From contig JAVZJR010000003.1 of the NCBI GenBank assembly GCA_038870635.1, positions 4,880 to 68,879 of the forward strand: a DNA stretch of 64,000 bases. Reading direction: 5' to 3'. The notes beneath the pieces were generated by a model, which made no database searches, was not told the DNA's origin, and was given only the letters and a program-made list of their open reading frames with translations. The position numbers and the translations under genes were made by a program. Source of the DNA: Candidatus Bilamarchaeaceae archaeon. Its GTDB lineage: Archaea > Micrarchaeota > Micrarchaeia > Anstonellales > Bilamarchaeaceae. This document shows, piece by piece, positions 1 through 64,000 of this stretch (the stretch's first letter is position 1; each line of letters begins with the position of its first letter).

Positions 1-45
1 AGATCTATAAAAAACATATTTGTTGAATTTCCCCGTGCATTCCAC

Positions 46-270
46 ATGGCCCATCGCAATTACATTAGTGTTTCAAGAAGAGCATATTTTGACCTCTTTA
101 TGTTTTTCTTGTTTTTCACATTTGCGCTTTTTTTTCCGGTATTTTTCACTCTTATTTCCTTGCCCGTGTTTATGCAACTTGCTGCACTAATCCCGCTCTT
201 AATAAGTTTTGCGTTTGCGCTTGATTTAGGAAGTGTTCTTATTAATTATATCCGCCATAGAAAAGAATAA
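46..270 (+). CDS. hypothetical small membrane protein (74 aa)
   Basis: ORF with very hydrophobic Phe/Leu-rich segments; no recognisable family; no clear SD. Confidence 0.3.
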   Translation: MAHRNYISVSRRAYFDLFMFFLFFTFALFFPVFFTLISLPVFMQLAALIPLLISFAFALDLGSVLINYIRHRKE

Positions 271-294
271 ATTATTAGCACTCGTAAGTGATTC

Positions 295-1536
295 ATGATA
301 ACATTGGATTGTCTTGGCGCAGCTGGAGAAGTCGGCAGAAGCGCCTTTCTTCTAAAAACCGACAAACGCCTTCTTCTTGATTATGGTGTAAAGATTTTTG
401 ATATTTCTGGAAAACCACGTTTCCCAAGCGAGGACGTAGAAGTAGATGCGATGCTGCTCAGCCACGCACACCTTGACCATAGTGGCTTTGTGCCTGCGCT
501 CTATAAACGAAATCAAAAAATAAGGTGGTTTGCTACACCACCAACAGAAGAGATATGCGAACTCCTGTGGTATGACTCAATGAAAATAATGGGAGAAAAC
601 CTACCGTACTCTCAGCAACATTTCAAAAAAGCGCTTTCTAACTGGAGCCCGATGCTTTACGGGCAGCCTTTGCAATTTGGAGAAACAGAAGTTATGTTAA
701 ACGATGCTGGCCACATAGCAGGAGCAGGAATAATAAGCATAGAATACAACAATAAAAAAATAGTTTATACAGGTGATTTTAAGTTAGAAGACACAAGAAT
801 GCACAAAGGCGCAAAAACAATAAAAGGCGCGGATGTTTTAATAATAGAGAGTACTTATGCTGATAGAGAACATCCAAACAGAAAAGAAATAGAATTAGAA
901 ATAATAAAACAGATAGAAGAAACTGTCGAAGAAGGCGGAAGCGCTCTTTTTCCAGCATTCTCTCTTGGAAGAACGCAGGAACTTATCGCATTGATAAGAC
1001 ATTACAACAGAGAGGTACCAATATTCGTAGATGGTATGGGAAAAGATATAACTCAGATTTATCTTCGTTATGGAAATTACATAAAAGATATTGGTGCATT
1101 TAGAAAAGCAGTTAATAGCGTTGTAATGATAGAAAGAAGAGACCAAAAAGCAGAAGCTACACGAACGCCAGGAGTGATAATAGCAAGTGCAGGAATGCTC
1201 ATGGGCGGACCAATGGTCAATTATTTATTCAATGCAAATAACAAATCAAGAATAATATTCACTGGGTATAACGTAGAGGGAAGCAATGGTTGGTCATTGC
1301 TAAACAAAGGTACTATAATAGTTGACGGACAGGAATTAGCAGTTGATCTTCCAGCACAATATCTTGACCTTTCAGCTCATGCAGGCAGAAGCGATCTCTT
1401 AAAATTCATAAACGATGCATCGCCCGAGAAAATAATATTAGTCCATGGGGATAAACCTGACCTATTCGCAGCAGAGCTCCAAGCAGCAGGATATGATGCG
1501 GTAGCACCTAAGATTGGTGAAAAAATTTCAATCTAA
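295..1536 (+). CDS. beta-CASP metallo-beta-lactamase ribonuclease, aCPSF2-type (no KH domains)
   Basis: MBL motifs 'SHAHLDHSG', 'NDAGHIAG', 'YTGDF', 'ESTYA'; beta-CASP motifs 'SAHAGRSDL' and 'LVHGD'; 413 aa. Confidence 0.85.
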   Translation: MITLDCLGAAGEVGRSAFLLKTDKRLLLDYGVKIFDISGKPRFPSEDVEVDAMLLSHAHLDHSGFVPALYKRNQKIRWFATPPTEEICELLWYDSMKIMGENLPYSQQHFKKALSNWSPMLYGQPLQFGETEVMLNDAGHIAGAGIISIEYNNKKIVYTGDFKLEDTRMHKGAKTIKGADVLIIESTYADREHPNRKEIELEIIKQIEETVEEGGSALFPAFSLGRTQELIALIRHYNREVPIFVDGMGKDITQIYLRYGNYIKDIGAFRKAVNSVVMIERRDQKAEATRTPGVIIASAGMLMGGPMVNYLFNANNKSRIIFTGYNVEGSNGWSLLNKGTIIVDGQELAVDLPAQYLDLSAHAGRSDLLKFINDASPEKIILVHGDKPDLFAAELQAAGYDAVAPKIGEKISI

Positions 1537-2772
1537 CTCAACACAAGCTTCTGAAAGCGGCAGATGGCTAAGGTTGTCTTTATTGCGTAAAAGCACTTCT
1601 TCAACAGCCTTAACTATTCCTTTCTTTTCAAAATTAACAATAGCTATCAATCGACCATTTTTCTCTTTAAAAACGCAGCCGCTATGCGCTTTTCTAAACC
1701 GCATCGCGTGTTCTTTAAAAGAAAGGGGCGGTCCAACTATTTCTTTTTTTCCTCCACTTTCTTTTTTTCTCGCCAAGATGGCCATTATAATCTCACAATT
1801 AGCATGAGCAATTATGGAAGAGATACCATAATCAATTAATTCGCGCTTTAATATACTGATTAATCTTTTTACTTGTCCCCATAAAACATCATCAACAACT
1901 TCTGGTTTTTTGAATCTTACAAAAACCACAAACTTTTTTCTCCTTAAAGATCTTAACCTTTCATCAAAAGTTTTTTCACCGGCAAAATACTTCTCAGATG
2001 GTTTTTTTAAGAAAGCACGGGCAAGTCGTATAAATTTCTTAAAGTTCTCTTCGCTAACAGGTGCGGCTACATTTCTGTTTTTGTCAGTCGGGTCAATAAC
2101 GATAAAACTTTTATTGAATTTTTCTACAAGTTTGCGGTAGTCACTTTTTTTGTAATATTTTTTTAAATCAATGATAACAGGAATCTGCCATTTTGAAGCA
2201 TTTCTAAGAGTTTTTAAAAAACTTCCATAACGTATAACCAAAAGTTCGCAGAGATAACCGGAAAATCCTTCTACACGTATCTCTGCTCCGTACAATCCTG
2301 CTGTTTTAAGAAACTTTTTTAACAAGCGCACTTCGTCTTTTTGCTTTTCTTTAAGGTTTTTTAAAATGAATTTAGTGTGAAGAACAGAACGATCAACCGC
2401 AGTGAGAAGACTATCACCAACTGCAATCTTATATGCAGGCACAACATCTACTTTTTTCCCAAGATAATGAAACTTTATATAAGGATGTTCAGCATAATTC
2501 ATCTGATAGGAAAGAGAAGGAAATGCCTTTTTGAAAATTTTCTCTAATCTTTCTTTCATTTCTTCTTTGCTGATTTTTTTCTTGAATAATATAAAAATAT
2601 CTATATCTCCTTCTCCTGCCAAAGCTGTGTCTTTTGCAACCGAACCTGCGAGTACAATTTCCTGTCTTGATGCCTTTCTTAATCTCATTGCAATCTCATT
2701 TGAGATTTTCTTTATTGAATATTCTTCTTTTTTTGATGGACGAATTTTAGCGAGAATGTGTCCTAAATTCAT
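1528..2772 (-). CDS. cca: archaeal class-I CCA-adding enzyme (tRNA nucleotidyltransferase)
   Basis: N-terminal signature 'LAGSVAKDTALAGEGDIDIFILF'; 414 aa, typical length; converges on and overlaps the upstream gene by 9 nt. Confidence 0.85.
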   Translation of the reverse strand: MNLGHILAKIRPSKKEEYSIKKISNEIAMRLRKASRQEIVLAGSVAKDTALAGEGDIDIFILFKKKISKEEMKERLEKIFKKAFPSLSYQMNYAEHPYIKFHYLGKKVDVVPAYKIAVGDSLLTAVDRSVLHTKFILKNLKEKQKDEVRLLKKFLKTAGLYGAEIRVEGFSGYLCELLVIRYGSFLKTLRNASKWQIPVIIDLKKYYKKSDYRKLVEKFNKSFIVIDPTDKNRNVAAPVSEENFKKFIRLARAFLKKPSEKYFAGEKTFDERLRSLRRKKFVVFVRFKKPEVVDDVLWGQVKRLISILKRELIDYGISSIIAHANCEIIMAILARKKESGGKKEIVGPPLSFKEHAMRFRKAHSGCVFKEKNGRLIAIVNFEKKGIVKAVEEVLLRNKDNLSHLPLSEACVELD

Positions 2773-2823
2773 AGATAACCTTCAACGTCTTTAAATTAAA
2801 ACGTTTCGCACATAAGGGAATGT

Positions 2824-3849
2824 ATGAAGATAATTCATTATGATGAAAAAGAAGGAGAGATGAAGATTGCGGTAGATAGCCTAGAAGATATGTGGCATCT
2901 CTCCAAAATAATCAGAGAAGGAGATGAAGTGGAAGGCTCTACTTTTCGTACTTACAAGGTTGGAAAAACAGAAGAAAAAAAGCACGTCAAGATTAGGATA
3001 AAAACAGAAAGAGTGGAATTTGCTGAGGCAGCGAATAGGTTGCGTGTGCTTGGAAAAATAACATGGGGAGAACCAGAAGAATTTGTCCAATTGGGAAAAC
3101 ATCACACCATAGATATTGCAGCTGGTGATAAAATAAAGATAAAAAGAAAATGGATGGCGCATGAGTTAAAACGCTTGAGAGAAGCAGAGAAAGAAACAAA
3201 AAAACCAAAGCTAAACGTAATATTGCTTGACGAAGAGCATGCATTATTAGCATCTATAAAACCATACGGCGTGGATTTCGGAGCGGAATTTCACAACGCG
3301 GCGAGAAAAAAAAGTGATGATTTTGACAAAAAGCAAGAGGAATATTTTAAGAAACTCACAGAAGAAATAGAAAGGTTTGAAGGTAAAACTGTTGTTGCTG
3401 GACCGGGTTTTGCAAAAGACAACTTAAAAAAATATATAACAGAAAAAAAGCCAGAACTTTTAAAAAAAATAATTTTTGAAAGTTGCAGTTATGCAGAGCC
3501 AAGCGGAATAAAAGAACTGATAAACAGAGGAGTAATCGAAAAAGCAGTAGGACTCGCAAGGTTTGAAAAAGAGGAAAGAGAAGTAGAAGATTTTTTTATG
3601 CATATATATAAGGAAACAGGAAAGGTAGTGTATGGTATAGAAGAAGTAAAAAAAGCAGTGGCTGAGGGTGCAGCAGAAAAGATTTTAGTTATAGATAGCC
3701 TTTTCAGAACTTCTGAAGAAATACAAAAAATAATAGAAGATGCTGAAAAAACAGGCACTGATGTAATAGTTGTCGCGGCCGAAGGAGACCCTGGATTAAA
3801 GTTAAAGAATTTCGGTGGATTTGGCGCCATTCTCCGTTGGAGAATATGA
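2824..3849 (+). CDS. pelA: Pelota/Dom34 ribosome-rescue factor
   Basis: N-terminus 'MKIIHYDEKEGEMKIAVDSLEDMWHLSKIIREGDEV' matches the Pelota Sm-like domain; eRF1-like central and C-terminal domains ('GPGFAKD'); 341 aa. Confidence 0.85.
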   Translation: MKIIHYDEKEGEMKIAVDSLEDMWHLSKIIREGDEVEGSTFRTYKVGKTEEKKHVKIRIKTERVEFAEAANRLRVLGKITWGEPEEFVQLGKHHTIDIAAGDKIKIKRKWMAHELKRLREAEKETKKPKLNVILLDEEHALLASIKPYGVDFGAEFHNAARKKSDDFDKKQEEYFKKLTEEIERFEGKTVVAGPGFAKDNLKKYITEKKPELLKKIIFESCSYAEPSGIKELINRGVIEKAVGLARFEKEEREVEDFFMHIYKETGKVVYGIEEVKKAVAEGAAEKILVIDSLFRTSEEIQKIIEDAEKTGTDVIVVAAEGDPGLKLKNFGGFGAILRWRI

Positions 3850-4053
3850 TTAATTTGTCTTTAAGCCAAGGAGTTTATAGAGCGCACAAAAGCCAGTTAT
3901 GCCAGTAAAAAGTAAGATTGCGCCAACAATGTAAAGTATGATGTCTAATGGCGACACAACATACCTGAGATAAGCAGCCACGATTAAAATTACGCCGGCG
4001 ATAATTCTTGCTGCACGGTCTATATCCCCTTCATTTTTCTCAAAGCCAAACAT
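3850..4053 (-). CDS. DUF2892 (YgaP-like) small membrane protein
   Basis: 67 aa, two TM helices, pattern 'DRAARIIAGVILIVAAY...GFCALYKLLG'. Confidence 0.6.
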   Translation of the reverse strand: MFGFEKNEGDIDRAARIIAGVILIVAAYLRYVVSPLDIILYIVGAILLFTGITGFCALYKLLGLKTN

Positions 4054-4142
4054 AGAATCACAAAAATAATAGAAAATAAAGATTAATAAACAGCCTATTT
4101 TATAATATTAAACATTTATATACTGTTTAAAACACAATAAAT

Positions 4143-4955
4143 ATGGTCATTATGTTGTTTTTTAATAGTAGAGAAACGCAAAAAGAACAAGTTCAAAAAA
4201 ATAAGTTTAAGTTATTCTCAAAACTAAAAGTTTTAATTGAGAGAAACAAAGATAATGAGAAAAACAAAAGTGAGCAATCACAAAATAAAGAAACAACACA
4301 AACAACAAAAAAAACAGAGAGAGTATCTATAGCAAAAGAAGAAAAGAAAAAAAGCTCAACATACATAAACTTAGTTGATATCGCACTTGACGGCTATGAT
4401 GATATATTTTCTGACTTTGACCCATCCCCCTACTCCAAAAGAGAGTTATCAAAAGACTTTGTAAAAGAAGTAGAAAGAAGGTACAGCCTCACACGTGGTG
4501 GCCAAATAGAGGTTGTTTTCTCACTTCCAAAAAAATTAAGAAACACAAAAGACGAAGCAACAATAAAGGAAAGAATAAGAGAGTATTTTCAGTGGAAGAT
4601 GAATGAGGTTGAAGAGGAAGCTATTAAGAAACAGAAATTAGGTGGATTGCTGATAGGTGTTGGAGTTGTATTTATTACAATATCAAATATCATAGGCTTA
4701 TACAGCGAGAATAGCTTTTTCCTAAAAATACTGCACGAAATAACCCTTGTGCCTGGTTGGGTTGGCGAATTTGTAGGAATAGAAAAGTTATTACTTGAGA
4801 GTAATGAGATAAGACAAAAAAAAGCGTTTTATGAAAAGTTTAGAGATGCAATTTACATATTCGTATCTGAGGAAGACGTAGTAAAGAAAATGGCGGATGC
4901 GATAACACCGCAAAAGGAAAGTGAAAACAAAGAACAAAAAAAGATGGAGTTATAA
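4143..4955 (+). CDS. hypothetical protein, Lys-rich N-terminus plus TM segments
   Basis: 270-aa ORF; low-complexity K/E/T-rich N-terminus; hydrophobic stretch 'GGLLIGVGVVFITISNIIGL'; no family recognised. Confidence 0.5.
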   Translation: MVIMLFFNSRETQKEQVQKNKFKLFSKLKVLIERNKDNEKNKSEQSQNKETTQTTKKTERVSIAKEEKKKSSTYINLVDIALDGYDDIFSDFDPSPYSKRELSKDFVKEVERRYSLTRGGQIEVVFSLPKKLRNTKDEATIKERIREYFQWKMNEVEEEAIKKQKLGGLLIGVGVVFITISNIIGLYSENSFFLKILHEITLVPGWVGEFVGIEKLLLESNEIRQKKAFYEKFRDAIYIFVSEEDVVKKMADAITPQKESENKEQKKMEL

Positions 4956-4977
4956 ATCCAAAAGAGGAAAACAAAAC

Positions 4978-5283
4978 ATGATAAAGAAAAAACACGTCTT
5001 AGAAAAACTAAAAGAAGTTTTAGACCCTGAACTAGGCATAAACATTGTTGATATGGGGTTCATATACAAGATAGAAGAGAAAAAGAAAAAAAATAATAAG
5101 CAGCAATTTTACATAGAGATGACTTACACAACACCGATGTGTCCTTTGATGGGTTTCATAGAAGATGAAATAAAGAAAAAACTAGAAGAACTCGATGCTG
5201 ATTTTGACATAAAGGTTGTTTTTGACCCGCCTTGGACGCCTGCGAAGATGAGTAAAAGCGCCAGAAAAAAACTCGGCATATAG
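4978..5283 (+). CDS. DUF59/MIP18-family Fe-S cluster assembly protein (SufT-like)
   Basis: 'LKEVLDPELGINIVDMGFIY...MTYTTPMCP' pattern. The ORF track starts at GTG 4921 inside the upstream gene; ATG 4978 is the more plausible start. Confidence 0.7.
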   Translation: MIKKKHVLEKLKEVLDPELGINIVDMGFIYKIEEKKKKNNKQQFYIEMTYTTPMCPLMGFIEDEIKKKLEELDADFDIKVVFDPPWTPAKMSKSARKKLGI

Positions 5284-5294
5284 TCAGTGAGAGG

Positions 5295-6584
5295 ATGAGA
5301 GTAACATTTTACGGTGGTGCAGAAGAAGTTGGAAGAAGTTGCATTGTGCTTGAGCACAATCGCTCTAGAATAATGTTAGATTGCGGAATAAAGCTAGGGG
5401 AAAAAGTGGAAACACCACTCATCAGCGATGACGAGTTGAAAAGGATAGATAATATAATAATAACACATGCTCATCTTGATCACAGCGGCTATTTACCCCA
5501 CGTCTGCTCAAAAGGAACGAATGCAAAAATCTACTTGACAAAACCAACCCACGACTTAATGGGCGTCTTGCTCGCTGATTATTACAGAATACAAAAATCA
5601 AAAAACGAATTATCTTTTTCAATGAATGATGTCAATAAAGTAATGCAAAAAAGCACTATGATAGAGTACAACGAAAAGGTCGAAGGCGAACTAAAATTTG
5701 AACTTCGAAACGCTGGCCACATATTAGGGAGTGCAATGGTCTATTTTCCAGAAAACAAAATACTCTACACTGGGGATATCTGCATGCGAAAGACAAGAAT
5801 ACTTGACAGATGCGATGTTGGGCTAAAAGCAGAAACATTGATAGTCGAGTCAACATATGGAAATAAAAAAGATATCTTGCCACCCTTAAAAGAATCTGGC
5901 CAAAAACTCGCAAAGATAATAAACGAAACCATTGACAGAGGAGGGCATGTCTTGATACCGAGCTTTGCAGTTGGCAGAGCGCAGGAAATCCTTTTACTTC
6001 TTGACGATTATATGCGCTCAGGCGCCATTAGTGAAGCGAAAATATACGTAGATGGAATGATAGGAAAGGCGATGAAAATATACAGGCATAATGCAATATA
6101 TGCAAACGATGATATAAAGAGAAGAATCCTAATGAGTGAGGACGATCCATTCAAAAGCAAGAGGTTCCACAAGCCAAGAAAAAAAGATAGAAGCGATGTT
6201 TTGACAGAACCATCAATAATCATATCAACATCTGGCATGCTCACCGGAGGACCAGTTTTATACTATCTTGAAAAGCTTCACGAAAATCCCGCAAACTCTT
6301 TGGTGTTTGTAGGTTATCAGGCGCCAGGTACTTTAGGTAGTAAAATACTTGAAGGCGAAAGAGTAATCAAGATAGGTGATAAAGAGATAGAATTAAATAT
6401 GAAAATTGAGCGAGTGAAGATATCTGGTCATGCTGATTACAATGAACTTCTCCAGTTTATAAGAAGCACACCAGACTTGAAAAGAGTATTCATAATTCAT
6501 GGTGAAAAAAGCGAGTTAAAAGATGCTTTGGAGAAGAAATACGAAGTTATAACGCCGCGGCTTCTTGAAACCTATGGTTTTTAA
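5295..6584 (+). CDS. beta-CASP metallo-beta-lactamase ribonuclease, second aCPSF2-type paralogue
   Basis: 'THAHLDHSG', 'NAGHILGS', 'YTGD', 'ESTYG', 'SGHADYNEL', 'IHGE'; 429 aa; SD 'GTGAGAGG' upstream. Confidence 0.85.
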   Translation: MRVTFYGGAEEVGRSCIVLEHNRSRIMLDCGIKLGEKVETPLISDDELKRIDNIIITHAHLDHSGYLPHVCSKGTNAKIYLTKPTHDLMGVLLADYYRIQKSKNELSFSMNDVNKVMQKSTMIEYNEKVEGELKFELRNAGHILGSAMVYFPENKILYTGDICMRKTRILDRCDVGLKAETLIVESTYGNKKDILPPLKESGQKLAKIINETIDRGGHVLIPSFAVGRAQEILLLLDDYMRSGAISEAKIYVDGMIGKAMKIYRHNAIYANDDIKRRILMSEDDPFKSKRFHKPRKKDRSDVLTEPSIIISTSGMLTGGPVLYYLEKLHENPANSLVFVGYQAPGTLGSKILEGERVIKIGDKEIELNMKIERVKISGHADYNELLQFIRSTPDLKRVFIIHGEKSELKDALEKKYEVITPRLLETYGF

Positions 6585-6610
6585 CATATATTTTTAAATC
6601 CAAAAAAAGA

Positions 6611-7861
6611 ATGGTTTTTATGACATCTAAACTAACTCCAAAAGGAATGAGAGATTTTCTTCCAGAAGAAGCAGCAGTGAGAGAAGAGGTAAGAAATAAG
6701 ATAGCAACGATTTACAAAAAATATGGTTTTTTACCTATGGAAACTCCTGCACTAGAATATCTTGAAACACTAAGAGCAAAAGCAGGCGATGAAATAGACA
6801 AACAGATATTTGTACTTAGCGACGAGAGACTTGCACTACGTTTCGACATGACTGTTCCGCTCGCAAGAGTGGCCTCAACAATTGAGGCACCAAGACCTTT
6901 TAAAAGATATGCGATAGGACCTGTTTGGAGAAAGGAAGAGCCACAAAAAGGAAGGTTTAGAGAATTTTGGCAAGCAGATGCTGACATAATTGGCTCTTCT
7001 TCTATGCGCGCAGAAGCAGAGTTGCTCACGATGGCAAAAGAGATATGCACGGAATTTGGATTTAGCAAACCAAAGATACTTCTAAATAATAGAAAAATAC
7101 TAAACGCAATGGCAAAAGAGTTAGATTTTGAAGATAATAAAAACGAGGTGTTTCGAACACTTGATAAAATAGACAAGATAGGAAGAGAAGAAGTTGAAAA
7201 AGAAATAGTAAAGTTAATAGGCCAAAGAGGGACAGAGTTAATACGTGAGATAAGTAGCGGAAAAAATAATGAGGAAAAATTGGCGATAGCAGAAAAATTC
7301 TCGAAGGAAGGTGCGGATGAACTCCGTGAGATACTCAGATTTTGCAACTTTGAAATAGATGTTGACCTCTTATTGGTTAGAGGGCTTGGTTATTACACTG
7401 GACCTGTTTTTGAAATAAAACTAAGTGATGAAATAGGAACAGTAATAGCAGGCGGGAGATATGATGGTTTATTATCACTTTATGGTAGAGGTGAGGCCGC
7501 CACAGGGATATCAGTTGGAGTAGAACGTCTGATAACGTTGACGATAGAAAGAAAAAAAACTAAGAGCACATTGCAGGTTTTTGTTGCAAATGTAAAAGAT
7601 GAACAGTACCTTTATGCATTAGAAGTGGCATCTAAATTGAGGAATGCAGGAATAAACTGCGAAACTGACTTAAATTGCAGAAACTTAAGAAAACAATTAG
7701 ATTATGTAAATGCTAAAAAGATAAAATATGCAGTTATAGTTGGAGAAAAAGAAGCGAGTAGAGGTAATTATAAACTCAAAGACATGGAAAGTGGTAAAGA
7801 AGAGGAGGCTAATATAGAAAAGCTTATCAACTTATTAAAAGAGGCAGATAAAAAATGCTGA
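6611..7861 (+). CDS. hisS: histidyl-tRNA synthetase
   Basis: Class-II aaRS layout; HisRS motifs 'RFREFWQADADIIG' and 'AGGRYDGL'; C-terminal anticodon-binding domain. Start could instead be ATG 6620. Confidence 0.9.
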   Translation: MVFMTSKLTPKGMRDFLPEEAAVREEVRNKIATIYKKYGFLPMETPALEYLETLRAKAGDEIDKQIFVLSDERLALRFDMTVPLARVASTIEAPRPFKRYAIGPVWRKEEPQKGRFREFWQADADIIGSSSMRAEAELLTMAKEICTEFGFSKPKILLNNRKILNAMAKELDFEDNKNEVFRTLDKIDKIGREEVEKEIVKLIGQRGTELIREISSGKNNEEKLAIAEKFSKEGADELREILRFCNFEIDVDLLLVRGLGYYTGPVFEIKLSDEIGTVIAGGRYDGLLSLYGRGEAATGISVGVERLITLTIERKKTKSTLQVFVANVKDEQYLYALEVASKLRNAGINCETDLNCRNLRKQLDYVNAKKIKYAVIVGEKEASRGNYKLKDMESGKEEEANIEKLINLLKEADKKC

Positions 7862-8352
7862 TGGTCCCAGTGATATATATAAAAGATAAGCAAGCATTCT
7901 CTAAATCTGGCGGAACATTAAAATTGCTTGGACCGGCGGTGGAAACAATAAAAAAACTCTCTCAAAAATATGAGCTCTTTCACATAATAGACTTGGATCT
8001 TAAAAAAGGAAACTTAACGAATTTTGATGTTTATGATAAATTGACATATAGTACGCATATAGAAGTTGAATGTGAAAAAGAAGAAATTGTGGAAAGATTG
8101 TTGGGTATAAATGCTCGCGCGGTAATCGAACTACCATCTCAAATGAATTTAGACAAGTTTAACAAAAAATTGCTCGTTGGAGTAGTTAGAGATAAAGATA
8201 CAGACGTATCTAAAGTAAATGATGTAATAATAGAAAATGCGGAAAAAGATGCAATCAGTTATTATCAAAACAAAGGCAAAAGAATAATGTTAAGAGAAGA
8301 CAAATGGGATAAAAAAACAAAAGTATGGGCGGTTATTTTGACAGCACCGTGA
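7855..8352 (+). CDS. truncated, degenerate HisA/HisF-like (beta/alpha)-barrel protein
   Basis: 165 aa. 'MLMVPVIYIKDKQAF' and 'ELFHIIDLDLKKGNLTNFDVYDKL' parallel the HisA N-terminal half, but the catalytic Asp and 'GGGIR' are replaced. ATG overlaps the hisS stop (ATGCTGA). Confidence 0.45.
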   Translation: MLMVPVIYIKDKQAFSKSGGTLKLLGPAVETIKKLSQKYELFHIIDLDLKKGNLTNFDVYDKLTYSTHIEVECEKEEIVERLLGINARAVIELPSQMNLDKFNKKLLVGVVRDKDTDVSKVNDVIIENAEKDAISYYQNKGKRIMLREDKWDKKTKVWAVILTAP

Positions 8353-9034
8353 TGCCTTTGGGAGTAATTGTTAATGGGTATATCTTCATTGAATGTTGTA
8401 CTCCTTTCATCTTAAGCACTTCTATAAATCTTGCCCTCTCGTTTTTCTTTTGATCATATTTAAAACCAAGGTTGACCCAACCATCAGTAAAACTTTCTAT
8501 ACCATAAGTAGTGTATGGAAGAGACTCAGCAGGTGAAGCTGTTGTGTCCTCAGAAATAATAAAGGTGGTCGCCCCCCACGCCCTAATGTTTTCGATGAGT
8601 TTAAGAAAACCACGCTTTCTCTCTTCTTCGCTCTTGAAATGTAAGGCAATGGGCATTATTGAATCTACAACAACACGTTTTACATTTGCTGTATGCACTA
8701 TTTCTTTTATTGCATTTGATTGCTGTAAAAACTGCTCAACTTCGTAAATAGGGTAATCTAAAAATATGAGTTTTTGTTTTCTTTCAAGCGAACTTAAATC
8801 CCATTCATAGCCGCTCATGTTAAAAAGCACTGCCTCTTTGCTTTCCTCTATTGAAATATACAAACCAGTTTCATCAAACTGCTTAGCACCTTCGTAAATA
8901 AATTGCATGCCCAAAGTTGACTTACCAGAGCCCGTGGGACCACCTATAGTAACTATAGAACCATAGAGCAAACCGTCACCTAACACTTTATCCAAGCCAG
9001 GGATACCGGTTTTAACAAAAACTCTTCCAGCCAT
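8333..9034 (-). CDS. single-domain KaiC/RadA-like (RecA-superfamily) ATPase
   Basis: 'GIPGLDKVLGDGLLYGSIVTIGGPTGSGKST' (Walker A) and Walker B 'RVVVDS'; 233 aa. Confidence 0.8.
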   Translation of the reverse strand: MAGRVFVKTGIPGLDKVLGDGLLYGSIVTIGGPTGSGKSTLGMQFIYEGAKQFDETGLYISIEESKEAVLFNMSGYEWDLSSLERKQKLIFLDYPIYEVEQFLQQSNAIKEIVHTANVKRVVVDSIMPIALHFKSEEERKRGFLKLIENIRAWGATTFIISEDTTASPAESLPYTTYGIESFTDGWVNLGFKYDQKKNERARFIEVLKMKGVQHSMKIYPLTITPKGITVLSK

Positions 9035-9042
9035 ATAAACAC

Positions 9043-9552
9043 CTATTTTTTATCTTTTTTTTCGAGAATTTTTTTTCCCATTTCTGCCCGGAGTGCAAGT
9101 TGTCTTTGAAACTCCGCCAACTCTTCCGGGCTTGCTAAACGAGTTATAAACATTTTTTTATAATCCGCAGTCGTGGCAGAAAGCTGCCCTAACAGCTCAT
9201 TGGCCTGATTAAGAGGCATTCTTATCTCTTCTGGTCGATGTATCTCTATTGTAAAGGGTGAATGCGTAAGGCAAATATTTGCCAAAGCAAAAAAAGTGCG
9301 AGTGAGAACCTTAACTTCTATATATGAAGAAAAATTTTTCCCTTCTTCAGAAAGTATTGGCTCCTCTATCTCGCCAACAGCATAAACAACTCCAGGCATT
9401 TGGATAAGGTGCTGAAGAAAGCCTGCACCTAATTTCTGTGCATCCTCTTTTGTTGCAGCATGGATATCAAAATAAAGCGTTGCTAAAACACCACCCTCAT
9501 TTATTGTTTTTTCCGTCAACTTCTTAACATCTGCTTTTACGTCCATTGCCAT
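9043..9552 (-). CDS. hypothetical protein, apparently co-transcribed with the KaiC-like ATPase
   Basis: 169-aa ORF ending 8 nt upstream of the ATPase start; no family recognised. Confidence 0.6.
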   Translation of the reverse strand: MAMDVKADVKKLTEKTINEGGVLATLYFDIHAATKEDAQKLGAGFLQHLIQMPGVVYAVGEIEEPILSEEGKNFSSYIEVKVLTRTFFALANICLTHSPFTIEIHRPEEIRMPLNQANELLGQLSATTADYKKMFITRLASPEELAEFQRQLALRAEMGKKILEKKDKK

Positions 9553-9606
9553 ATTCGTTATATCTAAATAGTTGGATTTAAAATTCCTTTTATTTAACTT
9601 TAAAAC

Positions 9607-9990
9607 ATGAACCTCGTATTTAGTGAAGAATCTCTTAAATGGCTAAAAGAGAAAGGTTTTAACGATTGGGAAATCGAAGATGCCCAAAAGTACATAAACA
9701 TTGCTGCCAAAAGCATATTGAACAATGAAACTGCAATTAGGATACCAGAAGGAACAACAGTAAAAGTGGCGGCTCTTGCATATGCTGTGCTTTCAAACTT
9801 TGATGAAAATATGGCCCAAAGTAAGATGATAACCATTTCTCAAGAAATACGCGATGCGTATAATGAGGAAATAGAGATAGGACAATTGGAAGAGCTTCAT
9901 GCCAAAATAAGAAAGGTTAAACTTGGAAAGATTTATTCAGATGCAAGAAAAAAATCCAGCGTTAAAAAAGGAAGTCCAACAATAGATTAA
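9607..9990 (+). CDS. hypothetical protein (127 aa)
   Basis: ORF with protein-like composition, preferred over the hydrophobic antisense ORF 9600-9836; no family recognised. Confidence 0.5.
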   Translation: MNLVFSEESLKWLKEKGFNDWEIEDAQKYINIAAKSILNNETAIRIPEGTTVKVAALAYAVLSNFDENMAQSKMITISQEIRDAYNEEIEIGQLEELHAKIRKVKLGKIYSDARKKSSVKKGSPTID

Positions 9991-10529
9991 AGCAACTCGC
10001 CACGTGCTTGTTCTATCTGAATGCGCGCAACGTCCTGTTTTCTTCTGAAATCAGGAAGAACAGCATTAGAAAAACGTAATGGTAAAAGAGAATCATAGAT
10101 GTCCTCCATTAAAGAGAAATAAATCTCAGCCTCTTTTCTCTCGTTTCTTCTAAGCGCCTCGTACATCTCTCTTTTTAATTCCCCAATGGCATCGAGCAAG
10201 CCATTTAAGTAAGATACTTCGTCAACACCCACTTCTTTCAAAGAAGGTACTCTTTTTTTTGTAACAACATCGAGAACAATCCGTGCTTCAGCATATTCCT
10301 GCATAATATGACCAATCTGAACTGGAAAAATTAGTGCTAATGATTTTATTTTTTTTATACCATCATCAGCTTCCTTGAGAAACAACATCGCTGCTTTTTT
10401 ATCTTTTGAGTGGATGGCCTTTATCGCGTTCGCGCATGAACGAATTATTATTCTGCTTTTAGCATTTATTTCATCCATCGCTTTCTCTTTTTCCATAAGT
10501 TTCTCTTCAATAGAAGCAATATCAATCAT
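9987..10529 (-). CDS. translin-family (COG2178-like) nucleic-acid-binding protein
   Basis: All-helical 180 aa; 'EVSYLNGLLDAIGELKREM' and a C-terminal 'LPDFRRKQDVAR' pattern as in archaeal translin-like proteins. Confidence 0.6.
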   Translation of the reverse strand: MIDIASIEEKLMEKEKAMDEINAKSRIIIRSCANAIKAIHSKDKKAAMLFLKEADDGIKKIKSLALIFPVQIGHIMQEYAEARIVLDVVTKKRVPSLKEVGVDEVSYLNGLLDAIGELKREMYEALRRNERKEAEIYFSLMEDIYDSLLPLRFSNAVLPDFRRKQDVARIQIEQARGELL

Positions 10530-10650
10530 AAGTCTTATTCTTCCTCTATATTTAAAATGTTTGATATTTTAACTCTAAAAATTTAGCTGGACTTTGGTCA
10601 GGCCATAAGTTTATAAATTTTTTTTTCAAAAAGCAAGAAAGGTGGGTTTT

Positions 10651-11577
10651 ATGGCATTGAAAAATTTAAAAGGCAGGCACCTTCTTAGCGATTTTGATCT
10701 CAACGCTGAGGAGTATTTAGAGGTTTTGGATTTAGCGCAAAAGATGAAGAGCGGAAAGGTTAAGAAAAAACTAACAAATAAATCGCTGATAATGCTTTTT
10801 CAAAAACCTTCAACAAGAACACGACTTTCTTTTGAAATCGGAATGACAAGATTAGGCGGCCATGCGGTTTTTGTCGATATAAGCACAACACAATTAGGAA
10901 GAGGAGAAACCATAGCAGATACAGCAAGAGTGATGGCGCGATATGCAGACATCATCATGGCTCGTCTAAATTCGCAAAAGGATCTTGAAGAAATAGCAAG
11001 ATATTCTAAAGTTCCTGTCATAAATGCACTAACAGATATGTTTCATCCTTGCCAAGTAATGGCAGATTTACTAACGGTAAAAGAGAAAAAAGGTAAAATC
11101 GCAGGTTTAAAAATAGCGTTTCTTGGCGATTGCGGATTTAATATGTTTAATTCAACTGCGATAGCTTTCAGCAAATTAGGCGCTGATGTTTATGGGGGCT
11201 GTCCTAACAAACCAGAGTATAGAATAAAACAGGAAATACTTGAAAGAGCGTTGAAGGATGCAAAAGGAAAGATAGTACTTACAGAAGACCCAATAGAAGC
11301 AGTAAAAGATGCTGATGTTGTTATGACAGATACGTGGGTATCAATGGGCCAAAAAGATGAAGAAAAAAGAATAAAGGACTTGTCGCCTTATCAAGTAAAC
11401 CCAGAACTTATGAAGCACGCAAAACCAGACGCCATATTTATGCACTGCTTGCCAGCACATAGGGGACATGAAGTGGTTGATGAAGTCGCAGATTCTGAGC
11501 AGTCAGTAATATTTGATCAAGCGGAAAACAGATTGCACGCACAAAATGCAATAATGGTAGCGCTTCTTGGAGAATAG
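10651..11577 (+). CDS. argF: ornithine carbamoyltransferase
   Basis: 'KPSTRTRLSFE', 'HPCQ', OTC-specific 'DTWVSMGQ', 'HCLPAHRG'. SD AAGGTGG sits before ATG 10651 (the track starts at GTG 10642). Confidence 0.9.
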   Translation: MALKNLKGRHLLSDFDLNAEEYLEVLDLAQKMKSGKVKKKLTNKSLIMLFQKPSTRTRLSFEIGMTRLGGHAVFVDISTTQLGRGETIADTARVMARYADIIMARLNSQKDLEEIARYSKVPVINALTDMFHPCQVMADLLTVKEKKGKIAGLKIAFLGDCGFNMFNSTAIAFSKLGADVYGGCPNKPEYRIKQEILERALKDAKGKIVLTEDPIEAVKDADVVMTDTWVSMGQKDEEKRIKDLSPYQVNPELMKHAKPDAIFMHCLPAHRGHEVVDEVADSEQSVIFDQAENRLHAQNAIMVALLGE

Positions 11578-11949
11578 CTATACACGCCTTAATCCTTTTA
11601 TCTTTTCATAATCAGTTGGTTTTCTCGTAAAGAGAAAGGCGTCGTTCACAATACAAGCAGCAGCGTTAAAAAGCACTTCTTGCGGCGCTATTACACCGCT
11701 CTCTTCCAATTCATTTTTTAGTTTTGATGCCACTACTGCAACTTTTCTATCGATAGGGATAACAGTTATACTATTTGCAAATGAGACGACCACATCTTGT
11801 TTTTTTATTGTAAAAAGCAGGTGCGCTAATGTTATAGAAGAAATGCATATTTCATCTGTTTTTAAATAGTAATTTAGTTTCTCCACTGTAGATGGTTCGC
11901 CACGTAGAAAGTCAAGCGCAGCATAATAGTCAAGGCATATCTTTTCCAT
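11578..11949 (-). CDS. vapC: PIN-domain toxin VapC
   Basis: 123 aa; N-terminal acidic 'CLDYYAALDF' and C-terminal 'NDAFLFTRKPTDYEKIKGL' PIN pattern; start overlaps the upstream antitoxin stop by 1 nt. Confidence 0.75.
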   Translation of the reverse strand: MEKICLDYYAALDFLRGEPSTVEKLNYYLKTDEICISSITLAHLLFTIKKQDVVVSFANSITVIPIDRKVAVVASKLKNELEESGVIAPQEVLFNAAACIVNDAFLFTRKPTDYEKIKGLRRV

Positions 11950-12158
11950 TAGAATACCCTGTTGCTTATTCTCATGAGAGCCCGCTTATCAACATCATCT
12001 TCTTTTATTGTACCTGCAAAAACCTTTAACTGCTTTTCATTTTCATTCCTTTCGTGCAACAGATACCTAATTACCTCGCTAAAACTCATGCCCTTTGACT
12101 TCTTGAGCCTATTAAGCTCTACATATACATCATCCATTATTGTTATCACACGGACCAT
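11949..12158 (-). CDS. vapB: VapB-type antitoxin
   Basis: 69 aa; 'ITIMDDVYVELNRLKKSKGMSFSEVIRYLL' is typical of archaeal VapB-like antitoxins; lies immediately upstream of the PIN gene. Confidence 0.65.
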   Translation of the reverse strand: MVRVITIMDDVYVELNRLKKSKGMSFSEVIRYLLHERNENEKQLKVFAGTIKEDDVDKRALMRISNRVF

Positions 12159-12344
12159 GGGGGATCAATAAATACATTTAGTAAATATATTTAAACTTTT
12201 CGTCGGTTTGGTTTTGAGAGTGTATAATAGTGGTAATTTGCGTTTATATTTTTTAGACGAAAAAGAAAATATTTTTAAATAAAAAAAATACCTTCTTCTC
12301 ATCCTCGTTATATTTACGAGGAAAAAAGCGACCAGGTGAAAAAT

Positions 12345-13424
12345 ATGGAAGATTTGGTAAAATCTGTTATGGGAGAAAGTACCTCCCAGGTTAAGGATGA
12401 GAGTGAGAGCTTGAGCTCAGAGACGATTAAAATCGTCACTGTCGGTGTCGGTGGTGCCGGAAACAACACTATAAATAGGTTGATAAAAGCAGGTGTTAAA
12501 GGCACAGAGCTAGTAGCCATTAACACAGACAAGCAGCACTTGAGCATAATACACGAGAGAGCAAAAAAGATTTTAATAGGTAAGAGCGTGACAAAAGGTC
12601 TTGGTGCTGGTGGATACCCTGAAATAGGTGCAAAATCAGCAGAAGTCGACAGACCATTAATAGAAAAAGAGCTCGAAGGAGCACACCTTGTTTTCGTATG
12701 CGCTGGTATGGGCGGCGGAACAGGTGGCGGGGCAGCACCAATAGTTGCACAAATAGCAAAAGAACAAGGTGCAATCGTTGTTGCGATGGTAACTTACCCA
12801 TTCGCACTTGAAAGAGCAAGAAAGAAAAAAGCAGATGAAGGCATAAAATTGCTCAAAAAGAGCTGCGACTCAGTCATTATATTAGATAACAACAGATTAG
12901 TGCAATTAGTTCCAAACTTGCCAATGACAGAAGCATTTGCAGTTGCAGACGAAATTTTAGCAAGAGCGATATCTGGTCTTGTTTGGACAATTACCCAACC
13001 ATCACTCATCAACATTGACTTTGCAGATGTGCGCGCTATTATGGAAGGCGGCGGAGTTGGATTTATAGCAGTAGGTGAAGGAAAAGGAAATGATAAAGTA
13101 AGAGCAGCTGCAGAAGGAGTTATAAAGAACAGATTGCTCGACGTTGATTTCGAAGGTGCTAAGGGTGCACTTATACACATAAGTGGTGGAAGCGACCTCA
13201 CACTCGGCGATGCAATAAAAGCAGGTGAGTTAATAACAGAGAAGATGGATGCTGAAGCAAATGTTAAGTGGGGCGCAAGAATAATGCAAAACTACGAAGG
13301 CAAACTCGAGATAGTGGCCATAGTAACTGGTGTTAAAGGCGCATCAGTTGGTGGCGCTCAATTCAGCCAAGAAGAAGAAACAAGCGCACCTATATATGGT
13401 GAAGAACTCGAAGTACTTGGTTAG
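12345..13424 (+). CDS. ftsZ: cell division GTPase FtsZ
   Basis: '[13 protein letters not shown]' and tubulin signature '[15 protein letters not shown]'. SD AGGTGA sits before ATG 12345 (the track starts at GTG 12336). Confidence 0.92.
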
Positions 13425-13453
13425 TTTTTTCTTTTTTTCTTTTTTTGATTTTT

Positions 13454-14248
13454 ATGCAGTATAGCGACCTCGTTAACGATATTCAAAAATTATCTTACGA
13501 GATGGTTTTTCCTTTAATTCCTTTTTTCTTAGTGAATTTTTTTAATATGGAAATAAAATATGGCGTAGAGGCTGCCATATTAATAGAAGTAGTTAGTCTC
13601 ACGGTTTTTGTTTTAACTATTTTTATAAGACAGCGCTTCAAAAAAAATGCAAGTCCATTAGGGCTTGCGACAGCAGCCATAGCACGATGGTTTTTGGCAG
13701 GAGCACAAAGCACTTTGGGCATGTTTACTTATAGAATAGCAGAATATGTTGGTTTAGGAATAGCAGAAAAAAGCACGCAAAATCTTAAAATTCACAGAAG
13801 TGCAATGATCACGGGACCATTACTTACTTTATTCCTTGTTATTTTTATTGAGGTAAAAACAATAATAACAATCTCTGCTTTTGTATTAGGATGCGCATTT
13901 CTTTTATCTTTATTTTTAAAAAAAGAAAAAGAGGAAACCTATCTGGCCCAAAACAATCTTCTTAAAACGATTATACCAATTTTGCTTGTATTTATTTTTT
14001 TAGCATTTGAAACGCTTTCAGCGCCCCTATTTTTCTTACCTCTTTTTTATATCGCTTATCAAACATTTCGTATCTTGATGGGAAAACGCCTCGCAAATTT
14101 TCTAAGAAAAGAAAGCAGTCGAACGACTGTTAGTATAATCGCGATTATTCTTTCGTTATATTTTCTTTTTTCTTCTACTCTATTGACAATGCACATATTA
14201 GCTTTTGTCTTACTTGGAATTTTTACTGCTATGTATGAAAATGGATAA
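13454..14248 (+). CDS. hypothetical polytopic membrane protein
   Basis: Multiple hydrophobic helices; no family recognised; ATG 13454 preferred over TTG 13445. Confidence 0.55.
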   Translation: MQYSDLVNDIQKLSYEMVFPLIPFFLVNFFNMEIKYGVEAAILIEVVSLTVFVLTIFIRQRFKKNASPLGLATAAIARWFLAGAQSTLGMFTYRIAEYVGLGIAEKSTQNLKIHRSAMITGPLLTLFLVIFIEVKTIITISAFVLGCAFLLSLFLKKEKEETYLAQNNLLKTIIPILLVFIFLAFETLSAPLFFLPLFYIAYQTFRILMGKRLANFLRKESSRTTVSIIAIILSLYFLFSSTLLTMHILAFVLLGIFTAMYENG

Positions 14249-14287
14249 AATTTTAAATACACGCTCTTTAATATTCTCGGTGAAAAA

Positions 14288-14689
14288 ATGTTAGGAATGG
14301 TTGGGATAAGGCTTCTTGACGGAAGTGTAAAGATAAAAGAAGACACGCCACCCAAAGGGCTTGCAATCGATTTAAAGATAACGAAGATAAGCAAAACTGA
14401 AAGGCCAGAGCTTGCGAATGTAAAGTTTTCTTATACAGTCTCATACACGCCAAATACAGCAGTGCTTAAGCTTGAGGGAGACGCGTTATTTACTGATGAA
14501 CCAGCTGTCCTAGAAAAAATAATAACATCTTGGAAAGAAAAGGAAAGAATAGATGAAGAAATAGCAGCGCGAATACTTAATTTCATAAATCCGTTTGTAA
14601 CACACAATGCCTTACTTATGCTCCGCGCGTTTAACCTTCCGCCACATATATCCCCGCCTCCGATAATACCACAGAAAAAAAGCAAATAA
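14288..14689 (+). CDS. hypothetical protein (133 aa)
   Basis: SD GGTGA upstream; Pro-rich C-terminus 'LPPHISPPPIIP'; no confident family. Confidence 0.5.
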   Translation: MLGMVGIRLLDGSVKIKEDTPPKGLAIDLKITKISKTERPELANVKFSYTVSYTPNTAVLKLEGDALFTDEPAVLEKIITSWKEKERIDEEIAARILNFINPFVTHNALLMLRAFNLPPHISPPPIIPQKKSK

Positions 14690-14700
14690 AGTGATAATAG

Positions 14701-15423
14701 ATGGAACTAAAAAGTGTTTTTGCAGCATATGGTGAAAAACCACTACTTTTCTTATGGGGGTCATTGCTTTACGTTTTTTTCTCTCTTATAGTTTTACTTT
14801 CAACTATTGGCATTCTTCTTGTCTCATTCTTGCTGCTTTTCTTTTTTGGATACTTACCTAATTTTGATACACCTCTAAATCTAATACTATATGCCCTACC
14901 AACAACAATAGCATTGCTCTTTATGTTATACATGAACGGATGCATCACCGCAGCAACTATTTATGCTTACAAAAATGCCACGAATGGCACTGCAATCTCT
15001 CTAATAGATTTTTATCACTACGGTCTATCCCGCGGTCCGATGATGTTCTCTATAGGAGTACTAAGGGATTTCTTTATGTTTATCGTAATAGGAGTAGGGG
15101 CTGCGATTTATTATTATGGATTGCAGGGATTTGAGTATGGCACCCATATACTAGTAATTTATACTCTTATGGTTCTCTTCGTGTTCCATCTTATTACAAA
15201 ACCAGGAATAATTGCTTGTGGTCTTGGTGAACGTCCATTTGAAAGTTTTAAGAAAACCTATCTTGTTTTTGCAAAAAAACATATTTATTTTATAGTGTTT
15301 TTTACAATGTATGCCTTTGTTTGGCTAATGAATTTTATTCCAATTTTGCAGTTTATTTCTCTCTTTGTACTCTTCCCTCTTTCATATAGCGCATTGATAA
15401 AAATGGTTGAAGAGATAAGGTGA
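14701..15423 (+). CDS. hypothetical polytopic membrane protein
   Basis: 240 aa with about 6 hydrophobic helices; SD GTGAT upstream. Confidence 0.6.
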   Translation: MELKSVFAAYGEKPLLFLWGSLLYVFFSLIVLLSTIGILLVSFLLLFFFGYLPNFDTPLNLILYALPTTIALLFMLYMNGCITAATIYAYKNATNGTAISLIDFYHYGLSRGPMMFSIGVLRDFFMFIVIGVGAAIYYYGLQGFEYGTHILVIYTLMVLFVFHLITKPGIIACGLGERPFESFKKTYLVFAKKHIYFIVFFTMYAFVWLMNFIPILQFISLFVLFPLSYSALIKMVEEIR

Positions 15424-15428
15424 TTTTT

Positions 15429-15737
15429 ATGGATAGATTATACGAAATCGCTTTAGAAAAAAGGGCACAGTTAACTAAAATACTAGAAAACGAGCCTTAT
15501 GCTCCTGATAGTTTTGCCCGCGTGGGCTATCGTATTAGGGATGGTGCAACATTGGAAGAAGATAAAACTAAAATTTATTTATTCATATCATCTTCAGAAG
15601 AATTCGTAAAAAAAGCAGATGATAGATTAAAAGATGTTGCAGTCGTTGTCGAAGGTGAAAAGGCTTCACGCATAATTTCAAAAATAAAAGCAGAAGAAGA
15701 AGCCGCGGAGAGTGGGTTTGGCTCACTTTTCGGCTAA
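15429..15737 (+). CDS. small protein with a ribosomal stalk (aP1/P1-P2)-like C-terminal tail
   Basis: 102 aa ending 'KAEEEAAESGFGSLFG'; SD AAGGTGAT lies 5 nt before ATG 15429; the N-terminal part does not resemble canonical aP1. Confidence 0.55.
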   Translation: MDRLYEIALEKRAQLTKILENEPYAPDSFARVGYRIRDGATLEEDKTKIYLFISSSEEFVKKADDRLKDVAVVVEGEKASRIISKIKAEEEAAESGFGSLFG

Positions 15738-15815
15738 TTTGTTTTTTTTACTCTTTTTTATACTAACATACACATTTATAAATAGAATTATGTTTAATAA
15801 TTATTAGGGGTTGAG

Positions 15816-18800
15816 ATGAAATATAAGTTTAATTTATTAACTACGAAAGATTTAAATAAACTAAACAATACTAATTATAAGTCGAGATGTTTCTCGATAA
15901 AGTATCCGCGGCTCTCAAAAGCAATTGCTGCTGGATTAGGTTTATGGTTAATGTTAGAGGGTGTTATTATGCCTATAGGCGGTGGTGTTTATGGAAAATT
16001 TGGAAAAGAGGTTTATGCGCAAACTCCAAAGAAAGTTGACCCATACGACGAATTAATTGAATCGTTGAACCAAATAATAAAGGAAAATGAAAAAATAAGT
16101 AAAGAATTGAAAGAAGGGACGGCGATACCACTTTACTTAAACAGTAAAAATGGGAAAAATATATTAACTAGATTAGAAAAAGCCGGTTTTGAAGTAAAAG
16201 ACGGTAAAGTATTATACAAAGGAAAAGAAGTATATACATTATCTAAGGACAAGAAAGGACGCTATTATATAGGGGATATTAATGAGTTTACAAATGAAAT
16301 TGTAGTCATATATAATAAAGAACAAGCAAACATGGCAATTGAAAACATAGAAAAAGAAGAAAAAAATAAGCCTACTGCTGTAGCTGTAACTCCTGTTAAA
16401 GAAAAATCACAAATAGAAAAATCACAAATACGTGAAAAAACGGCAGAAGAGAAAGAAAGTATAAATAAAATAAACAAGTATTGGAGCACCGTTTTAGGCA
16501 ATTGGGTTGCATACTACTACCAGACAACTAATAGAATAAAAGAAGAAATAAAAAAAGAAATAGGATATTTAAAAGCGCAGAAAAGTGAAAAAAAACTTAG
16601 TAAAAAAGAAATAGAAGAACTCAATAATAAAATAAATAAACTTGAAGAGAAACTTACAAAAATCGATGATGATTACATAAAATTGAAGAAAGAAATTGAA
16701 CAAAAAAAGAAAGAAGGATATTATACTGAAGAAGACATAAACAAACTAGCAAACATTCTATTAAAAGATTCTCCTCAATTAGAAGAATTTAATAAGTTGG
16801 CTTACCCTGAAAAACTCTCATTCCTAGAACAACATCTCTTTTATGTGTTACATCTTCAAAGTGAAGCAATTAATTCCTACTTAAAACAAGTAGACACACC
16901 TACAAAAGATCTTTTATATGTTTTAGATATTATAAATAAACAAGAACTAGAAGGTTATTCATTAAACAATATTTTAGGAATACGTCTGCTTTTAGCTGCA
17001 ATTAATGATAGAGATCTAGAGAGAAATATATCCAATGCCAAAGAGTACTACGACCAACATAAAGATAAAGGAGAAAAGTACAGAAATATAGCTGAAATAG
17101 AAAAAACCCGATTAGAAGGAATAAAAGGACTTATAAAAGAAAATGAACTCTACAACAAAGCATTAGAGATTACAAAAAACACTTTCGGTGAAAATAGCGA
17201 ATTTTATAAAAATGCGAACAGTAAGTTGGTTGGCGATAAAAAAATAATAGCATACACACTCTTGTCAATTTGTGAATTAAAGAATCTCAATGATTTGAAA
17301 AAAAATACACAAGGATTTCGCTTGGAATTGGCAATTGAACATTTCAACAAGCTCTTTATACCAAGCATGAAAAGCGAGCAGATAAAGAGATTTGAAATGG
17401 CGGGGTATGATATGAAAGAAGATCCTTTATTATTTAATCCTTATGCTGCTCTAGTAATAGCAAATGTTGGTATAGCGCAAATAATGGGAGGATCAAGATA
17501 TATTGATTTAGTAGCTTACTTAAATCGCCATGACCAAATACAAGATGTGCATGCAGTGATAACTTACATATTGGAGAAAGGAGGCATTGCGTACCCATTC
17601 ATATATCAAAATCCTATACTTACAAATGACGATGTGGGTGTTACATTTCTTACAAAAATAATAGATGAGAATAATGAAAAGTTTAATAAATATGTTGGGG
17701 GAATAGACCAATCTTTTTACCCAAATCTCATAACAGATAATAAGAATAGGCAACACAATCCTTACATAGGGTCACCCATCGAAATTATTGAAAGCTACTC
17801 ACCAAATTATATAAAAAGGAAAATATTTCCCCAATTTTTAACCCATCGAAATAATGATAGATATGAAGTAGAGTACAAGAGGTTCAATAATAGACAAAAC
17901 TACCCTGATGAAAGAAAAAAAGAAGACATACTATCACTACTAACACCTACTGAACAACTTTTAGCATTTGAAGCACCGCAGTCAATATTAGCTCCTCCAC
18001 CCACAAAAATACCACCGTCAACAACAGCAAGATTCGAAAGATTATATGTACTCCCAACGCAATTTGAAATGAAAATTGGCGAAAGTGGATTTTATTATAA
18101 TGGTGTACCGTCTCCGAGCGCAATACAAAAAGTTGGGGAAGAAGGCGCAGAGGCGTTAATTAGGGCATTGGTATATGGTTTAAATGTAAAAGAGACGGGC
18201 GATGTTAAAAATGCCGCAGATAATATAATAAATGAACTTAACAAATGGCAACCAAAAAGTGATGAGGAAAAAAAAATTAAGGATGATATAATAACACAAC
18301 TTCAAAACGCAAAAACGCCGGAAGAATTAAGAGCAGCCATAATCAAACTCCAACAAAAAGAACTCGGCATAGATTTTTTAAGTTCTATTTGCTCTTATCA
18401 GTGGGAGGGAAATACACTCCGTATAAGAAATTTGTATGGATTTGAAGTCAACATTAATATGAATGTAACTAAGGAAGAGATAAAAAAAGAATTAGGTGAA
18501 AAATATATAAATTTAATAAGTATTCCAGCAGGATTAGCAGGAAGGATTGGTTTAGCCTATTCACAAATAGCCGGTACTTTAATTGAAGAAAAACTTATTG
18601 ATTTTAATGAAAAGAACGAACCTGTTTTTGAACCGACTGGCAAAACAAAAAGAGCGATTATGAGTGAATGGGAGGTATATTTAAATGGTATATATAATTT
18701 CTTAGCATTCAAAGCGCCAGCTGTCTTGGGTGGGGTTGGATTGGTTCAAGTAAATGTAGATATTAATCTTGACAAACAATCGTTAGAAAGAACAATATCT

Positions 18801-19280
18801 GATAATAAGTTTGATTTTGATAACTGGTTATTCTCTAGTAATATAAGTGTTTCTATTGATTTTCCATTTGGTGAAGGTTTCTTCATAAGAAGATTAGAAT
18901 TAGGTTATCTCAATCCAATATTTATAACACAAGAAGGAAAAATGCAACTAACAGAGAATCCATTCGGAAGCATAACATTCGGATATAAAGAAAAGTTAGG
19001 AAATATACCTCTTGAAATTTATGTTACTCCAACCTATCTAATTAATACAAAGGAACTTATACTATCTTCCCTCATACGAGCACTAATTCCTGTTGGTAAA
19101 AACTGGGGGATTATACCCACTTTGGGATCGAGCTATGATTTTAGAGATGGTCGTCTAAATGCTAATTTTGAACTACCTTTACAATGGGGGATATTTAAGT
19201 TGGGACCGTCGGTAGGAATAGAATATAAAGGCGAAAACATTAATTTCAATATATTAATAAAAGGTGAGGTTAATTTTTAG
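15816..19280 (+). CDS. giant ORFan envelope protein (1154 aa): N-terminal anchor, coiled coil, beta-rich C-terminus
   Basis: Long uninterrupted ORF; hydrophobic 'AIAAGLGLWLMLEGVIMPIGGGV'; K/E-rich heptad-like region; Pro-rich linker 'APPPTKIPPS'; amphipathic beta-strand pattern to the final Phe. Confidence 0.8.
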   Translation: MKYKFNLLTTKDLNKLNNTNYKSRCFSIKYPRLSKAIAAGLGLWLMLEGVIMPIGGGVYGKFGKEVYAQTPKKVDPYDELIESLNQIIKENEKISKELKEGTAIPLYLNSKNGKNILTRLEKAGFEVKDGKVLYKGKEVYTLSKDKKGRYYIGDINEFTNEIVVIYNKEQANMAIENIEKEEKNKPTAVAVTPVKEKSQIEKSQIREKTAEEKESINKINKYWSTVLGNWVAYYYQTTNRIKEEIKKEIGYLKAQKSEKKLSKKEIEELNNKINKLEEKLTKIDDDYIKLKKEIEQKKKEGYYTEEDINKLANILLKDSPQLEEFNKLAYPEKLSFLEQHLFYVLHLQSEAINSYLKQVDTPTKDLLYVLDIINKQELEGYSLNNILGIRLLLAAINDRDLERNISNAKEYYDQHKDKGEKYRNIAEIEKTRLEGIKGLIKENELYNKALEITKNTFGENSEFYKNANSKLVGDKKIIAYTLLSICELKNLNDLKKNTQGFRLELAIEHFNKLFIPSMKSEQIKRFEMAGYDMKEDPLLFNPYAALVIANVGIAQIMGGSRYIDLVAYLNRHDQIQDVHAVITYILEKGGIAYPFIYQNPILTNDDVGVTFLTKIIDENNEKFNKYVGGIDQSFYPNLITDNKNRQHNPYIGSPIEIIESYSPNYIKRKIFPQFLTHRNNDRYEVEYKRFNNRQNYPDERKKEDILSLLTPTEQLLAFEAPQSILAPPPTKIPPSTTARFERLYVLPTQFEMKIGESGFYYNGVPSPSAIQKVGEEGAEALIRALVYGLNVKETGDVKNAADNIINELNKWQPKSDEEKKIKDDIITQLQNAKTPEELRAAIIKLQQKELGIDFLSSICSYQWEGNTLRIRNLYGFEVNINMNVTKEEIKKELGEKYINLISIPAGLAGRIGLAYSQIAGTLIEEKLIDFNEKNEPVFEPTGKTKRAIMSEWEVYLNGIYNFLAFKAPAVLGGVGLVQVNVDINLDKQSLERTISDNKFDFDNWLFSSNISVSIDFPFGEGFFIRRLELGYLNPIFITQEGKMQLTENPFGSITFGYKEKLGNIPLEIYVTPTYLINTKELILSSLIRALIPVGKNWGIIPTLGSSYDFRDGRLNANFELPLQWGIFKLGPSVGIEYKGENINFNILIKGEVNF
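16401..16430 (+). repeat. perfect 2 x 15-nt in-frame tandem duplication (EKSQI EKSQI)
   Basis: 'gaaaaatcacaaata' occurs twice back to back. Confidence 0.9.
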
Positions 19281-19290
19281 GTGAGCACGG

Positions 19291-20757
19291 ATGTTTGATG
19301 AAAAAGTTGAAAATGCATTATGGGTTGTTGATGTAGCAAAAGGGAAGAAGAAACCAGCAACGCTTGAAGAGTGGTTAAAAGTTGTGATATATTCCACTAA
19401 AATACTGCGTTTGTACGACATAAGCGGAAAACTAAATGGCTGGGCGAGATATGTTTTTGATAAGACAAACGCAACATTGGAAAATAAGGCAAAAATACTC
19501 TTGCGTACTATACGAAAAGAAGCACTTTCACAGATACTTTCCCATTCACCTGAAGAAATAAAAGCAATTAGAAACTCTCTTAAAGAAGAGTACATTTCAA
19601 CAAGGGTCATAGACTTTGAACCAGAGATAAGAGAAAACTTTTACACACTACTAAATATTTTCTTAAGCGATACTTCATTAAAATACTACAAACTTGCTCT
19701 TGCAAATCCTGCGCCGGTAAATGTACTTATAAATGATATAGGATATATGTTAATAATAATAGACAATTATTACCTTCCTATAGAAACAATAAATGAATTT
19801 GAAAACGAAAATGACGCATATGCTTTCTTCGCAAACTTTTTGATGCTCATCCTTTATGCAAAAGAGAAAAAAATATTTGAAGCAGATGTATTAATAAATG
19901 ACAAAATAGCATCAAAATATGTAAAAGAATGTTATAGAATATTTTCAAAAAGCATAAAAGATGAGAAAAAATCAGGAATAGCAGAACTAATACGCTCTGG
20001 GAATATTTGGGATGCTGTTGGAGAATTGCAAACTTATGAATCCTTCTATTCAGCATTTAAACAAATGCATAACATAAATCTTGTTTCATTTGCGTACGGA
20101 GAGATAAAAATAACTTCTTTTGTAGCGGAAATAACACTGTCAGTTGATAAGTACGGACTTGAAAAAATGGCAGATATATTTGAGAAAAATAAAAATTCAA
20201 CAAAAGGGTACTTTACTGGAATTTTCTACTTAAACGCTGCGATACAAGATTATTTAATAGATAGAAGAGTTTACCTCTCAAGAGAACTCGACCCAATCCT
20301 CCCAGACGGAGTAGGTTGGGCACTTCCCCTAAAAATAAAATTTGAGTGCACGGCAGATTGGAAAACCATCGTACCATTAAACAAACCTGCTTATCTTTTT
20401 GGTATAAAAAATGCGTATATTGAAACCATGGATAATAAATTTATTTCAGTAAGAAAAGCACCAGAAGATTTTGAAATAGACCCAGTAAATGGTAGCATAG
20501 CAAAAATAGAAGTTTACTCGACAGAAGAAGAGAATGACTTATTTAAAGGGAATATTATGTTCATACCAGAATTTTTAGGATTGCTATCCAACCTTATGTT
20601 AAAAGGAAGAATAGATGAAAGCATAGTTAACACCCTAAATCTAAACCCAGCGTATAGGAAATTTAATTTTATATCAGAAAAAGGTAAAATTGGAATTGAC
20701 GGGCATTTCACAGGATATATAACTGCAGAAACAAAAACAGGAGGTTTGAAAAAATGA
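19291..20757 (+). CDS. ORFan protein (488 aa), no signal peptide
   Basis: SD AGGTGA upstream; 10-nt gap from the upstream gene and an ATGA overlap with the downstream gene; no family recognised. Confidence 0.75.
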   Translation: MFDEKVENALWVVDVAKGKKKPATLEEWLKVVIYSTKILRLYDISGKLNGWARYVFDKTNATLENKAKILLRTIRKEALSQILSHSPEEIKAIRNSLKEEYISTRVIDFEPEIRENFYTLLNIFLSDTSLKYYKLALANPAPVNVLINDIGYMLIIIDNYYLPIETINEFENENDAYAFFANFLMLILYAKEKKIFEADVLINDKIASKYVKECYRIFSKSIKDEKKSGIAELIRSGNIWDAVGELQTYESFYSAFKQMHNINLVSFAYGEIKITSFVAEITLSVDKYGLEKMADIFEKNKNSTKGYFTGIFYLNAAIQDYLIDRRVYLSRELDPILPDGVGWALPLKIKFECTADWKTIVPLNKPAYLFGIKNAYIETMDNKFISVRKAPEDFEIDPVNGSIAKIEVYSTEEENDLFKGNIMFIPEFLGLLSNLMLKGRIDESIVNTLNLNPAYRKFNFISEKGKIGIDGHFTGYITAETKTGGLKK

Positions 20758-23123
20758 AAAAAATAATATTTTTGTTTTTTTTGTTAACAGTATTTTTTGC
20801 TACTGAAAACTCTATTAGAATTCATTACCACAGCCAATATGAAACATCAGATGTTATTACAAATCAGAAATTTGTCGCAGATTTAAAAGAATGCACAATA
20901 ACTGGAAAGGTTATAGAAGGTGATCCATGCAAAGCAGGCATTTCAAAAGTATGTAAAAACACCGTTATTACATATACGCCTCGGATTGTTGGGTTGTGGG
21001 GAGATAACAACAACTATATTACAACAACTTTGCCAAATTGTTTTTGCAAAGCACCAGCGGGCTCTGGTCTTCCAGATAGACCATCATACTGTGATCCAAA
21101 CACAAAAACATGTTCATGTACTGTGGAGGGGTATACTCTTTATTGTCCTGAGAATTACTTAGTTGATTACAACACTGATAATAGAGTACTAATTGCTTGG
21201 TTACCAGAAAGCATTTATAATAAATATGATGTAGAGCATCATGGTTATGCTGAGCAAACAATTTGGTCAGGTTATGCAGCTGGAAAACAAATACTCCAAC
21301 TTTATAAAGAACTTGGACCAAATAATTATCACGCACAAACAATAGATAGATACGATGCAACTTTCACTACATATTATAACAAAAAAGGATATGCAGCAGT
21401 ATTTTGCAAAGGAAAGTATGAAATGAAAGAAGGAAATAATATAATAAGAAGCGGAGAGATGCCAATCCAAGAAGGTCTACCCCAAAGAATTTTGATTTTA
21501 AACAATGTTGGGACAACAGCGACATTTAGTTCAAAACTTTATGGTCTTGATTGTTTTGCTTCTGTTATAAGGCATCCAAAAGATGATGACTACCTTTATG
21601 GTTTTGAAATACAATTTAATGGTTATAAAGTACCACCAATTTCTAATGTAGAAGACATTCACCAAATTGAAGTTGTCGATATAAAATCATCTATGGAGAT
21701 TATAAGCACAGAAGTAATAGCAAAAGATGGAAGCGGCAATTATTTACTTAAAACAATTGTAAAAAACACAGGTGATGTAAGAATAAAGATAAATGAAACA
21801 AAAGCAGATTATTTACCAAATTCAGGAGCAACACCAATGGATAGACAACTATGTAATTTAATCTTCGGACCAAATCCACCAGCAGAATGCAATTATCCAA
21901 ATGGATATAATTCATATTTTAATCCTGGTGAAGAAAAAACGCTTTATACATTATACCTTTATCAAGGAGAATCCAAAGAACTCTGCGATGTTTCAATTAT
22001 GAGATTAAGTTATACATCCGACCAACCAACTTGCTCGCAATATGATAAATGGTGGGCAGCGGTTAATGGACCGTGTATAACCGAACCTATAAAATATCCG
22101 CCAAAATGCGAGGTAAAACCAAAAGAGAATACCATTAATCCTCTTGAGATTCACGAATGGACGGTTAGTTGTTTTGATGAGAATAATAAAGCAGTAGCGT
22201 GTGTAGGTAATAATTGGAGATGGGAAGGAATAAAAGGTGATTTCGTAACAAAAACAAATGAAAAAGCATTAGCGTATTCAACTGCAACTAGTAAAGTAAG
22301 TGGTAAAATAGTTTATAGACAAGGTGAAATAAATTGCAGTGCAAATGTAACAGTTGATCCGCGCTCTCTTCCACAATTTGTTTGTATGCTTGAGCCATCA
22401 TCTGCAGAAATGGTTGTTAATGAAACTAAAAATTTTGACTTAAAATGTATATTTAGAGACGAAAGCGGCTCTTCAAAAGAAACAAAGCCTCAAAAAGCAG
22501 ATTATGCAGCAGTCGAAGGGCTCATAGGAAAAGTCGAGCCATATCCACGCGATCCAACAAGTGGTGTAACCTTTAATGCAACTGACGTAAGCGCAGGAAA
22601 ACTTAGAGGAATAGGTTATTACACAACACCTTTGGACCCAACATTAAGAGGAGCGATTGCCTTTTCATCAATAAATGTTGGTGCTGGTGAATTACAATGC
22701 GGTGAAAACGAGACGCTGGTTTGCCACCTTGAAGAGATAGAACTTCCATTCGGAGGCAGTACATTTATAGTTATATGCGAATGTGTGCCAAAAGAAGATA
22801 ACGAGGAAGAAGACAAGTCAAATATGGAGTGCGTTATAAGCCCACCAAATCAAAGGATATCACCATTACAACCTGGATTAGCAACTGTGAGTTGCTATGA
22901 TAAGCAAACTTGGAGCAGGGTAGAATGTGGCAGCGATATAACCTGGTCAATAAATGAGAACCTAGCGACATTCAAAGATAATACTTATGGAAAAACAAAT
23001 GTTGTATTCAATGCAAAACCAGGCGCTACTGGCGAGGGGTTCTTAAACGCCAAAGTAGGCGATAATGTAAGATGCGAGGCCAAATTCCTCGTTTCTCCAT
23101 ACACATGCTTAGAAATCAGCTAA
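20754..23123 (+). CDS. secreted Cys-rich ORFan (789 aa) with a CARDB-like segment and three Cys-framed Ig-like modules
   Basis: Signal-like N-terminus 'MKKIIFLFFLLTVFFA'; SD AGGAGGT; 'TIVKNTGDVRIKI' CARDB-like segment; three repeated modules of about 90 aa at aa 451-781. Confidence 0.8.
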   Translation: MKKIIFLFFLLTVFFATENSIRIHYHSQYETSDVITNQKFVADLKECTITGKVIEGDPCKAGISKVCKNTVITYTPRIVGLWGDNNNYITTTLPNCFCKAPAGSGLPDRPSYCDPNTKTCSCTVEGYTLYCPENYLVDYNTDNRVLIAWLPESIYNKYDVEHHGYAEQTIWSGYAAGKQILQLYKELGPNNYHAQTIDRYDATFTTYYNKKGYAAVFCKGKYEMKEGNNIIRSGEMPIQEGLPQRILILNNVGTTATFSSKLYGLDCFASVIRHPKDDDYLYGFEIQFNGYKVPPISNVEDIHQIEVVDIKSSMEIISTEVIAKDGSGNYLLKTIVKNTGDVRIKINETKADYLPNSGATPMDRQLCNLIFGPNPPAECNYPNGYNSYFNPGEEKTLYTLYLYQGESKELCDVSIMRLSYTSDQPTCSQYDKWWAAVNGPCITEPIKYPPKCEVKPKENTINPLEIHEWTVSCFDENNKAVACVGNNWRWEGIKGDFVTKTNEKALAYSTATSKVSGKIVYRQGEINCSANVTVDPRSLPQFVCMLEPSSAEMVVNETKNFDLKCIFRDESGSSKETKPQKADYAAVEGLIGKVEPYPRDPTSGVTFNATDVSAGKLRGIGYYTTPLDPTLRGAIAFSSINVGAGELQCGENETLVCHLEEIELPFGGSTFIVICECVPKEDNEEEDKSNMECVISPPNQRISPLQPGLATVSCYDKQTWSRVECGSDITWSINENLATFKDNTYGKTNVVFNAKPGATGEGFLNAKVGDNVRCEAKFLVSPYTCLEIS

Positions 23124-23126
23124 CTC

Positions 23127-23140
23127 TTTTTTAATTTTTT
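23127..23140 (+). terminator. oligo-T terminator candidate after operon 1
   Basis: Two T6 runs (23127-23132 and 23135-23140) directly after the stop at 23123. Confidence 0.5.
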
Positions 23141-23161
23141 AAAAAACATCATAGTTTGGGT

Positions 23162-23345
23162 GAGCGTAAGCCTTTGCCCTTGTAATACAGAAGTCAAAGG
23201 CTTCGTAAGAAGCCAAGAAAACAGGAGAAAACATAAAACGGCTGCGGTGGCCGATGAAAACATAAGTCCACCGCACATAGAAAACAGAAAGTATAACAGA
23301 GAAAACAGTAAGAAGCCAAGAAAACAGTAAGAATACCTAAAAACG
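23162..23345. repeat. conserved GC-stemmed noncoding element, copy 1 (candidate ncRNA)
   Basis: Near-identical to 44352-44580 apart from one indel; stems 23168-76/23195-203 and 23243-50/23268-75; six GAAAACA heptamers. Confidence 0.8.
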
Positions 23346-23390
23346 AAAACTATTTATTTATAATTATTGTTATCTTAGCAGGGTGGTCTT

Positions 23391-24752
23391 GTGAGCTCAA
23401 TAGATGATGTTTTGAAATATATAGCAACAAATGAGATTAGATGGGTTGACTTCCAATTTTTTGGTTTAGATGGTAGTTTACACCGTACAACTGTTTCAAA
23501 CAGAAAAATTGACGAAAGCACGTTCGGAAAAGGACTACGAAGTGCAGATTTAAGAGAAGTCTTTGGTGAAACAAATGGCGAAATAACACTCTTGCCTGAT
23601 CCTGATACAATGGCAAGACTTCCATGGGAACCCGCAACAATTAGATTAATTTCAGATATTATGGTGATGCCCGAGGGCGAAAAATATGTAAAGGATTCGA
23701 GGAGTATGGCTGATAGAATAGAAACAAACCTACAAGCAGCAGGTATAAAAGAAGCAAAAATAGGTGCAGAAGTAAATTGTTATATATTTGACACAGTAAC
23801 ACTGGAAAAGATGGATATAGGAAGAGGAACAGGTATAATCATGGATTCAAGAGAATCAAAATGGAGCCCATCACCATTAAGTTGTGAAAAAGGAGCATAT
23901 ATCAATCAACCTAACGATAGCTTATACGCTGCAAGATGCCAAATAGCAGAGACATTAGAGGATAATTTTGGTGTCTTGATAGACGGTCATTGGCATGGAA
24001 GCAGTCCAACAGGCCAGCAAACATTTGAATTAGCAGAGACAAATATAAAAACAGCAGGAGATGCGTTTGCAACATTAAAATTTGTAACACGAAATCTTGC
24101 AACTGCTGTAAACGTATCGTCTACTTTCATGCCATACCCAGTAGAAGGTGAAAAAGGAAACAATTTATTTATATCAATTAGTCTATGGAAAACAAGTGAT
24201 AATAACATCTTCTATGATGCAGAAGAAAAATACGCGCAAATAAGCCAAAACGCAAGATATTTTATTGGTGGCCTTCTTGAGCACACAAGGGCGTTAACGC
24301 TTTTCACCTGTCCAATTCCAAACTCCTACAAAAGGTTAGCCGCAGCTAACTTTATAGCGGGTTGGAGCGCAATAAAAGGAAACACAATTGTATATGTGCC
24401 GCATGCAAAAAAGAACAGAAAAGAAACCAAGAGGATAGTATTTAAGCTTTCTGACCCGGCAGTAAATCCGTACCTTGCCTACGCAGCAGTTTTGTCTGCT
24501 GGTCTTGACGGAATAAAAAACAAAATAGAGCCTGGTGAGCCAGCAGAAGAAGAAGGAAAAAAGAAAAAAGAAACCACTCTTCCATCCAATCTTTACGAAG
24601 CTGTAGAGGCGCTAGAAAGCGATCCTAAATTTATAAAAGGCGTGGTAACACCAGAGTTCTTAGAAAGCTATTTAGAATTGAAACTCTCGCAGTATAAAGA
24701 AGACAGAACAGCAGTCAGCATGGCAGACCACAGAAAGTATTATAACATCTAA
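23391..24752 (+). CDS. glnA: glutamine synthetase type-I family homologue with degenerate catalytic motifs
   Basis: GS fold markers 'RWVDFQFFGLDG', 'LLPDPDT...LPWE', 'NSYKRL', 'DPAVNPYLAYAAVLSAGLDGI'; GTG start with SD GGGTGG. Canonical metal/ATP motifs are altered (see findings). Confidence 0.8.
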   Translation: MSSIDDVLKYIATNEIRWVDFQFFGLDGSLHRTTVSNRKIDESTFGKGLRSADLREVFGETNGEITLLPDPDTMARLPWEPATIRLISDIMVMPEGEKYVKDSRSMADRIETNLQAAGIKEAKIGAEVNCYIFDTVTLEKMDIGRGTGIIMDSRESKWSPSPLSCEKGAYINQPNDSLYAARCQIAETLEDNFGVLIDGHWHGSSPTGQQTFELAETNIKTAGDAFATLKFVTRNLATAVNVSSTFMPYPVEGEKGNNLFISISLWKTSDNNIFYDAEEKYAQISQNARYFIGGLLEHTRALTLFTCPIPNSYKRLAAANFIAGWSAIKGNTIVYVPHAKKNRKETKRIVFKLSDPAVNPYLAYAAVLSAGLDGIKNKIEPGEPAEEEGKKKKETTLPSNLYEAVEALESDPKFIKGVVTPEFLESYLELKLSQYKEDRTAVSMADHRKYYNI

Positions 24753-24838
24753 TTCTTTCTTTTTTTATTTTAAACTTACCGCTCGTCAATTATCTAAGAT
24801 GATATACATTTAAAAACACTTTTAATAACAATATAATT

Positions 24839-25054
24839 ATGGCAAATGTGAAACAAGATAACATTAAGGCTAAGGCATTACTGTTTGTATACAAAATTAA
24901 CAACTCGCCATATTTTGAAACTCCACTTAATGAAACAATTACAAACACTGAAGTAATAAAAAGAATAAACAAATTAAAAGAGGTTTGGGAAAAGCTTCCG
25001 GAAAGGGTAAAAATATATACCGTTATTAAAAGAAGTAAAAAAGACGAGTTGTAA
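24839..25054 (+). CDS. hypothetical protein (71 aa)
   Basis: Protein-like composition; competes with a hydrophobic antisense ORF at 24790-24972; no SD seen. Confidence 0.35.
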   Translation: MANVKQDNIKAKALLFVYKINNSPYFETPLNETITNTEVIKRINKLKEVWEKLPERVKIYTVIKRSKKDEL

Positions 25055-25111
25055 GCATTTATAAACTTTCTCTTTTATTATTAAAACAACTATTTCTCCC
25101 GATGTGATTTT

Positions 25112-25750
25112 ATGGAAAACGAAGCAAATGAAAAAATGAAAATACAAGCTCGAAAAACAGGAACAACAACGGTGGGGTTAGTTTGTAAAGATGGTGTCGT
25201 TCTAGCATCAGATAGAAGAGCAACAATGGGCTATTATATAGCGAGTAAGGACATTGATAAAATCTACCCTATAAGCGATCATATCGCAATGACAATTGCA
25301 GGAAGTGTGGGCGACGCTCAAACACTTGTTAGATGGATGAAATCAGAGTTAAAGATATACGAATTAAGGATGAACAAAAAACCTAGTGTAGAAGCCGCAG
25401 CAACTTTGCTTGCAAATATATTAGCGCAATATAAATTCTATCCTTTCTTTGTACAATTATTAGTTGGTGGAATAGACGAACAGCCACGATTATTTAGTGT
25501 TGATATGCTCGGGGGAATAACTGAAGAAAAAGTAACTGCTACTGGTAGCGGAACTACAATAGCGATAGGAGTGCTAGACAGTCTTTACACTGAAGGAAAA
25601 ACAACTGAAGAAAATCTAAAAATAGCCGCTAAAGCAGTGACTGCAGCCATGAAGAGGGATGCAGGAAGCGGTGAAAGAGTAGACCTTGTTGCAATAACAA
25701 AAGAAGGTTTCAAGAGAATACCAAAAGATGAAATAAAGAAATACTTATAG
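25112..25750 (+). CDS. psmB: proteasome beta subunit
   Basis: Propeptide followed by active-site 'TGTTTVGL'; 'AGSVGDAQ'; 212 aa. Confidence 0.9.
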   Translation: MENEANEKMKIQARKTGTTTVGLVCKDGVVLASDRRATMGYYIASKDIDKIYPISDHIAMTIAGSVGDAQTLVRWMKSELKIYELRMNKKPSVEAAATLLANILAQYKFYPFFVQLLVGGIDEQPRLFSVDMLGGITEEKVTATGSGTTIAIGVLDSLYTEGKTTEENLKIAAKAVTAAMKRDAGSGERVDLVAITKEGFKRIPKDEIKKYL

Positions 25751-25830
25751 AAAATATATTTTTATTTCATAACGCGCAGCTCACAAAAAGTGCTGCTTAA
25801 AACTCATTCAAATTAACGAGAGGTGTTTTT

Positions 25831-27729
25831 TTGCACTACAAAGATATAGTCAAGAAAGTAGAAGAGCTTATGCCAAAAGAATGCGGTATAACAAAAATAG
25901 AACCAGAAGGACTTGCAATAGTTGTGTACATAAAAAATGTAGAGGCTTTTTACAACAATATAACCTTAATAAAAGACCTTGCAAATGCGATAAAAAAGAA
26001 GGTATTAGTGAGAACAGATCCAAAATATTTAATGCAGATAGAAAAAGCCAAAAACGAAATAGAAAAACTTATCCCACAAGAGGCAGGAGTAAAAAAAATA
26101 GTATTTGTACCAGAAATGTCAGAAGTGCACATAGAAGCTATAAAATCAGGTTTAGTCATAGGTAAAGGGGGAGCTCTACTAAAAGAAATAATGATAAAAA
26201 CAGGTTGGGCGCCAGTGGTCGAGCGAGCCCCCACTATGCCTTCAGTAACACTCGATGGCGTAAGAAAAATAAGTAATGAAGGTGCAGAAGAAAGAAAAAA
26301 ATTCCTTCTTGAACTTGGTAAAAAGATATGCCATCCATCACCAACAAGCGAATGGATAAGAGCGGTGTCTTTAGGTGGTTTCGGTGAGGTTGGCAGGTCT
26401 TGTCTTCTTATCCAAACACAACACAGCAAAATACTCATAGATGTCGGTGTAAACGCAGCCACAAGCGACCCTGCAAAAGCCTATCCTTATCTTAATATGC
26501 TTGGTTTTTCTCTAAATGAAATAGATGCAGTAGTTATAAGTCACGGACATATGGACCACATGGGTTTTCTTCCTTACCTTTATGCATACGGCTATGATGG
26601 CCCGGTTTATTGCACTGCCCCAACTAGAGACATAATGGTGTTATTGCAACAAGATTACATAAATCTATGCAAAGGGTCTTTTGGTATAGAACCACTTTAT
26701 AGCAAAAAAGACATACAAAAAGAATTAAAGAAAACAATAGTTGTTGATTACGGAGAAGTAGTAGACATCACACCAGAAATAAAGATGACTTTATACAATG
26801 CAGGCCACATACTTGGAAGCGCAAGTATTCATCTCCATATAGGAGATGGATTATACAACTTAGTCTACACTGGGGATATAAAGTTCGGTTTTACGCGTCT
26901 TTTTGAACCAGCACAAGTTAGGTTTCCGAGATTGGAAGCACTTTTTATAGAGAGCACTTACGGTGGACGCAACGATACAACAATAAACAGACATGAGAGT
27001 GAGAATAAATTAATGGAAGTCATAATGCAGACAGTTGAAAAAAGAGGAAAGGTACTCATACCTGTTTTTGCAGTTGGTAGAAGCCAAGAAATATTGTTAG
27101 TTTTAGAAGAATACAGCAGAAAACATCCAGAATTTAATATACCAATATATATCGATGGAATGGTATTAGAAGCTTCTGCAATACATACCGCTTATCCTGA
27201 ATTTATGCGGGAGCAGGTTCAAAGAAGGATACTCTCGGATAGAAGTCCTTTTGAATGCCCTTTAATAAAAGTCGCAAAAGGACCAGATAGAGATAGTATT
27301 GCAAATAGTGAAGAAGGTGCGATAATATTAGCGCCATCAGGTATGCTTGCTGGTGGCCCATCATTAGAATACTTAAAAATGATGTGTGATGATGAAAAAA
27401 ACACCCTCATATTTGTTGGTTATCAAAGCACACTTTCAATTGGATATAAAATTCAAAACGGTATGAAAGAAGTGCCTATAATAGGAGATGACGGAAGAAC
27501 AAAACTACTCAATATAAATATGAGAGTTGAAACCGTAGAAGGTTTTTCTGGACATAGTGATAGAACACAACTCATGGCTTATTTAAGAAATCTTAAACCG
27601 ACTCCTGAAAAAATTATCACGATGCATGGCGATTTAGGAAAAACCGAAGATCTTGCTCGTTCTGCTGCTATGATGCTAAGAAAAGATGGTCGAGCTCTAA
27701 TGAATCTAGAAGCCATTAGATTGAGATGA
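25831..27729 (+). CDS. aCPSF1 (two KH domains plus MBL/beta-CASP ribonuclease)
   Basis: N-terminal KH region 'GLVIGKGGALLKEI'; 'SHGHMDHMG', 'NAGHILGS', 'YTGD', 'ESTYGG', 'SGHSDR', 'MHGD'; 632 aa; TTG start with SD GAGGTG. Confidence 0.9.
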   Translation: MHYKDIVKKVEELMPKECGITKIEPEGLAIVVYIKNVEAFYNNITLIKDLANAIKKKVLVRTDPKYLMQIEKAKNEIEKLIPQEAGVKKIVFVPEMSEVHIEAIKSGLVIGKGGALLKEIMIKTGWAPVVERAPTMPSVTLDGVRKISNEGAEERKKFLLELGKKICHPSPTSEWIRAVSLGGFGEVGRSCLLIQTQHSKILIDVGVNAATSDPAKAYPYLNMLGFSLNEIDAVVISHGHMDHMGFLPYLYAYGYDGPVYCTAPTRDIMVLLQQDYINLCKGSFGIEPLYSKKDIQKELKKTIVVDYGEVVDITPEIKMTLYNAGHILGSASIHLHIGDGLYNLVYTGDIKFGFTRLFEPAQVRFPRLEALFIESTYGGRNDTTINRHESENKLMEVIMQTVEKRGKVLIPVFAVGRSQEILLVLEEYSRKHPEFNIPIYIDGMVLEASAIHTAYPEFMREQVQRRILSDRSPFECPLIKVAKGPDRDSIANSEEGAIILAPSGMLAGGPSLEYLKMMCDDEKNTLIFVGYQSTLSIGYKIQNGMKEVPIIGDDGRTKLLNINMRVETVEGFSGHSDRTQLMAYLRNLKPTPEKIITMHGDLGKTEDLARSAAMMLRKDGRALMNLEAIRLR

Positions 27730-27733
27730 TAAA

Positions 27734-28036
27734 ATGCTAAATGAATTTTTCAGAATAAAACCTTGCAAAATAATTCTTTTATTAAGAGAAGAAAAAGAAG
27801 GTGAAAAAAGAAAATATATAAGTGAACTGGCCAGACAAAGTGGCTCTACCTATGTACACGCCACCAATCTAATAAAAAAACTAGAAAGAGTAGGCTTAGT
27901 TAAAACTGAGAAAAAAGGAAGAGAAAAAATCGTTACGCTAACAGAGGAAGGGTTAAAAGTAGCGAATGCTATTTCAGATGCTGTAAGTAGGTTAAGCGCA
28001 ATTACTCCACCATCTCAACAACAAAATAAACATTAA
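27734..28036 (+). CDS. winged-helix transcriptional regulator
   Basis: 'ISELARQSGSTYVHATNLIKKLERVGLVKTEKKGREKIVTLTEEG' HTH plus wing; 100 aa. Confidence 0.7.
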   Translation: MLNEFFRIKPCKIILLLREEKEGEKRKYISELARQSGSTYVHATNLIKKLERVGLVKTEKKGREKIVTLTEEGLKVANAISDAVSRLSAITPPSQQQNKH

Positions 28037-28040
28037 AAAG

Positions 28041-28496
28041 TTAGACCACTCTTAAGCGCGTCTTGTTTTTTTGATAGTTTAAAACTTTATCATAGCCGAC
28101 ATAGTGCGCATAAACAACATAACCTATTTCGTATTCGCCCGGAGCTGTTTGTGACCCTCCCCAAATTGGTATAGAAGTAGAAATAGATTCACCTGGTTTT
28201 ATTTCCCCTAATCTTTTTTCTATAACTTTATTTATACATGATGGTTCAAAACCCATATAAGCAGCTTTTGGAAGCATAACATCTACCGAAACCAATTGAG
28301 GGTCAGGCGTTATGTTTTTTATGTTGATGTTAAGACTGACAGAATTACTTTTTTTGGCAGCCATTCTCAAAGGTGTGAATGAAGTTGTTATAATAAAAGG
28401 CTTTGCTAAAATTTTTTTATTTTCTATATTTACCTCTGCAGCTTTTTCTTTCCCCTCTTCCTTTTTCGTACCGAGTAACCAATCTAAAATACCCAT
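28041..28496 (-). CDS. hypothetical protein with beta-sandwich (CARDB/DUF11-like) character
   Basis: 'SVSLNINIKNITPDPQLVSVDV...GEIKPGESISTSIPI' pattern; ATG 28496 preferred over GTG 28505. Confidence 0.55.
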   Translation of the reverse strand: MGILDWLLGTKKEEGKEKAAEVNIENKKILAKPFIITTSFTPLRMAAKKSNSVSLNINIKNITPDPQLVSVDVMLPKAAYMGFEPSCINKVIEKRLGEIKPGESISTSIPIWGGSQTAPGEYEIGYVVYAHYVGYDKVLNYQKNKTRLRVV

Positions 28497-28552
28497 AATA
28501 GTCACGTATTAACCTATCTTCAAATTAAATAAAAATATATCGTTTTACGAAA

Positions 28553-29845
28553 TTAGTCTAAAAATGATAAAGCTTCTTTAAAAGAGGCCTTAGCGCGCCA
28601 CACGTCGTTGTTTTCAAGGCGTTTTAAAGCATTTTTAAAATGTTCCATAAAAGAAGACAGATAGGGGTCAGCAGTTTTCTCTAATTGCTCCAACACATAC
28701 CAAGGGTTTTTAGAACTAAGAAACACACTAAGAGAATCTAATTTTCTTAAACCACTTTCATAATCTACCTTAAATGTTTTTGCTATGTCCACGATATTAG
28801 TCTCAATGTTAGTGCCTTTTGCACAAAGATAGAACTCTTTCAGAAGCTCACGCAAAATAGGATAACCAATTTTCTGTTCTGCTGCTTCTTTTATGATGGC
28901 GATGTGCCCAAGAAACCATAAATCTGTTCTCCAAGTACGCAATACAGAAAAAGCTTTTCTCTCTTCGGTAAGCAGTATTATATATTCTTCTACTAAAGAT
29001 TTAAGGTAAAAGTCTCTTTTTGCACGAAGGGCACACTCTCGTAAATCATTCCAAGCCAAAAGTTTTCCTATGCCTTTATCCCTCCATTCTCCTAAACGAT
29101 TTCTAAGGGCAGTAAGTTTAGCACACGCACCTGCTAAAAACATAGTTTTTTCTTTGCCGTTATGAGTGTTTGCGCTTTTTTGCAGAAACTCAATGGTCTT
29201 ATTTAGATATTCCTTTGCTAAAAATTTCTCTGCACTTCTCCAACGAACTGCTACTTTTGAATAAGAAGAAAGTGCTTCAATAAAAAACATGACTTCTTCC
29301 TTCTTTACTTTTCCGCGCAAAATTAACGCATTCATCTCAGAGTTCATTTTCTCTAATTCCTCAAGAATTTGATTTTTTGAGTCAATTTCTTTTTTGTAAC
29401 TCTCACGAAGATGTTTGCACAACCTCACGGCAGAAAATATATCAGTAGACACAAAAACATATTTTTTTGGTGCTTCCTTGCCTTTTTTCATTCTTCGTTC
29501 AATTTCTAAAAAACCGATATTATTCATTAATTTGATATTTTCTCTCTTAAAACGAATGATAATTTTTTTAGGATATGGTTTTCCATTCTTAAGATTTCTT
29601 TCGTATATTTTTATGCCCAGACTGGATAGCGGTTTTGTTTTTTTTATGTTGCCATTTTCATCTACTCCGTTTTCAGTAAGACCATTCTTAAGAAAATTTT
29701 CACGAAGAGGTTCAAAATTAAGAAAAAGTTGTTGAGCTTTAACTCGTTGCTTTGCAAGATTTTCAACAGTAGCAGCAACCTTTTTTTTGTCTATCCCCTC
29801 TATAACCATAACAATATTTACTTTCAAACAATTTATTAATGCCAT
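28553..29845 (-). CDS. hypothetical all-helical protein (430 aa)
   Basis: Long ORF, no family recognised. Confidence 0.65.
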   Translation of the reverse strand: MALINCLKVNIVMVIEGIDKKKVAATVENLAKQRVKAQQLFLNFEPLRENFLKNGLTENGVDENGNIKKTKPLSSLGIKIYERNLKNGKPYPKKIIIRFKRENIKLMNNIGFLEIERRMKKGKEAPKKYVFVSTDIFSAVRLCKHLRESYKKEIDSKNQILEELEKMNSEMNALILRGKVKKEEVMFFIEALSSYSKVAVRWRSAEKFLAKEYLNKTIEFLQKSANTHNGKEKTMFLAGACAKLTALRNRLGEWRDKGIGKLLAWNDLRECALRAKRDFYLKSLVEEYIILLTEERKAFSVLRTWRTDLWFLGHIAIIKEAAEQKIGYPILRELLKEFYLCAKGTNIETNIVDIAKTFKVDYESGLRKLDSLSVFLSSKNPWYVLEQLEKTADPYLSSFMEHFKNALKRLENNDVWRAKASFKEALSFLD

Positions 29846-29914
29846 GTTTAGCAGAATGCGATGAGGAACCTTTATAAAAGTTTGTATAAATTACAAAACA
29901 GAAAGGTGATCCTA

Positions 29915-30007
29915 ATGAAAATCTTTAGGGCAGATGAAGAAGAAGATTGGGAAGATGAAGAAGATGAAGAAGACTGGGAAGAAGAGGAAGAGGAAGAAGA
30001 GTTCTAA
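29915..30007 (+). CDS. 30-aa poly-acidic micropeptide MKIFRADEEEDWEDEEDEEDWEEEEEEEEF
   Basis: Not in the ORF track (too short). ATG is preceded by AGGTGATCC, the longest SD match I saw in the window; the ORF is in an otherwise empty intergenic region. Confidence 0.4.
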   Translation: MKIFRADEEEDWEDEEDEEDWEEEEEEEEF

Positions 30008-30101
30008 ATAACATAATTTTTATTTATTTTTCCTTATTTTTCAACCCAGGTTTAGAAAGCTTACCGTTCTGTTTAAAAAATCTGTGTTAGTAAATATAAT
30101 T

Positions 30102-30722
30102 ATGAGTTTTATACTAAAAAGAAAGGGAAAAAATAAAGACCGCACAGAAGATGTATTTTCTAAAAAAGAAGTTATCGACGAAAAGTTAAGAAAAATTCAG
30201 ATAACTTATCTTACAGAAAAATTCGCAATGTATAGGAATAATATAGAATCTGCTAAAATGGATTTAGAAGAATACGAAAAACTAAAAGACAATTCTCTTA
30301 AAGACTTAACGCAACAACTAAAGGATGCGATAAAAGAATGGGAAAAAAGATTAAATGAAACAAAAGAAAAATTAGCTTCGATAGTTGAAAGTGAAAGTGA
30401 AATAGATAAGATAATTGAAAAAACAAAACAAAAAATAAAAACGCGCAATTTTATAGAAAACGCTAAAAAAATAATAAAAGCAAGCGTGTTCACGTTCATA
30501 ACAACACTCGTGATTGTAAATCTTATAGGAGTTCCCATTAATGAAGCTATAAAAAATCCTATGTTATTTTATCCAACTTTTATTGTGGCATCTTTGTTAA
30601 GTGCGTTCTATATAATAAGTCCAAAAAGAAAAGAATTTTTGCAAGCGATAAATGAAAAAGTCAAAAAAGATGAATTAGACATAAAAGAAAGAGTGCAAAA
30701 AAATGCCGCGGGTCGGATTTGA
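30102..30722 (+). CDS. hypothetical coiled-coil protein with C-terminal TM helices
   Basis: K/E-rich heptads followed by 'VFTFITTLVIVNLIGV' and 'FYPTFIVASLLSAFYII'; the last 19 nt overlap tRNA-Phe on the opposite strand. Confidence 0.55.
   Translation: MSFILKRKGKNKDRTEDVFSKKEVIDEKLRKIQITYLTEKFAMYRNNIESAKMDLEEYEKLKDNSLKDLTQQLKDAIKEWEKRLNETKEKLASIVESESEIDKIIEKTKQKIKTRNFIENAKKIIKASVFTFITTLVIVNLIGVPINEAIKNPMLFYPTFIVASLLSAFYIISPKRKEFLQAINEKVKKDELDIKERVQKNAAGRI
30697..30703 (-). terminator. T7 run immediately after tRNA-Phe
   Basis: A7 on the plus strand is T7 on the minus strand, directly after the discriminator base; no encoded CCA. Confidence 0.5.
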
Positions 30723-30790
30723 ACCAACGACCCTTCGGTATCTGCGGAAATCGCTTCAGCCGAATGCTCTCCCAACTGAGCTACCGCGGC
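30704..30790 (-). tRNA. tRNA-Phe(GAA) with a 14-nt intron at the canonical 37/38 position
   Basis: Minus-strand read GCCGCGG-TA-GCTC..GAGC-A-TTCGG-CTGAAG[intron]A-CCGAA-GGGTC-GTTGG-TTCAAAT-CCGAC-CCGCGGC-A; all four arms fold. Confidence 0.9.
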
Positions 30791-30850
30791 ATTAAAATGT
30801 GTGTATAATCTTTTAAACGAAAAGTTTAAAATTGTTTGAAAATGCAAGAT

Positions 30851-30864
30851 TTTTTATTAATATC
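30851..30864 (+). promoter_or_regulatory. TATA-like box upstream of RNase P RNA
   Basis: 'tttttattaatatc' centred about 25 nt upstream of the first P1 nucleotide. Confidence 0.35.
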
Positions 30865-30881
30865 ACAAGCATAAATATAAT

Positions 30882-31120
30882 GGTGAGGGGAGAACAGCTT
30901 ACCGGTTTTCACCGGAGGAAGTTCTGTCCACGGGAGGCTGATGCTCTTAAGGAGCGGAAAATGTAATAGAAACGATACCCTACGGGGATGAAACGGACAT
31001 TTTCCAGCCTTTGACCGTGCAAGGCCATTTGGCCGCTTTTCAGGCTAAAACCTGAAACCCGATAGATTCGGTGTAGTATAATGCTGTTTAAAACAGAAGA
31101 CAGGCTACTTCCCTCACCAT
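30882..31120 (+). ncRNA. rnpB: RNase P RNA (compact archaeal form)
   Basis: GC-rich island. P1 closes GGTGAGGG.../...CCCTCACC. CR-I-like 'GGAGGAAGTTCTGTCC' and CR-V-like 'ACAGAAGACAGGCTAC', with the long-range P4 pairing TTCTGT/ACAGAA; 'GATAGAT' CR-IV-like. Confidence 0.75.
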
Positions 31121-31157
31121 TTTTAAGCTAACTGACATAAATGTTTTTGGTGGGATT

Positions 31158-31919
31158 ATGAAAATAAAGAATTACATTGACGGAGAATTGTCAAAAAAAG
31201 GAGCTTTGTTCTTCGCACTTATAGATCCATTAGATTACAAAAGCTCAGAAGACGCAATTAAAACTGCAGTGGTTGCAGATGAAGCGGGAAGCGATGTTAT
31301 ACTTATAGGAGGAAGCACAGGAGTGCAAGGACAGGTTTTAGATGATGTCACAAAAGCGATAAAGCAAGCGGTATCAAAACCTGTTGTTTTATTTCCAGGC
31401 AACATAGGAACAGTTACTAAATACGCGGATGCAGTATATTTTATGTCAATGTTGAATTCTCGCAATAGTTATTGGATAAGCGAAGCACAAATGCTTGCGG
31501 CGCCCATTGTAAAAAAATATGGTATTGAGCCTCTTTCTGTTGCTTACACTGTAGTTGAACCGGGTGGCACAGTTGGGTGGGTTGGAGATGCCCGCCTAGT
31601 ACCAAGAAATAAACCACAATTAGCTGCCGCATACGGTCTTGCAGCACAGTACATGGGATTTGATTTTTTTATAACTGACGCCGGCAGCAATCCTCACAAC
31701 GGCCACATTCCTTTAGAAATGATAAAAGCGGTGTCGACTACAATAGACATAAATTATATTGTAGCTGGTGGAATAAGAAAACCAGAAGAAGCAAAAGAAA
31801 TAGCAAAAGCAGGTGCAGACATAATCCAAGTAGGGACATTTTTAGAAAAAGAAGGTAAAAAAGAAAGAATAGTAGAAATGATAAAAGCGCTTAGAGAAGG
31901 CGCAAAAGCAAGAGTTTAG
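31158..31919 (+). CDS. geranylgeranylglyceryl phosphate synthase (PcrB/GGGPS family)
   Basis: 'ILIGGSTGV', 'DAGS', 'IVAGGGIRKPEEAKE'; 253 aa; archaeal lipid backbone enzyme. Confidence 0.85.
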   Translation: MKIKNYIDGELSKKGALFFALIDPLDYKSSEDAIKTAVVADEAGSDVILIGGSTGVQGQVLDDVTKAIKQAVSKPVVLFPGNIGTVTKYADAVYFMSMLNSRNSYWISEAQMLAAPIVKKYGIEPLSVAYTVVEPGGTVGWVGDARLVPRNKPQLAAAYGLAAQYMGFDFFITDAGSNPHNGHIPLEMIKAVSTTIDINYIVAGGIRKPEEAKEIAKAGADIIQVGTFLEKEGKKERIVEMIKALREGAKARV

Positions 31920-32269
31920 TCAAATACTTTTTTTGCAATCTTTTCAAGAATAGATTTGCTTTCTTCTTCTGTAATTCGCTTTCCGAGATAGTATGCTTTT
32001 TTTGCCCACTCATCTTTTTCAATAGTATGTTTAAAAGTATCCGGATCATTTTTCTTTAATTCTTCTAATTTATTGTAAACATAAACAGCGGCGTGTTCAA
32101 TAGATTTATTTAAAATCTTCATATGAAAATAGTACTTTATATAGTCTTTGATTGTTTTTGCTTCTCCCCATTTCTTTGCCGCTTCTAAAAAAGATTCAAA
32201 ATATTTTTTGAATGAATTTTGACCAACATTCGCGATTATCTTAATTTCCACATCTGATTTAAATTCCAT
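31916..32269 (-). CDS. hypothetical protein (117 aa)
   Basis: Helical, Lys-rich ORF; no family recognised. Confidence 0.5.
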   Translation of the reverse strand: MEFKSDVEIKIIANVGQNSFKKYFESFLEAAKKWGEAKTIKDYIKYYFHMKILNKSIEHAAVYVYNKLEELKKNDPDTFKHTIEKDEWAKKAYYLGKRITEEESKSILEKIAKKVFD

Positions 32270-32420
32270 GAATTTTTTTTAATTAGAACATAATAAAATA
32301 CTAACGTCTAACTAAGAATTGGATAAACTTTAAAATATTTTTGTATAATATTAGCACATACTTTTTCTGTTCTAAAATATTAGAAAGAAGAAAAAGAGCA
32401 AAATTTTTAGAGGTGGTAAT

Positions 32421-34073
32421 ATGGCAAAACAGGTTAGTGGAGAGCCGATGTATGTGCTCCCAGAAGGGGCGCAGAGGATCATTGGAAGAGACGCGATGAG
32501 AATCAACATAGCAATAGGTTATGCGGTAGCAAACATAGTAAAGACAACGCTTGGCCCAAAAGGAATGGACAAGATGTTGGTAAGCGACTTAGGTGACATT
32601 GTAATAACAAACGACGGCGCCACTATATTAGAAGAGATGAATGTTGACCACCCCGCAGCAAAGCTTATGGTAGAAATTGCAAAAACGCAAGATAAAGAAG
32701 TTGGGGACGGCACCACAACCAGTGTTGTCATAGGAGGAAACCTATTAAAGAATGCAGGCACATTACTTGATCAAGGTATTCACCCAACAACAATAATAAA
32801 AGGCTATGAAATGGCAGAGCGCGAGGTTGCAAATCTACTGAACAAGATAAGTAAAACAGTGACGCCAAATGATAGCGAACTTTTAGAAAAAATAGCATTA
32901 GTGTCTATGGGGTCAAAAGGCATAGGAAGCGAAGAGGAAAAGAAAAAATTAGCGAAGCTTATAGTAGAAGCGATAAAACAAATAGCAACTGAAAAAAATG
33001 GAAAATATGTTATAGACACTGAATTAGTTAAGATAGAGAAAAAAGCAGGTGGCGAAGTCCTTGACACCGAACTTATAAAAGGCGTGGTTGTTGACAAAGA
33101 AGTAGTACATGCAGGTATGCCTAAACTAGTAAAAAACGCAAAGATTGCGCTTATTGATGCGGCGCTTGAGATAGAAAAAACAGAAACCGATGCAAAAATA
33201 GAGATAACCTCTCCAGAACAAATGGAAGCATTCTTAAAACAAGAAGAGAAAATGCTTAAAGATATGGTAGAAAAGATAAAAGCAAGTGGAGCGAATGTTG
33301 TTTTCTGCCAAAAAGGAATCGATGACTTAGCACAGCATTACTTGGCAAAGGAGAAGATAATGGCTGTGAGAAGAGTCAAGAAAAGCGATATGGAAAAGTT
33401 GGCAAGAGCAACTGGCGCAAAAATAGCATCCAGCATAGAGGACTTAAATGCAGATGACCTTGGAGAAGCTGGCTTAATAGAAGAGAAAAAAATAGGCGGG
33501 GAGGCAATGGTTTTTGTACAAAACTGCAAAGACCCAAAATCCGTCAGCATATTCGTTCGAGGTGGCACCGACCACGTAGTAAGCGAAGTTGAAAGAGCAT
33601 TAAAGGACTCGCTTGGTGCAGTTTCATCTGCAATAGAATACGGTAAGTATACTTTTGGTGGCGGCAGCGCAGAAATGGCGCTCAGTGCTGCATTACAAGA
33701 GTATGCGGTTAAAATAGGTGGAAGAGAGCAATTGGCGATACAGGCTTTTGCAGAAGCATTAGAATCAATACCAAAAGCGCTTGCAGAAAATGCAGGGATG
33801 GATGCGATTGACACAATCGTTGTATTAAGAAATAAACACAAAGAAGGAAAAACAACTTATGGTATTGATGTTATCGGTGGCAAAGTGGATGACGTTGAAA
33901 AATTAGGAATTCTTGAACCTACGAAAGTAAAAAAGCAAGCAATAAGCTCGGCTACTGAAACTGCAAGATTAATTCTTAGAATAGACGACATAATAAGTTC
34001 AAAAGGTAAGAGCAGCTCCACAAGTGGAGCAAACCAATCTGGAGGCGGAAGCCCAGGAATGGATATGGAATAA
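32421..34073 (+). CDS. ths: thermosome subunit (group II chaperonin)
   Basis: '[11 protein letters not shown]', 'ITNDGATIL', '[11 protein letters not shown]', C-terminal '[10 protein letters not shown]'; 550 aa. Confidence 0.95.
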
Positions 34074-34124
34074 TTTTTTCCTTTTTTACTATTTTTTAAA
34101 TGTTTTTATCCATAATTACATAGT

Positions 34125-35828
34125 ATGGCAAGGCAGACTGAGCTAAAAAGCAACGAAATCCTCCAACAAGTGCCCCAAAAAAATATTACGGCAAGAATTT
34201 TAGACACACATAAAAAACATAATCAAATGATAAAAAAAATAGAACAAAGGCTCGACTATTTAAAAGAAAAATATGGTATAAAAGAAGAATTGGGATTATA
34301 CTTATTGGGTTTTTTAGCAGGCGCAATGGATGGTAAAAACTATCTAAAAATTGTGCCTTTAATCTTTTCAAATGGAAAAGCAATGCAAGTCTCTGAAATT
34401 TTAAAAGATAAAAACATAGTATTTGCCATAGATGACTTAAAAAAATTAGTAAAAAACAAAGAAGAGATTTACAATTTTTACAATGAACTAGAAAAACTAG
34501 ATTCAAAAGATTTAAGCAAAGAAAAATTGTGGGAGGCGTATATAAAATCATACGAAAGGAAGTATATACTAGAATATGTTAGTGGATTATGGGAAAAAAG
34601 TTACACAGAAGGAAAGTACGAAATCATTCCAGAAGAAAAGAAAAAAATACCTGAATTAAGAGAAGAACTTATAGAATTGCCGCCAACAACAACTGACCTC
34701 TATATTTATGGCTCTAGACCGATATATTTTGACAGTCAGACGGGTATAAGCGGGACAAAAGAACAGATTAAATTAGTTCGAGAAGCAGAAATTAAAAAAG
34801 AGATAGTGGGCAATGACGAAATGCTTCTCTATCTTCTTCCGTTGATAGGAACGGGTTATGCTCTTGTAAAAGATTTAAGAATAATAAAAGAAGGAAGCGA
34901 ACAAGAGCTAATTAAAATAGGTAAATTAAGAATCTCAGAAAAAGATATAGGCAAAGGAATGCTTGTGCTTGACCTGTTGTTTGGATGGTGGGACGCAAGT
35001 TTCGTTATCCATTTAGGAGCAAAAAGCGCTGTTAAAACAGCAGCACGGGAAATTGAAAATGTAACAAAAAGTGGGAGGGCGATTGCGGTAAGTGAAATAA
35101 ACAAAAAAGTCTTATTAAAAGCAGCAGAAGAATTGGACAATAACGAAATGAAAAAGTTCATAGAGATATTAGGACGAAACCCAAAGTTAGGAGAGGAAAT
35201 AGTAGCTAAAGCAGGAGGTGTAAACAACATAACAAAGGAAATACTTAAGGAATATATCAACAAAGAAAAAACAAAAATTAGCACAGTAAAAGAAACAGCA
35301 CTTTTACTTTCTGAAAGAAAATTTAGAGAGTATGCACCTCTCGTCCTTTTCAAGGAAATGGCAGAAAGAACAGAATTAGAATCATTAAGATATCTTGGAC
35401 AAATGGCAAAAGGTTTAGATGAAAGAGAAAGAAAAATTGTGCTTAAGGCAATATTCGCTACACTAACAACATTTGACAAAAACGCTCAGAAATCCCTTGC
35501 GAATTACGTAAAGAAAAATGGTTGGAAAGGAATAATAGAAAAAATAGAAATGAAAAAAGATGTCGTAAGGGCACTACAGGAATTGTTTCCAGAATATAAA
35601 GATGCTTATAAATATGCACCTTTGGAGGACATAGTAAAAACAGCGCGAGACCTAGGCGCATTGCACGCGGTATTTGTGTTTGTGCAGTTAATTGGCAGTT
35701 ATATAAGCACAAAAGAAGAAGAAAAGCTAAACGAGATTGAATTTATGCAAGGATTAAAGGAACTATCGTATAAAGAAAAGAACAAGGGGTTATTAGATTT
35801 ATTTATGAAAAGTTATGAAAATAAATAA
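34125..35828 (+). CDS. ORFan protein (567 aa), first gene of giant-ORFan operon 2
   Basis: Long ORF; TATA-like 'tttttaaatg' about 25 nt upstream of the ATG, so possibly leaderless; hydrophobic segments 'LLYLLPLIGTGYALV' and 'MLVLDLLFGWWDASFVI'. Confidence 0.75.
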   Translation: MARQTELKSNEILQQVPQKNITARILDTHKKHNQMIKKIEQRLDYLKEKYGIKEELGLYLLGFLAGAMDGKNYLKIVPLIFSNGKAMQVSEILKDKNIVFAIDDLKKLVKNKEEIYNFYNELEKLDSKDLSKEKLWEAYIKSYERKYILEYVSGLWEKSYTEGKYEIIPEEKKKIPELREELIELPPTTTDLYIYGSRPIYFDSQTGISGTKEQIKLVREAEIKKEIVGNDEMLLYLLPLIGTGYALVKDLRIIKEGSEQELIKIGKLRISEKDIGKGMLVLDLLFGWWDASFVIHLGAKSAVKTAAREIENVTKSGRAIAVSEINKKVLLKAAEELDNNEMKKFIEILGRNPKLGEEIVAKAGGVNNITKEILKEYINKEKTKISTVKETALLLSERKFREYAPLVLFKEMAERTELESLRYLGQMAKGLDERERKIVLKAIFATLTTFDKNAQKSLANYVKKNGWKGIIEKIEMKKDVVRALQELFPEYKDAYKYAPLEDIVKTARDLGALHAVFVFVQLIGSYISTKEEEKLNEIEFMQGLKELSYKEKNKGLLDLFMKSYENK

Positions 35829-35878
35829 AAAATGTTTATAACAGAGATATGTTGGTGATGTTTATGGTTGGTGGTACT

Positions 35879-38395
35879 ATGGTACAAGAAACGTCTGAAA
35901 AAAATCCTCAAGAAAAGAGTGGAATGGACCGTATTAAAAAAGGAGTGCAAAAAATTTTACCACAAAAAAAAGGAAAGAGTATGCCTCATCATCTTGGTGC
36001 TCTGATGGAGGAAAACGATTATATTAAAAGAGCTTTAAAAAAATTTGAGGATACATATAAAAAATTGCCGCAAACAGAAGCAAAAGAATTACTAAACAAA
36101 ATTTACGAAGAATACAAAGAAGCTCTTGAAAGAAACGACAAAGAACAGATAACAATTCTCTATGACATTTTGCAAAAACTTCAAGCAAAAAGAGACGACG
36201 TAAATGTAATAAAGATGAGCCCTATTTTAAAAACAAAAGCAATGAAACAAGAATTAAATGCTGATGATGTGATAAGAATAATAAGCATCGATTTAAAAAA
36301 TAACGAAAATAAATTAATGAGTTGGTTAAAAAATCTAAAGTTAGATATGGCAGAACAAGCTGCACTTTTAGTTGAACTAGAAAAAAGAGGACTAATAAAA
36401 AGAGATATTATTTTCCAAACGTTTGAGCGGTTAAGCGGAACAGTAGATGAAGAGATAATCAATAGAATAATAAATGGGCAAACAGCAGTAGATGCTATCG
36501 CAAATAGTATACCATCACACCTCAGAGAAACATATAAAAAATATCAAAGCAATACTTTATCTGAAACTATAAAAAATATAGATAACAGGATAGATGAAAT
36601 AAAAGATCAAATTAAAAGAAAGCTTTATGTAGACCAAGCTTTAGATGACGAACTAAAAACTTTAAATGAATTAAAAAATGAAGTGAAAAAGTTTATTGAA
36701 GGGGGAACCGAGGCTCTTGAGATTTTAGGGAAAAGAATAAGCACTATAGCAGAAGAAGAATTAAGAATAAGCCAAGAGCTAGCTTACCTAAACCGACCGT
36801 TTTCATTTAACCTAGGTATATTTAAAAAACCAATTATTTTTGGTTTGTGGGCAGGCGGGCTTTATGGTATTTATGAATTAGCAGAAACACCGTGGGCTTC
36901 AGTAACAGCATTTATTTTCGGAATAGGAACGTACTCAACATACAAAAAAGCCAAAGAAGTTGAAGGCCTACGGGCTAGAATAAGAAGAACAGGACCAATA
37001 GCGATTTTATGGGCAACTCTTACTGGAGTTTCTGGTTACTTAACTTACGAAGCTCTGCAAAAAAAAGAGAATGAATTACAAAACGAACTTATGAAAGAAT
37101 ACAAGCTTTCAAGAGAAGAAATAAAAAGATTGGGTGATTTCGCAAAATCAAAAGAAGGAAAAGCAGTGATTAATTATCTAAAAGATTTAAGAGGTAAAAT
37201 GGTGCGAGAAGGAGAGAGATTAGATTTCAACAAATTAGAAGAATGGCTCAAAGACGAAAAAACTATTGGTTCATTCAAAAATCTTGAATATTTCATTAAA
37301 GCCCTGCTTGAAATTGCTCCTCTTGTGAAAAATAAAAATGAAGATGAGATAAAAAGAATAATAAATCAAAAAATAGATGAATTTAAACAAAAAGGTTATC
37401 TCTACAATAAAGGAGAAAGTGTGCTTTTTGAATATGGGTTAGCGATTGGCTTATCTGAACAACAAATAGAAAAATTACTATCTTCTGCTGAAAATAAAAA
37501 AGAAATTGTTGAACTTTTAAAAGCAGTTTATGAAGGTAGATTACCGCAAAGCTATGCAATGATATATGCTGAGTTTATACTGCAAGGCAAAAAAGAAGAA
37601 GCAGAAAAACTTCTCCTTCAACAACCAATACAAAAAAACTCAGCACTCGATCACTTGGACAGGTACACATTGGATATATTGATGGATCCTAATAAAGACA
37701 TAAAAGAAAAACAAAATGCAAAAAGGAGATTAGACGAAATAATTAAGTGGTATAATACAAACGAGACGTACAGAAACAATTTAAACCAATCTCTGGGTGA
37801 AAACGTAATTTATGGTGATGATAAATATGGATGCATAAGTGCTATTATGAGAGGTGACATAACTATAGAACAAATTGCTAATGGTGAAAAATTAGAAGTA
37901 GGATATATAATAGCGAACCCTTTATTAGCAATGATTGACAAGAGATTCATAAGCGATGCGCGAGCAGCAAATTTTGTTAACGAATATGGTTTGCTAGAAT
38001 TTATTAAAGGCTATATAAAAGAGAATAAAATCGGCATTGATGCCTATGGCTTAGTAAAAGAATTAGAAAATGATAAAACCTTTAGAGCTATAGATAAAAA
38101 TAAAAGAAAAGAGTGGTTAAAGGAAAATCTTGAAAAAGGATTGCTAAAGAAATATCTAAAAACTAAAAATTTGGAAAGAACATATATGGCAAACGGAATA
38201 GAAACTGCTCCCCCTACCATAATAGAAAAAAAAGAGGGGAAAAGGGCACCTCCAAGCAAAAGAGCACCTCCAAGCAATACTCCTTCACAAGTAATACCAA
38301 GGAAAACAGAAAGGCCGCAACAACCATCAGGGCGTAAAAAAGTAGGAAAAGAGGAAGAAGGAGGGGGAAAAAAAGAAGAGGAGATAAGTTGGTAA
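35879..38395 (+). CDS. ORFan membrane protein (about 838 aa) with three central TM helices and a basic Pro-rich tail
   Basis: SD GGTGG before ATG 35879 (the track starts at 35849); TM block 'PIIFGLWAGGLYGIY..WASVTAFIFGIG..GPIAILWATLTGVSGYL'; tail 'KRAPPSKRAPPSNTPSQ'. Confidence 0.75.
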   Translation: MVQETSEKNPQEKSGMDRIKKGVQKILPQKKGKSMPHHLGALMEENDYIKRALKKFEDTYKKLPQTEAKELLNKIYEEYKEALERNDKEQITILYDILQKLQAKRDDVNVIKMSPILKTKAMKQELNADDVIRIISIDLKNNENKLMSWLKNLKLDMAEQAALLVELEKRGLIKRDIIFQTFERLSGTVDEEIINRIINGQTAVDAIANSIPSHLRETYKKYQSNTLSETIKNIDNRIDEIKDQIKRKLYVDQALDDELKTLNELKNEVKKFIEGGTEALEILGKRISTIAEEELRISQELAYLNRPFSFNLGIFKKPIIFGLWAGGLYGIYELAETPWASVTAFIFGIGTYSTYKKAKEVEGLRARIRRTGPIAILWATLTGVSGYLTYEALQKKENELQNELMKEYKLSREEIKRLGDFAKSKEGKAVINYLKDLRGKMVREGERLDFNKLEEWLKDEKTIGSFKNLEYFIKALLEIAPLVKNKNEDEIKRIINQKIDEFKQKGYLYNKGESVLFEYGLAIGLSEQQIEKLLSSAENKKEIVELLKAVYEGRLPQSYAMIYAEFILQGKKEEAEKLLLQQPIQKNSALDHLDRYTLDILMDPNKDIKEKQNAKRRLDEIIKWYNTNETYRNNLNQSLGENVIYGDDKYGCISAIMRGDITIEQIANGEKLEVGYIIANPLLAMIDKRFISDARAANFVNEYGLLEFIKGYIKENKIGIDAYGLVKELENDKTFRAIDKNKRKEWLKENLEKGLLKKYLKTKNLERTYMANGIETAPPTIIEKKEGKRAPPSKRAPPSNTPSQVIPRKTERPQQPSGRKKVGKEEEGGGKKEEEISW
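38240..38275 (+). repeat. 2 x 18-nt in-frame tandem duplication (KRAPPS KRAPPS), one mismatch
   Basis: 'aaaagggcacctccaagc' followed by 'aaaagagcacctccaagc'. Confidence 0.9.
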
Positions 38396-38416
38396 AATAA
38401 TGAGGTGAGATGTTAA

Positions 38417-39007
38417 ATGGTTGTAGCAAAAGTTGCACCAAAAGAAAAAAAAGAAGAGACAGTAGACGAAATAATAGATAATTTTATAAAAATAGAAAGA
38501 GGAAAAGATGTAATTAGTTATTTCATTGGAAAAGAGGAAAAAATAAAATCCAATAAAGAAAAATTTATAGATAAATTGTACAACCGATTAGAAAAATATA
38601 TGCTTTCGGATGAAAAGAAAAGAGAAATCGTAAAAAAGAACAAAAAACAGATTATTCAAACTCTTAACAAGGATAAGTATTATACCAAATTGAAAGACTA
38701 TTTTCCAACCGAAGACGATGCTTTTGATTTTTATGTAGATAATGTTAAAAATATAGATGCGCTTTACAATAAAATAAAACTTAAGATTGACACTAAAGAA
38801 AAATTAGAAAGAATAAAGGAATTTTTAACTAATGAAGCACAAAAAGACGAACGAATAAAATCTGAATTAAGCGATTATGTCAAAATAAATTTTGAAAAGG
38901 CACGATACTCTGTTTTTGGGGCGATGCTTTATTTGCGAGCTAAAGAAAACCCAAAAAGTGAGCCGTGTGAAGAATCATTAATAAAAAAAGATGAGTTTAC
39001 ATTTTAG
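38417..39007 (+). CDS. ORFan protein (196 aa), Lys-rich
   Basis: SD GAGGTGA 8 nt upstream; 21-nt gap from the upstream gene. Confidence 0.65.
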   Translation: MVVAKVAPKEKKEETVDEIIDNFIKIERGKDVISYFIGKEEKIKSNKEKFIDKLYNRLEKYMLSDEKKREIVKKNKKQIIQTLNKDKYYTKLKDYFPTEDDAFDFYVDNVKNIDALYNKIKLKIDTKEKLERIKEFLTNEAQKDERIKSELSDYVKINFEKARYSVFGAMLYLRAKENPKSEPCEESLIKKDEFTF

Positions 39008-39068
39008 GATTGAAACCAAAAAACACCATCCAACAGGATTTTAAAATAGTTACTATAAATTATAAATT

Positions 39069-42000
39069 ATGGCTGATGGAAAAAAAACAATCAGCTTACG
39101 CTATAAAATAATTTCCAATATATTACTTGTTAGTTTATCAACTACAACTTTTTTCTCTCAGCCTAACTTTAAAAATCCTTTTAGGCTAAATGATGTTATG
39201 GCAGAGGGATATCGTGTCTCTAAACAACCACAGGAGATAGACATAAATAAAAAGATAGAAGAAATAACAAAGATAAACAATGAGAAAAAGAAAAACCAGA
39301 ATATAGAAGAATTGATAAATTATATTAATAAAAATAATAAAAATTTAAATAACTTTTTATCAACCTTCAAACAAACAACACTTAAAGCAATGGATGATCC
39401 TCAAGAATATCAAAAATTCCTTATCTATGTGCAAATAATAAATAAAATAGAACTACACAAAAATGAAAATTTCATTAGCATAGTAAAAGAAATAATAGAA
39501 AAAATTAAAGAGGAAAAAAAAGATATTTGGGAAGCTTATGATAAATATCTGAAGGATAAGGGTGAAAAACCAAAACTGACAACATTAATCAAAATAATAA
39601 ATGATATAAAAACAGGGGAAGATTCTTATCCGAACTATCTTAAAGAGGCCGTACTTGGGGGAAAAAAGGGAACACAGGAAATACCACCATCATTGATAAT
39701 ACCGACTCCAATCAAAAAGATTGATAAAGAAGATATAGAAAGCACATTAAAATTTGCAGAAAAAAGAATAGAATATGCTAAAGAAACCATACAACAACTT
39801 AAAGAAATGGCTAACGAAATAAAAAATAATGAAGAAAAAAAGAAGGTAGACGAAATTATTGCAAAATGGGAAGAAAAAATAGAAAATTATGAGAAGATCA
39901 TAAAAGAGAGTAAAGAAGCTTTCTATAAAACTTCTTATGAAAAAGAAGATGCGACGAAAATAAAAAACATAACAAAGATTGCAACAGAAATTGAAGAATT
40001 TATTAAAAATGAATTAGTTCATTCGAGCGACATAAGAATAACAAAACAATTTGCTTATCACCTTATAGGAGCAATGACCACCGGTACAGAAGGGGACTAC
40101 ACAGAAGTACAAAAACTTAAAGCTATTCTTGAAAACACGAAAACGATAGCACCAAAAAAATATGAATTTTGTATAATGCTTATTAAATCATTCGTGCAAG
40201 AGGTCTCACCGGATGTCTACAAAGCATTAGAAAGCATTAATTCTGAGAGAGCACTCAATATAGCGATAGCAGCAGTATTAACTGCAAATGATAGAGAATT
40301 ACAAAAAATAAAAGAACAATATGGCAATGATTTTGTATCTTATGTTTTAGGAAATAGAGAAAAAATAAATGAAAAAGAAATAAGAGAAGAAGCGAAAAAA
40401 AGGATAAACATTGACTTTGAAACTCCAATTACACAATCGCTTGCTTTGCTCGACGCAGTGAGAATTCTTAGAAATCGACTTACTTATATTCTAACATCAA
40501 CTGATTCATTAGAGAGTATGCAAAAAAACATCTCAAATTGGATGGAGAATTATAAAAAAATAGCAGGCAATGATCTTGCCTTACTCAACTTATTTTATGA
40601 TATCGATAAAATAGCCGAAACTGCGGGACTAAAAAAACCAACCAACACAGAGGAAGCAAAAAAACTATTTTTAGAGATTTTTAATTACCTCAATCAGAAC
40701 CAACAACAAACAAATATAGCTTCTGCTGATGCGATAACAAAATTTTATCTTTTAAAAGTAAGAGAGCTAGCAACCAAATACAATCTAGACGCAAAAGCAG
40801 TAGAAGCGATGGATATATCGATAATCGCCTTGGAAAAAATAGATCGTAAATTAATACCTGCTTTTTATGAGGATGTAGTTGTAGTATTAGCAAAAACACT
40901 AGAAGGTAGATCTGCTGAGTTCTCAGAATCATTACTAACTTTTAGCGGTCTTCTTCAAGCTCGCTATCCCACTGAAAGAGCAAATCTGTCATTTTTAGTT
41001 TTGGATGTAGAAGAAAAATTCAAAAAGGTATTTATATGGTTTAAAGAGAATATACCACAAGCAACAGCGAAAATGACTCATTATGAACTTATGGAAGAAA
41101 CAAGAGAAAGAAGTGAACTAACAGAATACGAAGTTTACCCCCCCTATAACTTATATGGATTAAAAGAATCAATATGGCAAAGACCATCTGCGGTCTATTT
41201 TCAGGATGTATTTTATAGATATGGAATTGATTATCTTCCAAATCCTCAAATTCCTTACCCTGCTACAATGCCTTATGGCCCATTGACAATAAACACAGAT
41301 GCAGAAGGACTTCACCTAAAATTAGACAACCAACTTAATCCATTCATTCCTACATTTGGAAGACCAACCTTAAGCGGAGATTTTAGGATTACTGCAGTTT
41401 CAAGAGCAGTCATGCTTGCAACAATAAGAAAAGCATTCGGTCAAATATCTATGTATTCTCCATATGAATTAATAGCGGCATATGGTGAAAGCGCAGGGTA
41501 TTATAGATGGGAAGAAAAAAAAGGAGGAAAAATAACTGAAACGATGGGGGCAGGCGGCCTCAGAGGTAAATATGAAGAAAGGCATCCTGCTGGTGGTTTA
41601 GCTGCACAAATAGTAGGTGAAAAAAGCACAACAACAAGAGAAGAAGGTGGTGGCACTGAGGAAATCAAAACAACAATTGGAAAAACAGATTTGTATGGAA
41701 CATTAACTGGCGGCGGTGTTGGATCCATAGTCACCGTGGCGGATAATTTAAGATTCACAGAAGAAGAAAGACCGAATAGCAAAAATGCTGCTATGAAAGC
41801 TACCATCAATCAATTAAGCGCATTATCACAAGAAAATGGACAAAGTTTGCTTGTTTATTTCCCTGATATTGAGACAGAGGAAAAAATAGTAAAAGATGAA
41901 AAAGGCGTGGAAAAAACAGAAAGTAAAAAAATAATGGGTGGGAAGGTCTACTATATTAATCCTCATGGTGATGTTTATCAGTTAGCACTTGGCCATAATG

Positions 42001-44294
42001 AGTTTGATGCTTTTAAGCAGTTCCTTTATGGAAGCATGGAAAAAGAAAACGTGCTCGCTAGCATGCGAAAATATGGCCAATGGGGTAAAACCGATATTGA
42101 AAATTTAGGTGGAGCGATTGGTTTTACTATTGGACCTATCGCTACGTTTGCCATGGAAGATGCAATTAGAAGGATAGGCGCGACAACCACAACAAAATAT
42201 GACGAAACTGTAGGGAGAAATGTAAGTGTTGTTGATTTCACAAAACTTGAAGCAGTTGGGTATAGCGGTGTTCCGCTTGCAATGGCATTTAATACATTAG
42301 AAAATGGGACTTTTGCTTTTATAACCAGATTCTCAACGCCTGTAGAAACAGTGACTAAAGAAAGTACATCAAAAACAGGACCAGCATATGAAAAAGGCAT
42401 CTATAACTTAGAAATGATAATAAGGAATATACAGCCACAAAGAGAATATGAAGTAAGAGTAATGGGAGGCTGGCCTGGAGATTTTGGTGTGCTTTATAAA
42501 ATAGGTAAAAAGGAGGGAGAGAAGGAAACGCGATGGCTTGCTAAAGCATCTACATCTACTTATATTCTTTATTCTGATCTTTTCACCTATGAAAGAGAAG
42601 CACAAACAGTTGCAGAGTATGTTAGAACAACAATGGGCGAATTGTATAATTGGAGCGAAGATAGAAAAACAATGGAAGGACATTTTATTGGTTTTACATT
42701 GATGAATGCTGCAATTTCAGATACTATGGAGAAATATACAAAGCTTTCTGACATGGGATGGGATAATACTTATTTCACAGTCGTGGGATCATATTATGCT
42801 AAAAAGTTTGGTATGTTCGGTGGTTTAGAAAGAACACCAGGATATGGTAATCAAATAAATCAATTAACACTGCTAATAGAACAACGAAGACAAGAGATGT
42901 TGCAATATCCTGAGAGGGCTGAAGAAATAGCAAAATCATTGGATGAAGAGATAAAGAGGATGAGGAATACCAAGTTTTGGAAACCAGTTGTTGGTATGCA
43001 ATGGGACCCAGAAACATTCCAAGTCAGACTTATAGGAAAAGCAGAAATAGCAGAGTACAAGGAGAAAGGTATCGACCTTGGCTATTCATTATTTGGCGGA
43101 AACTTTTTTGTTGGACATAAGAAAGGAATGCAACCTTACTTTGAATTATCAGCTAATACTCTGAGGTATAACCAAAATGCCTATCTTGATTTATTATTTG
43201 CTTTGGGAGCTGCAAAAGTAAACTGGAAACCTTCAAGCACATTTACATTTTATACAAGTGAGAAAGATAATTTAGAAGGCATTATGAAGTGGTTGAAAAA
43301 CAACAAAAAAGAATATTTAACTGCGTTGTTCACAAAATACTATAAACTCGATCAAAATCTCGAAAAAATAGAAAATTATAAAGTAGAGATGGCCAAACAT
43401 CTCAAAGAAGAAGGAGGGGCAAAAGTATATTATATTCTTTTTGACCAAGCTAGAGAGATAATTTTTATAGGAAATGAAAAAGATAGAGAGAGTTGGATTG
43501 ATAAATTCCTTGAAGAAGGTAAAGATTTCTTTGTGCTCCATGCAGAAAAAGAAAAAGATGGGACGAAAATAACAATAGAAACAGCAAATGTCAACGAAAG
43601 CAAAATTATGCCAAGAATGAAGTTAATAGGCAGCGTCCCGCTTAAAATGTATGAAAAAGAAACAGAAAGGGTTGGAGGAGTGGGAGCACTTTTGGCCGAT
43701 GTATTCACTAACTACAAACAACAATGGCTTATGGCGTTAGTGGCAGGAAAAAGAATATTTGAAAATGAAGATTGGTCACAGTATAGTTTTGTTGTTTCAA
43801 CAAAATGGAACAATGTTAATCTTGCCAACATTCAAGATAAAATGTATGGCTACGTTGTGATAAATCACATAACAAAAGAAATCAGTGTTATTACACCTGA
43901 AGAAATGAAAGAAGAGATAAAGAGGACAACTGGTGCGACAGGAATAACTTGGGCGCGGTTTGATGGTATTCTAGGTGAAACAGCAAAGCTAAACTTTTAT
44001 CTTGAGGCAGGTGTTGAAGAATATACAACATCTATCCAAAAAATAGGTGAAGCATCAAAATATTATAATGAGAAACTGATAGGTAGGTTAGGATTAAGTT
44101 ATGATTGGAAACAACAACTATACGGATACCCAGCATGGCTAACAATAGGAATAGTCGGATACGTTGGTTATTGGCCTCTTTTAGGCGTACCTACAAATAT
44201 AACTGATATAAGAACGCTAATGCAACAACCATTCTATGGCGCTCCTAATTATGATACAAGAGGAGTTATGTTCTATATTGGTGGAAGTTTCTAA
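39069..44294 (+). CDS. giant ORFan envelope protein (1741 aa): signal-like N-terminus, coiled coil, helical region, Pro-rich linker, beta-rich C-terminus
   Basis: 5.2-kb uninterrupted ORF; 'IISNILLVSLSTTTFF' h-region; ends 'RGVMFYIGGSF'. Confidence 0.8.
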   Translation: MADGKKTISLRYKIISNILLVSLSTTTFFSQPNFKNPFRLNDVMAEGYRVSKQPQEIDINKKIEEITKINNEKKKNQNIEELINYINKNNKNLNNFLSTFKQTTLKAMDDPQEYQKFLIYVQIINKIELHKNENFISIVKEIIEKIKEEKKDIWEAYDKYLKDKGEKPKLTTLIKIINDIKTGEDSYPNYLKEAVLGGKKGTQEIPPSLIIPTPIKKIDKEDIESTLKFAEKRIEYAKETIQQLKEMANEIKNNEEKKKVDEIIAKWEEKIENYEKIIKESKEAFYKTSYEKEDATKIKNITKIATEIEEFIKNELVHSSDIRITKQFAYHLIGAMTTGTEGDYTEVQKLKAILENTKTIAPKKYEFCIMLIKSFVQEVSPDVYKALESINSERALNIAIAAVLTANDRELQKIKEQYGNDFVSYVLGNREKINEKEIREEAKKRINIDFETPITQSLALLDAVRILRNRLTYILTSTDSLESMQKNISNWMENYKKIAGNDLALLNLFYDIDKIAETAGLKKPTNTEEAKKLFLEIFNYLNQNQQQTNIASADAITKFYLLKVRELATKYNLDAKAVEAMDISIIALEKIDRKLIPAFYEDVVVVLAKTLEGRSAEFSESLLTFSGLLQARYPTERANLSFLVLDVEEKFKKVFIWFKENIPQATAKMTHYELMEETRERSELTEYEVYPPYNLYGLKESIWQRPSAVYFQDVFYRYGIDYLPNPQIPYPATMPYGPLTINTDAEGLHLKLDNQLNPFIPTFGRPTLSGDFRITAVSRAVMLATIRKAFGQISMYSPYELIAAYGESAGYYRWEEKKGGKITETMGAGGLRGKYEERHPAGGLAAQIVGEKSTTTREEGGGTEEIKTTIGKTDLYGTLTGGGVGSIVTVADNLRFTEEERPNSKNAAMKATINQLSALSQENGQSLLVYFPDIETEEKIVKDEKGVEKTESKKIMGGKVYYINPHGDVYQLALGHNEFDAFKQFLYGSMEKENVLASMRKYGQWGKTDIENLGGAIGFTIGPIATFAMEDAIRRIGATTTTKYDETVGRNVSVVDFTKLEAVGYSGVPLAMAFNTLENGTFAFITRFSTPVETVTKESTSKTGPAYEKGIYNLEMIIRNIQPQREYEVRVMGGWPGDFGVLYKIGKKEGEKETRWLAKASTSTYILYSDLFTYEREAQTVAEYVRTTMGELYNWSEDRKTMEGHFIGFTLMNAAISDTMEKYTKLSDMGWDNTYFTVVGSYYAKKFGMFGGLERTPGYGNQINQLTLLIEQRRQEMLQYPERAEEIAKSLDEEIKRMRNTKFWKPVVGMQWDPETFQVRLIGKAEIAEYKEKGIDLGYSLFGGNFFVGHKKGMQPYFELSANTLRYNQNAYLDLLFALGAAKVNWKPSSTFTFYTSEKDNLEGIMKWLKNNKKEYLTALFTKYYKLDQNLEKIENYKVEMAKHLKEEGGAKVYYILFDQAREIIFIGNEKDRESWIDKFLEEGKDFFVLHAEKEKDGTKITIETANVNESKIMPRMKLIGSVPLKMYEKETERVGGVGALLADVFTNYKQQWLMALVAGKRIFENEDWSQYSFVVSTKWNNVNLANIQDKMYGYVVINHITKEISVITPEEMKEEIKRTTGATGITWARFDGILGETAKLNFYLEAGVEEYTTSIQKIGEASKYYNEKLIGRLGLSYDWKQQLYGYPAWLTIGIVGYVGYWPLLGVPTNITDIRTLMQQPFYGAPNYDTRGVMFYIGGSF

Positions 44295-44351
44295 TTATGG
44301 AGCAAAGTTTTCAGATAAATTAGTAGTATAGTTAAAAACCAGTTTTAAAAC

Positions 44352-44580
44352 GAGCGTAAGCCTTTGCCATCGATAGCTATGCTATCGAGCTGTAAACGTA
44401 TAGACGTTTACACAAGGAGATGATAGAAGTCAAAGGCTTCGTAAGAAGCAAAGAAAATAGGAGAAAACATAAAACGGCTGCGGTGGCCGATGAAAACATA
44501 AGTCCACCGCACATAGAAAACATTAGAAATACAGAGAAAACAGTAAGAAGCAATGAAAACAGTAAGAATAACTAAAAACG
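44352..44580. repeat. conserved GC-stemmed noncoding element, copy 2 (with a net ~46-nt two-hairpin expansion)
   Basis: Aligns with 23162-23345; extra perfect hairpins CGATAGC/GCTATCG (44371-87) and GTAAACG/CGTTTAC (44392-411) lie inside the stem-A loop; abuts the tRNA-Arg 3' end. Confidence 0.8.
44574..44578 (-). terminator. T5 run after tRNA-Arg
   Basis: A5 on the plus strand directly after the discriminator base; it lies inside repeat copy 2. Confidence 0.4.
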
Positions 44581-44678
44581 GGCCTGGCAGGATTTGAACC
44601 CACAACCGCCTGGTCACTCCTACAATCAGGAGAGTGCATCCGAAGCCAGGCGCTCTATCCAAGTTGAGCTACAGGCCC
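44579..44678 (-). tRNA. tRNA-Arg(UCG) with a 25-nt intron at position 37/38
   Basis: Minus-strand read GGGCCTG-TA-GCTC..GAGC-G-CCTGG-CTTCGG[intron]A-CCAGG-CGGTT-GTGGG-TTCAAAT-CCTGC-CAGGCCC-G; the T-stem needs two G-U pairs. Confidence 0.8.
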
Positions 44679-44712
44679 TTTTTATTAAATTAGAGTAATT
44701 TGTTTAAATTGA

Positions 44713-45294
44713 TTATCTTTTTTCAATAAAATTCATTACAAGAGGTATAAGGTAAAATGTTGCGGCAAAACCAGCAAACGCACCAGTTAAAAATCGGATA
44801 GTATTCGTACTTTCATAGTGGCCTACTAAATTTAATACACCAAGAAGTTGAAGCCCACCATCTATAGCCAATGGTATTAGTGCTAAAATAAAATAAATAG
44901 GCGGAAGAACCTCATCGCTGTCCCATTTTCTTAAAAGCGGATAGATAAATGCGGCAATCAGCATCATTCCATATATACCAGTATCACGAGAACAAAAAGC
45001 GATTTTGTATCCAATTTTACCTTCGTATTCTGTTTTTATTATCTTATTATCATTAGGTATGAATTTACCTAGCTGGGGTGTGCAATCTCCTATATTAAGT
45101 GGGTTGTCATCAAATACACAAAATGAACGAGAAATTTTTTGATGGCAAGTGGGCGCATATATTTCATATATCATATTTGCAATTTTTTCATCTTTAAATG
45201 CCACGAAAGGGGCTAAAAAAGCCCCACCAACAAATCCTATTAATAAAATAACATATGAGATGTAAAATAATTTTTTTATAGTTTTTTTATCCAT
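44713..45294 (-). CDS. DUF2085 membrane protein
   Basis: 'APTCHQKISRSF' and 'AFCSRDTGIYG' Cys motifs plus TM helices. Confidence 0.7.
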   Translation of the reverse strand: MDKKTIKKLFYISYVILLIGFVGGAFLAPFVAFKDEKIANMIYEIYAPTCHQKISRSFCVFDDNPLNIGDCTPQLGKFIPNDNKIIKTEYEGKIGYKIAFCSRDTGIYGMMLIAAFIYPLLRKWDSDEVLPPIYFILALIPLAIDGGLQLLGVLNLVGHYESTNTIRFLTGAFAGFAATFYLIPLVMNFIEKR

Positions 45295-46263
45295 CTACAA
45301 CACCACTATTCTTTTTCCATCATGGTATACTGTGTTTTCGTATCTCAATCCATACTCTTTAGTGTAAACACCAGGCTCTATCGTAAATGTTGTTTGTATT
45401 ATGTCGTCATTATATTTCTTACCAAATCGTGGATACTCGTGCACCTCTAGTCCTATACCATGCCCAATTGAGTGGAGCGGAGCCGGAAATCCTGCTTTTT
45501 TGTTAAGCATTTGGTAATACTCACTTATTTCTTTGCTGCTTTTCATTTTTCCACATTTCTCTACTATTGTTTCTGATATTTTTTTTAGAGTTTCATATTT
45601 TTCTTTCAGCTTTTTCCCTTTTTCTGTATCAAAAAAATAACAACGAGTGACATCTGCGCAGTACTTTTTATATTTCACTCCATAATCAATAAGTACATAA
45701 TCTTCTATTTTTTTTCTTGTGCAGAGTGCATGAGGAGTGGATGCATTTTTACCTGTTGCCACAATCGGTAAAAAAGCAGGTTCTAAACCGTTTTTATAAG
45801 TCTCTAAAATTATCTCTTCCGCTATCTCTTTTTCGCTTTTGTTCTCACATCGCGAGAATTTTTCTATTATATCTAAAGTAAATCGCACAGCTTTTTTTAT
45901 CTTTGAAATTTCTTTTTTTGTTTTTTTTGCCCTTCTTTTGTAAAGTTCATCAGTTGCATCTTCTGCAAAATCCTTACCGCAAATTTTTTTGTATATTCTT
46001 AATGGGATCGAAGAATCTACTCTAAATTTTTTTCCTAATCTTTTTTTTGTTTCTTCAAAGATATCCTCAGCTATTACAAAATCACCATTAAATCCGTTTT
46101 TTAGACCTCTGTTAAGCACGTTTGTTATTATCGTTTTCTTTTGCCCATCCAAAATCAAAAAAGCATGAGTGATGCCTAATTTAGAATAATAATAAAAATT
46201 TGGATTTAATGTATCGCCATTGTATATTAATATTTTAGACTTCATATGTTTTTTTCCCACCAT
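45295..46263 (-). CDS. M24-family Xaa-Pro peptidase
   Basis: 'DYGVKYKKYCADVTR', 'HSIGHGIGLEVHEYP', 'TIEPGVY' metal-ligand motifs. Confidence 0.85.
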   Translation of the reverse strand: MVGKKHMKSKILIYNGDTLNPNFYYYSKLGITHAFLILDGQKKTIITNVLNRGLKNGFNGDFVIAEDIFEETKKRLGKKFRVDSSIPLRIYKKICGKDFAEDATDELYKRRAKKTKKEISKIKKAVRFTLDIIEKFSRCENKSEKEIAEEIILETYKNGLEPAFLPIVATGKNASTPHALCTRKKIEDYVLIDYGVKYKKYCADVTRCYFFDTEKGKKLKEKYETLKKISETIVEKCGKMKSSKEISEYYQMLNKKAGFPAPLHSIGHGIGLEVHEYPRFGKKYNDDIIQTTFTIEPGVYTKEYGLRYENTVYHDGKRIVVL

Positions 46264-46540
46264 TTTCTATCGTAAGTTGTGCTGGTTCGCTACTTAATTC
46301 ATAAATAAATTCTACTTTTTCTCCTTTTTTTATGTTCTGTCTACCGAATTTTACTTCTCCTCTTTTTTGTTTTATTTGTAGTTCAATAGATTTTATATCT
46401 TTATGAGCCTGGAATATAAAAGTAACACGATCTCCTGTAATCTCTTTTTTCCATTCATACGGTTTTTGAATAAATAACAGTATCGCAAAAATCAGGATTA
46501 AAGCTATTATAATTATAAAAACTAATACAGTCTCGATCAT
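46235..46540 (-). CDS. hypothetical protein with an N-terminal TM anchor (101 aa)
   Basis: 'VLVFIIIIALILIFAILLFI' followed by a beta-rich segment; tightly packed in the operon. Confidence 0.5.
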   Translation of the reverse strand: MIETVLVFIIIIALILIFAILLFIQKPYEWKKEITGDRVTFIFQAHKDIKSIELQIKQKRGEVKFGRQNIKKGEKVEFIYELSSEPAQLTIENGGKKTYEV

Positions 46541-46960
46541 CTAAACAAACCCCAACCAATCTTTACCTTTTGTAGTTATTACCTGTATACCATTTTGTTT
46601 TAGTTTATTTTTTAATTTTTTGTCATTTGTACAAACGATAGCATTTTTTTCTTTTGCGTATTTTTCTACCCAGTTATCCACTCTCATGTTGGAATCAATT
46701 ATTTCTAAATCCTTTCTTGATGATAATATTTTCAATCCTAACTTTGCAGCTGCGCCGGTTTTTCCTTTGTTTTCTGCGAGTTGTTCAAGTTCTTTGATTA
46801 TTCCTTTACTAATGATGTATTTGTGTTGTTCTTCAACAATCTGATCAATGAGTCGAAATATGTCTATCTTATTTTGATAAGGAAGAAGAAAAAAATTTGT
46901 GTCCACTATTACTACTCTGCTCATATGCCTTCCTATGATAGAAAGGTTTTTAATTATCAA
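46541..46960 (-). CDS. Fcf1/Utp24-like PIN-domain nuclease
   Basis: 'VVIVDTNFFLLPYQNKIDIF', 'ISKGIIKELEQL', 'IVCTNDKKLKNKLKQNGIQVI'; the start may be ATG 46924. Confidence 0.7.
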   Translation of the reverse strand: MIIKNLSIIGRHMSRVVIVDTNFFLLPYQNKIDIFRLIDQIVEEQHKYIISKGIIKELEQLAENKGKTGAAAKLGLKILSSRKDLEIIDSNMRVDNWVEKYAKEKNAIVCTNDKKLKNKLKQNGIQVITTKGKDWLGFV

Positions 46961-46990
46961 CCTATATATTAGTCCAAAAGGTGATAATGT

Positions 46991-47242
46991 ATGGCGACTA
47001 GGTTATCAAAAATGTATAATATGGAGATTTTTACCGACACTGGTAAATATGTCGGTAATGCACAGGATTTCATCCTTGATTTTGAAAGTGGCGAAGTTAT
47101 AAGAATTCTCACAGAGAATCTTCCTTCTGCACGTGAAGATGTTAGAAAAGCATTGAGGGAAAAGAGTATAATGTATAAAAGCGTTAAATCTGTGGAAGAT
47201 GTTATAGTTATTTCAAAAATAAACCCATCACCAGTTGAGTAG
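46991..47242 (+). CDS. PRC-barrel domain protein
   Basis: 83 aa; 'MEIFTDTGKYVGNAQDFILDFESGEVIRIL' pattern. Confidence 0.6.
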   Translation: MATRLSKMYNMEIFTDTGKYVGNAQDFILDFESGEVIRILTENLPSAREDVRKALREKSIMYKSVKSVEDVIVISKINPSPVE

Positions 47243-47255
47243 ATTGGTGATTTAA

Positions 47256-47441
47256 ATGGGCGAATCTCTTCGGAAGTGGGTAGCTGTTATAGGAGGGTTG
47301 GGTATAGGAATAGGCATTACATACCTCCTAAAAACCATAGAAGTTTTTACCATTAGCGATGAAATGTGGATTGGTTTGGGTGTTTTACTTTCTTTATGTG
47401 TCGGTGTTTCACTCTTTTTTATGATGAAGGGCGGCGGTTAA
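47256..47441 (+). CDS. hypothetical small membrane protein (61 aa)
   Basis: Two hydrophobic helices; SD GGTGAT upstream. Confidence 0.4.
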   Translation: MGESLRKWVAVIGGLGIGIGITYLLKTIEVFTISDEMWIGLGVLLSLCVGVSLFFMMKGGG

Positions 47442-47963
47442 TAATTTTTTTATTTTCATTTTTAAACTCTTTTTTTCAGGTTTTACTTCGATTATTCCTT
47501 CATTTGGTTGTCCGTAAAGAATAATATGATTTTTACCTGCCTTAAGCATAAATGCAAGAGCAGTTATGTCTTCCTCCCCGTAAATTTTCACCAATCCGCC
47601 AGTACTAAGATGTTTTTTTGCATTTTTTAATATAAAGGTAGAGAGAGTGCCAGGTGGGTTTTTATATTTTGCCTTTATCTTACCAAACGCCGCTATTATT
47701 TTTTTCTTATCTCTAGCTTTAATCTTTTTTCTTTTTATTCTGAAATCGCATACCGCGAGATAGGGTTTTTTGTTTATTTTTATTAAGCGAAGGGTTGTCT
47801 CATCACCGATTGCTACTATTTTTCTTTTTGTCTTTATATTTTCCACAGTCGTCTTCTTTCCAAATGGTTTTTTTAGTTGGGCCCTATTCTTACCACTAAA
47901 TACTATGTACAAAAAACCGCCCGCAGGTGGATTAATCGTTAGCGTATTTTTCTGCATATTCAC
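47409..47963 (-). CDS. DUF359-family protein (archaeal GTP-dependent dephospho-CoA kinase type)
   Basis: 'VAIGDETTLRLIKINKKPYLAVCDFRIKRK' and 'IYGEEDITALAFML...ILYGQPNEGII' pattern. Confidence 0.6.
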   Translation of the reverse strand: MNMQKNTLTINPPAGGFLYIVFSGKNRAQLKKPFGKKTTVENIKTKRKIVAIGDETTLRLIKINKKPYLAVCDFRIKRKKIKARDKKKIIAAFGKIKAKYKNPPGTLSTFILKNAKKHLSTGGLVKIYGEEDITALAFMLKAGKNHIILYGQPNEGIIEVKPEKKSLKMKIKKLLTAALHHKKE

Positions 47964-48324
47964 CTATGTAAGGCACAAGATATTTTTCACCTTTATACGC
48001 ATAAGTGAAACCTATGTATAAGCAGTATAACCACACTAAGAACCCACCTAAAAAAAGCGTAAATGGAGATATAATAAAGCCTATGATTCCTAATAAGATA
48101 GCTTGCATCGCATGAAATTTTACATATTGTGGGTTTTTTGCTCTATCCTTTGCTATTAAAAAAACAATGAGGCCGGTAAGCCAAGTAAGAATGTATGCAA
48201 TAAACGCCAAGGTATTGTCCTCATTTTTTTCTTCTGTTGTTGTTTTTTGTACCTCTTCTTTTTTTGTTTCCTCCACTTTTTCTTTTACTTCTTTTATAGT
48301 TACAGTTCCTCCCACTTGAATCAC
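47932..48324 (-). CDS. DUF4870-like membrane protein
   Basis: 'FIAYILTWLTGLIVFLIAKD...VKFHAMQAILLGI' pattern; GTG start. Confidence 0.5.
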   Translation of the reverse strand: MIQVGGTVTIKEVKEKVEETKKEEVQKTTTEEKNEDNTLAFIAYILTWLTGLIVFLIAKDRAKNPQYVKFHAMQAILLGIIGFIISPFTLFLGGFLVWLYCLYIGFTYAYKGEKYLVPYIGEYAEKYAND

Positions 48325-48376
48325 CGTTTATCTATCTTTAATAATATTTTTAAACTTCATTATATTAATCAAAACC

Positions 48377-49882
48377 ATGAATTCTGACGACATTAAGAGC
48401 CTGCACTGGTCAGAAATAATAGCAAAAAAAGTTTCAGAAAAACAAAAACCCCCCTTTGTAGTAGCTGCAGGTATAACTCCTAGTGGTCCAGTCCATCCAG
48501 GTACTTTGTGCGAATTTCTTTTTGCCTACGCAATAAGCAAACAATTGGAAAAATACGGCCAAGTGCGATATATATTTGTATCTGATGATTTTGATGATCT
48601 TGATTCTGTTCCAGAACCACTTAAAAAATACGAAAAAGTCATTCTTGAAGATATGGGGCAGCCTTTATGTATTGCACGTGATCCTGCTGGTTGTCACAAA
48701 AGCTTTGCAGATCACTTTATTGCTGAAACTAAAACTATTATGAATATTTTTGGCGTATCTTTAGAATTTCTTAGAGCAAGCGATTTATATTCGAAGGGCT
48801 ATTACGATGAATACGCCAAAATGTTATGTGAAAAAAAAGATGAAGTAAAAGAAATTGTGCGTGTAAGTTCAAATAGAGAGGAAATGCCTTCGGATTGGTT
48901 TCCTATAATTCCACTTTGTGAAAGATGCAGTAATCTCTCAAAAAATGTGATATTAGAATATCATAGCGGAGAGTATTCATATAGATGCTCCAAATGTGGT
49001 TATGCTGGAAAAGATAAAATTGAAAACCACCATTATAAGCTTCTCTTTCGTCTTGACTGGCCTACCCGGCAAAAATTTCTTAATGTTTCTGTAGAAGGTG
49101 GCAGTGTTGATCATCATAGCCCCGGAGGAACTATAAGTACTTTGATTGCGATTCATAAACAGATATATAAAGAAGAACCGCCTTTTCTCTATAAATTTGG
49201 TTTGTTGAAGTATATGGGAAAAAAATACAGCAAGAGCAAGGGCATAGGTCACACTGTTAACGAACTTCTTGAACTTTTGCCGGTAGAACTCATAAAATAT
49301 ATTCTTTTTAGACCCGATATAGATGAGGATAAGGAATTAGCGATTACAAAAGAAACGCTTTTTCCTTTGCTTGATGAGTTCAAGTACATCTCTTCGGTTG
49401 ATAAAACCAGCAAAAACATAACAAGGGCGGATTATAAAAAAGCAATAGCGTTTGAATTATGCGAAGCTAAAACAATATGGAAAGCTGATATAAGTGATAT
49501 GGTTATTTACTATAACATTTATGAAGACTGGGACAGAGTTGGGAAGCTTTTAGATGATGCCCAAGGTGTTAAATACTTACAACCTTATATCGATAAATGG
49601 TTAAGTAGAGGTCTTGTGCCTGACCGTTATGTATTTAAGATATCCTTAGCAGGAGAGCCATCCGCTGCAGTAAGAGAATTTTTCTTGTCTCTTGATGAAA
49701 GTATGAATGCAGAGACCATCCATAATACTGTGTTTGTAGTTGCCCAAAAATTAGAAATAGAACCAAAACAACTTTTTAAGGAGTGTTATCAGTGGATACT
49801 TGGTAAAGAAACAGGTCCGAGATTAGGAAAATTAATCTATGCTGTTGGTGTAAAAAAGTTTAAAGAAAATATAAAAGTGTGA
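48377..49882 (+). CDS. lysK: class-I lysyl-tRNA synthetase
   Basis: 'GITPSGPVHPGTLCEF' (HIGH region), Zn knuckle 'CERCS...CSKCG', 'KYSKSKG' (KMSKS region); 501 aa. Confidence 0.85.
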   Translation: MNSDDIKSLHWSEIIAKKVSEKQKPPFVVAAGITPSGPVHPGTLCEFLFAYAISKQLEKYGQVRYIFVSDDFDDLDSVPEPLKKYEKVILEDMGQPLCIARDPAGCHKSFADHFIAETKTIMNIFGVSLEFLRASDLYSKGYYDEYAKMLCEKKDEVKEIVRVSSNREEMPSDWFPIIPLCERCSNLSKNVILEYHSGEYSYRCSKCGYAGKDKIENHHYKLLFRLDWPTRQKFLNVSVEGGSVDHHSPGGTISTLIAIHKQIYKEEPPFLYKFGLLKYMGKKYSKSKGIGHTVNELLELLPVELIKYILFRPDIDEDKELAITKETLFPLLDEFKYISSVDKTSKNITRADYKKAIAFELCEAKTIWKADISDMVIYYNIYEDWDRVGKLLDDAQGVKYLQPYIDKWLSRGLVPDRYVFKISLAGEPSAAVREFFLSLDESMNAETIHNTVFVVAQKLEIEPKQLFKECYQWILGKETGPRLGKLIYAVGVKKFKENIKV

Positions 49883-50493
49883 TGGTTGTGGTAAGAATAC
49901 TTAAATTAGGAAAGCTATCTGATGTAATAAAAGAAGCTAAAAAAGTTGTTGAAGAAGGCGGAATAATAATCTACCCCACTGACACTGTTTATGGGATCGG
50001 AGGTGACGCTACCGAACCATCTGTTGTGAAAAAAGTAAAAGATATCAAGAAGATAACAGATGATAAGCCTTTCTCAGTTATGTTTTCTGATATTTCAATG
50101 ATAGAGGAGTACTGTATTGTTGATTTTGCTACCGAGCTCATTCTTAAAAAATATCTTCCGGGTCCTTACACTTTTATACTTAAGCTCCACCGCCCAATCG
50201 CTGCCGCAAATGATCTTACACTCGGTGTAAGAATACCTGAATTGAGTTTTTGTTATGAACTTTGTAATGCGGTTAAACGACCCATAATCACTACAAGTGC
50301 AAATATAACTGGTTTTTCCCCACCCACAAAATTCTCAGATATTGACCCTCTGCTAATTGAAAAAGTAGATCTTGCAATAGATAGTGGGAGTACAAAATAT
50401 GGAGCTCCATCCACTATAATAGATTTAGTCGAAAAAAAGATAAGACGACAAGGTGAGGCACCAATTGATCTTCAGGAGTTTCTTTCAATTTAA
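49882..50493 (+). CDS. tsaC: threonylcarbamoyl-AMP synthase (TsaC/YrdC/Sua5 domain)
   Basis: 'GGIIIYPTDTVYGIGGDA', 'RIPELS', 'ITTSANITG'; its ATG overlaps the lysK TGA (TGATG). Confidence 0.85.
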   Translation: MVVVRILKLGKLSDVIKEAKKVVEEGGIIIYPTDTVYGIGGDATEPSVVKKVKDIKKITDDKPFSVMFSDISMIEEYCIVDFATELILKKYLPGPYTFILKLHRPIAAANDLTLGVRIPELSFCYELCNAVKRPIITTSANITGFSPPTKFSDIDPLLIEKVDLAIDSGSTKYGAPSTIIDLVEKKIRRQGEAPIDLQEFLSI

Positions 50494-51243
50494 TTATATC
50501 TCGTTATATGTTAAACTATTTTTTTGACAGAACGATTTTATTTTTTCCTTTTGTCTGAGGTTTGTTTGCTCTTTAAGTAAAACTACGCCTTTTACTTTTT
50601 CCACGTTTTTCTCTACTCCTTCAAGTAACAGTTCCTCAGAAACCTCGTTTATCATATACTTAGGTAGTATATGTCCTACTGCGTGAGGTGTTGTTTGAAT
50701 AAATGAAGTAAACTCTTTTGCATAATGTCCTCCCCCGATTGCGAAAAAACTTTCATATATTTCTTTTTTTCTGACCATATATGCAGTTGCTTCTGCTACA
50801 ATTTCTGCTGCTTTTTTATCTTTCCATTCATTTTCTGTGCTACCTATCTCTACGAATATAATAGGTTTTTTTATTGTAGGGCCGTGGTGGTCTGCTTCTA
50901 TTACAACACTCCAATCAGTCATTCCTTTTTCTCTTCTCAACTCTTCTGCCTTTATAATAAAATCTTTTATTCTACTTCCGTACGCAATGTTTAATTTTCG
51001 TGCTTCCCCGCCCATATCTGCATCACCCCAATTACCTGGGTGGTGCGCTGTTATTAATTTCAGAGGATTTTTGCTCTTATGCGAACTGAGTATAACTAAA
51101 TAATCACTATCTATTTCAGGTTTTTCTAAAACACTTTCTGCTCTTGTGTTCACCATTTCCACTCCCTTTGGGCAAAATGAAAATAATATTTCTGCTATGT
51201 TTTTGCTTGCAATATTTCTACTCGTATATATAATTGCTGGCAT
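50494..51243 (-). CDS. dtdA: archaeal-type D-aminoacyl-tRNA deacylase (DtdA/DTD2)
   Basis: 'SSHKSKN..LITAHHPGNWG', 'IEADHHGPT', 'FVEIGSTENEW', 'GGGHYA', 'GHILPKY'; ATG 51243 avoids overlapping the upstream gene. Confidence 0.85.
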   Translation of the reverse strand: MPAIIYTSRNIASKNIAEILFSFCPKGVEMVNTRAESVLEKPEIDSDYLVILSSHKSKNPLKLITAHHPGNWGDADMGGEARKLNIAYGSRIKDFIIKAEELRREKGMTDWSVVIEADHHGPTIKKPIIFVEIGSTENEWKDKKAAEIVAEATAYMVRKKEIYESFFAIGGGHYAKEFTSFIQTTPHAVGHILPKYMINEVSEELLLEGVEKNVEKVKGVVLLKEQTNLRQKEKIKSFCQKNSLTYNEI

Positions 51244-51251
51244 TTTCTCAC

Positions 51252-52286
51252 CTAAACCAGCAAAAATAGAAGTGTTAGGGCACATGCTACAGTTATATTG
51301 TCGTCAAATGGAAGAGGAAGCGATTCAACAATCGCCCCTGCTAAACCAGCTAAAAAAGCCAGTGGGCCTATGAAAAAGAAAGCAATAATAGAAGATAGAA
51401 AAAAAGAAATAAAACCTTCTAATGTTTTATTTTTATTATAGGGTAGTTTTATTTTTCCACGTATTCCCACTAACGTTGAAAAAGCATCACCAAATCCTAT
51501 TATGATTAAACCAGCAGCTATATAGAGCGGATTTTGTATTATGCTTATCATAAAAAGCACACCGGTTGCATAGCAAGCTGACCCCCACCCAGGAAATCTT
51601 GTACCTTCTCTTTCAAAATTCTTTATAAACCAGTCAACTAATGGATTAGTCTTTCCTAAATATGCTTGGTTAACTAAAATTAATCCTATTAAAAGTATAA
51701 CGAATGTTGCGCCCATCAAAACTCCTTTTCCATAAAAGAAAAGTATCGCAATAGCAACAATAGCCACAATCATATGAAATATCTGTCTTTTATCCTCGGT
51801 GCCCTTGTTTTTGATTTTATTTTCTTTTTTCCATAAAGAGTCAATTAAATGATATATTATCAGTGCAAGGGCCAAAGCAGCACTTATGTCTCTGAAACTA
51901 TGAACTGCGAGTACCAACCTGGTTAATGATATAAAAAGTGCCAACAGTGCATACGCAATAAATGAATTTTTATTAAGAAAAGAAATCATCAATATGAAAG
52001 CAGTTAAAGCATGTAAACTTGGCAAAGAATAATCTTGCGGACAGTAATCAAGCCCAAGCGAAACGCAGGGTCTTTCAACAGCCAAAGCAATTTTAAGAGC
52101 AGTACCAATTATTACACCTAATGCCAAGGCCAATACTATCTTTGCAATCTTTTGTGGTCTTCTTTCACCAATAACTATCGCAAGTAAAAGAAACGTAAGA
52201 TAGATTATGTCATTGTCTAAAAAAGAACTCACCGATGCTAACAATCCGCTATTCATAGTATGTGCAAATTGAGTTATTATATCCAT
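51252..52286 (-). CDS. fusion of a PAP2 phosphatase domain and a dolichol kinase/CTP-transferase-1 family domain
   Basis: PAP2 motifs 'KIALAVERP', 'PSLHA', 'TRLVLAVHSFRD' in the N-terminal half; 'GDAFSTLVGIRGK...NKTLEGF' in the C-terminal half. Confidence 0.7.
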   Translation of the reverse strand: MDIITQFAHTMNSGLLASVSSFLDNDIIYLTFLLLAIVIGERRPQKIAKIVLALALGVIIGTALKIALAVERPCVSLGLDYCPQDYSLPSLHALTAFILMISFLNKNSFIAYALLALFISLTRLVLAVHSFRDISAALALALIIYHLIDSLWKKENKIKNKGTEDKRQIFHMIVAIVAIAILFFYGKGVLMGATFVILLIGLILVNQAYLGKTNPLVDWFIKNFEREGTRFPGWGSACYATGVLFMISIIQNPLYIAAGLIIIGFGDAFSTLVGIRGKIKLPYNKNKTLEGFISFFLSSIIAFFFIGPLAFLAGLAGAIVESLPLPFDDNITVACALTLLFLLV

Positions 52287-52296
52287 CTTACCACTC

Positions 52297-53901
52297 CTAA
52301 AAATTTACAAAGGTAAAAACTAACATGCTTGCAAAAGAGAGCAACACGAAGTAGACCGCACCTCTTGACTTTCTTCCTTCAATATCTGCGACATAAAGAG
52401 AAGCGATTAAAGCATAAATAATTAAATACGCAGGTATAAGCGAAGTTATAAAGTTTAATTTTGCTGTGGCTATTGTGCTATTCTCAATTATGAAGGTCGC
52501 TATACTGCCAATGAGTGAAAGAGAGATTTTCAATATAAATGGTATTATCAAACCACCGAATAAGATGGTGTACTTTTGCATTGACATCAAAGCCGCTCTT
52601 TCCCTTTTTATTTCAAAGTTTTTTAGTATATCCTCAGCGATGAAGTGTAGCTGTTCAACAGAATTAGTGTCGTAAGCATGTTTTATCATCATACAAACTT
52701 TTTTTAGAGCAGGCGATTCATTTCTTTTCCAAAAATCTTCAAGCACCTTATCAGTGTTTATGTTTGTGTTTAACTGCCTTTTAGCTATGATTGCCTCTTC
52801 TGAAAGTGCTTTGTAACCACCAGACGCCATAACTTCAAATATTTTCTCAATCTTTGCTGATTTTGGTAATGCAGCGATAGAAAAAAGAGCATCAGGTAAA
52901 TACTGTTCTATTTCCTCTATTCTCTTTTCTTTTTTATAGTCTTTGTATATGCTCGCCCCCATGATGATAAGACCTAATAAAACACCAACCACATTTATAA
53001 TAGAGTCGTTGAGTAAGGATGAAATTATAAAAAGTCCGGCGCCTATTATAAGACCTACTGGTGGCGCGGATTTTTTTGGCATTAAAGGACTGTAAGGAAC
53101 CATACTTTTGCTGAGCAAGAGAAGGGCTGCGCTTATCGCGGGAAAAACTATTAACAAAGCCAAAGCAATAGTGAGATCATCAAGAAAACTGCCACCGCTA
53201 TAATTCCCCACAAGCACATATATTATAAAGAAAGTGGGGAGTATAGCAGTAGTCATTATAAAAAGCATTCCAAAAATAGCATTTTTAGAAGCGCTTTCTC
53301 TTAACTCATGCTGCTGGACAGCTAAGAGTTCATCGCCTATTCTTTTCATCTCAGTTCCTGAACTTCCTACTTCATACGCTGAGAGTATTTGAGCAAGTGC
53401 TCTTTTTATAGAATAAGATGAGAAAAGAGTGGCAAATCTTGAAAAAGATTTTTCAAGTGTAATCCCACGATTAACATCATTTATTATTTTTTTTATTTCT
53501 TCAGCCATTTCACTTTCTTCTTCAGCAGCCATCGCCAAGCATCTTATAAACGGTATTTTCATATTTCTGAGCATTCCAATAGTTCTTAATAGAAAAGGCA
53601 TTTCAGCTTCCATTTTTTTTGTTTTTGTTTTTAACTCGAAGGAAGGCAATGAGATTAGAAAAAGAAAGATTATCAATCCACTAAAAATAGAATAGGTAAG
53701 AGCATCTGTTAATTCATTAGATGCTGCGAGCAGCAACAATAGGATTAAGATAAAAAAAATAATTGAAACTGTAAGTGAAAGGGTAAAGTATTTGCCTGTT
53801 TTTGTTTGAGGGTAAAGCTTCTCTAAAGGTTCAAGTAATTTGCTTTTTACTTCTATTTCAGGAAAGTTTTGCGAAAGTTCAGCGAGATTTTTTAGTAGCA
53901 T
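52297..53901 (-). CDS. FlaJ/TadC-like (T2SS-F family) polytopic platform protein
   Basis: 534 aa; two cytoplasmic helical domains alternating with TM blocks; overlaps the upstream ATPase gene by 23 nt. Confidence 0.7.
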   Translation of the reverse strand: MLLKNLAELSQNFPEIEVKSKLLEPLEKLYPQTKTGKYFTLSLTVSIIFFILILLLLLAASNELTDALTYSIFSGLIIFLFLISLPSFELKTKTKKMEAEMPFLLRTIGMLRNMKIPFIRCLAMAAEEESEMAEEIKKIINDVNRGITLEKSFSRFATLFSSYSIKRALAQILSAYEVGSSGTEMKRIGDELLAVQQHELRESASKNAIFGMLFIMTTAILPTFFIIYVLVGNYSGGSFLDDLTIALALLIVFPAISAALLLLSKSMVPYSPLMPKKSAPPVGLIIGAGLFIISSLLNDSIINVVGVLLGLIIMGASIYKDYKKEKRIEEIEQYLPDALFSIAALPKSAKIEKIFEVMASGGYKALSEEAIIAKRQLNTNINTDKVLEDFWKRNESPALKKVCMMIKHAYDTNSVEQLHFIAEDILKNFEIKRERAALMSMQKYTILFGGLIIPFILKISLSLIGSIATFIIENSTIATAKLNFITSLIPAYLIIYALIASLYVADIEGRKSRGAVYFVLLSFASMLVFTFVNF

Positions 53902-55309
53902 TTTTAGACCTCTTTTCTTTTATATCTGTGGCATTTTCACTAAAACTATACATCTTTTGTTGGAAGTCTTTGTAAAAGTTCACAAATTCAAGTGGGGCTT
54001 TTTCTATTATTTTAGTCCTCAATTTCCATTCTTCAGTAAGCTCTTTACTGCTCATGTTGAAGCTCGTTGCGATTTTCTCAAAGAGTTTACTGCTTTTTTT
54101 GAATCTTAATTTTTTACTTTTGCTATCAATCACAAAAATTGTATTTATGTTTTTTCCTACTTCTGCTATCTCAGTCATTTTTCTTATTTCAACATTCTTC
54201 CTTTTTTTCTTATCGTAAACGAGCATCCTACGTTGGATTACTAAACAATCTATAGCTTCTATATCATTTTCATTTATTCCGAAGGTTTTAATTCTCTGAA
54301 CCGCTTCATACGCACCCTGCGCGTGTATGGTCGCATAGCTTCCTCTCGCTTGGCCAGCGAGTAAAACATCAAAAAGTGCTTCAAATTCTATTTTATTTCT
54401 CACTTCGCCTACTATCATCCTATCCGGTCTCATTCTCAATGTATCGTACATCAAGTCCTTTAAACTTATATTCATATCTCTATTTGCAACTAGTCGCAAT
54501 TGGTGCTCGTGCGGGATGTTAATTTCTGGTGTTTCCTCTGCTATTATCACGCGCTCGTTCCCAGGTACAAAAGAGAATAATGCGTTTAGCAAGGTTGTTT
54601 TTCCGCTTCCTGTGTTGCCACCTATAACGACTGAGCTATCGCTTTGCATTACAAGCGAGAGAAATGCCAGTGCTTCCGTTGTTGTTGAACCAAGTGTAGC
54701 GAGTTCTTTTGGCGAGAATGGTCTTGATCTAAATTTTCTTATGGTTATTTCCCCTGCGGATATTGGCGGCAATGATGCATGAAGACGACTCCCATCGGGA
54801 AGCATTGCGTCTAATCTTGGATTTTGAAGTGTGATATGCCTACCTAAACCCATTGCCATCTTATTAACAACATCTCCTATTGCTTTTTCACTTGTGAAAC
54901 AAGCATTAACCATTTTCCATCCTTGATTTTTTACGTATACATAAGCAGGTTTGTTTATCCCAATCACACTTATCTCTTCTATATTTGGGTCTTTTAACAA
55001 ATTTTCTATGAATGCAAAACCATAAACGTGCAGATAAGCGAATTCTGTAAGGTACTCCATCTGGTCTGTGTCTAATACTATTCCATTTTCTTCTGCAATT
55101 ACTGTTAAAAGGTTTTTTATAAAATCTTTACTTTCCTCAGGTGTGCTAATATCTTTTGCGCGTACTGCTTCCCTGAATCTCTCCTCAATATTAAATATCA
55201 TCTGTTCTTCCTCTTGACTAAGACGGGGAAGAGGAAGTTTGTACTCACCCTCACTCAATATTTTCCAACCTAGCATTAAATTTCTATAGGAAGTAAGATT
55301 TTTTAACAT
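53879..55309 (-). CDS. FlaI/VirB11-type type IV filament assembly ATPase
   Basis: Walker A 'GGNTGSGKTTLLNAL', Walker B 'RVIIAEETPE', 'RMRPDRMIVGEVR', 'GSYATIHA'. Confidence 0.85.
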   Translation of the reverse strand: MLKNLTSYRNLMLGWKILSEGEYKLPLPRLSQEEEQMIFNIEERFREAVRAKDISTPEESKDFIKNLLTVIAEENGIVLDTDQMEYLTEFAYLHVYGFAFIENLLKDPNIEEISVIGINKPAYVYVKNQGWKMVNACFTSEKAIGDVVNKMAMGLGRHITLQNPRLDAMLPDGSRLHASLPPISAGEITIRKFRSRPFSPKELATLGSTTTEALAFLSLVMQSDSSVVIGGNTGSGKTTLLNALFSFVPGNERVIIAEETPEINIPHEHQLRLVANRDMNISLKDLMYDTLRMRPDRMIVGEVRNKIEFEALFDVLLAGQARGSYATIHAQGAYEAVQRIKTFGINENDIEAIDCLVIQRRMLVYDKKKRKNVEIRKMTEIAEVGKNINTIFVIDSKSKKLRFKKSSKLFEKIATSFNMSSKELTEEWKLRTKIIEKAPLEFVNFYKDFQQKMYSFSENATDIKEKRSKNATKKSR

Positions 55310-55359
55310 AATATTAGAAATGTATTGTTAATATTCTATACCAAATTAGCGGTGATTTT

Positions 55360-56613
55360 ATGAACAACTCTGAAAAATTTTTAGTCTTAATTGCACTAGT
55401 GCTTTTTGCAATAGCGATTTTTTTACCATCTACAACTCATCCAACAAATCAAACTAAAGAAAATTCTACTTTGATTAAAGGAAAGGAAATAATCTATAAC
55501 GCAATAAATTTTGGTTATAATAAGTCTGAGTATTATTATGTTTTTTCTGAAAATGTGAATGGCTACGAGCAAGTATATACGCTTATGAAAAATGTTAATG
55601 GTGAATATGTTAAGATAGATGATAAAATTGGTACTAAAGAAATTTATTTTGTGGGAGGCAAGTCATTTCTTTGTGTGCAATATTTAGATGAAATTAAATG
55701 CTCAGAAACTACTAATCTAAACGAAACCCCACTTATTAGGTACTATGCCTCTCTTAAGTCTAAATTTTTCAATAACAACCAGATAGAAAAAGAGAGAACT
55801 ATGTTTGATGAATTTTTTTCTAAAGGTTATGTGGTAATAAAAAAAGTTGAAGAAACTACAAAGTATGGTAAAAAATGCATAGCGGTTAATTATGTAATAG
55901 ACTACACTAACATGAGTGTTAGTGATGCTACAAAATATGGCATTTCTCTTGATATACCTAAGTATTTTGAGTGGTCAATATGCGAAGCAGATGGCATTCC
56001 CTTCTACAAAGAATTTACTTATTCTCATAAAGGTGTCGAATACAAAAATGAGTTTTTAATAAAGGAATTTGGAAAACCAAGTCAAATAATTGTCCCTGAA
56101 AATCTTACTGATGATGCATACTCTCTTTTAGTTACTGAAATGCAGGTTCAAAATACTTTTGCTGAATGTTTCACCAAAACCTCAAAACAAGATAAGGAGA
56201 AATGCATCTCTTTGTTTGCTTTTAAAATTGCAAACCCATCCTTCTGCCTTTTAGCAGGCGATGAATCTGACCGATGCATCGTGCGTTTAATTCCTTATAT
56301 AAAAGATGAAAGTTGGTGCCAAAAAGTACAGGATAGCGATTTCAAGGATGATTGTTTTATAGAAGTTGCTGGAGCTCTAAAGAATTCATCGTATTGTCAA
56401 AATATAACTAATGCTAAAAAGATTGAATTTTGCATGAATGTCTCTGTTCAAAACCAATCTGTAAAAGTTGAGGAAGAAGGACACTCTAATGAAAATCAAT
56501 CTCAATCCAACTCTTCAATAAACACTTCTAAGACTAACTCTTCTGATCATCCAGAAATAATAAAAAGGATTTTAGATGAAATAGAGAATTCAAGTAAAAG
56601 TGAAGAGAAATGA
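55360..56613 (+). CDS. secreted/anchored ORFan with C-terminal Cys-pair repeats and a Ser/Asn-rich tail
   Basis: 'FLVLIALVLFAIAIFL' N-terminal hydrophobic helix; four units of about 25 aa, each with a Cys pair (aa about 270-365). Confidence 0.65.
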   Translation: MNNSEKFLVLIALVLFAIAIFLPSTTHPTNQTKENSTLIKGKEIIYNAINFGYNKSEYYYVFSENVNGYEQVYTLMKNVNGEYVKIDDKIGTKEIYFVGGKSFLCVQYLDEIKCSETTNLNETPLIRYYASLKSKFFNNNQIEKERTMFDEFFSKGYVVIKKVEETTKYGKKCIAVNYVIDYTNMSVSDATKYGISLDIPKYFEWSICEADGIPFYKEFTYSHKGVEYKNEFLIKEFGKPSQIIVPENLTDDAYSLLVTEMQVQNTFAECFTKTSKQDKEKCISLFAFKIANPSFCLLAGDESDRCIVRLIPYIKDESWCQKVQDSDFKDDCFIEVAGALKNSSYCQNITNAKKIEFCMNVSVQNQSVKVEEEGHSNENQSQSNSSINTSKTNSSDHPEIIKRILDEIENSSKSEEK

Positions 56614-57764
56614 AGATTGCGATAGTAAGTGATACTTTTAGACCACAAAAAAATGGCGTAGTTGTGTTTTTAGAGGATTTTCTTCCTCGCCTTGCAAAAA
56701 AAACAGACGTAGTTGTAATCGTGCCCGGACAAAAAAACTATTTAGTAAAAAGTCGAGATGGCAATATAACTTACTATTTTTTGCCATCTCTTCCATTTCC
56801 TTTCTATCCTGGTTATCGTATGGCTATTTCCTCTCGTACTGAAATAAAAAAAATATTAGAAGAAGAAAAACCTGATGTTGTTCATTTACACGCACCGGTA
56901 TTAGTTGGCTTAAAAGCTCTCTATATTTCTAAATCTATTAACATACCAACAGTTATCACTTACCACACTCACTTTCCAGATTATGTTTCTCATCTTTCTA
57001 AAGGTCTGCTTAAGGGCGACTTTGAAAATATTGCGAAATTACCAGTAAAAAAACTCATAAAAACAGTTTTTTCTAAAGCAAATGTTGTCACCGCGCCTAC
57101 TCCTGCATTACGAGAAGAGCTTCGCTCCTATGGTTTACCAAATGTGGAGTTTATTCCTAATGGAATAGATTTTTCAAAATTTAAAAATTCAAAAAAAGTA
57201 AATGTAAGGGCAAAACACAACATACCTAAGAAAAACAAAATAGTCCTCTATGTCGGAAGGATAAGTTTTGAAAAGAAAATTGATATTCTTTTAAGCGCTT
57301 TTAAAAAAGTACGTGCTACTCGTGAAAACACTACCCTTTTGATTGTTGGCACTGGCCCTTACCTTAACGATTATGTAAAACTTGCAAAAACAATGAATTT
57401 GCAAGATGTAATTTTTGCTGGTTTTGTACCTGATGCTTATCTTCCTTCTTATTATAAAATAGCAGATGTTTTTGCTTCTGCTTCTGACACTGAAACCTTT
57501 GGTCTTACTTTTATAGAAGCTATGTTTTTTGGTTTGCCCGTTGTCGGTGTTAATAAGCTTGGGGCAAGTGATGTTATAAAAAAAGAAACTGGTCTTCTTG
57601 CAGAAGCAGGAAATGCAGGAGATTTTGGTCGTTGTCTCTCTATCCTTCTTGACCACGATAACTTTGCAAAAGAGCTCGGAAAAAATGGCAAAAATGAAGC
57701 TAAAAAATATTCAATAGAGAAAGTCACTCGGGATTTTATGAATATATACAAGCGATTATGTTAA
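56610..57764 (+). CDS. GT4-family glycosyltransferase
   Basis: 'MKIAIVSDTFRPQKNGV' N-terminus; 'VGRISFEKK'; 'SDTETFGLTFIEAMFFGLPVV' (E-x7-E region). Confidence 0.85.
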   Translation: MKIAIVSDTFRPQKNGVVVFLEDFLPRLAKKTDVVVIVPGQKNYLVKSRDGNITYYFLPSLPFPFYPGYRMAISSRTEIKKILEEEKPDVVHLHAPVLVGLKALYISKSINIPTVITYHTHFPDYVSHLSKGLLKGDFENIAKLPVKKLIKTVFSKANVVTAPTPALREELRSYGLPNVEFIPNGIDFSKFKNSKKVNVRAKHNIPKKNKIVLYVGRISFEKKIDILLSAFKKVRATRENTTLLIVGTGPYLNDYVKLAKTMNLQDVIFAGFVPDAYLPSYYKIADVFASASDTETFGLTFIEAMFFGLPVVGVNKLGASDVIKKETGLLAEAGNAGDFGRCLSILLDHDNFAKELGKNGKNEAKKYSIEKVTRDFMNIYKRLC

Positions 57765-57767
57765 TTG

Positions 57768-58949
57768 CTATCTCTCTACTGGGAAATTTTTTTCATTTTC
57801 TTCTAGAGCATCAAGACCAGGTAGTTTTTCTCCGCATAGATATTTTATCAATGCTTTACCAGATAAGCTAACATATCCATACTTTTCTTTTCTAAAACCA
57901 AATGTTTCTATTGCGCTTGTGGTATGTCCTCCTCCAAGTAACGAGAAGCCCTTACTGTTTGCTATTTCATTTAGTAATTGCTTCGTACCAGTACCGAAAA
58001 GAGGTTGCTCATAAACCCCCATCGGCCCGTTCATAACTATTGTTTTAGCATTTTTTATTATAGCTGAATACTTTTCTATTGTTTTTTGGCCGATATCGAA
58101 TATTTCACCTTTTTCTATTCTATCAATTGATGTCTCTACTCTTTTTCCATCTATATTGAGAGCAACATCAGATGGTATTTCCACTCCTTCTATTTCTAAT
58201 ATTTTTTTTGCCCTTTCGAAGTATTCTAAAAGACCTTCTTTTTCTAAGTATTTTTCAGAATCGCCGACACTGTAGCCTTTCGCTTTAAGAAGAAGAATAG
58301 CAATAACCCCTCCTGTTAAGTATTTTCCTTTTTTGCCTGCTCTCGCGTAGTTCTCTATCATATCAAATGAATCCTCTATTTTTGAGCCACCTAAAACAAA
58401 AACTGTACCATCGCTTTCTTTTACTTTTTTGAGAGCGCTTACTTCTTGTGCCAAAACTGGTCCATAAAATGCAGGTATGATTTTTGAAAAACCAACAACA
58501 CTTGAGTGCGCTCTATGCGCTACGCTCAGCGCATCTAAGACATAATAGTCTGCAAGATAAGACAATCCAACTATTTCGCCACTCTCAAGATTTTCTGATT
58601 TAAGGAATCTCACATTTTCCAGAAGAACAATGTCGCCATCATTCATCATCTCAACAGTTTTCTTTACATTAGCACCAATTACATATGGTACAAATATTAC
58701 CTCCTTTTTCATTTCGCTAGAAAGAAGTTCTGCATGTTGCTGCAGCATTATAAAGTCAGGGTCGCCGTCTCTCCCCTGATGAGCCAATGCTATTACTTTT
58801 GCTTTTTTGTCGCTTAGCATTTTAAGCGTTTTTGCGTGCATTTTTATTCTTTCATTCATCTGCACCTGACCGTTTATAACAGGAGAGTTTAGGTCTACTC
58901 TAACTAAAATTTTTTTACCTTTAATATCATAGTCCATAATATTTCTCAT
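57768..58949 (-). CDS. pgk: phosphoglycerate kinase
   Basis: 'ILVRVDLNSP', 'LAHQGR', 'NGPMGVYE', 'LGGGHT'. Confidence 0.9.
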   Translation of the reverse strand: MRNIMDYDIKGKKILVRVDLNSPVINGQVQMNERIKMHAKTLKMLSDKKAKVIALAHQGRDGDPDFIMLQQHAELLSSEMKKEVIFVPYVIGANVKKTVEMMNDGDIVLLENVRFLKSENLESGEIVGLSYLADYYVLDALSVAHRAHSSVVGFSKIIPAFYGPVLAQEVSALKKVKESDGTVFVLGGSKIEDSFDMIENYARAGKKGKYLTGGVIAILLLKAKGYSVGDSEKYLEKEGLLEYFERAKKILEIEGVEIPSDVALNIDGKRVETSIDRIEKGEIFDIGQKTIEKYSAIIKNAKTIVMNGPMGVYEQPLFGTGTKQLLNEIANSKGFSLLGGGHTTSAIETFGFRKEKYGYVSLSGKALIKYLCGEKLPGLDALEENEKNFPVER

Positions 58950-58967
58950 TTATCCCACCAAATCTAA

Positions 58968-61010
58968 TTATTCAGAATTATTTTTAGGTTTTTTTCTTTT
59001 TTCCCATTCCTCTTTTGATTTGCAATTAGGATCTATGCACATATCATATCTTTTCTTTCCTTGAATCACTCTTATCATTGGCTTTTTGCACCATTCACAT
59101 TCCTTACCTAAAGATTTTACTAAAGCACCAGAAGGCAATGGATAAATATTTTTGCAATTTGGATAGCCTTTGCAACCAATAAATTGTTTTCCATCCTTCG
59201 TTTTTATTATGGTTAACTCATTTCCACATTTTTCACACTTTCCTATATAATTTTCTTTTTTTTGGGTTTCTCTAAATGCTTCTGCTAGTTCCTTCCCTAT
59301 TTTTTCTTCATTTTTTTTCCATTTATCGAGTATTTGTATTAATATTTCTTTACCTTCTTTTATTACTTCTTCTTTATCTATTTTTCCTTCAACTATTTTA
59401 TCCATGTCGTTTTCTATTTTTCTTGTTAGTTCTTCATCTAATATTTCAGGAGCGTACTTTTTTAGTATAGCATCTACTGTAAGGCCAAAATCAGTTACCT
59501 CTATTTTATTACCTTTTATATATTGACGTTTAAACAAAGTATCTATTATTGTTGCCCTTGTAGCCTTTGTTCCTAAATGTCTTTTTTCGAGTTCTGCTAC
59601 TATGGATGCATGGGTATATCTTTGCGGCGGTGTTGTCTCTTTTTTTGTTTTTTTCTTGTCCTTTATATCAACATTTTCTTTTTCTTCAAATTTTGGTAAT
59701 TCTATTTCCTTTGTTTTAGCATATGGATAAAAATCAAACCAACCCCTTTCTACTGTTCGCCCTCCGCTTGCAACATATTCTTCGCCATTGCTTTCTACTA
59801 TTATGGTAATATTCTCTCTTTTTGCGGGTGGAGCGAATGCTGCTAAAAATCTTCTTACTATCAAATCATAGAGTTTTCTTTCTTGAGTGCCTATATTTTT
59901 TGGTGAGAGGCCGGTTGGATGTATAGCCGGATGCGCAGGGTCTTCTTTAGTTCCTTGTCTTATTTTAAACCATCTGTTTTGGATTATCTTTTGGGTATCT
60001 TTTTGATATTCATTTTGCTCGCCAAGTCGTTGCACGATAGATACGACGTTTATTGTAGAGGGTATTTTTTGTGATGAAGTTCTTGGGTAAGTTATTAACG
60101 AATCCTCATAAAGAGATTGGGCGACCTCCATTGTTGTAGTTGGAGCAAATCCAAAAACTTTGTGTGCTTCTACTTGAAGACTAGTTAAGTCGAAACAAGG
60201 CTCTGGATAAATTAATGAGTCTTTTTTATTTATTAAACTTACAACACCTTCATTTTTTGTATTTTCTAATGCTTTGTCTGCTGCTATTTCATCAAAAAAC
60301 CTCTCTTTTTTGTGTGTAAATTTAACATCTTTTATTTTTACCGTGAGTACCCAGTAGGGTTGTGGTACAAATGATTTTATTTCTCTTTCTAAGTTAGCTA
60401 GTATATCTAGGGCCGGACCTTGCACTCTACCTATGCTCAGTGTTTTATATGTAGAGGCAGTTCTTAACGATTTCATTAGGGCGCGGCTAAGGTTAATACC
60501 ATAATACCAATCTAATATATGTCTAGTTTCACCAGCGTATGCATTATTATAATCAAAATCGCCCATTTTTTCATAAGCTTCTGCAAGGTCGTTTTTTGTG
60601 AGTGCAGAGAACTTCATTCTTCTTCCTTCTTTTATATTAGTTGCAAATCTAAAGATATTATAAGCAATAGTGGAACCCTCTATATCATAATCGCAAGCAG
60701 AGACAAAATGATCAGCCTTTTTTCCAAGATTTTCTAAAACCTGAAGATATTGTTTAGTGTAATATGATTCTTTGGAGACTTTGTAAGCAGGTGCCCACTC
60801 TATATCAAAAACAGGATAATCCCAGCTTTTTTTCTTTTCTGTGAGAGTGTATATATGGCCAACTGCTGGTGCAACATAGATTTCCTTATTGTCTCTTGTT
60901 AGGTGGTAGTAACTAACGTTACCCACATTTACTCTTTTTACCGTTCCGCCTATTGCTTCAGCTATTTTTTGAGCAACTTTTGGTTTTTCTGCTACCACCA
61001 ACTCAATCAT
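58968..61010 (-). CDS. topA: type IA DNA topoisomerase I with C-terminal Zn fingers
   Basis: Toprim 'LVVAEKPKVA', 'ACDYDIEG', active-site region 'ITYPRTSSQ', two C4 knuckles 'CEKCG..CKGYPNC' and 'CEWCK..CIDPNC'. Confidence 0.9.
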   Translation of the reverse strand: MIELVVAEKPKVAQKIAEAIGGTVKRVNVGNVSYYHLTRDNKEIYVAPAVGHIYTLTEKKKSWDYPVFDIEWAPAYKVSKESYYTKQYLQVLENLGKKADHFVSACDYDIEGSTIAYNIFRFATNIKEGRRMKFSALTKNDLAEAYEKMGDFDYNNAYAGETRHILDWYYGINLSRALMKSLRTASTYKTLSIGRVQGPALDILANLEREIKSFVPQPYWVLTVKIKDVKFTHKKERFFDEIAADKALENTKNEGVVSLINKKDSLIYPEPCFDLTSLQVEAHKVFGFAPTTTMEVAQSLYEDSLITYPRTSSQKIPSTINVVSIVQRLGEQNEYQKDTQKIIQNRWFKIRQGTKEDPAHPAIHPTGLSPKNIGTQERKLYDLIVRRFLAAFAPPAKRENITIIVESNGEEYVASGGRTVERGWFDFYPYAKTKEIELPKFEEKENVDIKDKKKTKKETTPPQRYTHASIVAELEKRHLGTKATRATIIDTLFKRQYIKGNKIEVTDFGLTVDAILKKYAPEILDEELTRKIENDMDKIVEGKIDKEEVIKEGKEILIQILDKWKKNEEKIGKELAEAFRETQKKENYIGKCEKCGNELTIIKTKDGKQFIGCKGYPNCKNIYPLPSGALVKSLGKECEWCKKPMIRVIQGKKRYDMCIDPNCKSKEEWEKRKKPKNNSE

Positions 61011-61046
61011 ATCCTAACCTTTCAAAAGAAAAGAAATAAAAAGAGA

Positions 61047-61886
61047 CTACTGGCATTTGTGCGTTAATTGATTGCAGGTTTCTCCAGTGATGCAATCTTT
61101 ATCTGTGTTGCAATAGCCTGTTTTTGCTTTGCATATATGGTCTATGCAAACCTCCCATTCATAGCAGTCAGTATTTGCATTACAGTGGTCTTTTCTTGGT
61201 ATGCATTTATGTACTTGAGAGCTACAGTATTCCCACCAATTGCAGTCATTATCGGCTACACAGTATCCTTGTCTTGCTATGCACTTATGTTGCTCTAGAT
61301 CACACTTCGTCCAAGCCGTACAATCATCATCATTTTTGCAATAACCAGTTTTTGGTTTGCAATAATTTGTCTTTATATCACAAACCTGCCAGGTTTCGCA
61401 ATGTCCGTCCATGTTGCATCTCCCTGCTAAAGGCAAACATTTTTTAGTTGCAAAATCACACTTTTCCCAACTATTGCAATCAGTATCCTTATTACAAAGA
61501 CCAGCTTTTGGTTCACATTTGTGCCTTTCTGGATTACAGTATTCAAAATTTGTGTCACACGCTGCGTCAGAATCACAATAGCCCGCTGCTGCTATGCATT
61601 TGTTTTCTGCATTGCAAACTTGCCAAGTTTGACAATCTTTATCCTCTCTGCACATTCCACTTAAAAAATTACACTGATGTGTTTTTTTGTCACATATCTT
61701 TAAGGTATCATTACAATCAGCATCAGCATTACAATAACCAGGTTTTAGTTCACAAATTCCTTTTTCTATGTTGCATATTTGATACTCTTTGCAATCGCTT
61801 GCTTTAGCACATTTTGTTGTGCTTTCCGTGCAGCCGTATAAAAACAACATACCTAATATTAATACTAATAACACAAATCGTTTCAT
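61047..61886 (-). CDS. Cys-rich tandem-repeat lipoprotein (10 repeats of about 26 aa, 4 Cys each)
   Basis: Signal plus lipobox-like 'LFLYGC'; repeated 'GYC.(A/N)D.DC..W..C....(H)KC....' units. Confidence 0.75.
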   Translation of the reverse strand: MKRFVLLVLILGMLFLYGCTESTTKCAKASDCKEYQICNIEKGICELKPGYCNADADCNDTLKICDKKTHQCNFLSGMCREDKDCQTWQVCNAENKCIAAAGYCDSDAACDTNFEYCNPERHKCEPKAGLCNKDTDCNSWEKCDFATKKCLPLAGRCNMDGHCETWQVCDIKTNYCKPKTGYCKNDDDCTAWTKCDLEQHKCIARQGYCVADNDCNWWEYCSSQVHKCIPRKDHCNANTDCYEWEVCIDHICKAKTGYCNTDKDCITGETCNQLTHKCQ

Positions 61887-61896
61887 AGTTTTTTGT

Positions 61897-62562
61897 TTAT
61901 TTAGATGGTTTTTTAACTATTTCTAAGATCTTTTTTAAATCTTTTCCGCTAAAATCTGCAGCTGTTTTTTCTATATTTCCTCTCATAATTCTAAATGTTA
62001 GCATTCCTGCTTTTTTGGCAGGCACTATGTCTTTTTCTTCTTTATCCCCGACCATTAAACACTCTTCAGGTTTTGCTTTTATTTTTTTTATTATTTCTTT
62101 GTAAAATTTAGTATTTTTTCCTCCTTTTTTTTCATTCACTACAAAAACTTCTTCAAAATACTGTGCTATTCCTAATCTTAGCAGTTTATCCCATTGCTTT
62201 ATGCTTATTCCTTCTGAAGCTATATAAAGTTTTATTTTTTTATCTCTTAATTCAAGAAGAACACGAGGGACTTCTGGGTAAGGAAGAATTGTTATTTTAG
62301 TATCGTGGTAAGCGGCCACTGCTGCGGCAACATATCTCTCCCTTTTTTTGACTCTCAATTCTTTTAATAAATCATCAAAATGATGTTCATAGTTAGAGCC
62401 TTTTTCTTTTATTTGCCTGTAGAGAAGTTTTTCTAATTCTTCTTCTTTTACGTTTAAACCTGCTCTTATCATTGCTTTGATTGCATTTTTTCTCGCCAAT
62501 GTAGCAAAATCTCTCGATGGATAAAGAGTATCGTCAATATCGAAAAATATGTGTTTTATCAT
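61897..62562 (-). CDS. HAD-superfamily hydrolase
   Basis: Motif I 'IFFDIDDTLY', motif III/IV 'MVGDKEEKDI'. Confidence 0.8.
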   Translation of the reverse strand: MIKHIFFDIDDTLYPSRDFATLARKNAIKAMIRAGLNVKEEELEKLLYRQIKEKGSNYEHHFDDLLKELRVKKRERYVAAAVAAYHDTKITILPYPEVPRVLLELRDKKIKLYIASEGISIKQWDKLLRLGIAQYFEEVFVVNEKKGGKNTKFYKEIIKKIKAKPEECLMVGDKEEKDIVPAKKAGMLTFRIMRGNIEKTAADFSGKDLKKILEIVKKPSK

Positions 62563-62588
62563 AAAAAAATAATAAAAGGAAAGGTTTA

Positions 62589-63425
62589 TTATTTTCTTGT
62601 ACCTACCGAACCAAAATCTATGGGAACATCGAATGATGGTCTGCCTTTAGCCACCTTACAATCAGTTTCCTTTGCTTCGGGTATCTTGTTTTCGTCATAG
62701 CCGATGACTACTATGCTCTGTCCCCTATCTTTAAGTACGACGTCTCTTTTATCACATGAACCATTTCCAAGCAATGATATATATTTTCTATATGCAACAT
62801 CATTTATTGCTTTTTTAATTTCTCCTGTTAAGTTTGCGACTGCGCCCCCTTTACAAGTGGGTTTTTCACCTTTGCAAATTTCGTCGATAGATTCAAGTGA
62901 GTTACATTCTATTACTTTTCCTTCGTTTTTAAAGCTGCACCCAACTTCTGCGAGTTTATTATCACTCATCTTCTGCGCTTTTGTAATAAAACTTGTATCA
63001 CCATTTTTTCCGTTTGCATCTATTTCTATTTTGCCTACACCTGAATAATAAGTATCTTTTAATGTCATAGGACTACATGGATCACATTCATCTTGGGTAG
63101 GGTATTTTTCTTCTATTTTATTTATATATACTACCGGTAAGAGGCCTTCGCCATCTTTTTTAACTGTTTCTCTCGCTATTTTTATCATTCCTACTCCTAA
63201 TTTTTCGAATGCGTTGTCATGTTTTTCTTTTGTCACGTACTCTTGCGCTTTTTTATCCATTTTATCCATTTTATCGTACAACTTTGCGCCACTGAACGCT
63301 ACTCCTCCTAAAGCAATTATACCTGCAACTGCGGGTAATATTTTCTTCCATTTTTTTGGTACTGGTTTTGCGGCAACTTCTGGTTTTTTAACAACATTAT
63401 CTATTTTTTCAACCATATTAAACAC
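62589..63425 (-). CDS. hypothetical N-terminally anchored extracellular protein
   Basis: TM 'ILPAVAGIIALGGVAFSGA'; Cys-containing ectodomain; in-frame MDKMDK micro-duplication. Confidence 0.6.
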   Translation of the reverse strand: MFNMVEKIDNVVKKPEVAAKPVPKKWKKILPAVAGIIALGGVAFSGAKLYDKMDKMDKKAQEYVTKEKHDNAFEKLGVGMIKIARETVKKDGEGLLPVVYINKIEEKYPTQDECDPCSPMTLKDTYYSGVGKIEIDANGKNGDTSFITKAQKMSDNKLAEVGCSFKNEGKVIECNSLESIDEICKGEKPTCKGGAVANLTGEIKKAINDVAYRKYISLLGNGSCDKRDVVLKDRGQSIVVIGYDENKIPEAKETDCKVAKGRPSFDVPIDFGSVGTRK

Positions 63426-63473
63426 CTTTTATACACATTATATGTATGTGTTAGAATGTATTTATAAATGTTT

Positions 63474-64000
63474 TTATTTTTTCAATGCTTTTTCTAGTTC
63501 TTCTAAGAAGTTATCTGGTGTTATCTTTCTTTTTTTATAGCTCTGTAGGAATAGTTTCTCTAATTCTGTCTTTTGTTCTTCTGTTTTTATTACTGTGGTC
63601 TCTTTCTTTATTGTCTCCTCATTGTTGTTTTTATAATTTGTGTAAAGTTTATACGCTCCGACAATAGTCGCTGCAGCTACTGCTGTTGCCACTATACTTC
63701 CTACTATCCATTTCCCTACATTATTTTTCTCTTCTTTTGGCTTTGTCGATGGTTTTTTGTTTGATTGTATAGATTGCAAAACTCCGTCAATTATTTTTTC
63801 CATTTCTATTTTTTCATTTTCTTCTTTCCTTGTTTCCGGTCTTCTTATAACTTCTGTTTTTTCGTATTTTGTTTTATCTTCATTCTTTTCTTTAGCATCT
63901 ATTATAATTGTCGGCGTCTCTTCTTTTACTTCAGTTTTAACTTCTTCTTTCTTTTCTTCAGGCTCTTTTTTCTCCTCTACAACAGCCTTCTTATCTTCTA
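63474..64000 (-). CDS. hypothetical K/E-rich anchored protein, possibly 5'-truncated by the window edge
   Basis: The track gives 109 aa from ATG 63803, but I read the frame as open with no stop up to position 64000; TM 'WIVGSIVATAVAAATIVGA'. Confidence 0.45.
   Translation of the reverse strand, partial: EDKKAVVEEKKEPEEKKEEVKTEVKEETPTIIIDAKEKNEDKTKYEKTEVIRRPETRKEENEKIEMEKIIDGVLQSIQSNKKPSTKPKEEKNNVGKWIVGSIVATAVAAATIVGAYKLYTNYKNNNEETIKKETTVIKTEEQKTELEKLFLQSYKKRKITPDNFLEELEKALKK

Follow-up and report, generated by a model that had tools for sequence, protein, structure and literature searches.

Two predicted exported, fast-changing proteins and a conserved, predicted internal partner are encoded side by side in a Candidatus Bilamarchaeaceae MAG (Micrarchaeota, DPANN), and all three fall outside known protein families. 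The genes, here termed A, B and C (1154, 488 and 789 aa), are true ORFans and together make up a single unit. Judged from their sequences, they probably represent a lineage-specific module, inherited vertically within a single Micrarchaeota subclade, whose products assemble a variable structure at the cell exterior, a reading to which we assign a probability of about 0.55. The stretch of DNA that was analysed spans 64,000 nt and is referred to as the window. The three genes are co-directional on its + strand, and the packing described in an earlier sequence-only reading, with SD motifs, a 10-nt gap between A and B and an ATGA (20754-20757) forming a 4-nt overlap between B and C, was recovered in full. 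The operon is bracketed by a TATA-like box on its 5' side and a T-run on its 3' side:

15775..15784, + strand: TATA-like box TTTATAAATA, about 32 nt 5' of the A start codon, read directly
15806..15815, + strand: SD-like AGGGGTTGAG, preceding the ATG of A; the motif AGGGGT lies 5' of A
15816..19280, + strand: gene A ORF, 1154 aa, large fast-evolving protein, predicted exported
19276..19281, + strand: SD-like AGGTGA, 9 nt 5' of the B ATG, overlapping the A stop codon
19291..20757, + strand: gene B ORF, 488 aa, conserved, lacking a predicted export signal
20741..20746, + strand: SD-like GGAGGT within the 3' end of B, 5' of the C ATG
20754..23123, + strand: gene C ORF, 789 aa, Cys-rich multi-domain protein, predicted secreted
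23125..23140, + strand: T-run TCTTTTTTAATTTTTT, directly 3' of the C stop

The box TTTATAAATA is a candidate archaeal promoter of the trio, a putative function. Since archaeal transcription termination occurs at oligo-T, TCTTTTTTAATTTTTT is a candidate archaeal terminator. The expected housekeeping neighbourhood is present, with flanking genes for FtsZ, OTCase, HisRS, GlnA, proteasome beta, aCPSF1 and LysRS; a thermosome was additionally recognised by eye in the ORF translation. Together with a second ORFan operon (operon 2), the trio (operon 1) occupies 17,478 of the 64,000 nt (27.3%), matching the earlier estimate of about 27%.

The claim that the proteins belong to no known enzymatic or structural family held in Pfam and NCBIfam, and none of A, B and C found a match when PHROGs, PADLOC and PDB sequences were searched as well. 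Distant homologs among S-layer proteins or adhesins, looked for as a possible refutation, were not found: Pfam and NCBIfam S-layer models matched none of A, B and C at E <= 1 and none of seven A-module and seven C orthologs at E <= 10, and the trio showed no domain of an adhesin, a lectin or a pore-forming protein. Homolog searches restrict the trio to Micrarchaeota, where its order (A-type, B, C-type) is kept in all ten distinct loci recovered (the window itself/L015, L001, L002-4, L005-7, L008, L011, L014, L017, L018 and L019), so that the proposed check of gene content and order in relatives came out in favour of a conserved unit. Across these loci, the identity of B ranges from 99% down to about 19-20%, and the trio occurs in two neighbourhoods, FtsZ...GlnA and TFIIE/NUDIX...beta-CASP. 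The 4-nt B-C overlap was counted in nine of the ten; L019 has a 4-nt gap, and in L001 a scaffold gap makes the overlap unreadable. All trio ORFs are intact at every locus recovered, and one apparent B-C fusion was rejected as an artefact of a scaffold gap. The B family comprises eight clusters among 1.84 billion (1.84e9) representative proteins and was present in one of 185,579 species-representative genomes in a pattern-limited scan; homologs of A are confined to P0001-P0004 in the homolog search.

Every A and C ortholog carries an N-terminal hydrophobic export signal with a small-x-small site, whereas B does not. Signal peptides were called by eye using the (-3,-1) rule together with hydropathy. 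The following parts of A can be distinguished:

15816..16019, + strand: A residues 1-68, extended signal-peptide-like or signal-anchor N-terminus
16413..16805, + strand: A residues about 200-330, K/E-rich helical stretch (composition profile)
17616..18095, + strand: A residues 601-760, segment with pN/pS 2.85, containing the Pro-rich linker
18135..19226, + strand: A residues 774-1137, C-terminal module, hypervariable between strains

A hydrophobicity scan of A returned a single segment at residues 36-55, in line with the N-terminal hydrophobic anchor noted before. Alignment of seven orthologs revealed a KDLN motif, G-V-x-M within this segment and a small-x-small site (VYA followed by QT), and residues 1-100 are 100% identical between two strains. 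The N-terminus may be either a cleaved signal peptide or a retained anchor; should it be cleaved, no anchor to membrane or wall was found in A, and a scan for hydrophobic 19-mers detected no C-terminal hydrophobic segment. The K/E-rich stretch behind the proposed long coiled coil exists, peaking at 25 K+E within residues 251-300, while the coiled coil itself is a candidate drawn from composition and a low-confidence model. The Pro-rich linker was likewise located, with 8 Pro per 50 residues at about 701-750; within the 601-760 segment it spans about residues 720-745. The proposed beta-rich C-terminus was not borne out, its basis being composition and an AlphaFold model whose pLDDT of 45.6 is too low to interpret. 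The C-terminal module is the sole part of A that is conserved family-wide: it aligns between two A subgroups with an hhalign probability of 96.5% (E 7e-10) and is detected in L017, L018 and L019 with probabilities of 91, 78 and 77%. The last residue of A, looked at as the aromatic C-terminal beta-signal of an outer-membrane-type transmembrane beta-barrel, is F in the window, W in L005 and L014 and R in L001 and L008; in L002 and L017, long charged tails follow 3' of the module. A shows no enrichment of N-glycosylation sequons (4 observed vs 8.3 expected).

Protein C is composed of the following elements:

20754..20813, + strand: C residues 1-20, Sec-type signal peptide (MKK, hydrophobic core, A/S at -1)
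20826..21353, + strand: C residues about 25-200, Cys-rich N-terminal region, strain-variable
22098..22367, + strand: C residues 449-538, beta-module repeat 1 (hhalign)
22371..22688, + strand: C residues 540-645, weakly related module (hhalign probability 34.5% vs 690-789)
22821..23105, + strand: C residues 690-784, beta-module repeat 2 (hhalign)
23106..23120, + strand: C residues 785-789, terminal motif CLEIS, consensus C-[LIP]-[EQ]-[ILVY]-[ST]

The signal peptide is present in all orthologs. Residues 3-23 form a hydrophobic segment, and of the 31 Cys about 20 are invariant in the ortholog alignment; the description of C as a Cys-rich protein with a signal peptide proved accurate. A lineage-specific insertion lies at about residues 96-131. 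Three Ig-like modules had been proposed; residues 449-538 and 690-784 are indeed homologous to each other, as repeats roughly 90 aa long (hhalign probability 94.6%, E 7e-8), and the third module is weak, but an Ig family match is absent in Pfam and PDB sequences. The CARDB domain (PF07705) suggested for C was rejected, as none of the seven C orthologs matches it in Pfam at E <= 10. The terminal motif is conserved among orthologs, reading CLEIS, CPEVS, CLEYT, CIEYS or CLQLS. Neither a C-terminal hydrophobic segment nor a membrane or wall anchor was found in C, and its sequons are not enriched (6 observed vs 7.3 expected). Invariant Cys residues combined with repeats of about 90 aa are typical of extracellular proteins.

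As had been stated, B has no signal peptide, and the hydrophobicity scan returned no hydrophobic segment. Its N-terminal half is alpha-helical and its C-terminal half alpha/beta. The AlphaFold model (pLDDT 75.6, pTM 0.60) has no structural neighbour, with best Foldseek E-values of 0.066 in the PDB and 0.067 in BFVD. The strongest conserved motifs, DFEPExR at 108-114 and YLSRxLxPxxP at 328-338, both fall into lower-confidence segments of the model (pLDDT <50 for the latter), which would be compatible with partner-binding segments.

Rates of change were compared between the window and one sister strain, GCA_038886115.1; P0002 and P0003 share one allele. Housekeeping genes of this strain are 99-100% identical with a pN/pS of 0.06 (7 non-synonymous vs 34 synonymous changes in six genes), whereas A is 88.5% identical with a pN/pS of 0.96 (163 vs 43; Fisher p = 5.5e-14 vs housekeeping), a contrast to be read with the caveat that MAG assemblies may be strain mosaics. 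Within A, only residues 601-760 exceed a pN/pS of 1, reaching 2.85 with 28 non-synonymous vs 2 synonymous changes (binomial p = 0.038 vs neutrality; Fisher p = 4.8e-11 vs housekeeping). Relaxed constraint would also give values near 1, as seen over most of A. In residues 761-1154, synonymous divergence is elevated about 5-5.9-fold over background (p = 2.7e-10), and windows starting at 761-915 show 67-77% identity per 100 codons. Protein C is 95.4% identical with a pN/pS of 0.55 (39 vs 19; p = 6.9e-7), and sliding counts place its changes mainly in residues 1-200, with 9-17 differences per 100 residues vs 0-4 elsewhere. B is 98.6% identical with a pN/pS of 0.26 (7 vs 7), and both B and the neighbouring genes are under purifying selection. 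Because A and the N-terminal part of C diversify while B and the neighbours stay constrained, these rates lend added support to surface exposure.

A module of this kind could operate as follows. A would be exported via its unusual, extended signal-peptide-like N-terminus and display a long, mostly helical body, the Pro-rich linker and the family-wide C-terminal module. C would be Sec-secreted as a string of beta modules, rich in disulfides and variable in its N-terminal region. The exposed regions, probably residues of about 600-1154 in A and 25-200 in C, may diversify between strains by amino-acid replacement and, as a second route, by the import or retention of divergent alleles. Such change would be expected of a surface for recognition or adhesion that viruses or partner cells also target. 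B would remain cytoplasmic, translationally coupled to C, as the conserved core of the module and most likely as a partner dedicated to the assembly, export or anchoring of A and/or C. From the sequences we infer an extracellular complex, contacts between A and C and between B and A/C, and a role in adhesion or recognition. The cell-surface hypothesis of the sequence-only reading is partly supported, as A and C carry predicted export signals and diversify by strain, while the label 'envelope proteins' does not suit B because it lacks an export signal. Fibrillar adhesins, such as streptococcal M proteins and the serine-rich-repeat adhesins with their extended signal peptides and cytoplasmic Asp chaperones, offer a working analogy: an elongated helical body, proximal parts that are conserved and distal parts that vary, a long conserved N-terminal signal region as in A, and a co-encoded, putatively cytoplasmic, non-enzymatic B. 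These adhesins differ in being bacterial, LPXTG wall-anchored and repeat-rich, they share no sequence or structural similarity with the trio, and SecA2/Y2 homologs are not adjacent to it. Precedent comes from the 'hypothetical external' proteins of Nanoarchaeota, which show an excess of non-synonymous SNPs and were read as surfaces for host recognition or evasion (Jarett et al. 2018, PMC6142677). These are also DPANN ORFans with a single N-terminal hydrophobic helix that evolve faster than the genome, but they have no sequence relationship to A, B or C. Unlike them, the trio is a fixed three-gene module, retained over deep divergence, with a conserved putative cytoplasmic partner, and its variation sits in defined segments, including excess synonymous divergence.

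The same export signals could belong to a non-canonical S-layer or S-layer-associated scaffold. In that case A would form the stalk across the pseudo-periplasm and C the canopy or a subunit of the lattice, serving a structural purpose, and viruses with this scaffold as their receptor would drive its variability. In Sulfolobales one operon encodes SlaA, exported and very large, and the smaller stalk subunit SlaB, and the trio resembles them in combining two large predicted exported proteins in an operon. Both Sla proteins were modelled in PMC11329633. SlaB is anchored by a C-terminal transmembrane helix, however, whereas neither A nor C ends in a hydrophobic segment, and the Sla system is not known to have a cytoplasmic third partner and shows no homology to the trio. 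An SlaA/SlaB-type S-layer was rejected, the only hydrophobic 19-mers being A 36-55 and C 3-23. Micrarchaeota do possess S-layers, with a pseudo-periplasm of 20-25 nm (bioRxiv 10.1101/2021.04.28.441871), the trio lies in the core genome beside housekeeping genes, and fast evolution is also known for S-layer proteins. The Micrarchaeota S-layer protein SLP_Mh (Micr_00292; ~100 kDa) carries PF05123/TIGR01564 domains and almost no sulfur amino acids, and few sulfur residues, an acidic pI and heavy glycosylation serve as criteria for such proteins (bioRxiv 10.1101/2021.04.28.441871). It shares with the trio the phylum, the large size of an exported protein, an N-terminus that is ambiguous between signal peptide and anchor, and the lack of any identified membrane anchor. 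However, A, B and C lack S-layer domains (PF05123, TIGR01564, TIGR01567), C is rich in Cys, sequons in A and C are at or below expectation, and the trio is confined to a narrow subclade, as the scarcity of the B family illustrates, whereas S-layer homologs are reported across Micrarchaeota genomes. A Micrarchaeota-type S-layer protein was rejected for all three on domain models, sulfur content and sequons, and an S-layer role in the wider sense is considered unlikely.

A strict contact apparatus for attaching to and exploiting another archaeon, in which a conserved, beta-rich C-terminal module of A would bind or insert into the partner envelope and C would act as co-adhesin, draws on the confinement to Micrarchaeota, on distal parts as hypervariable as expected of host-range determinants, and on the combination of conserved fold and variable sequence in the A module, which fits receptor-binding proteins. 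The Anstonellales group is nevertheless regarded as possibly free-living and comparatively self-sustaining (PMC8561730, the paper naming Bilamarchaeaceae), which weakens a host-contact role, and GlnA and OTCase are encoded in the window. As adhesin, lectin and pore-forming domains were not detected and AlphaFold modelled the A module with low confidence, such an apparatus appears doubtful, while host contact, as hypothesised in the sequence-only reading, is a plausible putative function of the trio. Origin as a degenerating or selfish island (prophage remnant, defence system or DGR target) would suit fast-evolving ORFans with a GC content 3-5 points below the flanks. The best PHROG E-values of A (0.026 and 0.032, the latter a weak match to a tape-measure family) are not significant and both fall on its K/E-rich helical part, and B has no relatives in 2.9 million viral contigs; with PADLOC equally without a significant match, a phage-derived or defence-system protein was rejected. 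A DGR target was rejected as well: in the 64-kb window, A and C contain no direct repeat of >= 40 nt of the TR/VR type beyond chance (chance-level matches reach ~71-74% identity), and no reverse transcriptase was seen among the scanned ORFs. Given also the intact ORFs at every locus, the order and position kept in syntenic housekeeping contexts over deep divergence and the purifying selection on B, this origin is largely refuted and very improbable.

A structured intergenic repeat of 185-229 nt lies 3' of both ORFan operons:

23162..23345, + strand: repeat copy 1, 3' of operon 1, with a putative relation to the operon
44352..44580, + strand: repeat copy 2, directly 3' of operon 2, abutting a minus-strand tRNA

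Protein homology between operons 1 and 2 was not found, and the common downstream repeat is the sole link found between them.

Operon 1 comprises three ORFan genes, referred to here as A, B and C, whose ORFs were found exactly at the positions assigned to them in the sequence-only reading of this DNA:

15775-15784, TATA-like TTTATAAATA upstream of A, read from the sequence
15816-19280, + strand, gene A, ORF of 1154 aa
19291-20757, + strand, gene B, ORF of 488 aa
20754-23123, + strand, gene C, ORF of 789 aa
starting two bases past the stop of C, T-run TCTTTTTTAATTTTTT, read from the sequence

The tight packing of SD-led genes described in that reading also holds, with SD motifs before A (AGGGGT), B (AGGTGA) and C (GGAGGT), an A-B gap of 10 nt and an ATGA stop/start overlap between B and C. 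Based on these motifs, the gap and overlap, the TATA-like box and the T-run, operon 1 looks like one archaeal transcription unit. Together with operon 2, a second ORFan block, it occupies 27.3% of the window (about 27% had been estimated), and its surroundings are of the expected housekeeping type: OTCase, HisRS, FtsZ, GlnA, proteasome beta, aCPSF1 and LysRS are neighbours of the operon, as is the thermosome, recognised by eye in translation.

Word-indexed searches of 5.8 billion proteins returned four relatives of A, two of C and seven of B, an exhaustive HMMER search of 1.84 billion representatives with the B profile yielded 8 clusters only, and one locus, in a Micrarchaeota MAG, turned up when 185,579 species-representative genomes were scanned by pattern. 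All named members of the family belong to Micrarchaeota or Bilamarchaeaceae, and the deposited proteins identical to those of the trio are annotated as hypothetical and come from a 'Candidatus Bilamarchaeaceae archaeon' MAG. The expectation that the three-gene order would be conserved is borne out, as a large A-type gene is followed by B and then by a C-type gene at every locus with enough flanking DNA.

Trio proteins at relatives' loci (L001-L019), in aa, as A-type / B / C-type
L015 (sister strain GCA_038886115.1): 1142 / 488 / 789
L005-7: 1161 / 488 / 786-787
L001: 1195 / B and C read as a single 1261-aa gene (artefact)
L008: 1203 / 489 / 768
L002-4: 1541 / 489 / 711
L011: partial / 491 / 721
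L014: 1495 / 497 / 716
L017: 1461 / 515 / 815
L018: at least 636 / 481 / 978
L019: at least 1336 / 526 / at least 332

The 4-nt overlap of B and C is present in 9 of 10 distinct loci. At L001, the apparent B-C fusion (1261 aa, 13603-17388) was considered as a sign of a shared compartment and rejected as a scaffold-gap artefact: the B/C junction is a run of N (translated XXXX), and the signal peptide of C is intact behind the gap. This false fusion is a caution for automated domain-fusion inference. The trio occurs in two housekeeping settings, FtsZ...GlnA and TFIIE/NUDIX...beta-CASP/FeS-assembly/ACT, each of which is internally syntenic; it is therefore taken to be vertically inherited and to move as a unit. 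Conservation is highest for B (41-56%, down to about 20%), followed by C (27-45%) and A (28% or undetectable). The C-type genes are all homologous (probability 99.9-100%). A-type proteins form two groups for which BLAST finds no link and which hhalign connects via one module, A 774-1137, aligned with residues 1112-1494 of L002_A, the A-type protein of L002 (probability 96.5%, E 7e-10); the module was also detected in L017, L018 and L019 with probabilities of 91, 78 and 77%.

None of the three proteins has a match in Pfam or NCBIfam (E <= 1 for both), and nothing significant was found in PHROGs or PADLOC. Profiles of B, C and the A module gave no real match among 177,635 PDB sequences. No family recurred when 10 B orthologs, 7 C orthologs and 7 A modules were scanned member by member against Pfam at E <= 10. 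Homology to known S-layers or adhesins, which would have counted against the proposal of the sequence-only reading, did not appear, with no S-layer domain recovered in the member-wise scans; CARDB was absent from the same scans, and the CARDB-like segment ascribed to C is thus not upheld. Remote homologues were rejected for all three proteins, since all matches in Pfam, NCBIfam, PHROGs, PADLOC and the PDB-sequence profiles were generic helical or low-complexity ones. The AlphaFold model of B, generated from an 8-sequence alignment, is usable (mean pLDDT 75.6, pTM 0.60) and combines a helical N-half with an alpha/beta C-half. Foldseek found no neighbour of this model in the PDB (best E 0.066, TM about 0.1) or BFVD (best E 0.067, TM about 0.1), and weak matches to lipovitellin and Vps13 (probabilities 0.03-0.08) were not counted as fold relatives. 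The model of the A module (pLDDT 45.6) was unusable for fold search.

Part of the architecture described earlier for A was recovered, with a single N-terminal hydrophobic anchor-type segment (residues 36-55), a K/E-rich stretch peaking at about residues 200-330 and a Pro-rich linker at about residues 701-750. The conserved N-terminus of A is of an unusual type, in which an extension of 35-55 residues bearing a K[DR]LN motif is followed by a short hydrophobic segment with G-V-x-M and then by a small-x-small site (VYA/Q, VSA/A, VAA/A), an arrangement that may represent a cleaved signal or a type II anchor. The distant A ortholog of L017 has a short classical signal peptide only. B indeed lacks a signal peptide, with neither a hydrophobic segment nor an export signal. 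The motifs conserved best in B, DFEPExR and YLSRxLxPxxP, both fall in lower-confidence segments of the model, which are therefore read as possible partner-binding segments. C carries the predicted signal peptide (hydrophobic residues 3-23) and many Cys (31); a Sec-type signal peptide is found in every ortholog, about 20 Cys are invariant and the extreme C-terminus is conserved as C-[LIP]-[EQ]-[ILVY]-[ST]. Internal repeats of ~90 residues link C 449-538 to C 690-784 (probability 94.6%), and C 540-645 is weakly related. Neither A nor C is enriched in N-glycosylation sequons.

Divergence within the trio was assessed codon by codon between the window and the syntenic locus of the sister strain GCA_038886115.1 (L015).

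Divergence between the window and L015 (aa identity; non-synonymous : synonymous changes; pN/pS; comparison), for one strain pair of MAGs that may be strain mosaics
six housekeeping genes, reference: 99-100%; 7 : 34; 0.06
A, whole: 88.5%; 163 : 43; 0.96; Fisher p = 5.5e-14 vs housekeeping
A 1-100: 100%
A 601-760: 28 : 2; 2.85; p = 0.038 vs neutrality
A 761-1154: about 115 : 29; 1.05; synonymous divergence 5.9x background, p = 2.7e-10
B: 98.6%; 7 : 7; 0.26
C: 95.4%; 39 : 19; 0.55; p = 6.9e-7

Changes in C lie mostly in residues 1-200. The excess of synonymous changes in A 761-1154 suggests divergent alleles that were imported or maintained over a long time, and not just new mutations. Taking family-wide conservation and strain divergence together, the module at A 774-1137 is therefore also the part of A that varies most between strains, a pattern typical of exposed recognition surfaces; relaxed constraint could likewise account for a pN/pS of A near 1. 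DGR-type hypervariation is unsupported, as no template/variable (TR/VR) repeat was found in the window. Among the protein relatives of A, P0003 was rejected as an independent third allele, being the same as P0002 over their shared region.

Operons 1 and 2 are followed by copies of an intergenic repeat element of 185-229 nt, the only physical link found between them:

23162-23345, + strand, repeat element copy 1, directly after C
34125-44294, operon 2, second ORFan block, proteins of 567, 848, 196 and 1741 aa
44352-44580, + strand, repeat element copy 2, directly after the 1741-aa gene of operon 2
L015 about 17310-17545, repeat element of the sister strain, long form, after operon 1

The shared core is 94-98% identical between copies and includes a conserved 5' stem, AAGCCTTTG/CAAAGGCTT, whose loop bears a 46-nt insertion in copy 2 and the sister strain. 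On the + strand, the element folds better than shuffled sequences (z = -3.9, 0/200 shuffles as good), vs z = -2.1 on the minus strand, and in the second hairpin one compensatory pair has changed on both sides between strains. Seven GAAAACA motifs were read from the sequence. The element matches no Rfam family and nothing in viral contigs; it could be a small RNA, or else serve both operons as a regulatory element. The proteins of operon 2 are very K/E-rich and have no Pfam or NCBIfam match; a region of beta-like appearance (...YIGGSF) closes the 1741-aa protein, and those of 848, 196 and 1741 aa show no hydrophobic segment at the threshold used. Paralogy of the two operons was rejected, as neither BLAST nor hhalign matched operon 2 to A, B or C.

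The trio is best read, with a probability of roughly 0.55, as a lineage-specific module in which a variable, exported surface complex of A and C is combined with a conserved cytoplasmic partner, B, that would assemble, export or anchor the complex. Within this frame, the strict host- or partner-contact role proposed in the sequence-only reading is plausible; it is weakened by the lifestyle of the group. Bilamarchaeaceae are placed within the Anstonellales, Micrarchaeota and the DPANN group, and the paper naming the family regards the Anstonellales group as comparatively self-sustaining and possibly free-living (PMC8561730). The name 'Bilamarchaeum' was rejected as a hint of a double membrane, since it refers to a freshwater turtle. 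The main ordinary rival is a non-canonical S-layer role. In architecture, the trio comes closest to S-layer operons and to variable-tipped fibrillar adhesins. Its lack of S-layer domains and of a C-terminal anchor, the Cys-richness of C and the very narrow distribution speak against an S-layer. The absence of a TR/VR repeat in the window, of significant PHROG and PADLOC matches and of relatives in viral contigs, together with the synteny, essentially excludes that the trio is of mobile, viral or defence origin.

A more far-reaching and decidedly improbable proposal is that of an unrecognised archaeal cell-cell interaction machine. Here, the family-wide, beta-rich, strain-hypervariable C-terminal module of A would serve as a head for binding a partner membrane or inserting into it, with C as its disulfide-stabilised co-receptor. 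B would be a new dedicated cytoplasmic export/anchoring factor recognising the conserved, extended K[DR]LN ... G-V-x-M signal region of A, and two surface systems would be regulated jointly through the structured RNA-like element that operons 1 and 2 share downstream. Tested for membership of known systems, the trio was placed in none. In kind, it was rated among the fast-evolving ORFan surface proteins of DPANN; its distinctive traits are the fixed three-gene architecture, the cytoplasmic core B without a detectable fold relative and the extended conserved signal region of A.

DPANN represent a large share of archaeal diversity, and since the genes concerned are ORFans, little is known of how their surfaces recognise partners, hosts or viruses. 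An anonymous 7.3-kb block has become a defined and testable unit, a fixed-order three-gene module across a Micrarchaeota subclade, with B as a marker gene for locating it and the variable segments of the two exported proteins mapped to the residue. For a lineage with no cultured member, the trio can be targeted with antibodies, in cryo-ET labelling, by heterologous expression and in population genomics. Should the variable head of A turn out to be a receptor-binding or membrane-active domain, it would found a new family of archaeal interaction proteins.

Upstream of A, the window encodes a 133-aa protein, a 240-aa polytopic membrane protein and a 105-aa protein (14288-15737), the latter two from genes overlapping by 4 nt. 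These genes, which have no Pfam family, are 65-81% conserved and always lie beside the trio in the window's subgroup (L001, L005, L008 and L015); they were not found near it in the distant subgroup. Accompanying the trio in one subgroup only, they were rejected as parts of the system. A 100-nt tRNA on the minus strand (44579-44678, Rfam 52.9 bits), whose 3' end abuts repeat copy 2, was missed by ARAGORN, presumably owing to an intron. Ordinary housekeeping RNAs are the archaeal RNase P RNA (30882-31118, + strand, 87.4 bits) and, back to back with it, tRNA-Ser(TGA) (30704-30790, minus strand). A further surface-structure locus of the same window, at 52297-55309 on the minus strand, encodes an assembly pair of the type IV pilus or archaellum-like kind, made up of an ATPase of T2SSE type and a membrane protein of T2SSF type.

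Follow-up and report, generated by a model that had tools for sequence, protein, structure and literature searches.

An intact open reading frame in the window, as we call the whole 64,000-nucleotide stretch of DNA analysed here, encodes a protein of 1154 amino acids (P0001; ORF list and translation), referred to as the giant in the following. Its C-terminus reads ...INFNILIKGEVNF and is followed by a TAG stop codon. Full-length intact homologues comprise 1142–1212 residues. Two further genes follow on the same strand and complete a three-gene operon that is kept in six other assemblies (Table 1). The first of them, encoding 488 residues, starts 10 nt after the stop codon of the giant, which is overlapped by a Shine-Dalgarno-like AGGTGAG. 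This gene adjoins the giant in L005, L006, L007, L021, L017 and L018, and the partner is present in all four other genomes of the genus that were searched. The second partner gene, connected to the first by an ATGA overlap, encodes a 789-residue protein with a conserved C-terminal PYTC(L/Q)EIS motif.

Table 1. Features of the giant and its operon; positions refer to the window and residues to the giant.
Feature	Position	Strand	Residues	Basis and remarks
TATA-box-like TTTATAAATA, putative	15775..15784	+		32–41 nt 5' of the giant's start codon; read from the sequence
GGGG purine run	6–9 nt upstream of the giant's start codon	+		read from the sequence
Giant ORF	15816..19280	+	1–1154	ORF list and translation
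Basic N-terminal tail, conserved	15816..15920	+	1–35	alignment; invariant K11, L13, N14, F26, S27, K35
Hydrophobic segment AIAAGLGLWLMLEGVIMPIGG	15921..15983	+	36–56	top Kyte-Doolittle window in the protein, 1.84
K/E-rich region, probable stalk	16413..16805	+	~200–330	K 15.9%, E 13.2%
Middle module, best conserved	17133..17975	+	~440–720	alignments and representative search
Pro-rich linker APQSILAPPPTKIPPSTT	17973..18035	+	~720–740	sequence; pLDDT <35 in model 1
Helical bundle, five helices	18114..18365	+	767–850	model 1, DSSP
Small sheet and helix before the predicted barrel	18393..18500	+	860–895	models 1 and 2; low confidence, pLDDT 29–59
C-terminal β-domain	18528..19277	+	905–1154	two AF2 models, fold matches, dyad faces
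Predicted strands S1–S4			907–930, 936–966, 974–991, 1002–1015	AF2
Predicted strands S5–S8			1021–1037, 1048–1061, 1064–1075, 1080–1089	AF2
Predicted strands S9–S12			1097–1108, 1113–1124, 1127–1138, 1141–1152	AF2; terminal residue F1154
ISVSIDFPF			1010–1018	
FFIRRLELGYL			1022–1032	
GSITFGYKE			1051–1059	
LEIYVTPTYL			1066–1075	
LNANFELPLQW			1114–1124	
GPSVGIEYKG			1130–1139	
INFNILIKGEVNF			1142–1154	
Operon partner, 488 aa	19291..20757	+		no signal peptide seen; not assigned to a known family
Operon partner, 789 aa	20754..23123	+		signal peptide-like N-terminus, Cys-rich, Ig-like

The surroundings of the operon are archaeal, in agreement with the original prediction, and include genes for a thermosome, aCPSF1, an archaeal TopA and a class-I LysRS within the window. 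Homologues of the giant come from Bilamarchaeaceae or Micrarchaeota, the family being restricted to one genus, and no bacterial homologue was found among 1.84 billion representatives. Bacterial contamination or recent transfer was rejected, because the archaeal neighbourhood is the same in five independent assemblies, bacterial relatives are lacking and the composition is close to that of the surroundings. Searches of Pfam, NCBIfam and PDB sequences with the giant and both partners, as single sequences and as profiles, returned nothing meaningful; in Pfam, no domain (including SLH) was found in the whole giant and none in any homologue. A weak TraF_2 (PF13729) signal in the helical part (residues 757–903 of P0003; E 0.0017–0.008) stayed below the cut-off and was rejected. 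Paralogy with a second giant operon of the same window (567, 848, 196 and 1741 residues) was likewise discarded, since BLAST gave no match; the sole pairwise similarity between the giant and this operon of the 1741-residue protein is coiled-coil composition, and hhalign of the β-domain profile against the 1741-residue tail gave a probability of 0.65%.

The conserved tail at the N-terminus of the giant is probably cytoplasmic. The adjoining hydrophobic segment, in which Met46, Glu48, Gly49, Val50, Met52 and Gly56 are invariant in the alignment, is predicted to be a signal-anchor or a long signal peptide. The K/E-rich region probably forms a coiled-coil stalk, and its PDB sequence matches are weak and all of them coiled coils, for example GCN4, ROCK and ApoE. 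The middle module extends from YTLLSICELK to NPYAALVIANVGIA and is also found in P0002 and P0008. Downstream of the linker, the helical bundle was modelled with a pLDDT of 60–87, mostly 72–87, with DSSP helices at model-1 residues 33–115. The giant evolves rapidly: its dN/dS amounts to 0.96 overall and to about 1–2.9 over residues 601–1154, compared with 0.02–0.26 for the flanking genes, and the 789-residue partner shows a value of 0.54 against the sister strain. The ratio near 1 could alternatively mean relaxed constraint.

Positions 18,513 to 19,280, which encode residues 900–1154 of the giant, had originally been proposed to specify an outer-membrane β-barrel on the basis of seven amphipathic segments and a terminal Phe. 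The C-terminal part was submitted to two AlphaFold2 runs, which differed in their boundaries and used alignments of five and eight sequences. Both predict 12 long antiparallel strands over residues 905–1154, 10–31 residues in length and with identical strand boundaries. All seven segments can be found in the translation and fall on predicted strands S4–S7 and S10–S12; the models add five further strands, the first from residue 907. Overall confidence is moderate (pLDDT 62 and pTM 0.49 for model 1, pLDDT 67 and pTM 0.63 for the trimmed model 2). The residue blocks between 1021 and 1121 reach a pLDDT of 79–87, with the exception of one block at 60, and the last two strands, the site of a would-be closure, reach only 53–65.

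In Foldseek searches of the PDB, nearly all of the best 50 matches to both models are membrane β-barrels, and those to model 1 are, all 50 of them, outer-membrane or organellar barrels. Model 2 is matched best by the 12-stranded translocator domains of the type Va autotransporters Hbp (3aeh), EstA (3kvn), EspP (2qom/8bnz) and BrkA (3qq2), at a probability of 1.00 and a TMq of 0.37–0.42; further matches are FapF and COG4313 (TMt up to 0.45). Even the closest matches have TM-scores of 0.37–0.45, below 0.5, at an rmsd of 9–10 Å, and the matches overall span TM-scores of 0.2–0.45 and rmsd values of 9–27 Å. In the viral library BFVD, the named matches to the β-domain likewise resemble OMPs and include no jelly-roll, so that a viral jelly-roll or tail-fibre reading found no support there. 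OMP-barrel-type matches dominate the structural comparison, and no sandwich, jelly-roll or solenoid is among the significant ones. With moderate confidence, this points to an outer-membrane-type β-barrel as the predicted fold class, in which the strands may close.

Conservation of the strand pattern was assessed on an alignment of only eight homologues, which share 19–77% identity within the domain. Across 11 strands, charged residues account for 0–11% of the hydrophobic face versus 12–43% of the opposite face, and the proposed dyad pattern is thus retained in all eight sequences with nearly charge-free faces. Aromatic residues are located at the face ends in S2, S4, S9, S10, S11 and S12. The faces of S1, S5 and S6 are mixed, and S5 contains conserved Arg/Glu. 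Between sister strains, strands (0.218) are hit by substitutions as often as loops (0.21), which is unlike typical OMPs. A home-made 9-mer dyad-moment score places the tail of the giant third among 429 proteins; since an ankyrin-repeat protein ranks first, the score is unspecific and was given no weight.

Dyad alternation is found in soluble sheets, too. Together with the unspecific alternation score, the moderate pLDDT and pTM values, the low TM-scores at high rmsd and the lack of a sequence-level link between the β-domain and OMPs, this would be compatible with a barrel model that is an artefact: a soluble β-rich domain, such as a sandwich, a solenoid or a propeller-like fold, for which a shallow alignment of amphipathic hairpins led AlphaFold2 to a generic meander, later paired with OMPs by Foldseek. 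However, two different inputs led to the same 12-strand topology, the significant matches in both PDB and BFVD are free of sandwich, jelly-roll and solenoid folds, and the charge-free faces of the very long strands persist over about 20–30% identity. We regard the artefact as unlikely.

The terminal residue of the giant is indeed Phe, as had been read from the translation, and it had been likened to the BAM β-signal of bacterial OMPs. The C-termini of the eight homologues are VNF, VNF, NLER, NLER, DFKW, ESRW, ESRW and GKTW. A terminal Phe or Trp is consequently present in six of the eight, or four of five lineages, the other two sequences ending in ...NLER, and two divergent positional orthologues terminate without an aromatic residue in ...IYIPEKKK and ...KIKTPIQNE. 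Within the giant's family the last strand is conserved, whereas the terminal aromatic residue is not. Moreover, 5.8% of 798 crude ORFs of the genome end in Phe, which makes the terminal Phe alone weak evidence. A genome scan for β-signal-like C-termini is uninformative by itself, since 77 of the 798 (9.7%) end in Phe, Trp or Tyr.

A corresponding insertase was sought in the genome (859 kb, 89.6% complete). Neither Omp85 (PF01103) nor POTRA (PF07244) gave a match, and a six-frame search with the autotransporter family PF03797 yielded nothing at E ≤ 0.1; the controls were matched in both cases. An Omp85 or POTRA gene might still lie in the 10% of the genome that is missing. Matches to BamA or TamA, to OMP_b-brl, KdgM or any other OMP family were also lacking in this genome, and a sequence relation between the β-domain and KdgM could not be detected. 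The Skp/OmpH search of the genome returned coiled-coil noise only, of a kind also obtained with monoderm and archaeal controls. Two cultivated relatives, Candidatus Micrarchaeum harzensis and Microcaldus ARM-1, were shown by cryo-ET to have an S-layer and a single membrane (PMC8975820, PMC11329633). The variable terminal residue, the genome lacking Omp85, POTRA and OMP family matches, the single membrane of the relatives and the lack of any sequence relation to bacterial OMPs among the representatives all speak against a BAM β-signal. Of the original proposal, the barrel-type fold prediction and the conserved strand pattern are accordingly upheld, and the assignment of the terminal Phe is not supported. 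This residue is best read as a frequent terminus of the last strand that the family can do without, and not as a recognised sorting signal.

The same observations bear on the possibility that the giant is a true OMP of the bacterial kind, an autotransporter-like protein residing in a second membrane, where the Phe strand is recognised by a dedicated insertase. Autotransporter β-domains are its best fold matches, and its layout resembles that of type Va, with a long N-terminal signal-like region, a large passenger, a helix just upstream of the domain and, as the very last part of a large exported protein, 12 predicted antiparallel strands, the final one of which ends in an aromatic residue as in most homologues. 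Furthermore, early cryo-EM work on ARMAN cells described two membranes, an inner and an outer one, and no S-layer (PMC4110969). In contrast to the type Va proteins, however, the giant does not match PF03797 and reaches TM-scores of only 0.37–0.44. Its 'passenger' appears to be helical or coiled-coil instead of a β-helix, the modelled part (residues 767–850) being helical and the rest K/E-rich, and its N-terminus resembles a retained anchor with a conserved 35-residue tail. In addition, the NLER lineage and both divergent positional orthologues have lost the terminal aromatic, the genome lacks Skp matches in addition to those of BamA and TamA, no bacterial homologue exists among the representatives, and the host is an archaeon without a demonstrated outer membrane, the cultivated Micrarchaeota and Microcaldota having a single one. 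A bacterial-kind OMP is thus very improbable.

Among proteins that bridge two layers, the OmpM and Deinococcus SlpA tethers, composed of an SLH domain, a coiled coil and a C-terminal β-barrel, resemble the predicted layout of the giant, with an anchor, a long putative coiled-coil stalk and a putative C-terminal barrel. They differ in that the giant lacks an SLH domain, has a membrane helix as its proximal anchor and is predicted to form 12 strands instead of about 16–30. In archaea, Sulfolobus SlaB and Staphylothermus tetrabrachion are close to this predicted layout in having one anchor in the membrane, a coiled-coil stalk and β-rich domains at the distal end; like the giant, they are transcribed together with another large secreted envelope protein and evolve fast in sequence. 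The anchors of SlaB and tetrabrachion are C-terminal, whereas that of the giant is N-terminal, and its distal domain is predicted to be an OMP-like meander and not a set of Ig-like sandwiches.

The giant might accordingly be an S-layer stalk or scaffold of the SlaB or tetrabrachion type. The N-terminal helix would serve as anchor, the coiled coil would cross the pseudo-periplasm, and the C-terminal β-domain would be held in the outer canopy by protein contacts, possibly with the 789-residue partner, its hydrophobic faces being buried in an oligomer interface and not in lipid. The order of anchor, K/E-rich stalk and distal β-domain, the operon shared with a secreted, Cys-rich, Ig-like protein, and the rapid evolution and genus restriction typical of S-layer proteins would all agree with this arrangement, as would the three densities by which the S-layer units of relatives reach the membrane (PMC11329633). 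On the other hand, neither SlaB nor tetrabrachion nor any other S-layer protein was matched by the giant in PDB sequence or fold searches, nearly all fold matches are membrane barrels, and twelve successive hairpins with strands of 10–31 residues are atypical of sandwich domains. An S-layer stalk is a rather unlikely reading.

The giant is best understood as an envelope protein that a Bilamarchaeaceae archaeon (Micrarchaeia, DPANN) exports and that is specific to this lineage. Tentatively, and at somewhat less than even probability, we favour the view that it is tethered to the membrane, acts in the envelope or in host contact, and carries at its distal end an OMP-like barrel which is no substrate of BAM. 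Its N-terminal hydrophobic helix would be retained in, or passed through, the cytoplasmic membrane, from which about 800 residues, mostly helical or coiled-coil stalk plus the conserved middle module, would point outwards. In the last ~250 residues, the twelve amphipathic strands would most likely close into a 12-stranded outer-membrane-type barrel closest in shape to the autotransporter translocator domains. This barrel, with its hydrophobic belt, may act as the tether's distal module for anchoring or contact, sited in the outermost layer of the envelope or at the host-cell contact, and might assemble by self-insertion or oligomerisation without a BAM/Omp85 machine. The giant would work with its two conserved operon partners under rapid surface-type evolution. 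Directly supported by the analysis are the ORF, the conservation of the dyad pattern, the predicted fold class, the narrow distribution, the operon and the fast evolution; closure, topology, location and function are inferred. That the genus makes a lipid-embedded, OMP-type 12-stranded barrel without Omp85, which is tethered to the cytoplasmic membrane by the N-terminal helix and long stalk and inserts into an outer lipid layer or, at a contact site, into a host membrane, appears improbable. Owing to the one membrane and S-layer seen by cryo-ET in the two cultivated relatives, a lipid home for the barrel is not evident.

Membrane β-barrels are regarded as characteristic of the outer membranes of bacteria and of the organelles that descend from these, and we know of none established in archaea. 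A literature search found no paper joining Micrarchaeota, β-barrels and outer membranes; nearest is a passing remark that Altiarchaeales may have a relative of PopA (PMC12228718). The evidence for an archaeal barrel presented here comes from computation, is moderately strong and concerns a family confined to one genus. A barrel that is real and embedded in lipid would bear on the dispute over a second membrane in ARMAN cells (PMC4110969 versus PMC8975820). It would also imply that barrels can assemble without Omp85, by an archaeal, BAM-independent route to membrane β-barrels, and would provide a fast-evolving candidate for the part by which genome-reduced DPANN archaea contact, hold or tap their hosts. 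Should the giant instead be a stalk of the S-layer whose distal domain is only barrel-like, the lineage would still have gained an identified candidate for its envelope architecture.

In the 1154-residue protein, hereafter the giant, a conserved basic tail precedes the most hydrophobic stretch of the chain, in the middle of which lies an invariant glutamate, Glu48, within the sequence LMLEGVIMP (see table). As judged from the alignment, both Glu48 and the conserved tail would be unusual for a cleaved signal peptide, and a retained signal-anchor appears to fit this segment better than a disposable one. In its length, this signal-like N-terminus is reminiscent of the extended signal peptides found in certain autotransporters, but it gave no Pfam match. 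The best-conserved module, residues 440–720, stands alone in the 653-residue homologue P0008 and follows another, quite different N-terminal half in P0002, a partial NCBI protein of 903 residues that aligns to giant residues ~440–1154. In P0002, the junction lies at exactly ...LIKEDELYNKALEITK and the foreign half is β-rich, a layout that suggests either that proximal halves are swapped like cassettes or that a chimera arose in the assembly at a contig end.

Coordinates of the giant, its domains, its operon and related loci (window positions unless stated otherwise)
Feature	Position	Strand	Remarks
Giant gene	15816–19280	+	intact ORF, 1154 residues, C-terminus ...NINFNILIKGEVNF, then TAG
TATA-like TTTATAAATA	32–41 nt 5' of giant's ATG		read from sequence
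GGGG run	6–9 nt 5' of giant's ATG
Conserved basic tail	residues 1–35
Most hydrophobic stretch	residues 36–56		Kyte-Doolittle 1.84; invariant M46, E48, G49, V50, M52, G56
Glu48 codon	15957–15959
K/E-rich region	residues ~70–440		PDB sequence matches only weak, to coiled coils
Best-conserved module	residues 440–720
Pro-rich linker	residues 720–740
Five-helix bundle	residues 767–850		predicted, pLDDT mostly 72–87
Small element	residues 860–895		poorly predicted
β-domain	residues 905–1154
LAFKAPxxLGGxG motif	18702–18740 (residues 963–975)
789-aa partner	20754–23123; L005 13054–15360; L006 12965–15325	+ (window)	secreted, Cys-rich with many invariant Cys
Six-gene block, 3' of ftsZ	14288–23123; L005 6409–15360; L006 6407–15325; L021 4473–13272		order kept in four related assemblies
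Divergent positional orthologues	L018 1–2862 (G109); L017 6332–6994 (G121)
1741-aa giant	39069–44294
150-aa ORF	contig C1 of the same genome, 200–652	-	at very start of contig

The 488-aa gene starts 10 nt past the stop codon of the giant, which is overlapped by the preceding AGGTGAG, and is itself overlapped by the 789-aa gene through ATGA. In the four independent assemblies L005, L006, L007 and L021 the same order recurs: a 133-aa protein, a 240-aa polytopic membrane protein, a protein of ~105 aa, the giant, and the 488-aa and 789-aa partners. The window further encodes a thermosome subunit, aCPSF1, archaeal-type topoisomerase I, class-I lysyl-tRNA synthetase and FtsZ, in agreement with the archaeal surroundings originally described. 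Archaeal neighbours in combination with recurring gene order rule out a binning artefact, and the giant gene is therefore truly archaeal. Its nearest homologues are annotated as Candidatus Bilamarchaeaceae archaeon, a family of Micrarchaeia (phylum Microcaldota, DPANN group); the source assembly comprises 859 kb in 8 contigs and is 89.6% complete. The 789-aa partner ends in a conserved PYTC(L/Q)EIS in three homologues and in CIIIS in the G121 genome, which could represent a sorting or modification signal.

The original prediction saw a resemblance to an outer-membrane β-barrel in 18513–19280, corresponding to residues 900–1154, and all seven strand-like segments quoted in it are present between residues 1010 and 1154. 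Two models were calculated, for residues 735–1154 (alignment of 5 sequences, mean pLDDT 62.4, pTM 0.49) and 852–1154 (8 sequences, mean pLDDT 66.9, pTM 0.63). Both display twelve main strands of 10–31 residues arranged in consecutive hairpins, with strand positions identical to the residue. Most of residues 1021–1121 reach a pLDDT of 79–87 (one block 60), with lower values in the first two (58–80) and last two strands (53–65), the site at which a barrel would be closed. LAFKAPxxLGGxG, the domain's most conserved motif, is located in the predicted turn between S2 and S3, with Leu963, Ala964, Phe965, Lys966, Ala967, Pro968, Gly972 and Gly975 invariant in five sequences.

In a Foldseek search of the PDB, the best 50 matches of the first model are all outer-membrane or organellar barrels (E-values 5e-4 to 1e-2), including PelB, Sam50, Toc75, TamA, BamA, FhaC, OmpG, OMPLA, COG4313 and EspP. 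The second model is closest to 12-stranded autotransporter domains (Hbp, EstA, EspP, BrkA), followed by FapF and COG4313; its top matches have a probability of 1.00, TM-scores of 0.37–0.45 and an r.m.s.d. of ~9–10 Å over 270–315 columns. Two structures are usually assigned the same fold at a TM-score of 0.5, a threshold these matches stay below, and model confidence is moderate. Named matches in a viral structure library were autotransporter β-domain, DUF481, porin O/P and OmpW-like proteins, with no jelly-roll or capsid protein among them. The prediction therefore does not bear out a soluble sandwich or jelly-roll, the outcome that the original prediction had named as its refutation, and a barrel-like fold of some kind is probable.

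Eleven of the twelve strands present one hydrophobic face over 6–10 alternate positions, such as I-F-I-I-G-V-F in S12, F-L-P-V-I-Y in S11, L-A-F-L-L-W in S10 and W-F-S-I-V-I-F-F in S4, and aromatic residues sit at the face ends of S2, S4, S9, S10, S11 and S12. S1, S5 and S6 are less clean, S5 containing a conserved Arg/Glu cluster. Dyad alternation by itself cannot tell whether a sheet is soluble or part of a membrane barrel, and a home-made genome-wide alternation score proved unspecific. Across eight homologues with ~20–30% domain identity, charged residues make up 0–11% of the hydrophobic faces versus 12–43% of the opposite faces; the strand pattern is therefore conserved. Despite the low TM-scores, a model artefact or soluble β-domain is, given these faces and the coinciding models, unlikely.

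Conservation does not extend to the terminal Phe, which had been likened to a BAM β-signal. C-termini in the family read VNF (twice), NLER (twice), DFKW, ESRW (twice) and GKTW, and the divergent positional orthologues in G109 and G121 end in short polar extensions lacking an aromatic residue (IYIPEKKK and KIKTPIQNE). Of the genome's ORFs, 5.8% terminate in F, and counting W and Y as well brings the share to 9.7%. The terminal aromatic thus appears frequent but dispensable, because the last strand may carry short polar tails. Searches of the 89.6% complete genome for Omp85, POTRA, Autotransporter, OMP_b-brl and KdgM gave no match, whereas control genomes were matched; OmpH matches were coiled-coil noise, likewise seen in monoderm and archaeal controls. 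There is no evidence of a BAM-type pathway, the terminal Phe is not good evidence for such a signal, and a bacterial-type OMP carrying a β-signal is, notwithstanding the barrel matches, very unlikely.

Neither single sequences nor profiles of the giant and its 488-aa and 789-aa partners matched Pfam, NCBIfam or PDB sequences; a weak TraF_2 match, below cut-off and within the helical part, was rejected. The tail belongs to no bacterial OMP family. Residues 430–1154 retrieved six proteins from 1.84 billion representatives, all of the same family, and word-index searches and contig scans extended the set to eight distinct full-length homologues of 1142–1212 aa. The β-domain profile detects no paralogue in its own genome and matches only 2 of the 401 phylum genomes that were sampled; these two are from the window's genus. 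Better conserved is the 488-aa partner, present in all four other searched genomes of the genus and absent elsewhere in 301 genomes of the class. In G109 and G121, the gene 5' of this partner encodes a giant whose tail the profile misses; these tails again consist of amphipathic strands rich in Gly and aromatics and, on visual inspection, strongly resemble OMPs (for example TLTFGVGSEFKLYGPFEVGFEVYYKT; GTEYYYKNVGISLEGYY). That of G109 aligns collinearly by hhalign over 185 columns (weak E-value, 0.024). The operon is therefore genus-wide, with a giant diverged almost past recognition. The 1741-aa giant 20 kb downstream shows no sequence relation; the first and last residues of the 150-aa ORF on contig C1 equal those of its last ~150 aa (MYGYVVINHITKE... 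to ...GVMFYIGGSF), either as a second copy of this tail or as a contig-end assembly duplicate.

Nei-Gojobori estimates against the sister strain GCA_038886115.1 (L021) gave a dN/dS of 0.02–0.26 for flanking genes (dS 0.007–0.12), 0.54 for the 789-aa partner and 0.96 for the whole giant, reaching 0.96–2.9 in residues 601–1154, where dS is also raised (0.03–0.19). Such values point to diversifying selection and/or recombination in the distal half, as would be expected of an exposed surface protein. An intact frame and similar length in all homologues argue against decay. In contrast to classical OMPs, where substitutions focus on loops, predicted strands of the β-domain change as often as the remainder (0.218 versus 0.21).

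For ARMAN cells, Comolli and Banfield described an outer membrane in addition to the inner one, and no S-layer (PMC4110969). Cultivated Ca. Micrarchaeum harzensis, by contrast, shows one membrane plus an S-layer (PMC8975820). Microcaldus variisymbioticus ARM-1 has a cytoplasmic membrane and a six-fold S-layer with units extending to the membrane; at the docking site of host nanotubes, its envelope also contains a barrel-shaped complex of 21 nm that is unexplained (PMC11329633). An earlier caution that cultivated relatives have a single membrane holds in these papers. All this imaging comes from relatives outside Bilamarchaeaceae. A lipid outer membrane is considered unlikely here; alternative settings are insertion into a host membrane or a hydrophobic belt buried in a protein lattice. 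A stalk of the S-layer held through protein contacts would recall the units of ARM-1 and, beside the barrel matches, is unlikely. The observation of an OMP-like tail is confirmed and its interpretation partly supported: twelve strands, barrel matches and conserved faces speak for a barrel, sub-threshold TM-scores and moderate confidence against. The giant is best described as a membrane-tethered envelope protein, genus-specific and fast-evolving, whose distal end is predicted to be an OMP-like barrel domain of 12 strands. As a tentative best explanation, this barrel-like domain may serve as a distal module for anchoring or contact whose assembly does not involve BAM.

Follow-up and report, generated by a model that had tools for sequence, protein, structure and literature searches.

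Tandem hairpin-repeat arrays in Candidatus Bilamarchaeaceae: structure, neighbouring stable-RNA genes and a possible role in termination

A conserved non-coding element with GC-rich stems occurs twice in the window, i.e., the whole stretch of 64,000 nucleotides analysed here, and raises the question of what such an element is and on which strand it would act. Its two co-oriented copies lie at 23162–23345 (copy 1) and 44352–44580 (copy 2) in plus-strand coordinates, in DNA of ~35% GC that encodes an archaeal RNase P RNA and whose proteins are annotated as Candidatus Bilamarchaeaceae, within the Micrarchaeia (DPANN). A preliminary description, made from the sequence of the window, had presented them as copies of a 184-nt element, a candidate structured non-coding RNA (ncRNA), each sited 3' of a giant-ORFan operon. 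Its observation of the element is confirmed by the present analysis, and its interpretation is partly supported.

The two copies share 98% identity across a 98-nt core and 94% across a 50-nt block, and differ by one 44–46-nt insertion located inside the loop of stem 1. In copy 1, stem 1 is formed by AAGCCTTTG (23168–23176) pairing with CAAAGGCTT (23195–23203), and stem 2 by TGCGGTGG (23243–23250) pairing with CCACCGCA (23268–23275). The same copy contains a 20-nt duplication (positions 23205 and 23308), and the heptamer GAAAACA is found six times in copy 1 and five times in copy 2. The heptamer occurs 39 times window-wide (20.5 ± 4.5 times in shuffled sequence), with 11 occurrences falling inside the ~410 nt of the two copies. 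The 31-nt hairpin core is present exactly twice in the window and in none of 100 shuffles. The plus strand folds better than shuffled sequences in both copies (z = -3.9 in each), the corresponding minus-strand values being z = -2.1 (copy 1) and -3.9 (copy 2). The preliminary description had reported the same-orientation pair, its near-identity apart from one indel, the stems, the heptamers and the duplication, all at coordinates that proved correct. It had also allowed for an assembly duplication, which is ruled out because both loci, each with its own distinct flanks, recur in several independent MAGs.

Array architecture, strain variation and distribution

The element is a modular tandem array and represents one locus of a lineage-specific repeat family in Candidatus Bilamarchaeaceae. 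Four loci were found in this species (~105 kb examined), and a fifth, designated L017, in another Micrarchaeota MAG; the homologue search proposed in the preliminary description has thus yielded further loci, one of them in another species. The third locus, L052, belongs to the same genome as L001, which is the copy 1 locus of MAG GCA_038895595.1, and was found by searching with a spurious plus-frame ORF from gene callers. The fourth, L054, is located 6.4 kb upstream of window position 1. Three arrays lie in ~70 kb of contiguous sequence.

The order of parts is an optional stem-1 module, n units of 102–103 nt, and a terminal partial repeat, R' (GTAAGAAGC.A.GAAAACAGTAAGAATAMCTAAAAAC). Each unit consists of an A-rich linker, R (GTAAGAAGCCAAGAAAAYAGGAGAAAACATAAAAC), a 35–36-nt GC hairpin, and an A-rich tail (CATAGAAAACA...ACAGAGAAAACA). 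Hairpins of two related types, H1 (GGCTGCGGTGGCCGATGAAAACATAAGTCCACCGCA) and the variable H2 (..CTGCCGGCACCGMTGAAMACCGGRGTAACGGCA), recur at all loci, and everywhere the units follow one another head to tail as direct repeats. The stem-1 module (GAGCGTAAGCCTTTGCC ... CAAAGGCTTCG) occurs at copy 1, copy 2, L001 and L052, either short or extended by a 44-nt insertion consisting of two perfect hairpins, which in copy 2 are of 8–9 bp (44369–44412). At L052 there is a truncated extra stem-1 module, while L054 and L017 have none. The features of the two window copies are as follows.

23140–23145, minus strand: T6 run (A6 on the plus strand), a candidate terminus for a minus-strand transcript, located 16 nt past the stem-1 hairpin
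23162–23204, minus strand: stem-1 module of copy 1, short form (GAGCGTAAGCCTTTGCC, small hairpin, CAAAGGCTTCG)
23205–23307, minus strand: single 103-nt unit of copy 1, with R (GTAAGAAGCCAAGAAAACAGGAGAAAACATAAAAC), H1 at 23243–23275 and tail (CATAGAAAACAG...ACAGAGAAAACA)
23308–23345, minus strand: R' of copy 1 (GTAAGAAGCCAAGAAAACAGTAAGAATACCTAAAAACG), which on the minus strand starts CGTTTTTAGGTATTCTTACTGTTTTC
44334–44350, minus strand: T5 and T4 runs (A5 at 44334–44338, A4 at 44347–44350), directly beyond the stem-1 module of copy 2
44352–44440, minus strand: stem-1 module of copy 2, long form, with the closing stem of copy 1 around the 44-nt insertion 44369–44412
44441–44542, minus strand: single 102-nt unit of copy 2, with the H1 hairpin at 44479–44511
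44543–44578, minus strand: R' of copy 2, whose minus-strand T5 starts right after the tRNA discriminator base
44579–44678, minus strand: intron-containing tRNA-Arg(UCG) (Rfam RF00005, 52.9 bits; aligned to the L017 orthologue), with its 3' end adjoining the array

What had been described as a 184-nt element has no fixed length and is an array, with anything from one to at least four 103-nt units in different MAGs of a single Candidatus Bilamarchaeaceae species. At the copy 1 locus, L001 includes the stem-1 insertion and a second 103-nt unit with a different GC hairpin. At the copy 2 locus there is one unit in L047, three in L046, and at least four in L050 before the contig ends. As expected of a multi-copy repeat, MAG contigs end within the array in L006, L007, L009, L010, L048–L051 and L053. 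Unit 1 is identical between L001 and L052, two loci of the same genome, a sign of concerted evolution.

L017 lies in a genome of 46% GC and has one unit, which shares 81% identity with the window copies. A 22-nt linker block is invariant between them and the GCGGTGG/CCACCGC stems are identical; the hairpin loop differs with GAAAAC being kept, and the flanks cannot be aligned. The sequence collections were scanned with an invariant 18-mer, GAGAAAACAGTAAGAAGC. Among GTDB species representatives this query recovered one true relative (L017) and seven chance matches, in IMG/VR it had no matches, and in JGI metagenomes it had 21 matches, all by chance. BLAST against phages and plasmids gave no similarity to the array, and no element was found near the loci of glutamine synthetase (GS) homologues sharing 67–79% identity. 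Since none of these searches, whose sensitivity was limited, provided a further relative, the family appears to be narrow and restricted to the lineage. A search of the rest of the window for potential trans targets showed no stretch of ≥14 nt that matches the element.

Genomic neighbours of the arrays

At three of the four loci in this species, a stable-RNA gene on the opposite strand adjoins the array, with only 0–1 nt between its 3' end and R'.

Copy 2: intron-containing tRNA-Arg(UCG), window 44579–44678
L052: 5S rRNA, L052:10284–10398 (RF00001, 85.6 bits)
L054: tRNA-Glu(CUC), L054:3552–3628

In all three the strand of the RNA gene is the T-rich strand of the array. When the flanks are aligned from the RNA 3' ends they are in register, TTTT(T)AGTTATTCTTACTGTTTTC..., with T5 directly after tRNA-Arg, T4 after tRNA-Glu, and T3AT3 after the 5S rRNA. 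Five stable-RNA genes were seen in ~105 kb, and we estimate the chance of finding at least three of four arrays in RNA 3' flanks, with a shared orientation, at ~3e-4, assuming that such flanks make up ~4.5% of intergenic regions. RNA-gene 3' ends are thus the consistent opposite-strand neighbours of the arrays, which favours the minus strand over a plus-strand ncRNA.

The siting 3' of giant-ORFan operons noted in the preliminary description does not hold as a general rule, as the L052 array follows a pyrK-like gene and the minus-strand gene next to the L054 array turns its 5' end towards it. Moreover, the FtsZ and ORFan operon is kept in a relative that does not have the element, where a convergent gene follows 57 nt on; the 789-aa ORFan protein has 45% identity to its counterpart there, the single homologue found. 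The link with these operons is incidental.

Copy 1 adjoins no RNA gene and borders the GS promoter. Because GS comes straight after OTCase in relatives, copy 1 lies at a synteny breakpoint; we take it to be a displaced copy. The L017 array is ~55 nt upstream of a tRNA-Arg gene, with its A-rich strand being the tRNA strand. The 21 kb between copies 1 and 2 encode housekeeping functions, including GS, the proteasome, aCPSF1, RNase P RNA and the thermosome. The aCPSF1 orthologue is encoded at window positions 25831–27729, 2.5 kb from copy 1.

Possible functions and competing explanations

The reading that we favour, with a probability of roughly 0.4, is that of a tandem terminator or trailer array for stable-RNA genes, read on the minus strand. 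The U-tract of R' would end the tRNA or 5S transcript. Polymerases reading through would then meet at least one 103-nt unit, each presenting a GC hairpin followed by GUUUUAUGUUUUCUCCUGUUUUCUU, which amounts to several U4 tracts per unit, and the last element met would be the strong stem-1 hairpin, followed by a T4–T7 run. By analogy with U4-tract/aCPSF1 termination in Methanococcus, such an array may serve as a fail-safe, high-efficiency terminator and insulator, by which strong stable-RNA transcription would be kept out of a convergent or downstream protein gene. A U-rich trailer RNA left after 3' processing is a possible additional product. The architecture, the variable copy number, the several loci, the abutment to RNA-gene 3' ends and the conservation between species are observed; transcription of the array, the strand used and termination are what we infer.

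Each window copy contains eight runs of T4 or longer on the minus strand and none on the plus strand, the window mean being 3.2 ± 2.2 per 180 nt. On the minus strand every hairpin is directly followed by U-rich sequence, and the distal stem-1 hairpin is followed by T6 in copy 1, by T4 and T5 in copy 2, and by T5 and T7 in L052. In M. maripaludis, the more U4 tracts there are, the greater the termination efficacy, and binding of aCPSF1 requires at least two of them (PMC8716108). It is because of this U-tract layout, the findings in M. maripaludis and the nearby aCPSF1 orthologue, together with the exact abutment to three RNA genes and its low probability by chance, that a terminator or insulator is favoured. 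The 81% identity to L017, which is retained despite 46% versus ~35% GC, also speaks for it, as does the failure at L054 of the rule that the element follows a plus-strand gene. Several observations weigh against it. Neither copy 1 nor the L017 copy is 3' of an RNA gene; the density of U4 tracts is high without being an outlier, as Lys-rich coding DNA reaches 12 per 180 nt; and a plain T5–T7 run suffices behind tRNA-Ser and RNase P RNA. In addition, the 81% conservation and a structured, hairpin-expanded stem-1 module are not obviously needed by a terminator. Folding energies and G-U asymmetry favour neither strand.

In a related proposal, which we consider quite unlikely, the array would be a shared 3' trailer module of tRNA and 5S transcripts, co-transcribed with them and released by 3' processing as a U-rich structured RNA. 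Such an RNA might, for example, be a platform or sponge for aCPSF1 or an Sm-like protein, or a regulator coupling stable-RNA synthesis to the capacity for termination and processing. Archaea would then have an equivalent either of the oligo-U/La-type 3' ends common to Pol III transcripts in eukaryotes or of the 3'ETS sponge RNAs known from bacteria.

It is doubtful, if well worth considering, that the arrays are a selfish or neutral interspersed repeat of the REP/BIME or STAR type, spread and homogenised by recombination or gene conversion. RNA genes and rearrangement junctions would in that event be tolerated or preferred sites, and the repeat would have no dedicated cellular function. This would be consistent with the several loci per genome, the expansion and contraction of units between strains, and the concerted evolution of unit 1 in L001 and L052. 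Mosaic and partial modules point the same way (the truncated extra stem-1 module of L052, the lack of one in L054 and L017), as do the position of copy 1 at a breakpoint where relatives have OTCase and then GS directly, near relatives having no member of the family at the corresponding loci, a different 91-nt array family in a relative, and the breaks of MAG contigs within arrays. However, the Pfam matches for genes in the window and at the loci include no transposase, RAYT, integrase or RT, we saw no target-site duplication, and the units are all direct, none alternating. The sequence is 81% conserved, with its 22-nt invariant linker, across genomes of 35% and 46% GC. Finally, the junctions with three different RNA genes are precise and in register, and therefore selfish spread would need an unusually specific insertion mechanism. 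Unlikely, in our judgement, is also the proposal closest to the preliminary description, namely a plus-strand structured ncRNA or 3'-UTR element that would be transcribed from near GAGCG and would be a protein-binding scaffold or sponge of the CsrB/RsmZ type. Its layout would be a 5' stem-1 junction, followed by hairpins with GAAAAC loops and purine-rich linkers with four to five GAAAACA each. GAAAAC is indeed present in the linkers, and it is shared by the otherwise dissimilar hairpin loops of H1, L017 and most H2 variants. TATA-like A/T boxes occur ~20–36 nt upstream of GAGCG at three loci, where they resemble those upstream of the tRNA, 5S and RNase P genes of this organism; the block at 23140–23145, when read on the plus strand, is such a box ~24 nt upstream of GAGCG. 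Across the array, runs of T4 or longer are absent from the plus strand, the coding strand of the upstream gene is the A-rich strand at four of the five loci, and the stem-1 module accepts its 44-nt insertion of two perfect hairpins in the manner of an expansion segment. A hairpin with a GNRA (GUAA) tetraloop, GGCUUC-GUAA-GAAGCC, can form on the plus strand only. On the other hand, a plus-strand transcript would encounter no terminator at three loci before running antisense through a tRNA or 5S gene, and the exact abutment to RNA-gene 3' ends would be left unexplained. L054 and L017 have no stem-1 module, the unit number varies between strains, and the proposed ncRNA has no relative in Rfam. 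The eight distinct hairpin sequences share only a stem of 5 bp, with one compensatory pair (G-C to C-G), which corresponds to a single H1/H2 event and therefore is thin evidence for a conserved RNA structure; the covariation score over the eight, 0.107, was reached by 21 of 500 shuffles. What stands of the structured ncRNA is a real, non-coding element with GC stems, while the 5-bp common stem, the one compensatory pair and the RNA-gene neighbours, which point to the minus strand, do not bear out the rest.

It is very improbable that the element is a gene for a small basic protein on the plus strand (ORFs of 51–65 aa, MIEVKGFVRSKENRRKHKTAAVADENISPPHIEN...). ORFs at copy 2 and L052 appear in the NCBI annotation and in the output of gene callers, the one in the window being 44420–44575. 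However, stop codons interrupt the reading frame in L017, a 1-nt indel puts copies 1 and 2 out of frame with each other, and the frame is closed in H2 units. The best-conserved block is outside the ORF or in another frame, and database matches amount to three proteins, every one of them from the same species. That no minus-strand frame is closed simply reflects the low A content of this strand, and a search with the minus-frame pseudo-ORF gave 0 matches in 1.8 billion representatives. The small-protein reading may be regarded as effectively refuted already, and the preliminary claim that there is no conserved ORF holds, as the frame is broken between the copies and in L017. That the array is CRISPR-like, or that it belongs to a known RNA family overlooked in the searches, is the least probable reading. 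The 67-nt repeat with 35–36-nt inserts has a superficial repeat-spacer look, and there is a weak match to CRISPR-DR27 (E = 2.8). Yet the supposed spacers amount to no more than the related hairpins H1 and H2, the same two types at every locus, the unit period of 102–103 nt is far above the length of CRISPR repeats (about 23–47 nt), and no cas domains are found among the Pfam matches to genes across the window and flanking loci. Rfam 15, run over the whole window at the gathering threshold, detected the RNase P RNA and two tRNAs and nothing at the arrays, and in E-value mode gave chance-level matches alone (E ≥ 0.69) for copy 1 and the expanded L001 array. An Rfam match had been named at the outset as a possible refutation of the preliminary description, and no match was obtained at the gathering threshold or, apart from those chance-level ones, at E ≤ 10.

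Other candidates were rejected. A mobile element with tRNA att repeats does not agree with a repeat that does not overlap the tRNA, with the housekeeping genes between the copies, or with the lack of similarity to phages, plasmids and IMG/VR. For a K-turn, C/D-box, H/ACA, BHB or glutamine riboswitch, consensus boxes and geometry were absent by eye and Rfam was silent. The template and variable repeats of a DGR were dismissed since neither copy is coding, the changes between them show no A-specificity, and an RT was not found, and a replication origin since there is no orc1/cdc6 gene nearby. The scanner for bacterial promoters and terminators is uninformative for archaeal DNA and misses H1 because of its loop limit.

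Known systems with similar features and implications

The closest analogues are the bacterial REP/BIME and STAR repeats and the archaeal U-tract terminators; the distinguishing feature of the present arrays is their precise siting behind tRNA and 5S genes. In the accounts given by PMC2817692 and PMC3333891, REP/BIME elements of Enterobacteria and Pseudomonas are GC-rich palindromes in mosaic intergenic arrays, often at the 3' ends of transcription units, with a variable number of units and with proposed roles in termination and mRNA 3'-end protection. BIMEs are described (PMC2817692) as containing REPs that alternate in orientation, as numbering >100 per genome, and as being linked to RAYT Y1 transposases. 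The H1 and H2 hairpins, which are GC-rich and 35–36 nt long in AT-rich intergenic DNA, have the characteristics of the 20–40-bp GC-rich extragenic palindromes. In contrast, the units described here are all direct, have 103 nt with a long A-rich linker, belong to an archaeal host and adjoin stable-RNA genes. Their copy number is four loci in ~105 kb, three of them within 70 kb, with no Y1 transposase domain in the Pfam matches. STAR elements of Staphylococcus aureus are presented in PMC3532100 as interspersed intergenic direct repeats whose loci vary between isolates and whose sequence is conserved within lineages. They have no sequence relation to the present arrays and differ in consisting of short repeats with variable spacers; no linkage to tRNA or 5S 3' ends is reported for them.

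The likeness to archaeal U-tract/aCPSF1 (FttA) terminators resides in the minus strand, which has dense tracts of U4 or longer directly behind genes. Known archaeal terminators are tens of nt long, form no conserved repeat family and need no hairpin, whereas the arrays extend over 100–430 nt of repeated, sequence-conserved hairpin-plus-U-tract units. Repeated termination modules behind strongly transcribed rRNA genes are found in E. coli rrnB T1-T2 and in the Sal-box/TTF-I or Reb1 arrays of eukaryotic Pol I. These employ different machineries and serve rRNA operons only, and no homology to the present arrays is implied. The E. coli 3'ETS-leuZ sponge is a single short spacer of a tRNA precursor that is released by 3' processing and acts by base pairing. 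Both it and an RNA from the array could come from a stable-RNA trailer, but the window offers the latter no complementary target of ≥14 nt. CsrB and RsmZ are bacterial sponge RNAs that bind CsrA through GGA motifs in hairpin loops and single-stranded linkers, and the plus strand of the array resembles them in having a repeated short motif, GAAAAC, in loops and linkers. We know of no archaeal protein that binds GAAAAC.

To our knowledge, the non-coding biology of DPANN archaea is almost entirely unexplored. The arrays described here constitute a new family of tandem hairpin-repeat arrays. Were the arrays to prove merely selfish DNA, they would still be a new archaeal analogue of REP/STAR elements with an unusual site preference. 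The repeat family would also explain the fragmentation of MAGs at the arrays and the synteny breaks there, and the arrays would serve as a VNTR marker for strain typing. If the favoured reading is true, they would provide a testable case of reinforced (tandem) termination or of a trailer-derived RNA in archaea.

Stem-1 modules of the array

In copy 1, the array at window 23162-23345, the plus strand has at 23199-23214 the sequence GGCTTC-GTAA-GAAGCC, a possible 6-bp hairpin with a GNRA tetraloop. Its GGCTT is also the closing segment of stem 1, so that only one of the two structures can form at a time; the alternative could represent a switch, or a mere by-product of the repeated GTAAG..GCC word. 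At L052, the same-species array locus behind a pyrK-like gene, an additional truncated stem-1 module (L052:9887-9962) is located immediately past the pyrK-like stop codon and ahead of the complete module. Of stem 1 it keeps only the 3' half, together with the 44-nt double hairpin; the 5' half is missing. A truncated module preceding a complete one shows that the array modules duplicate or recombine independently.

tRNA genes and their upstream word

The tRNA gene adjoining copy 2 and its orthologue in a Micrarchaeota MAG (L017) both contain introns; they are listed here with the positions of a word found upstream of two tRNA genes:
window 44579-44678, minus strand: tRNA-Arg(UCG), intron past the anticodon loop, found by Rfam and missed by ARAGORN
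L017:7597-7731, plus strand: tRNA-Arg(UCG) orthologue, second intron of 34 nt in the T-arm, score below the Rfam gathering threshold
window 44713-44725 region: AAAAGATAATC word, upstream of tRNA-Arg on the minus strand
L054:3660-3675: AAAAGATAATC word at the array locus next to tRNA-Glu

tRNA-Arg and tRNA-Glu are each preceded, at a distance of about 35-45 nt, by the word AAAAGATAATC, which may be a promoter-proximal element common to the two genes.

Other features of the window

Within 28 kb are three beta-CASP/metallo-beta-lactamase paralogues with pairwise identities of 30-36%, of which only the third listed has the KH domains of aCPSF1/FttA:
295-1536: beta-CASP/metallo-beta-lactamase
5295-6584: beta-CASP/metallo-beta-lactamase
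25831-27729: beta-CASP/metallo-beta-lactamase

The RNase P RNA at 30882-31118 is short (237 nt) and barely above threshold (Rfam 87.4 bits; gathering threshold 84), which would fit a reduced RNA of the DPANN type. A tiny ORF at 29917-30008, encoding an extremely acidic peptide (MKIFRADEEEDWEDEEDEEDWEEEEEEEEF), is flanked on one side by a 430-aa ORFan and on the other by an ORF of about 200 aa, the 3' end of which overlaps the 3' end of tRNA-Ser.

The ftsZ-ORFan operon

An operon of ftsZ followed by six ORFan genes, with products of up to 1154 aa and no Pfam domains, is conserved in the Bilamarchaeaceae. The comparison set window 12336-23123 against L040:2230-12361, L043, L044 and L058. A relative in which the ORFan operon shows 45% identity has a tandem array of another kind, at L040:14990-15690 and L041:14990-15340, flanked by a tRNA-splicing endonuclease gene on one side and an AAA_14 ATPase gene on the other. 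Its 91-nt unit (CGCGGGCTTTTTTGCCCTTAGTGAAACAGTAAGCCAAAAAAGGGCG...CCTCAGGGTTTTTGGGTG) is present in at least 2.7 copies, and the array contains an assembly gap. Only the word AACAGTAAG..CCAA.AAAA is common to this array and the window element, between which nhmmer detected no homology, and no Rfam RNA gene was found near the array at L040/L041.

In closer glutamine synthetase (GS) relatives, OTCase immediately precedes GS. Judged by this gene order, the ftsZ-ORFan operon plus copy 1 lies at a rearrangement junction in the window species.
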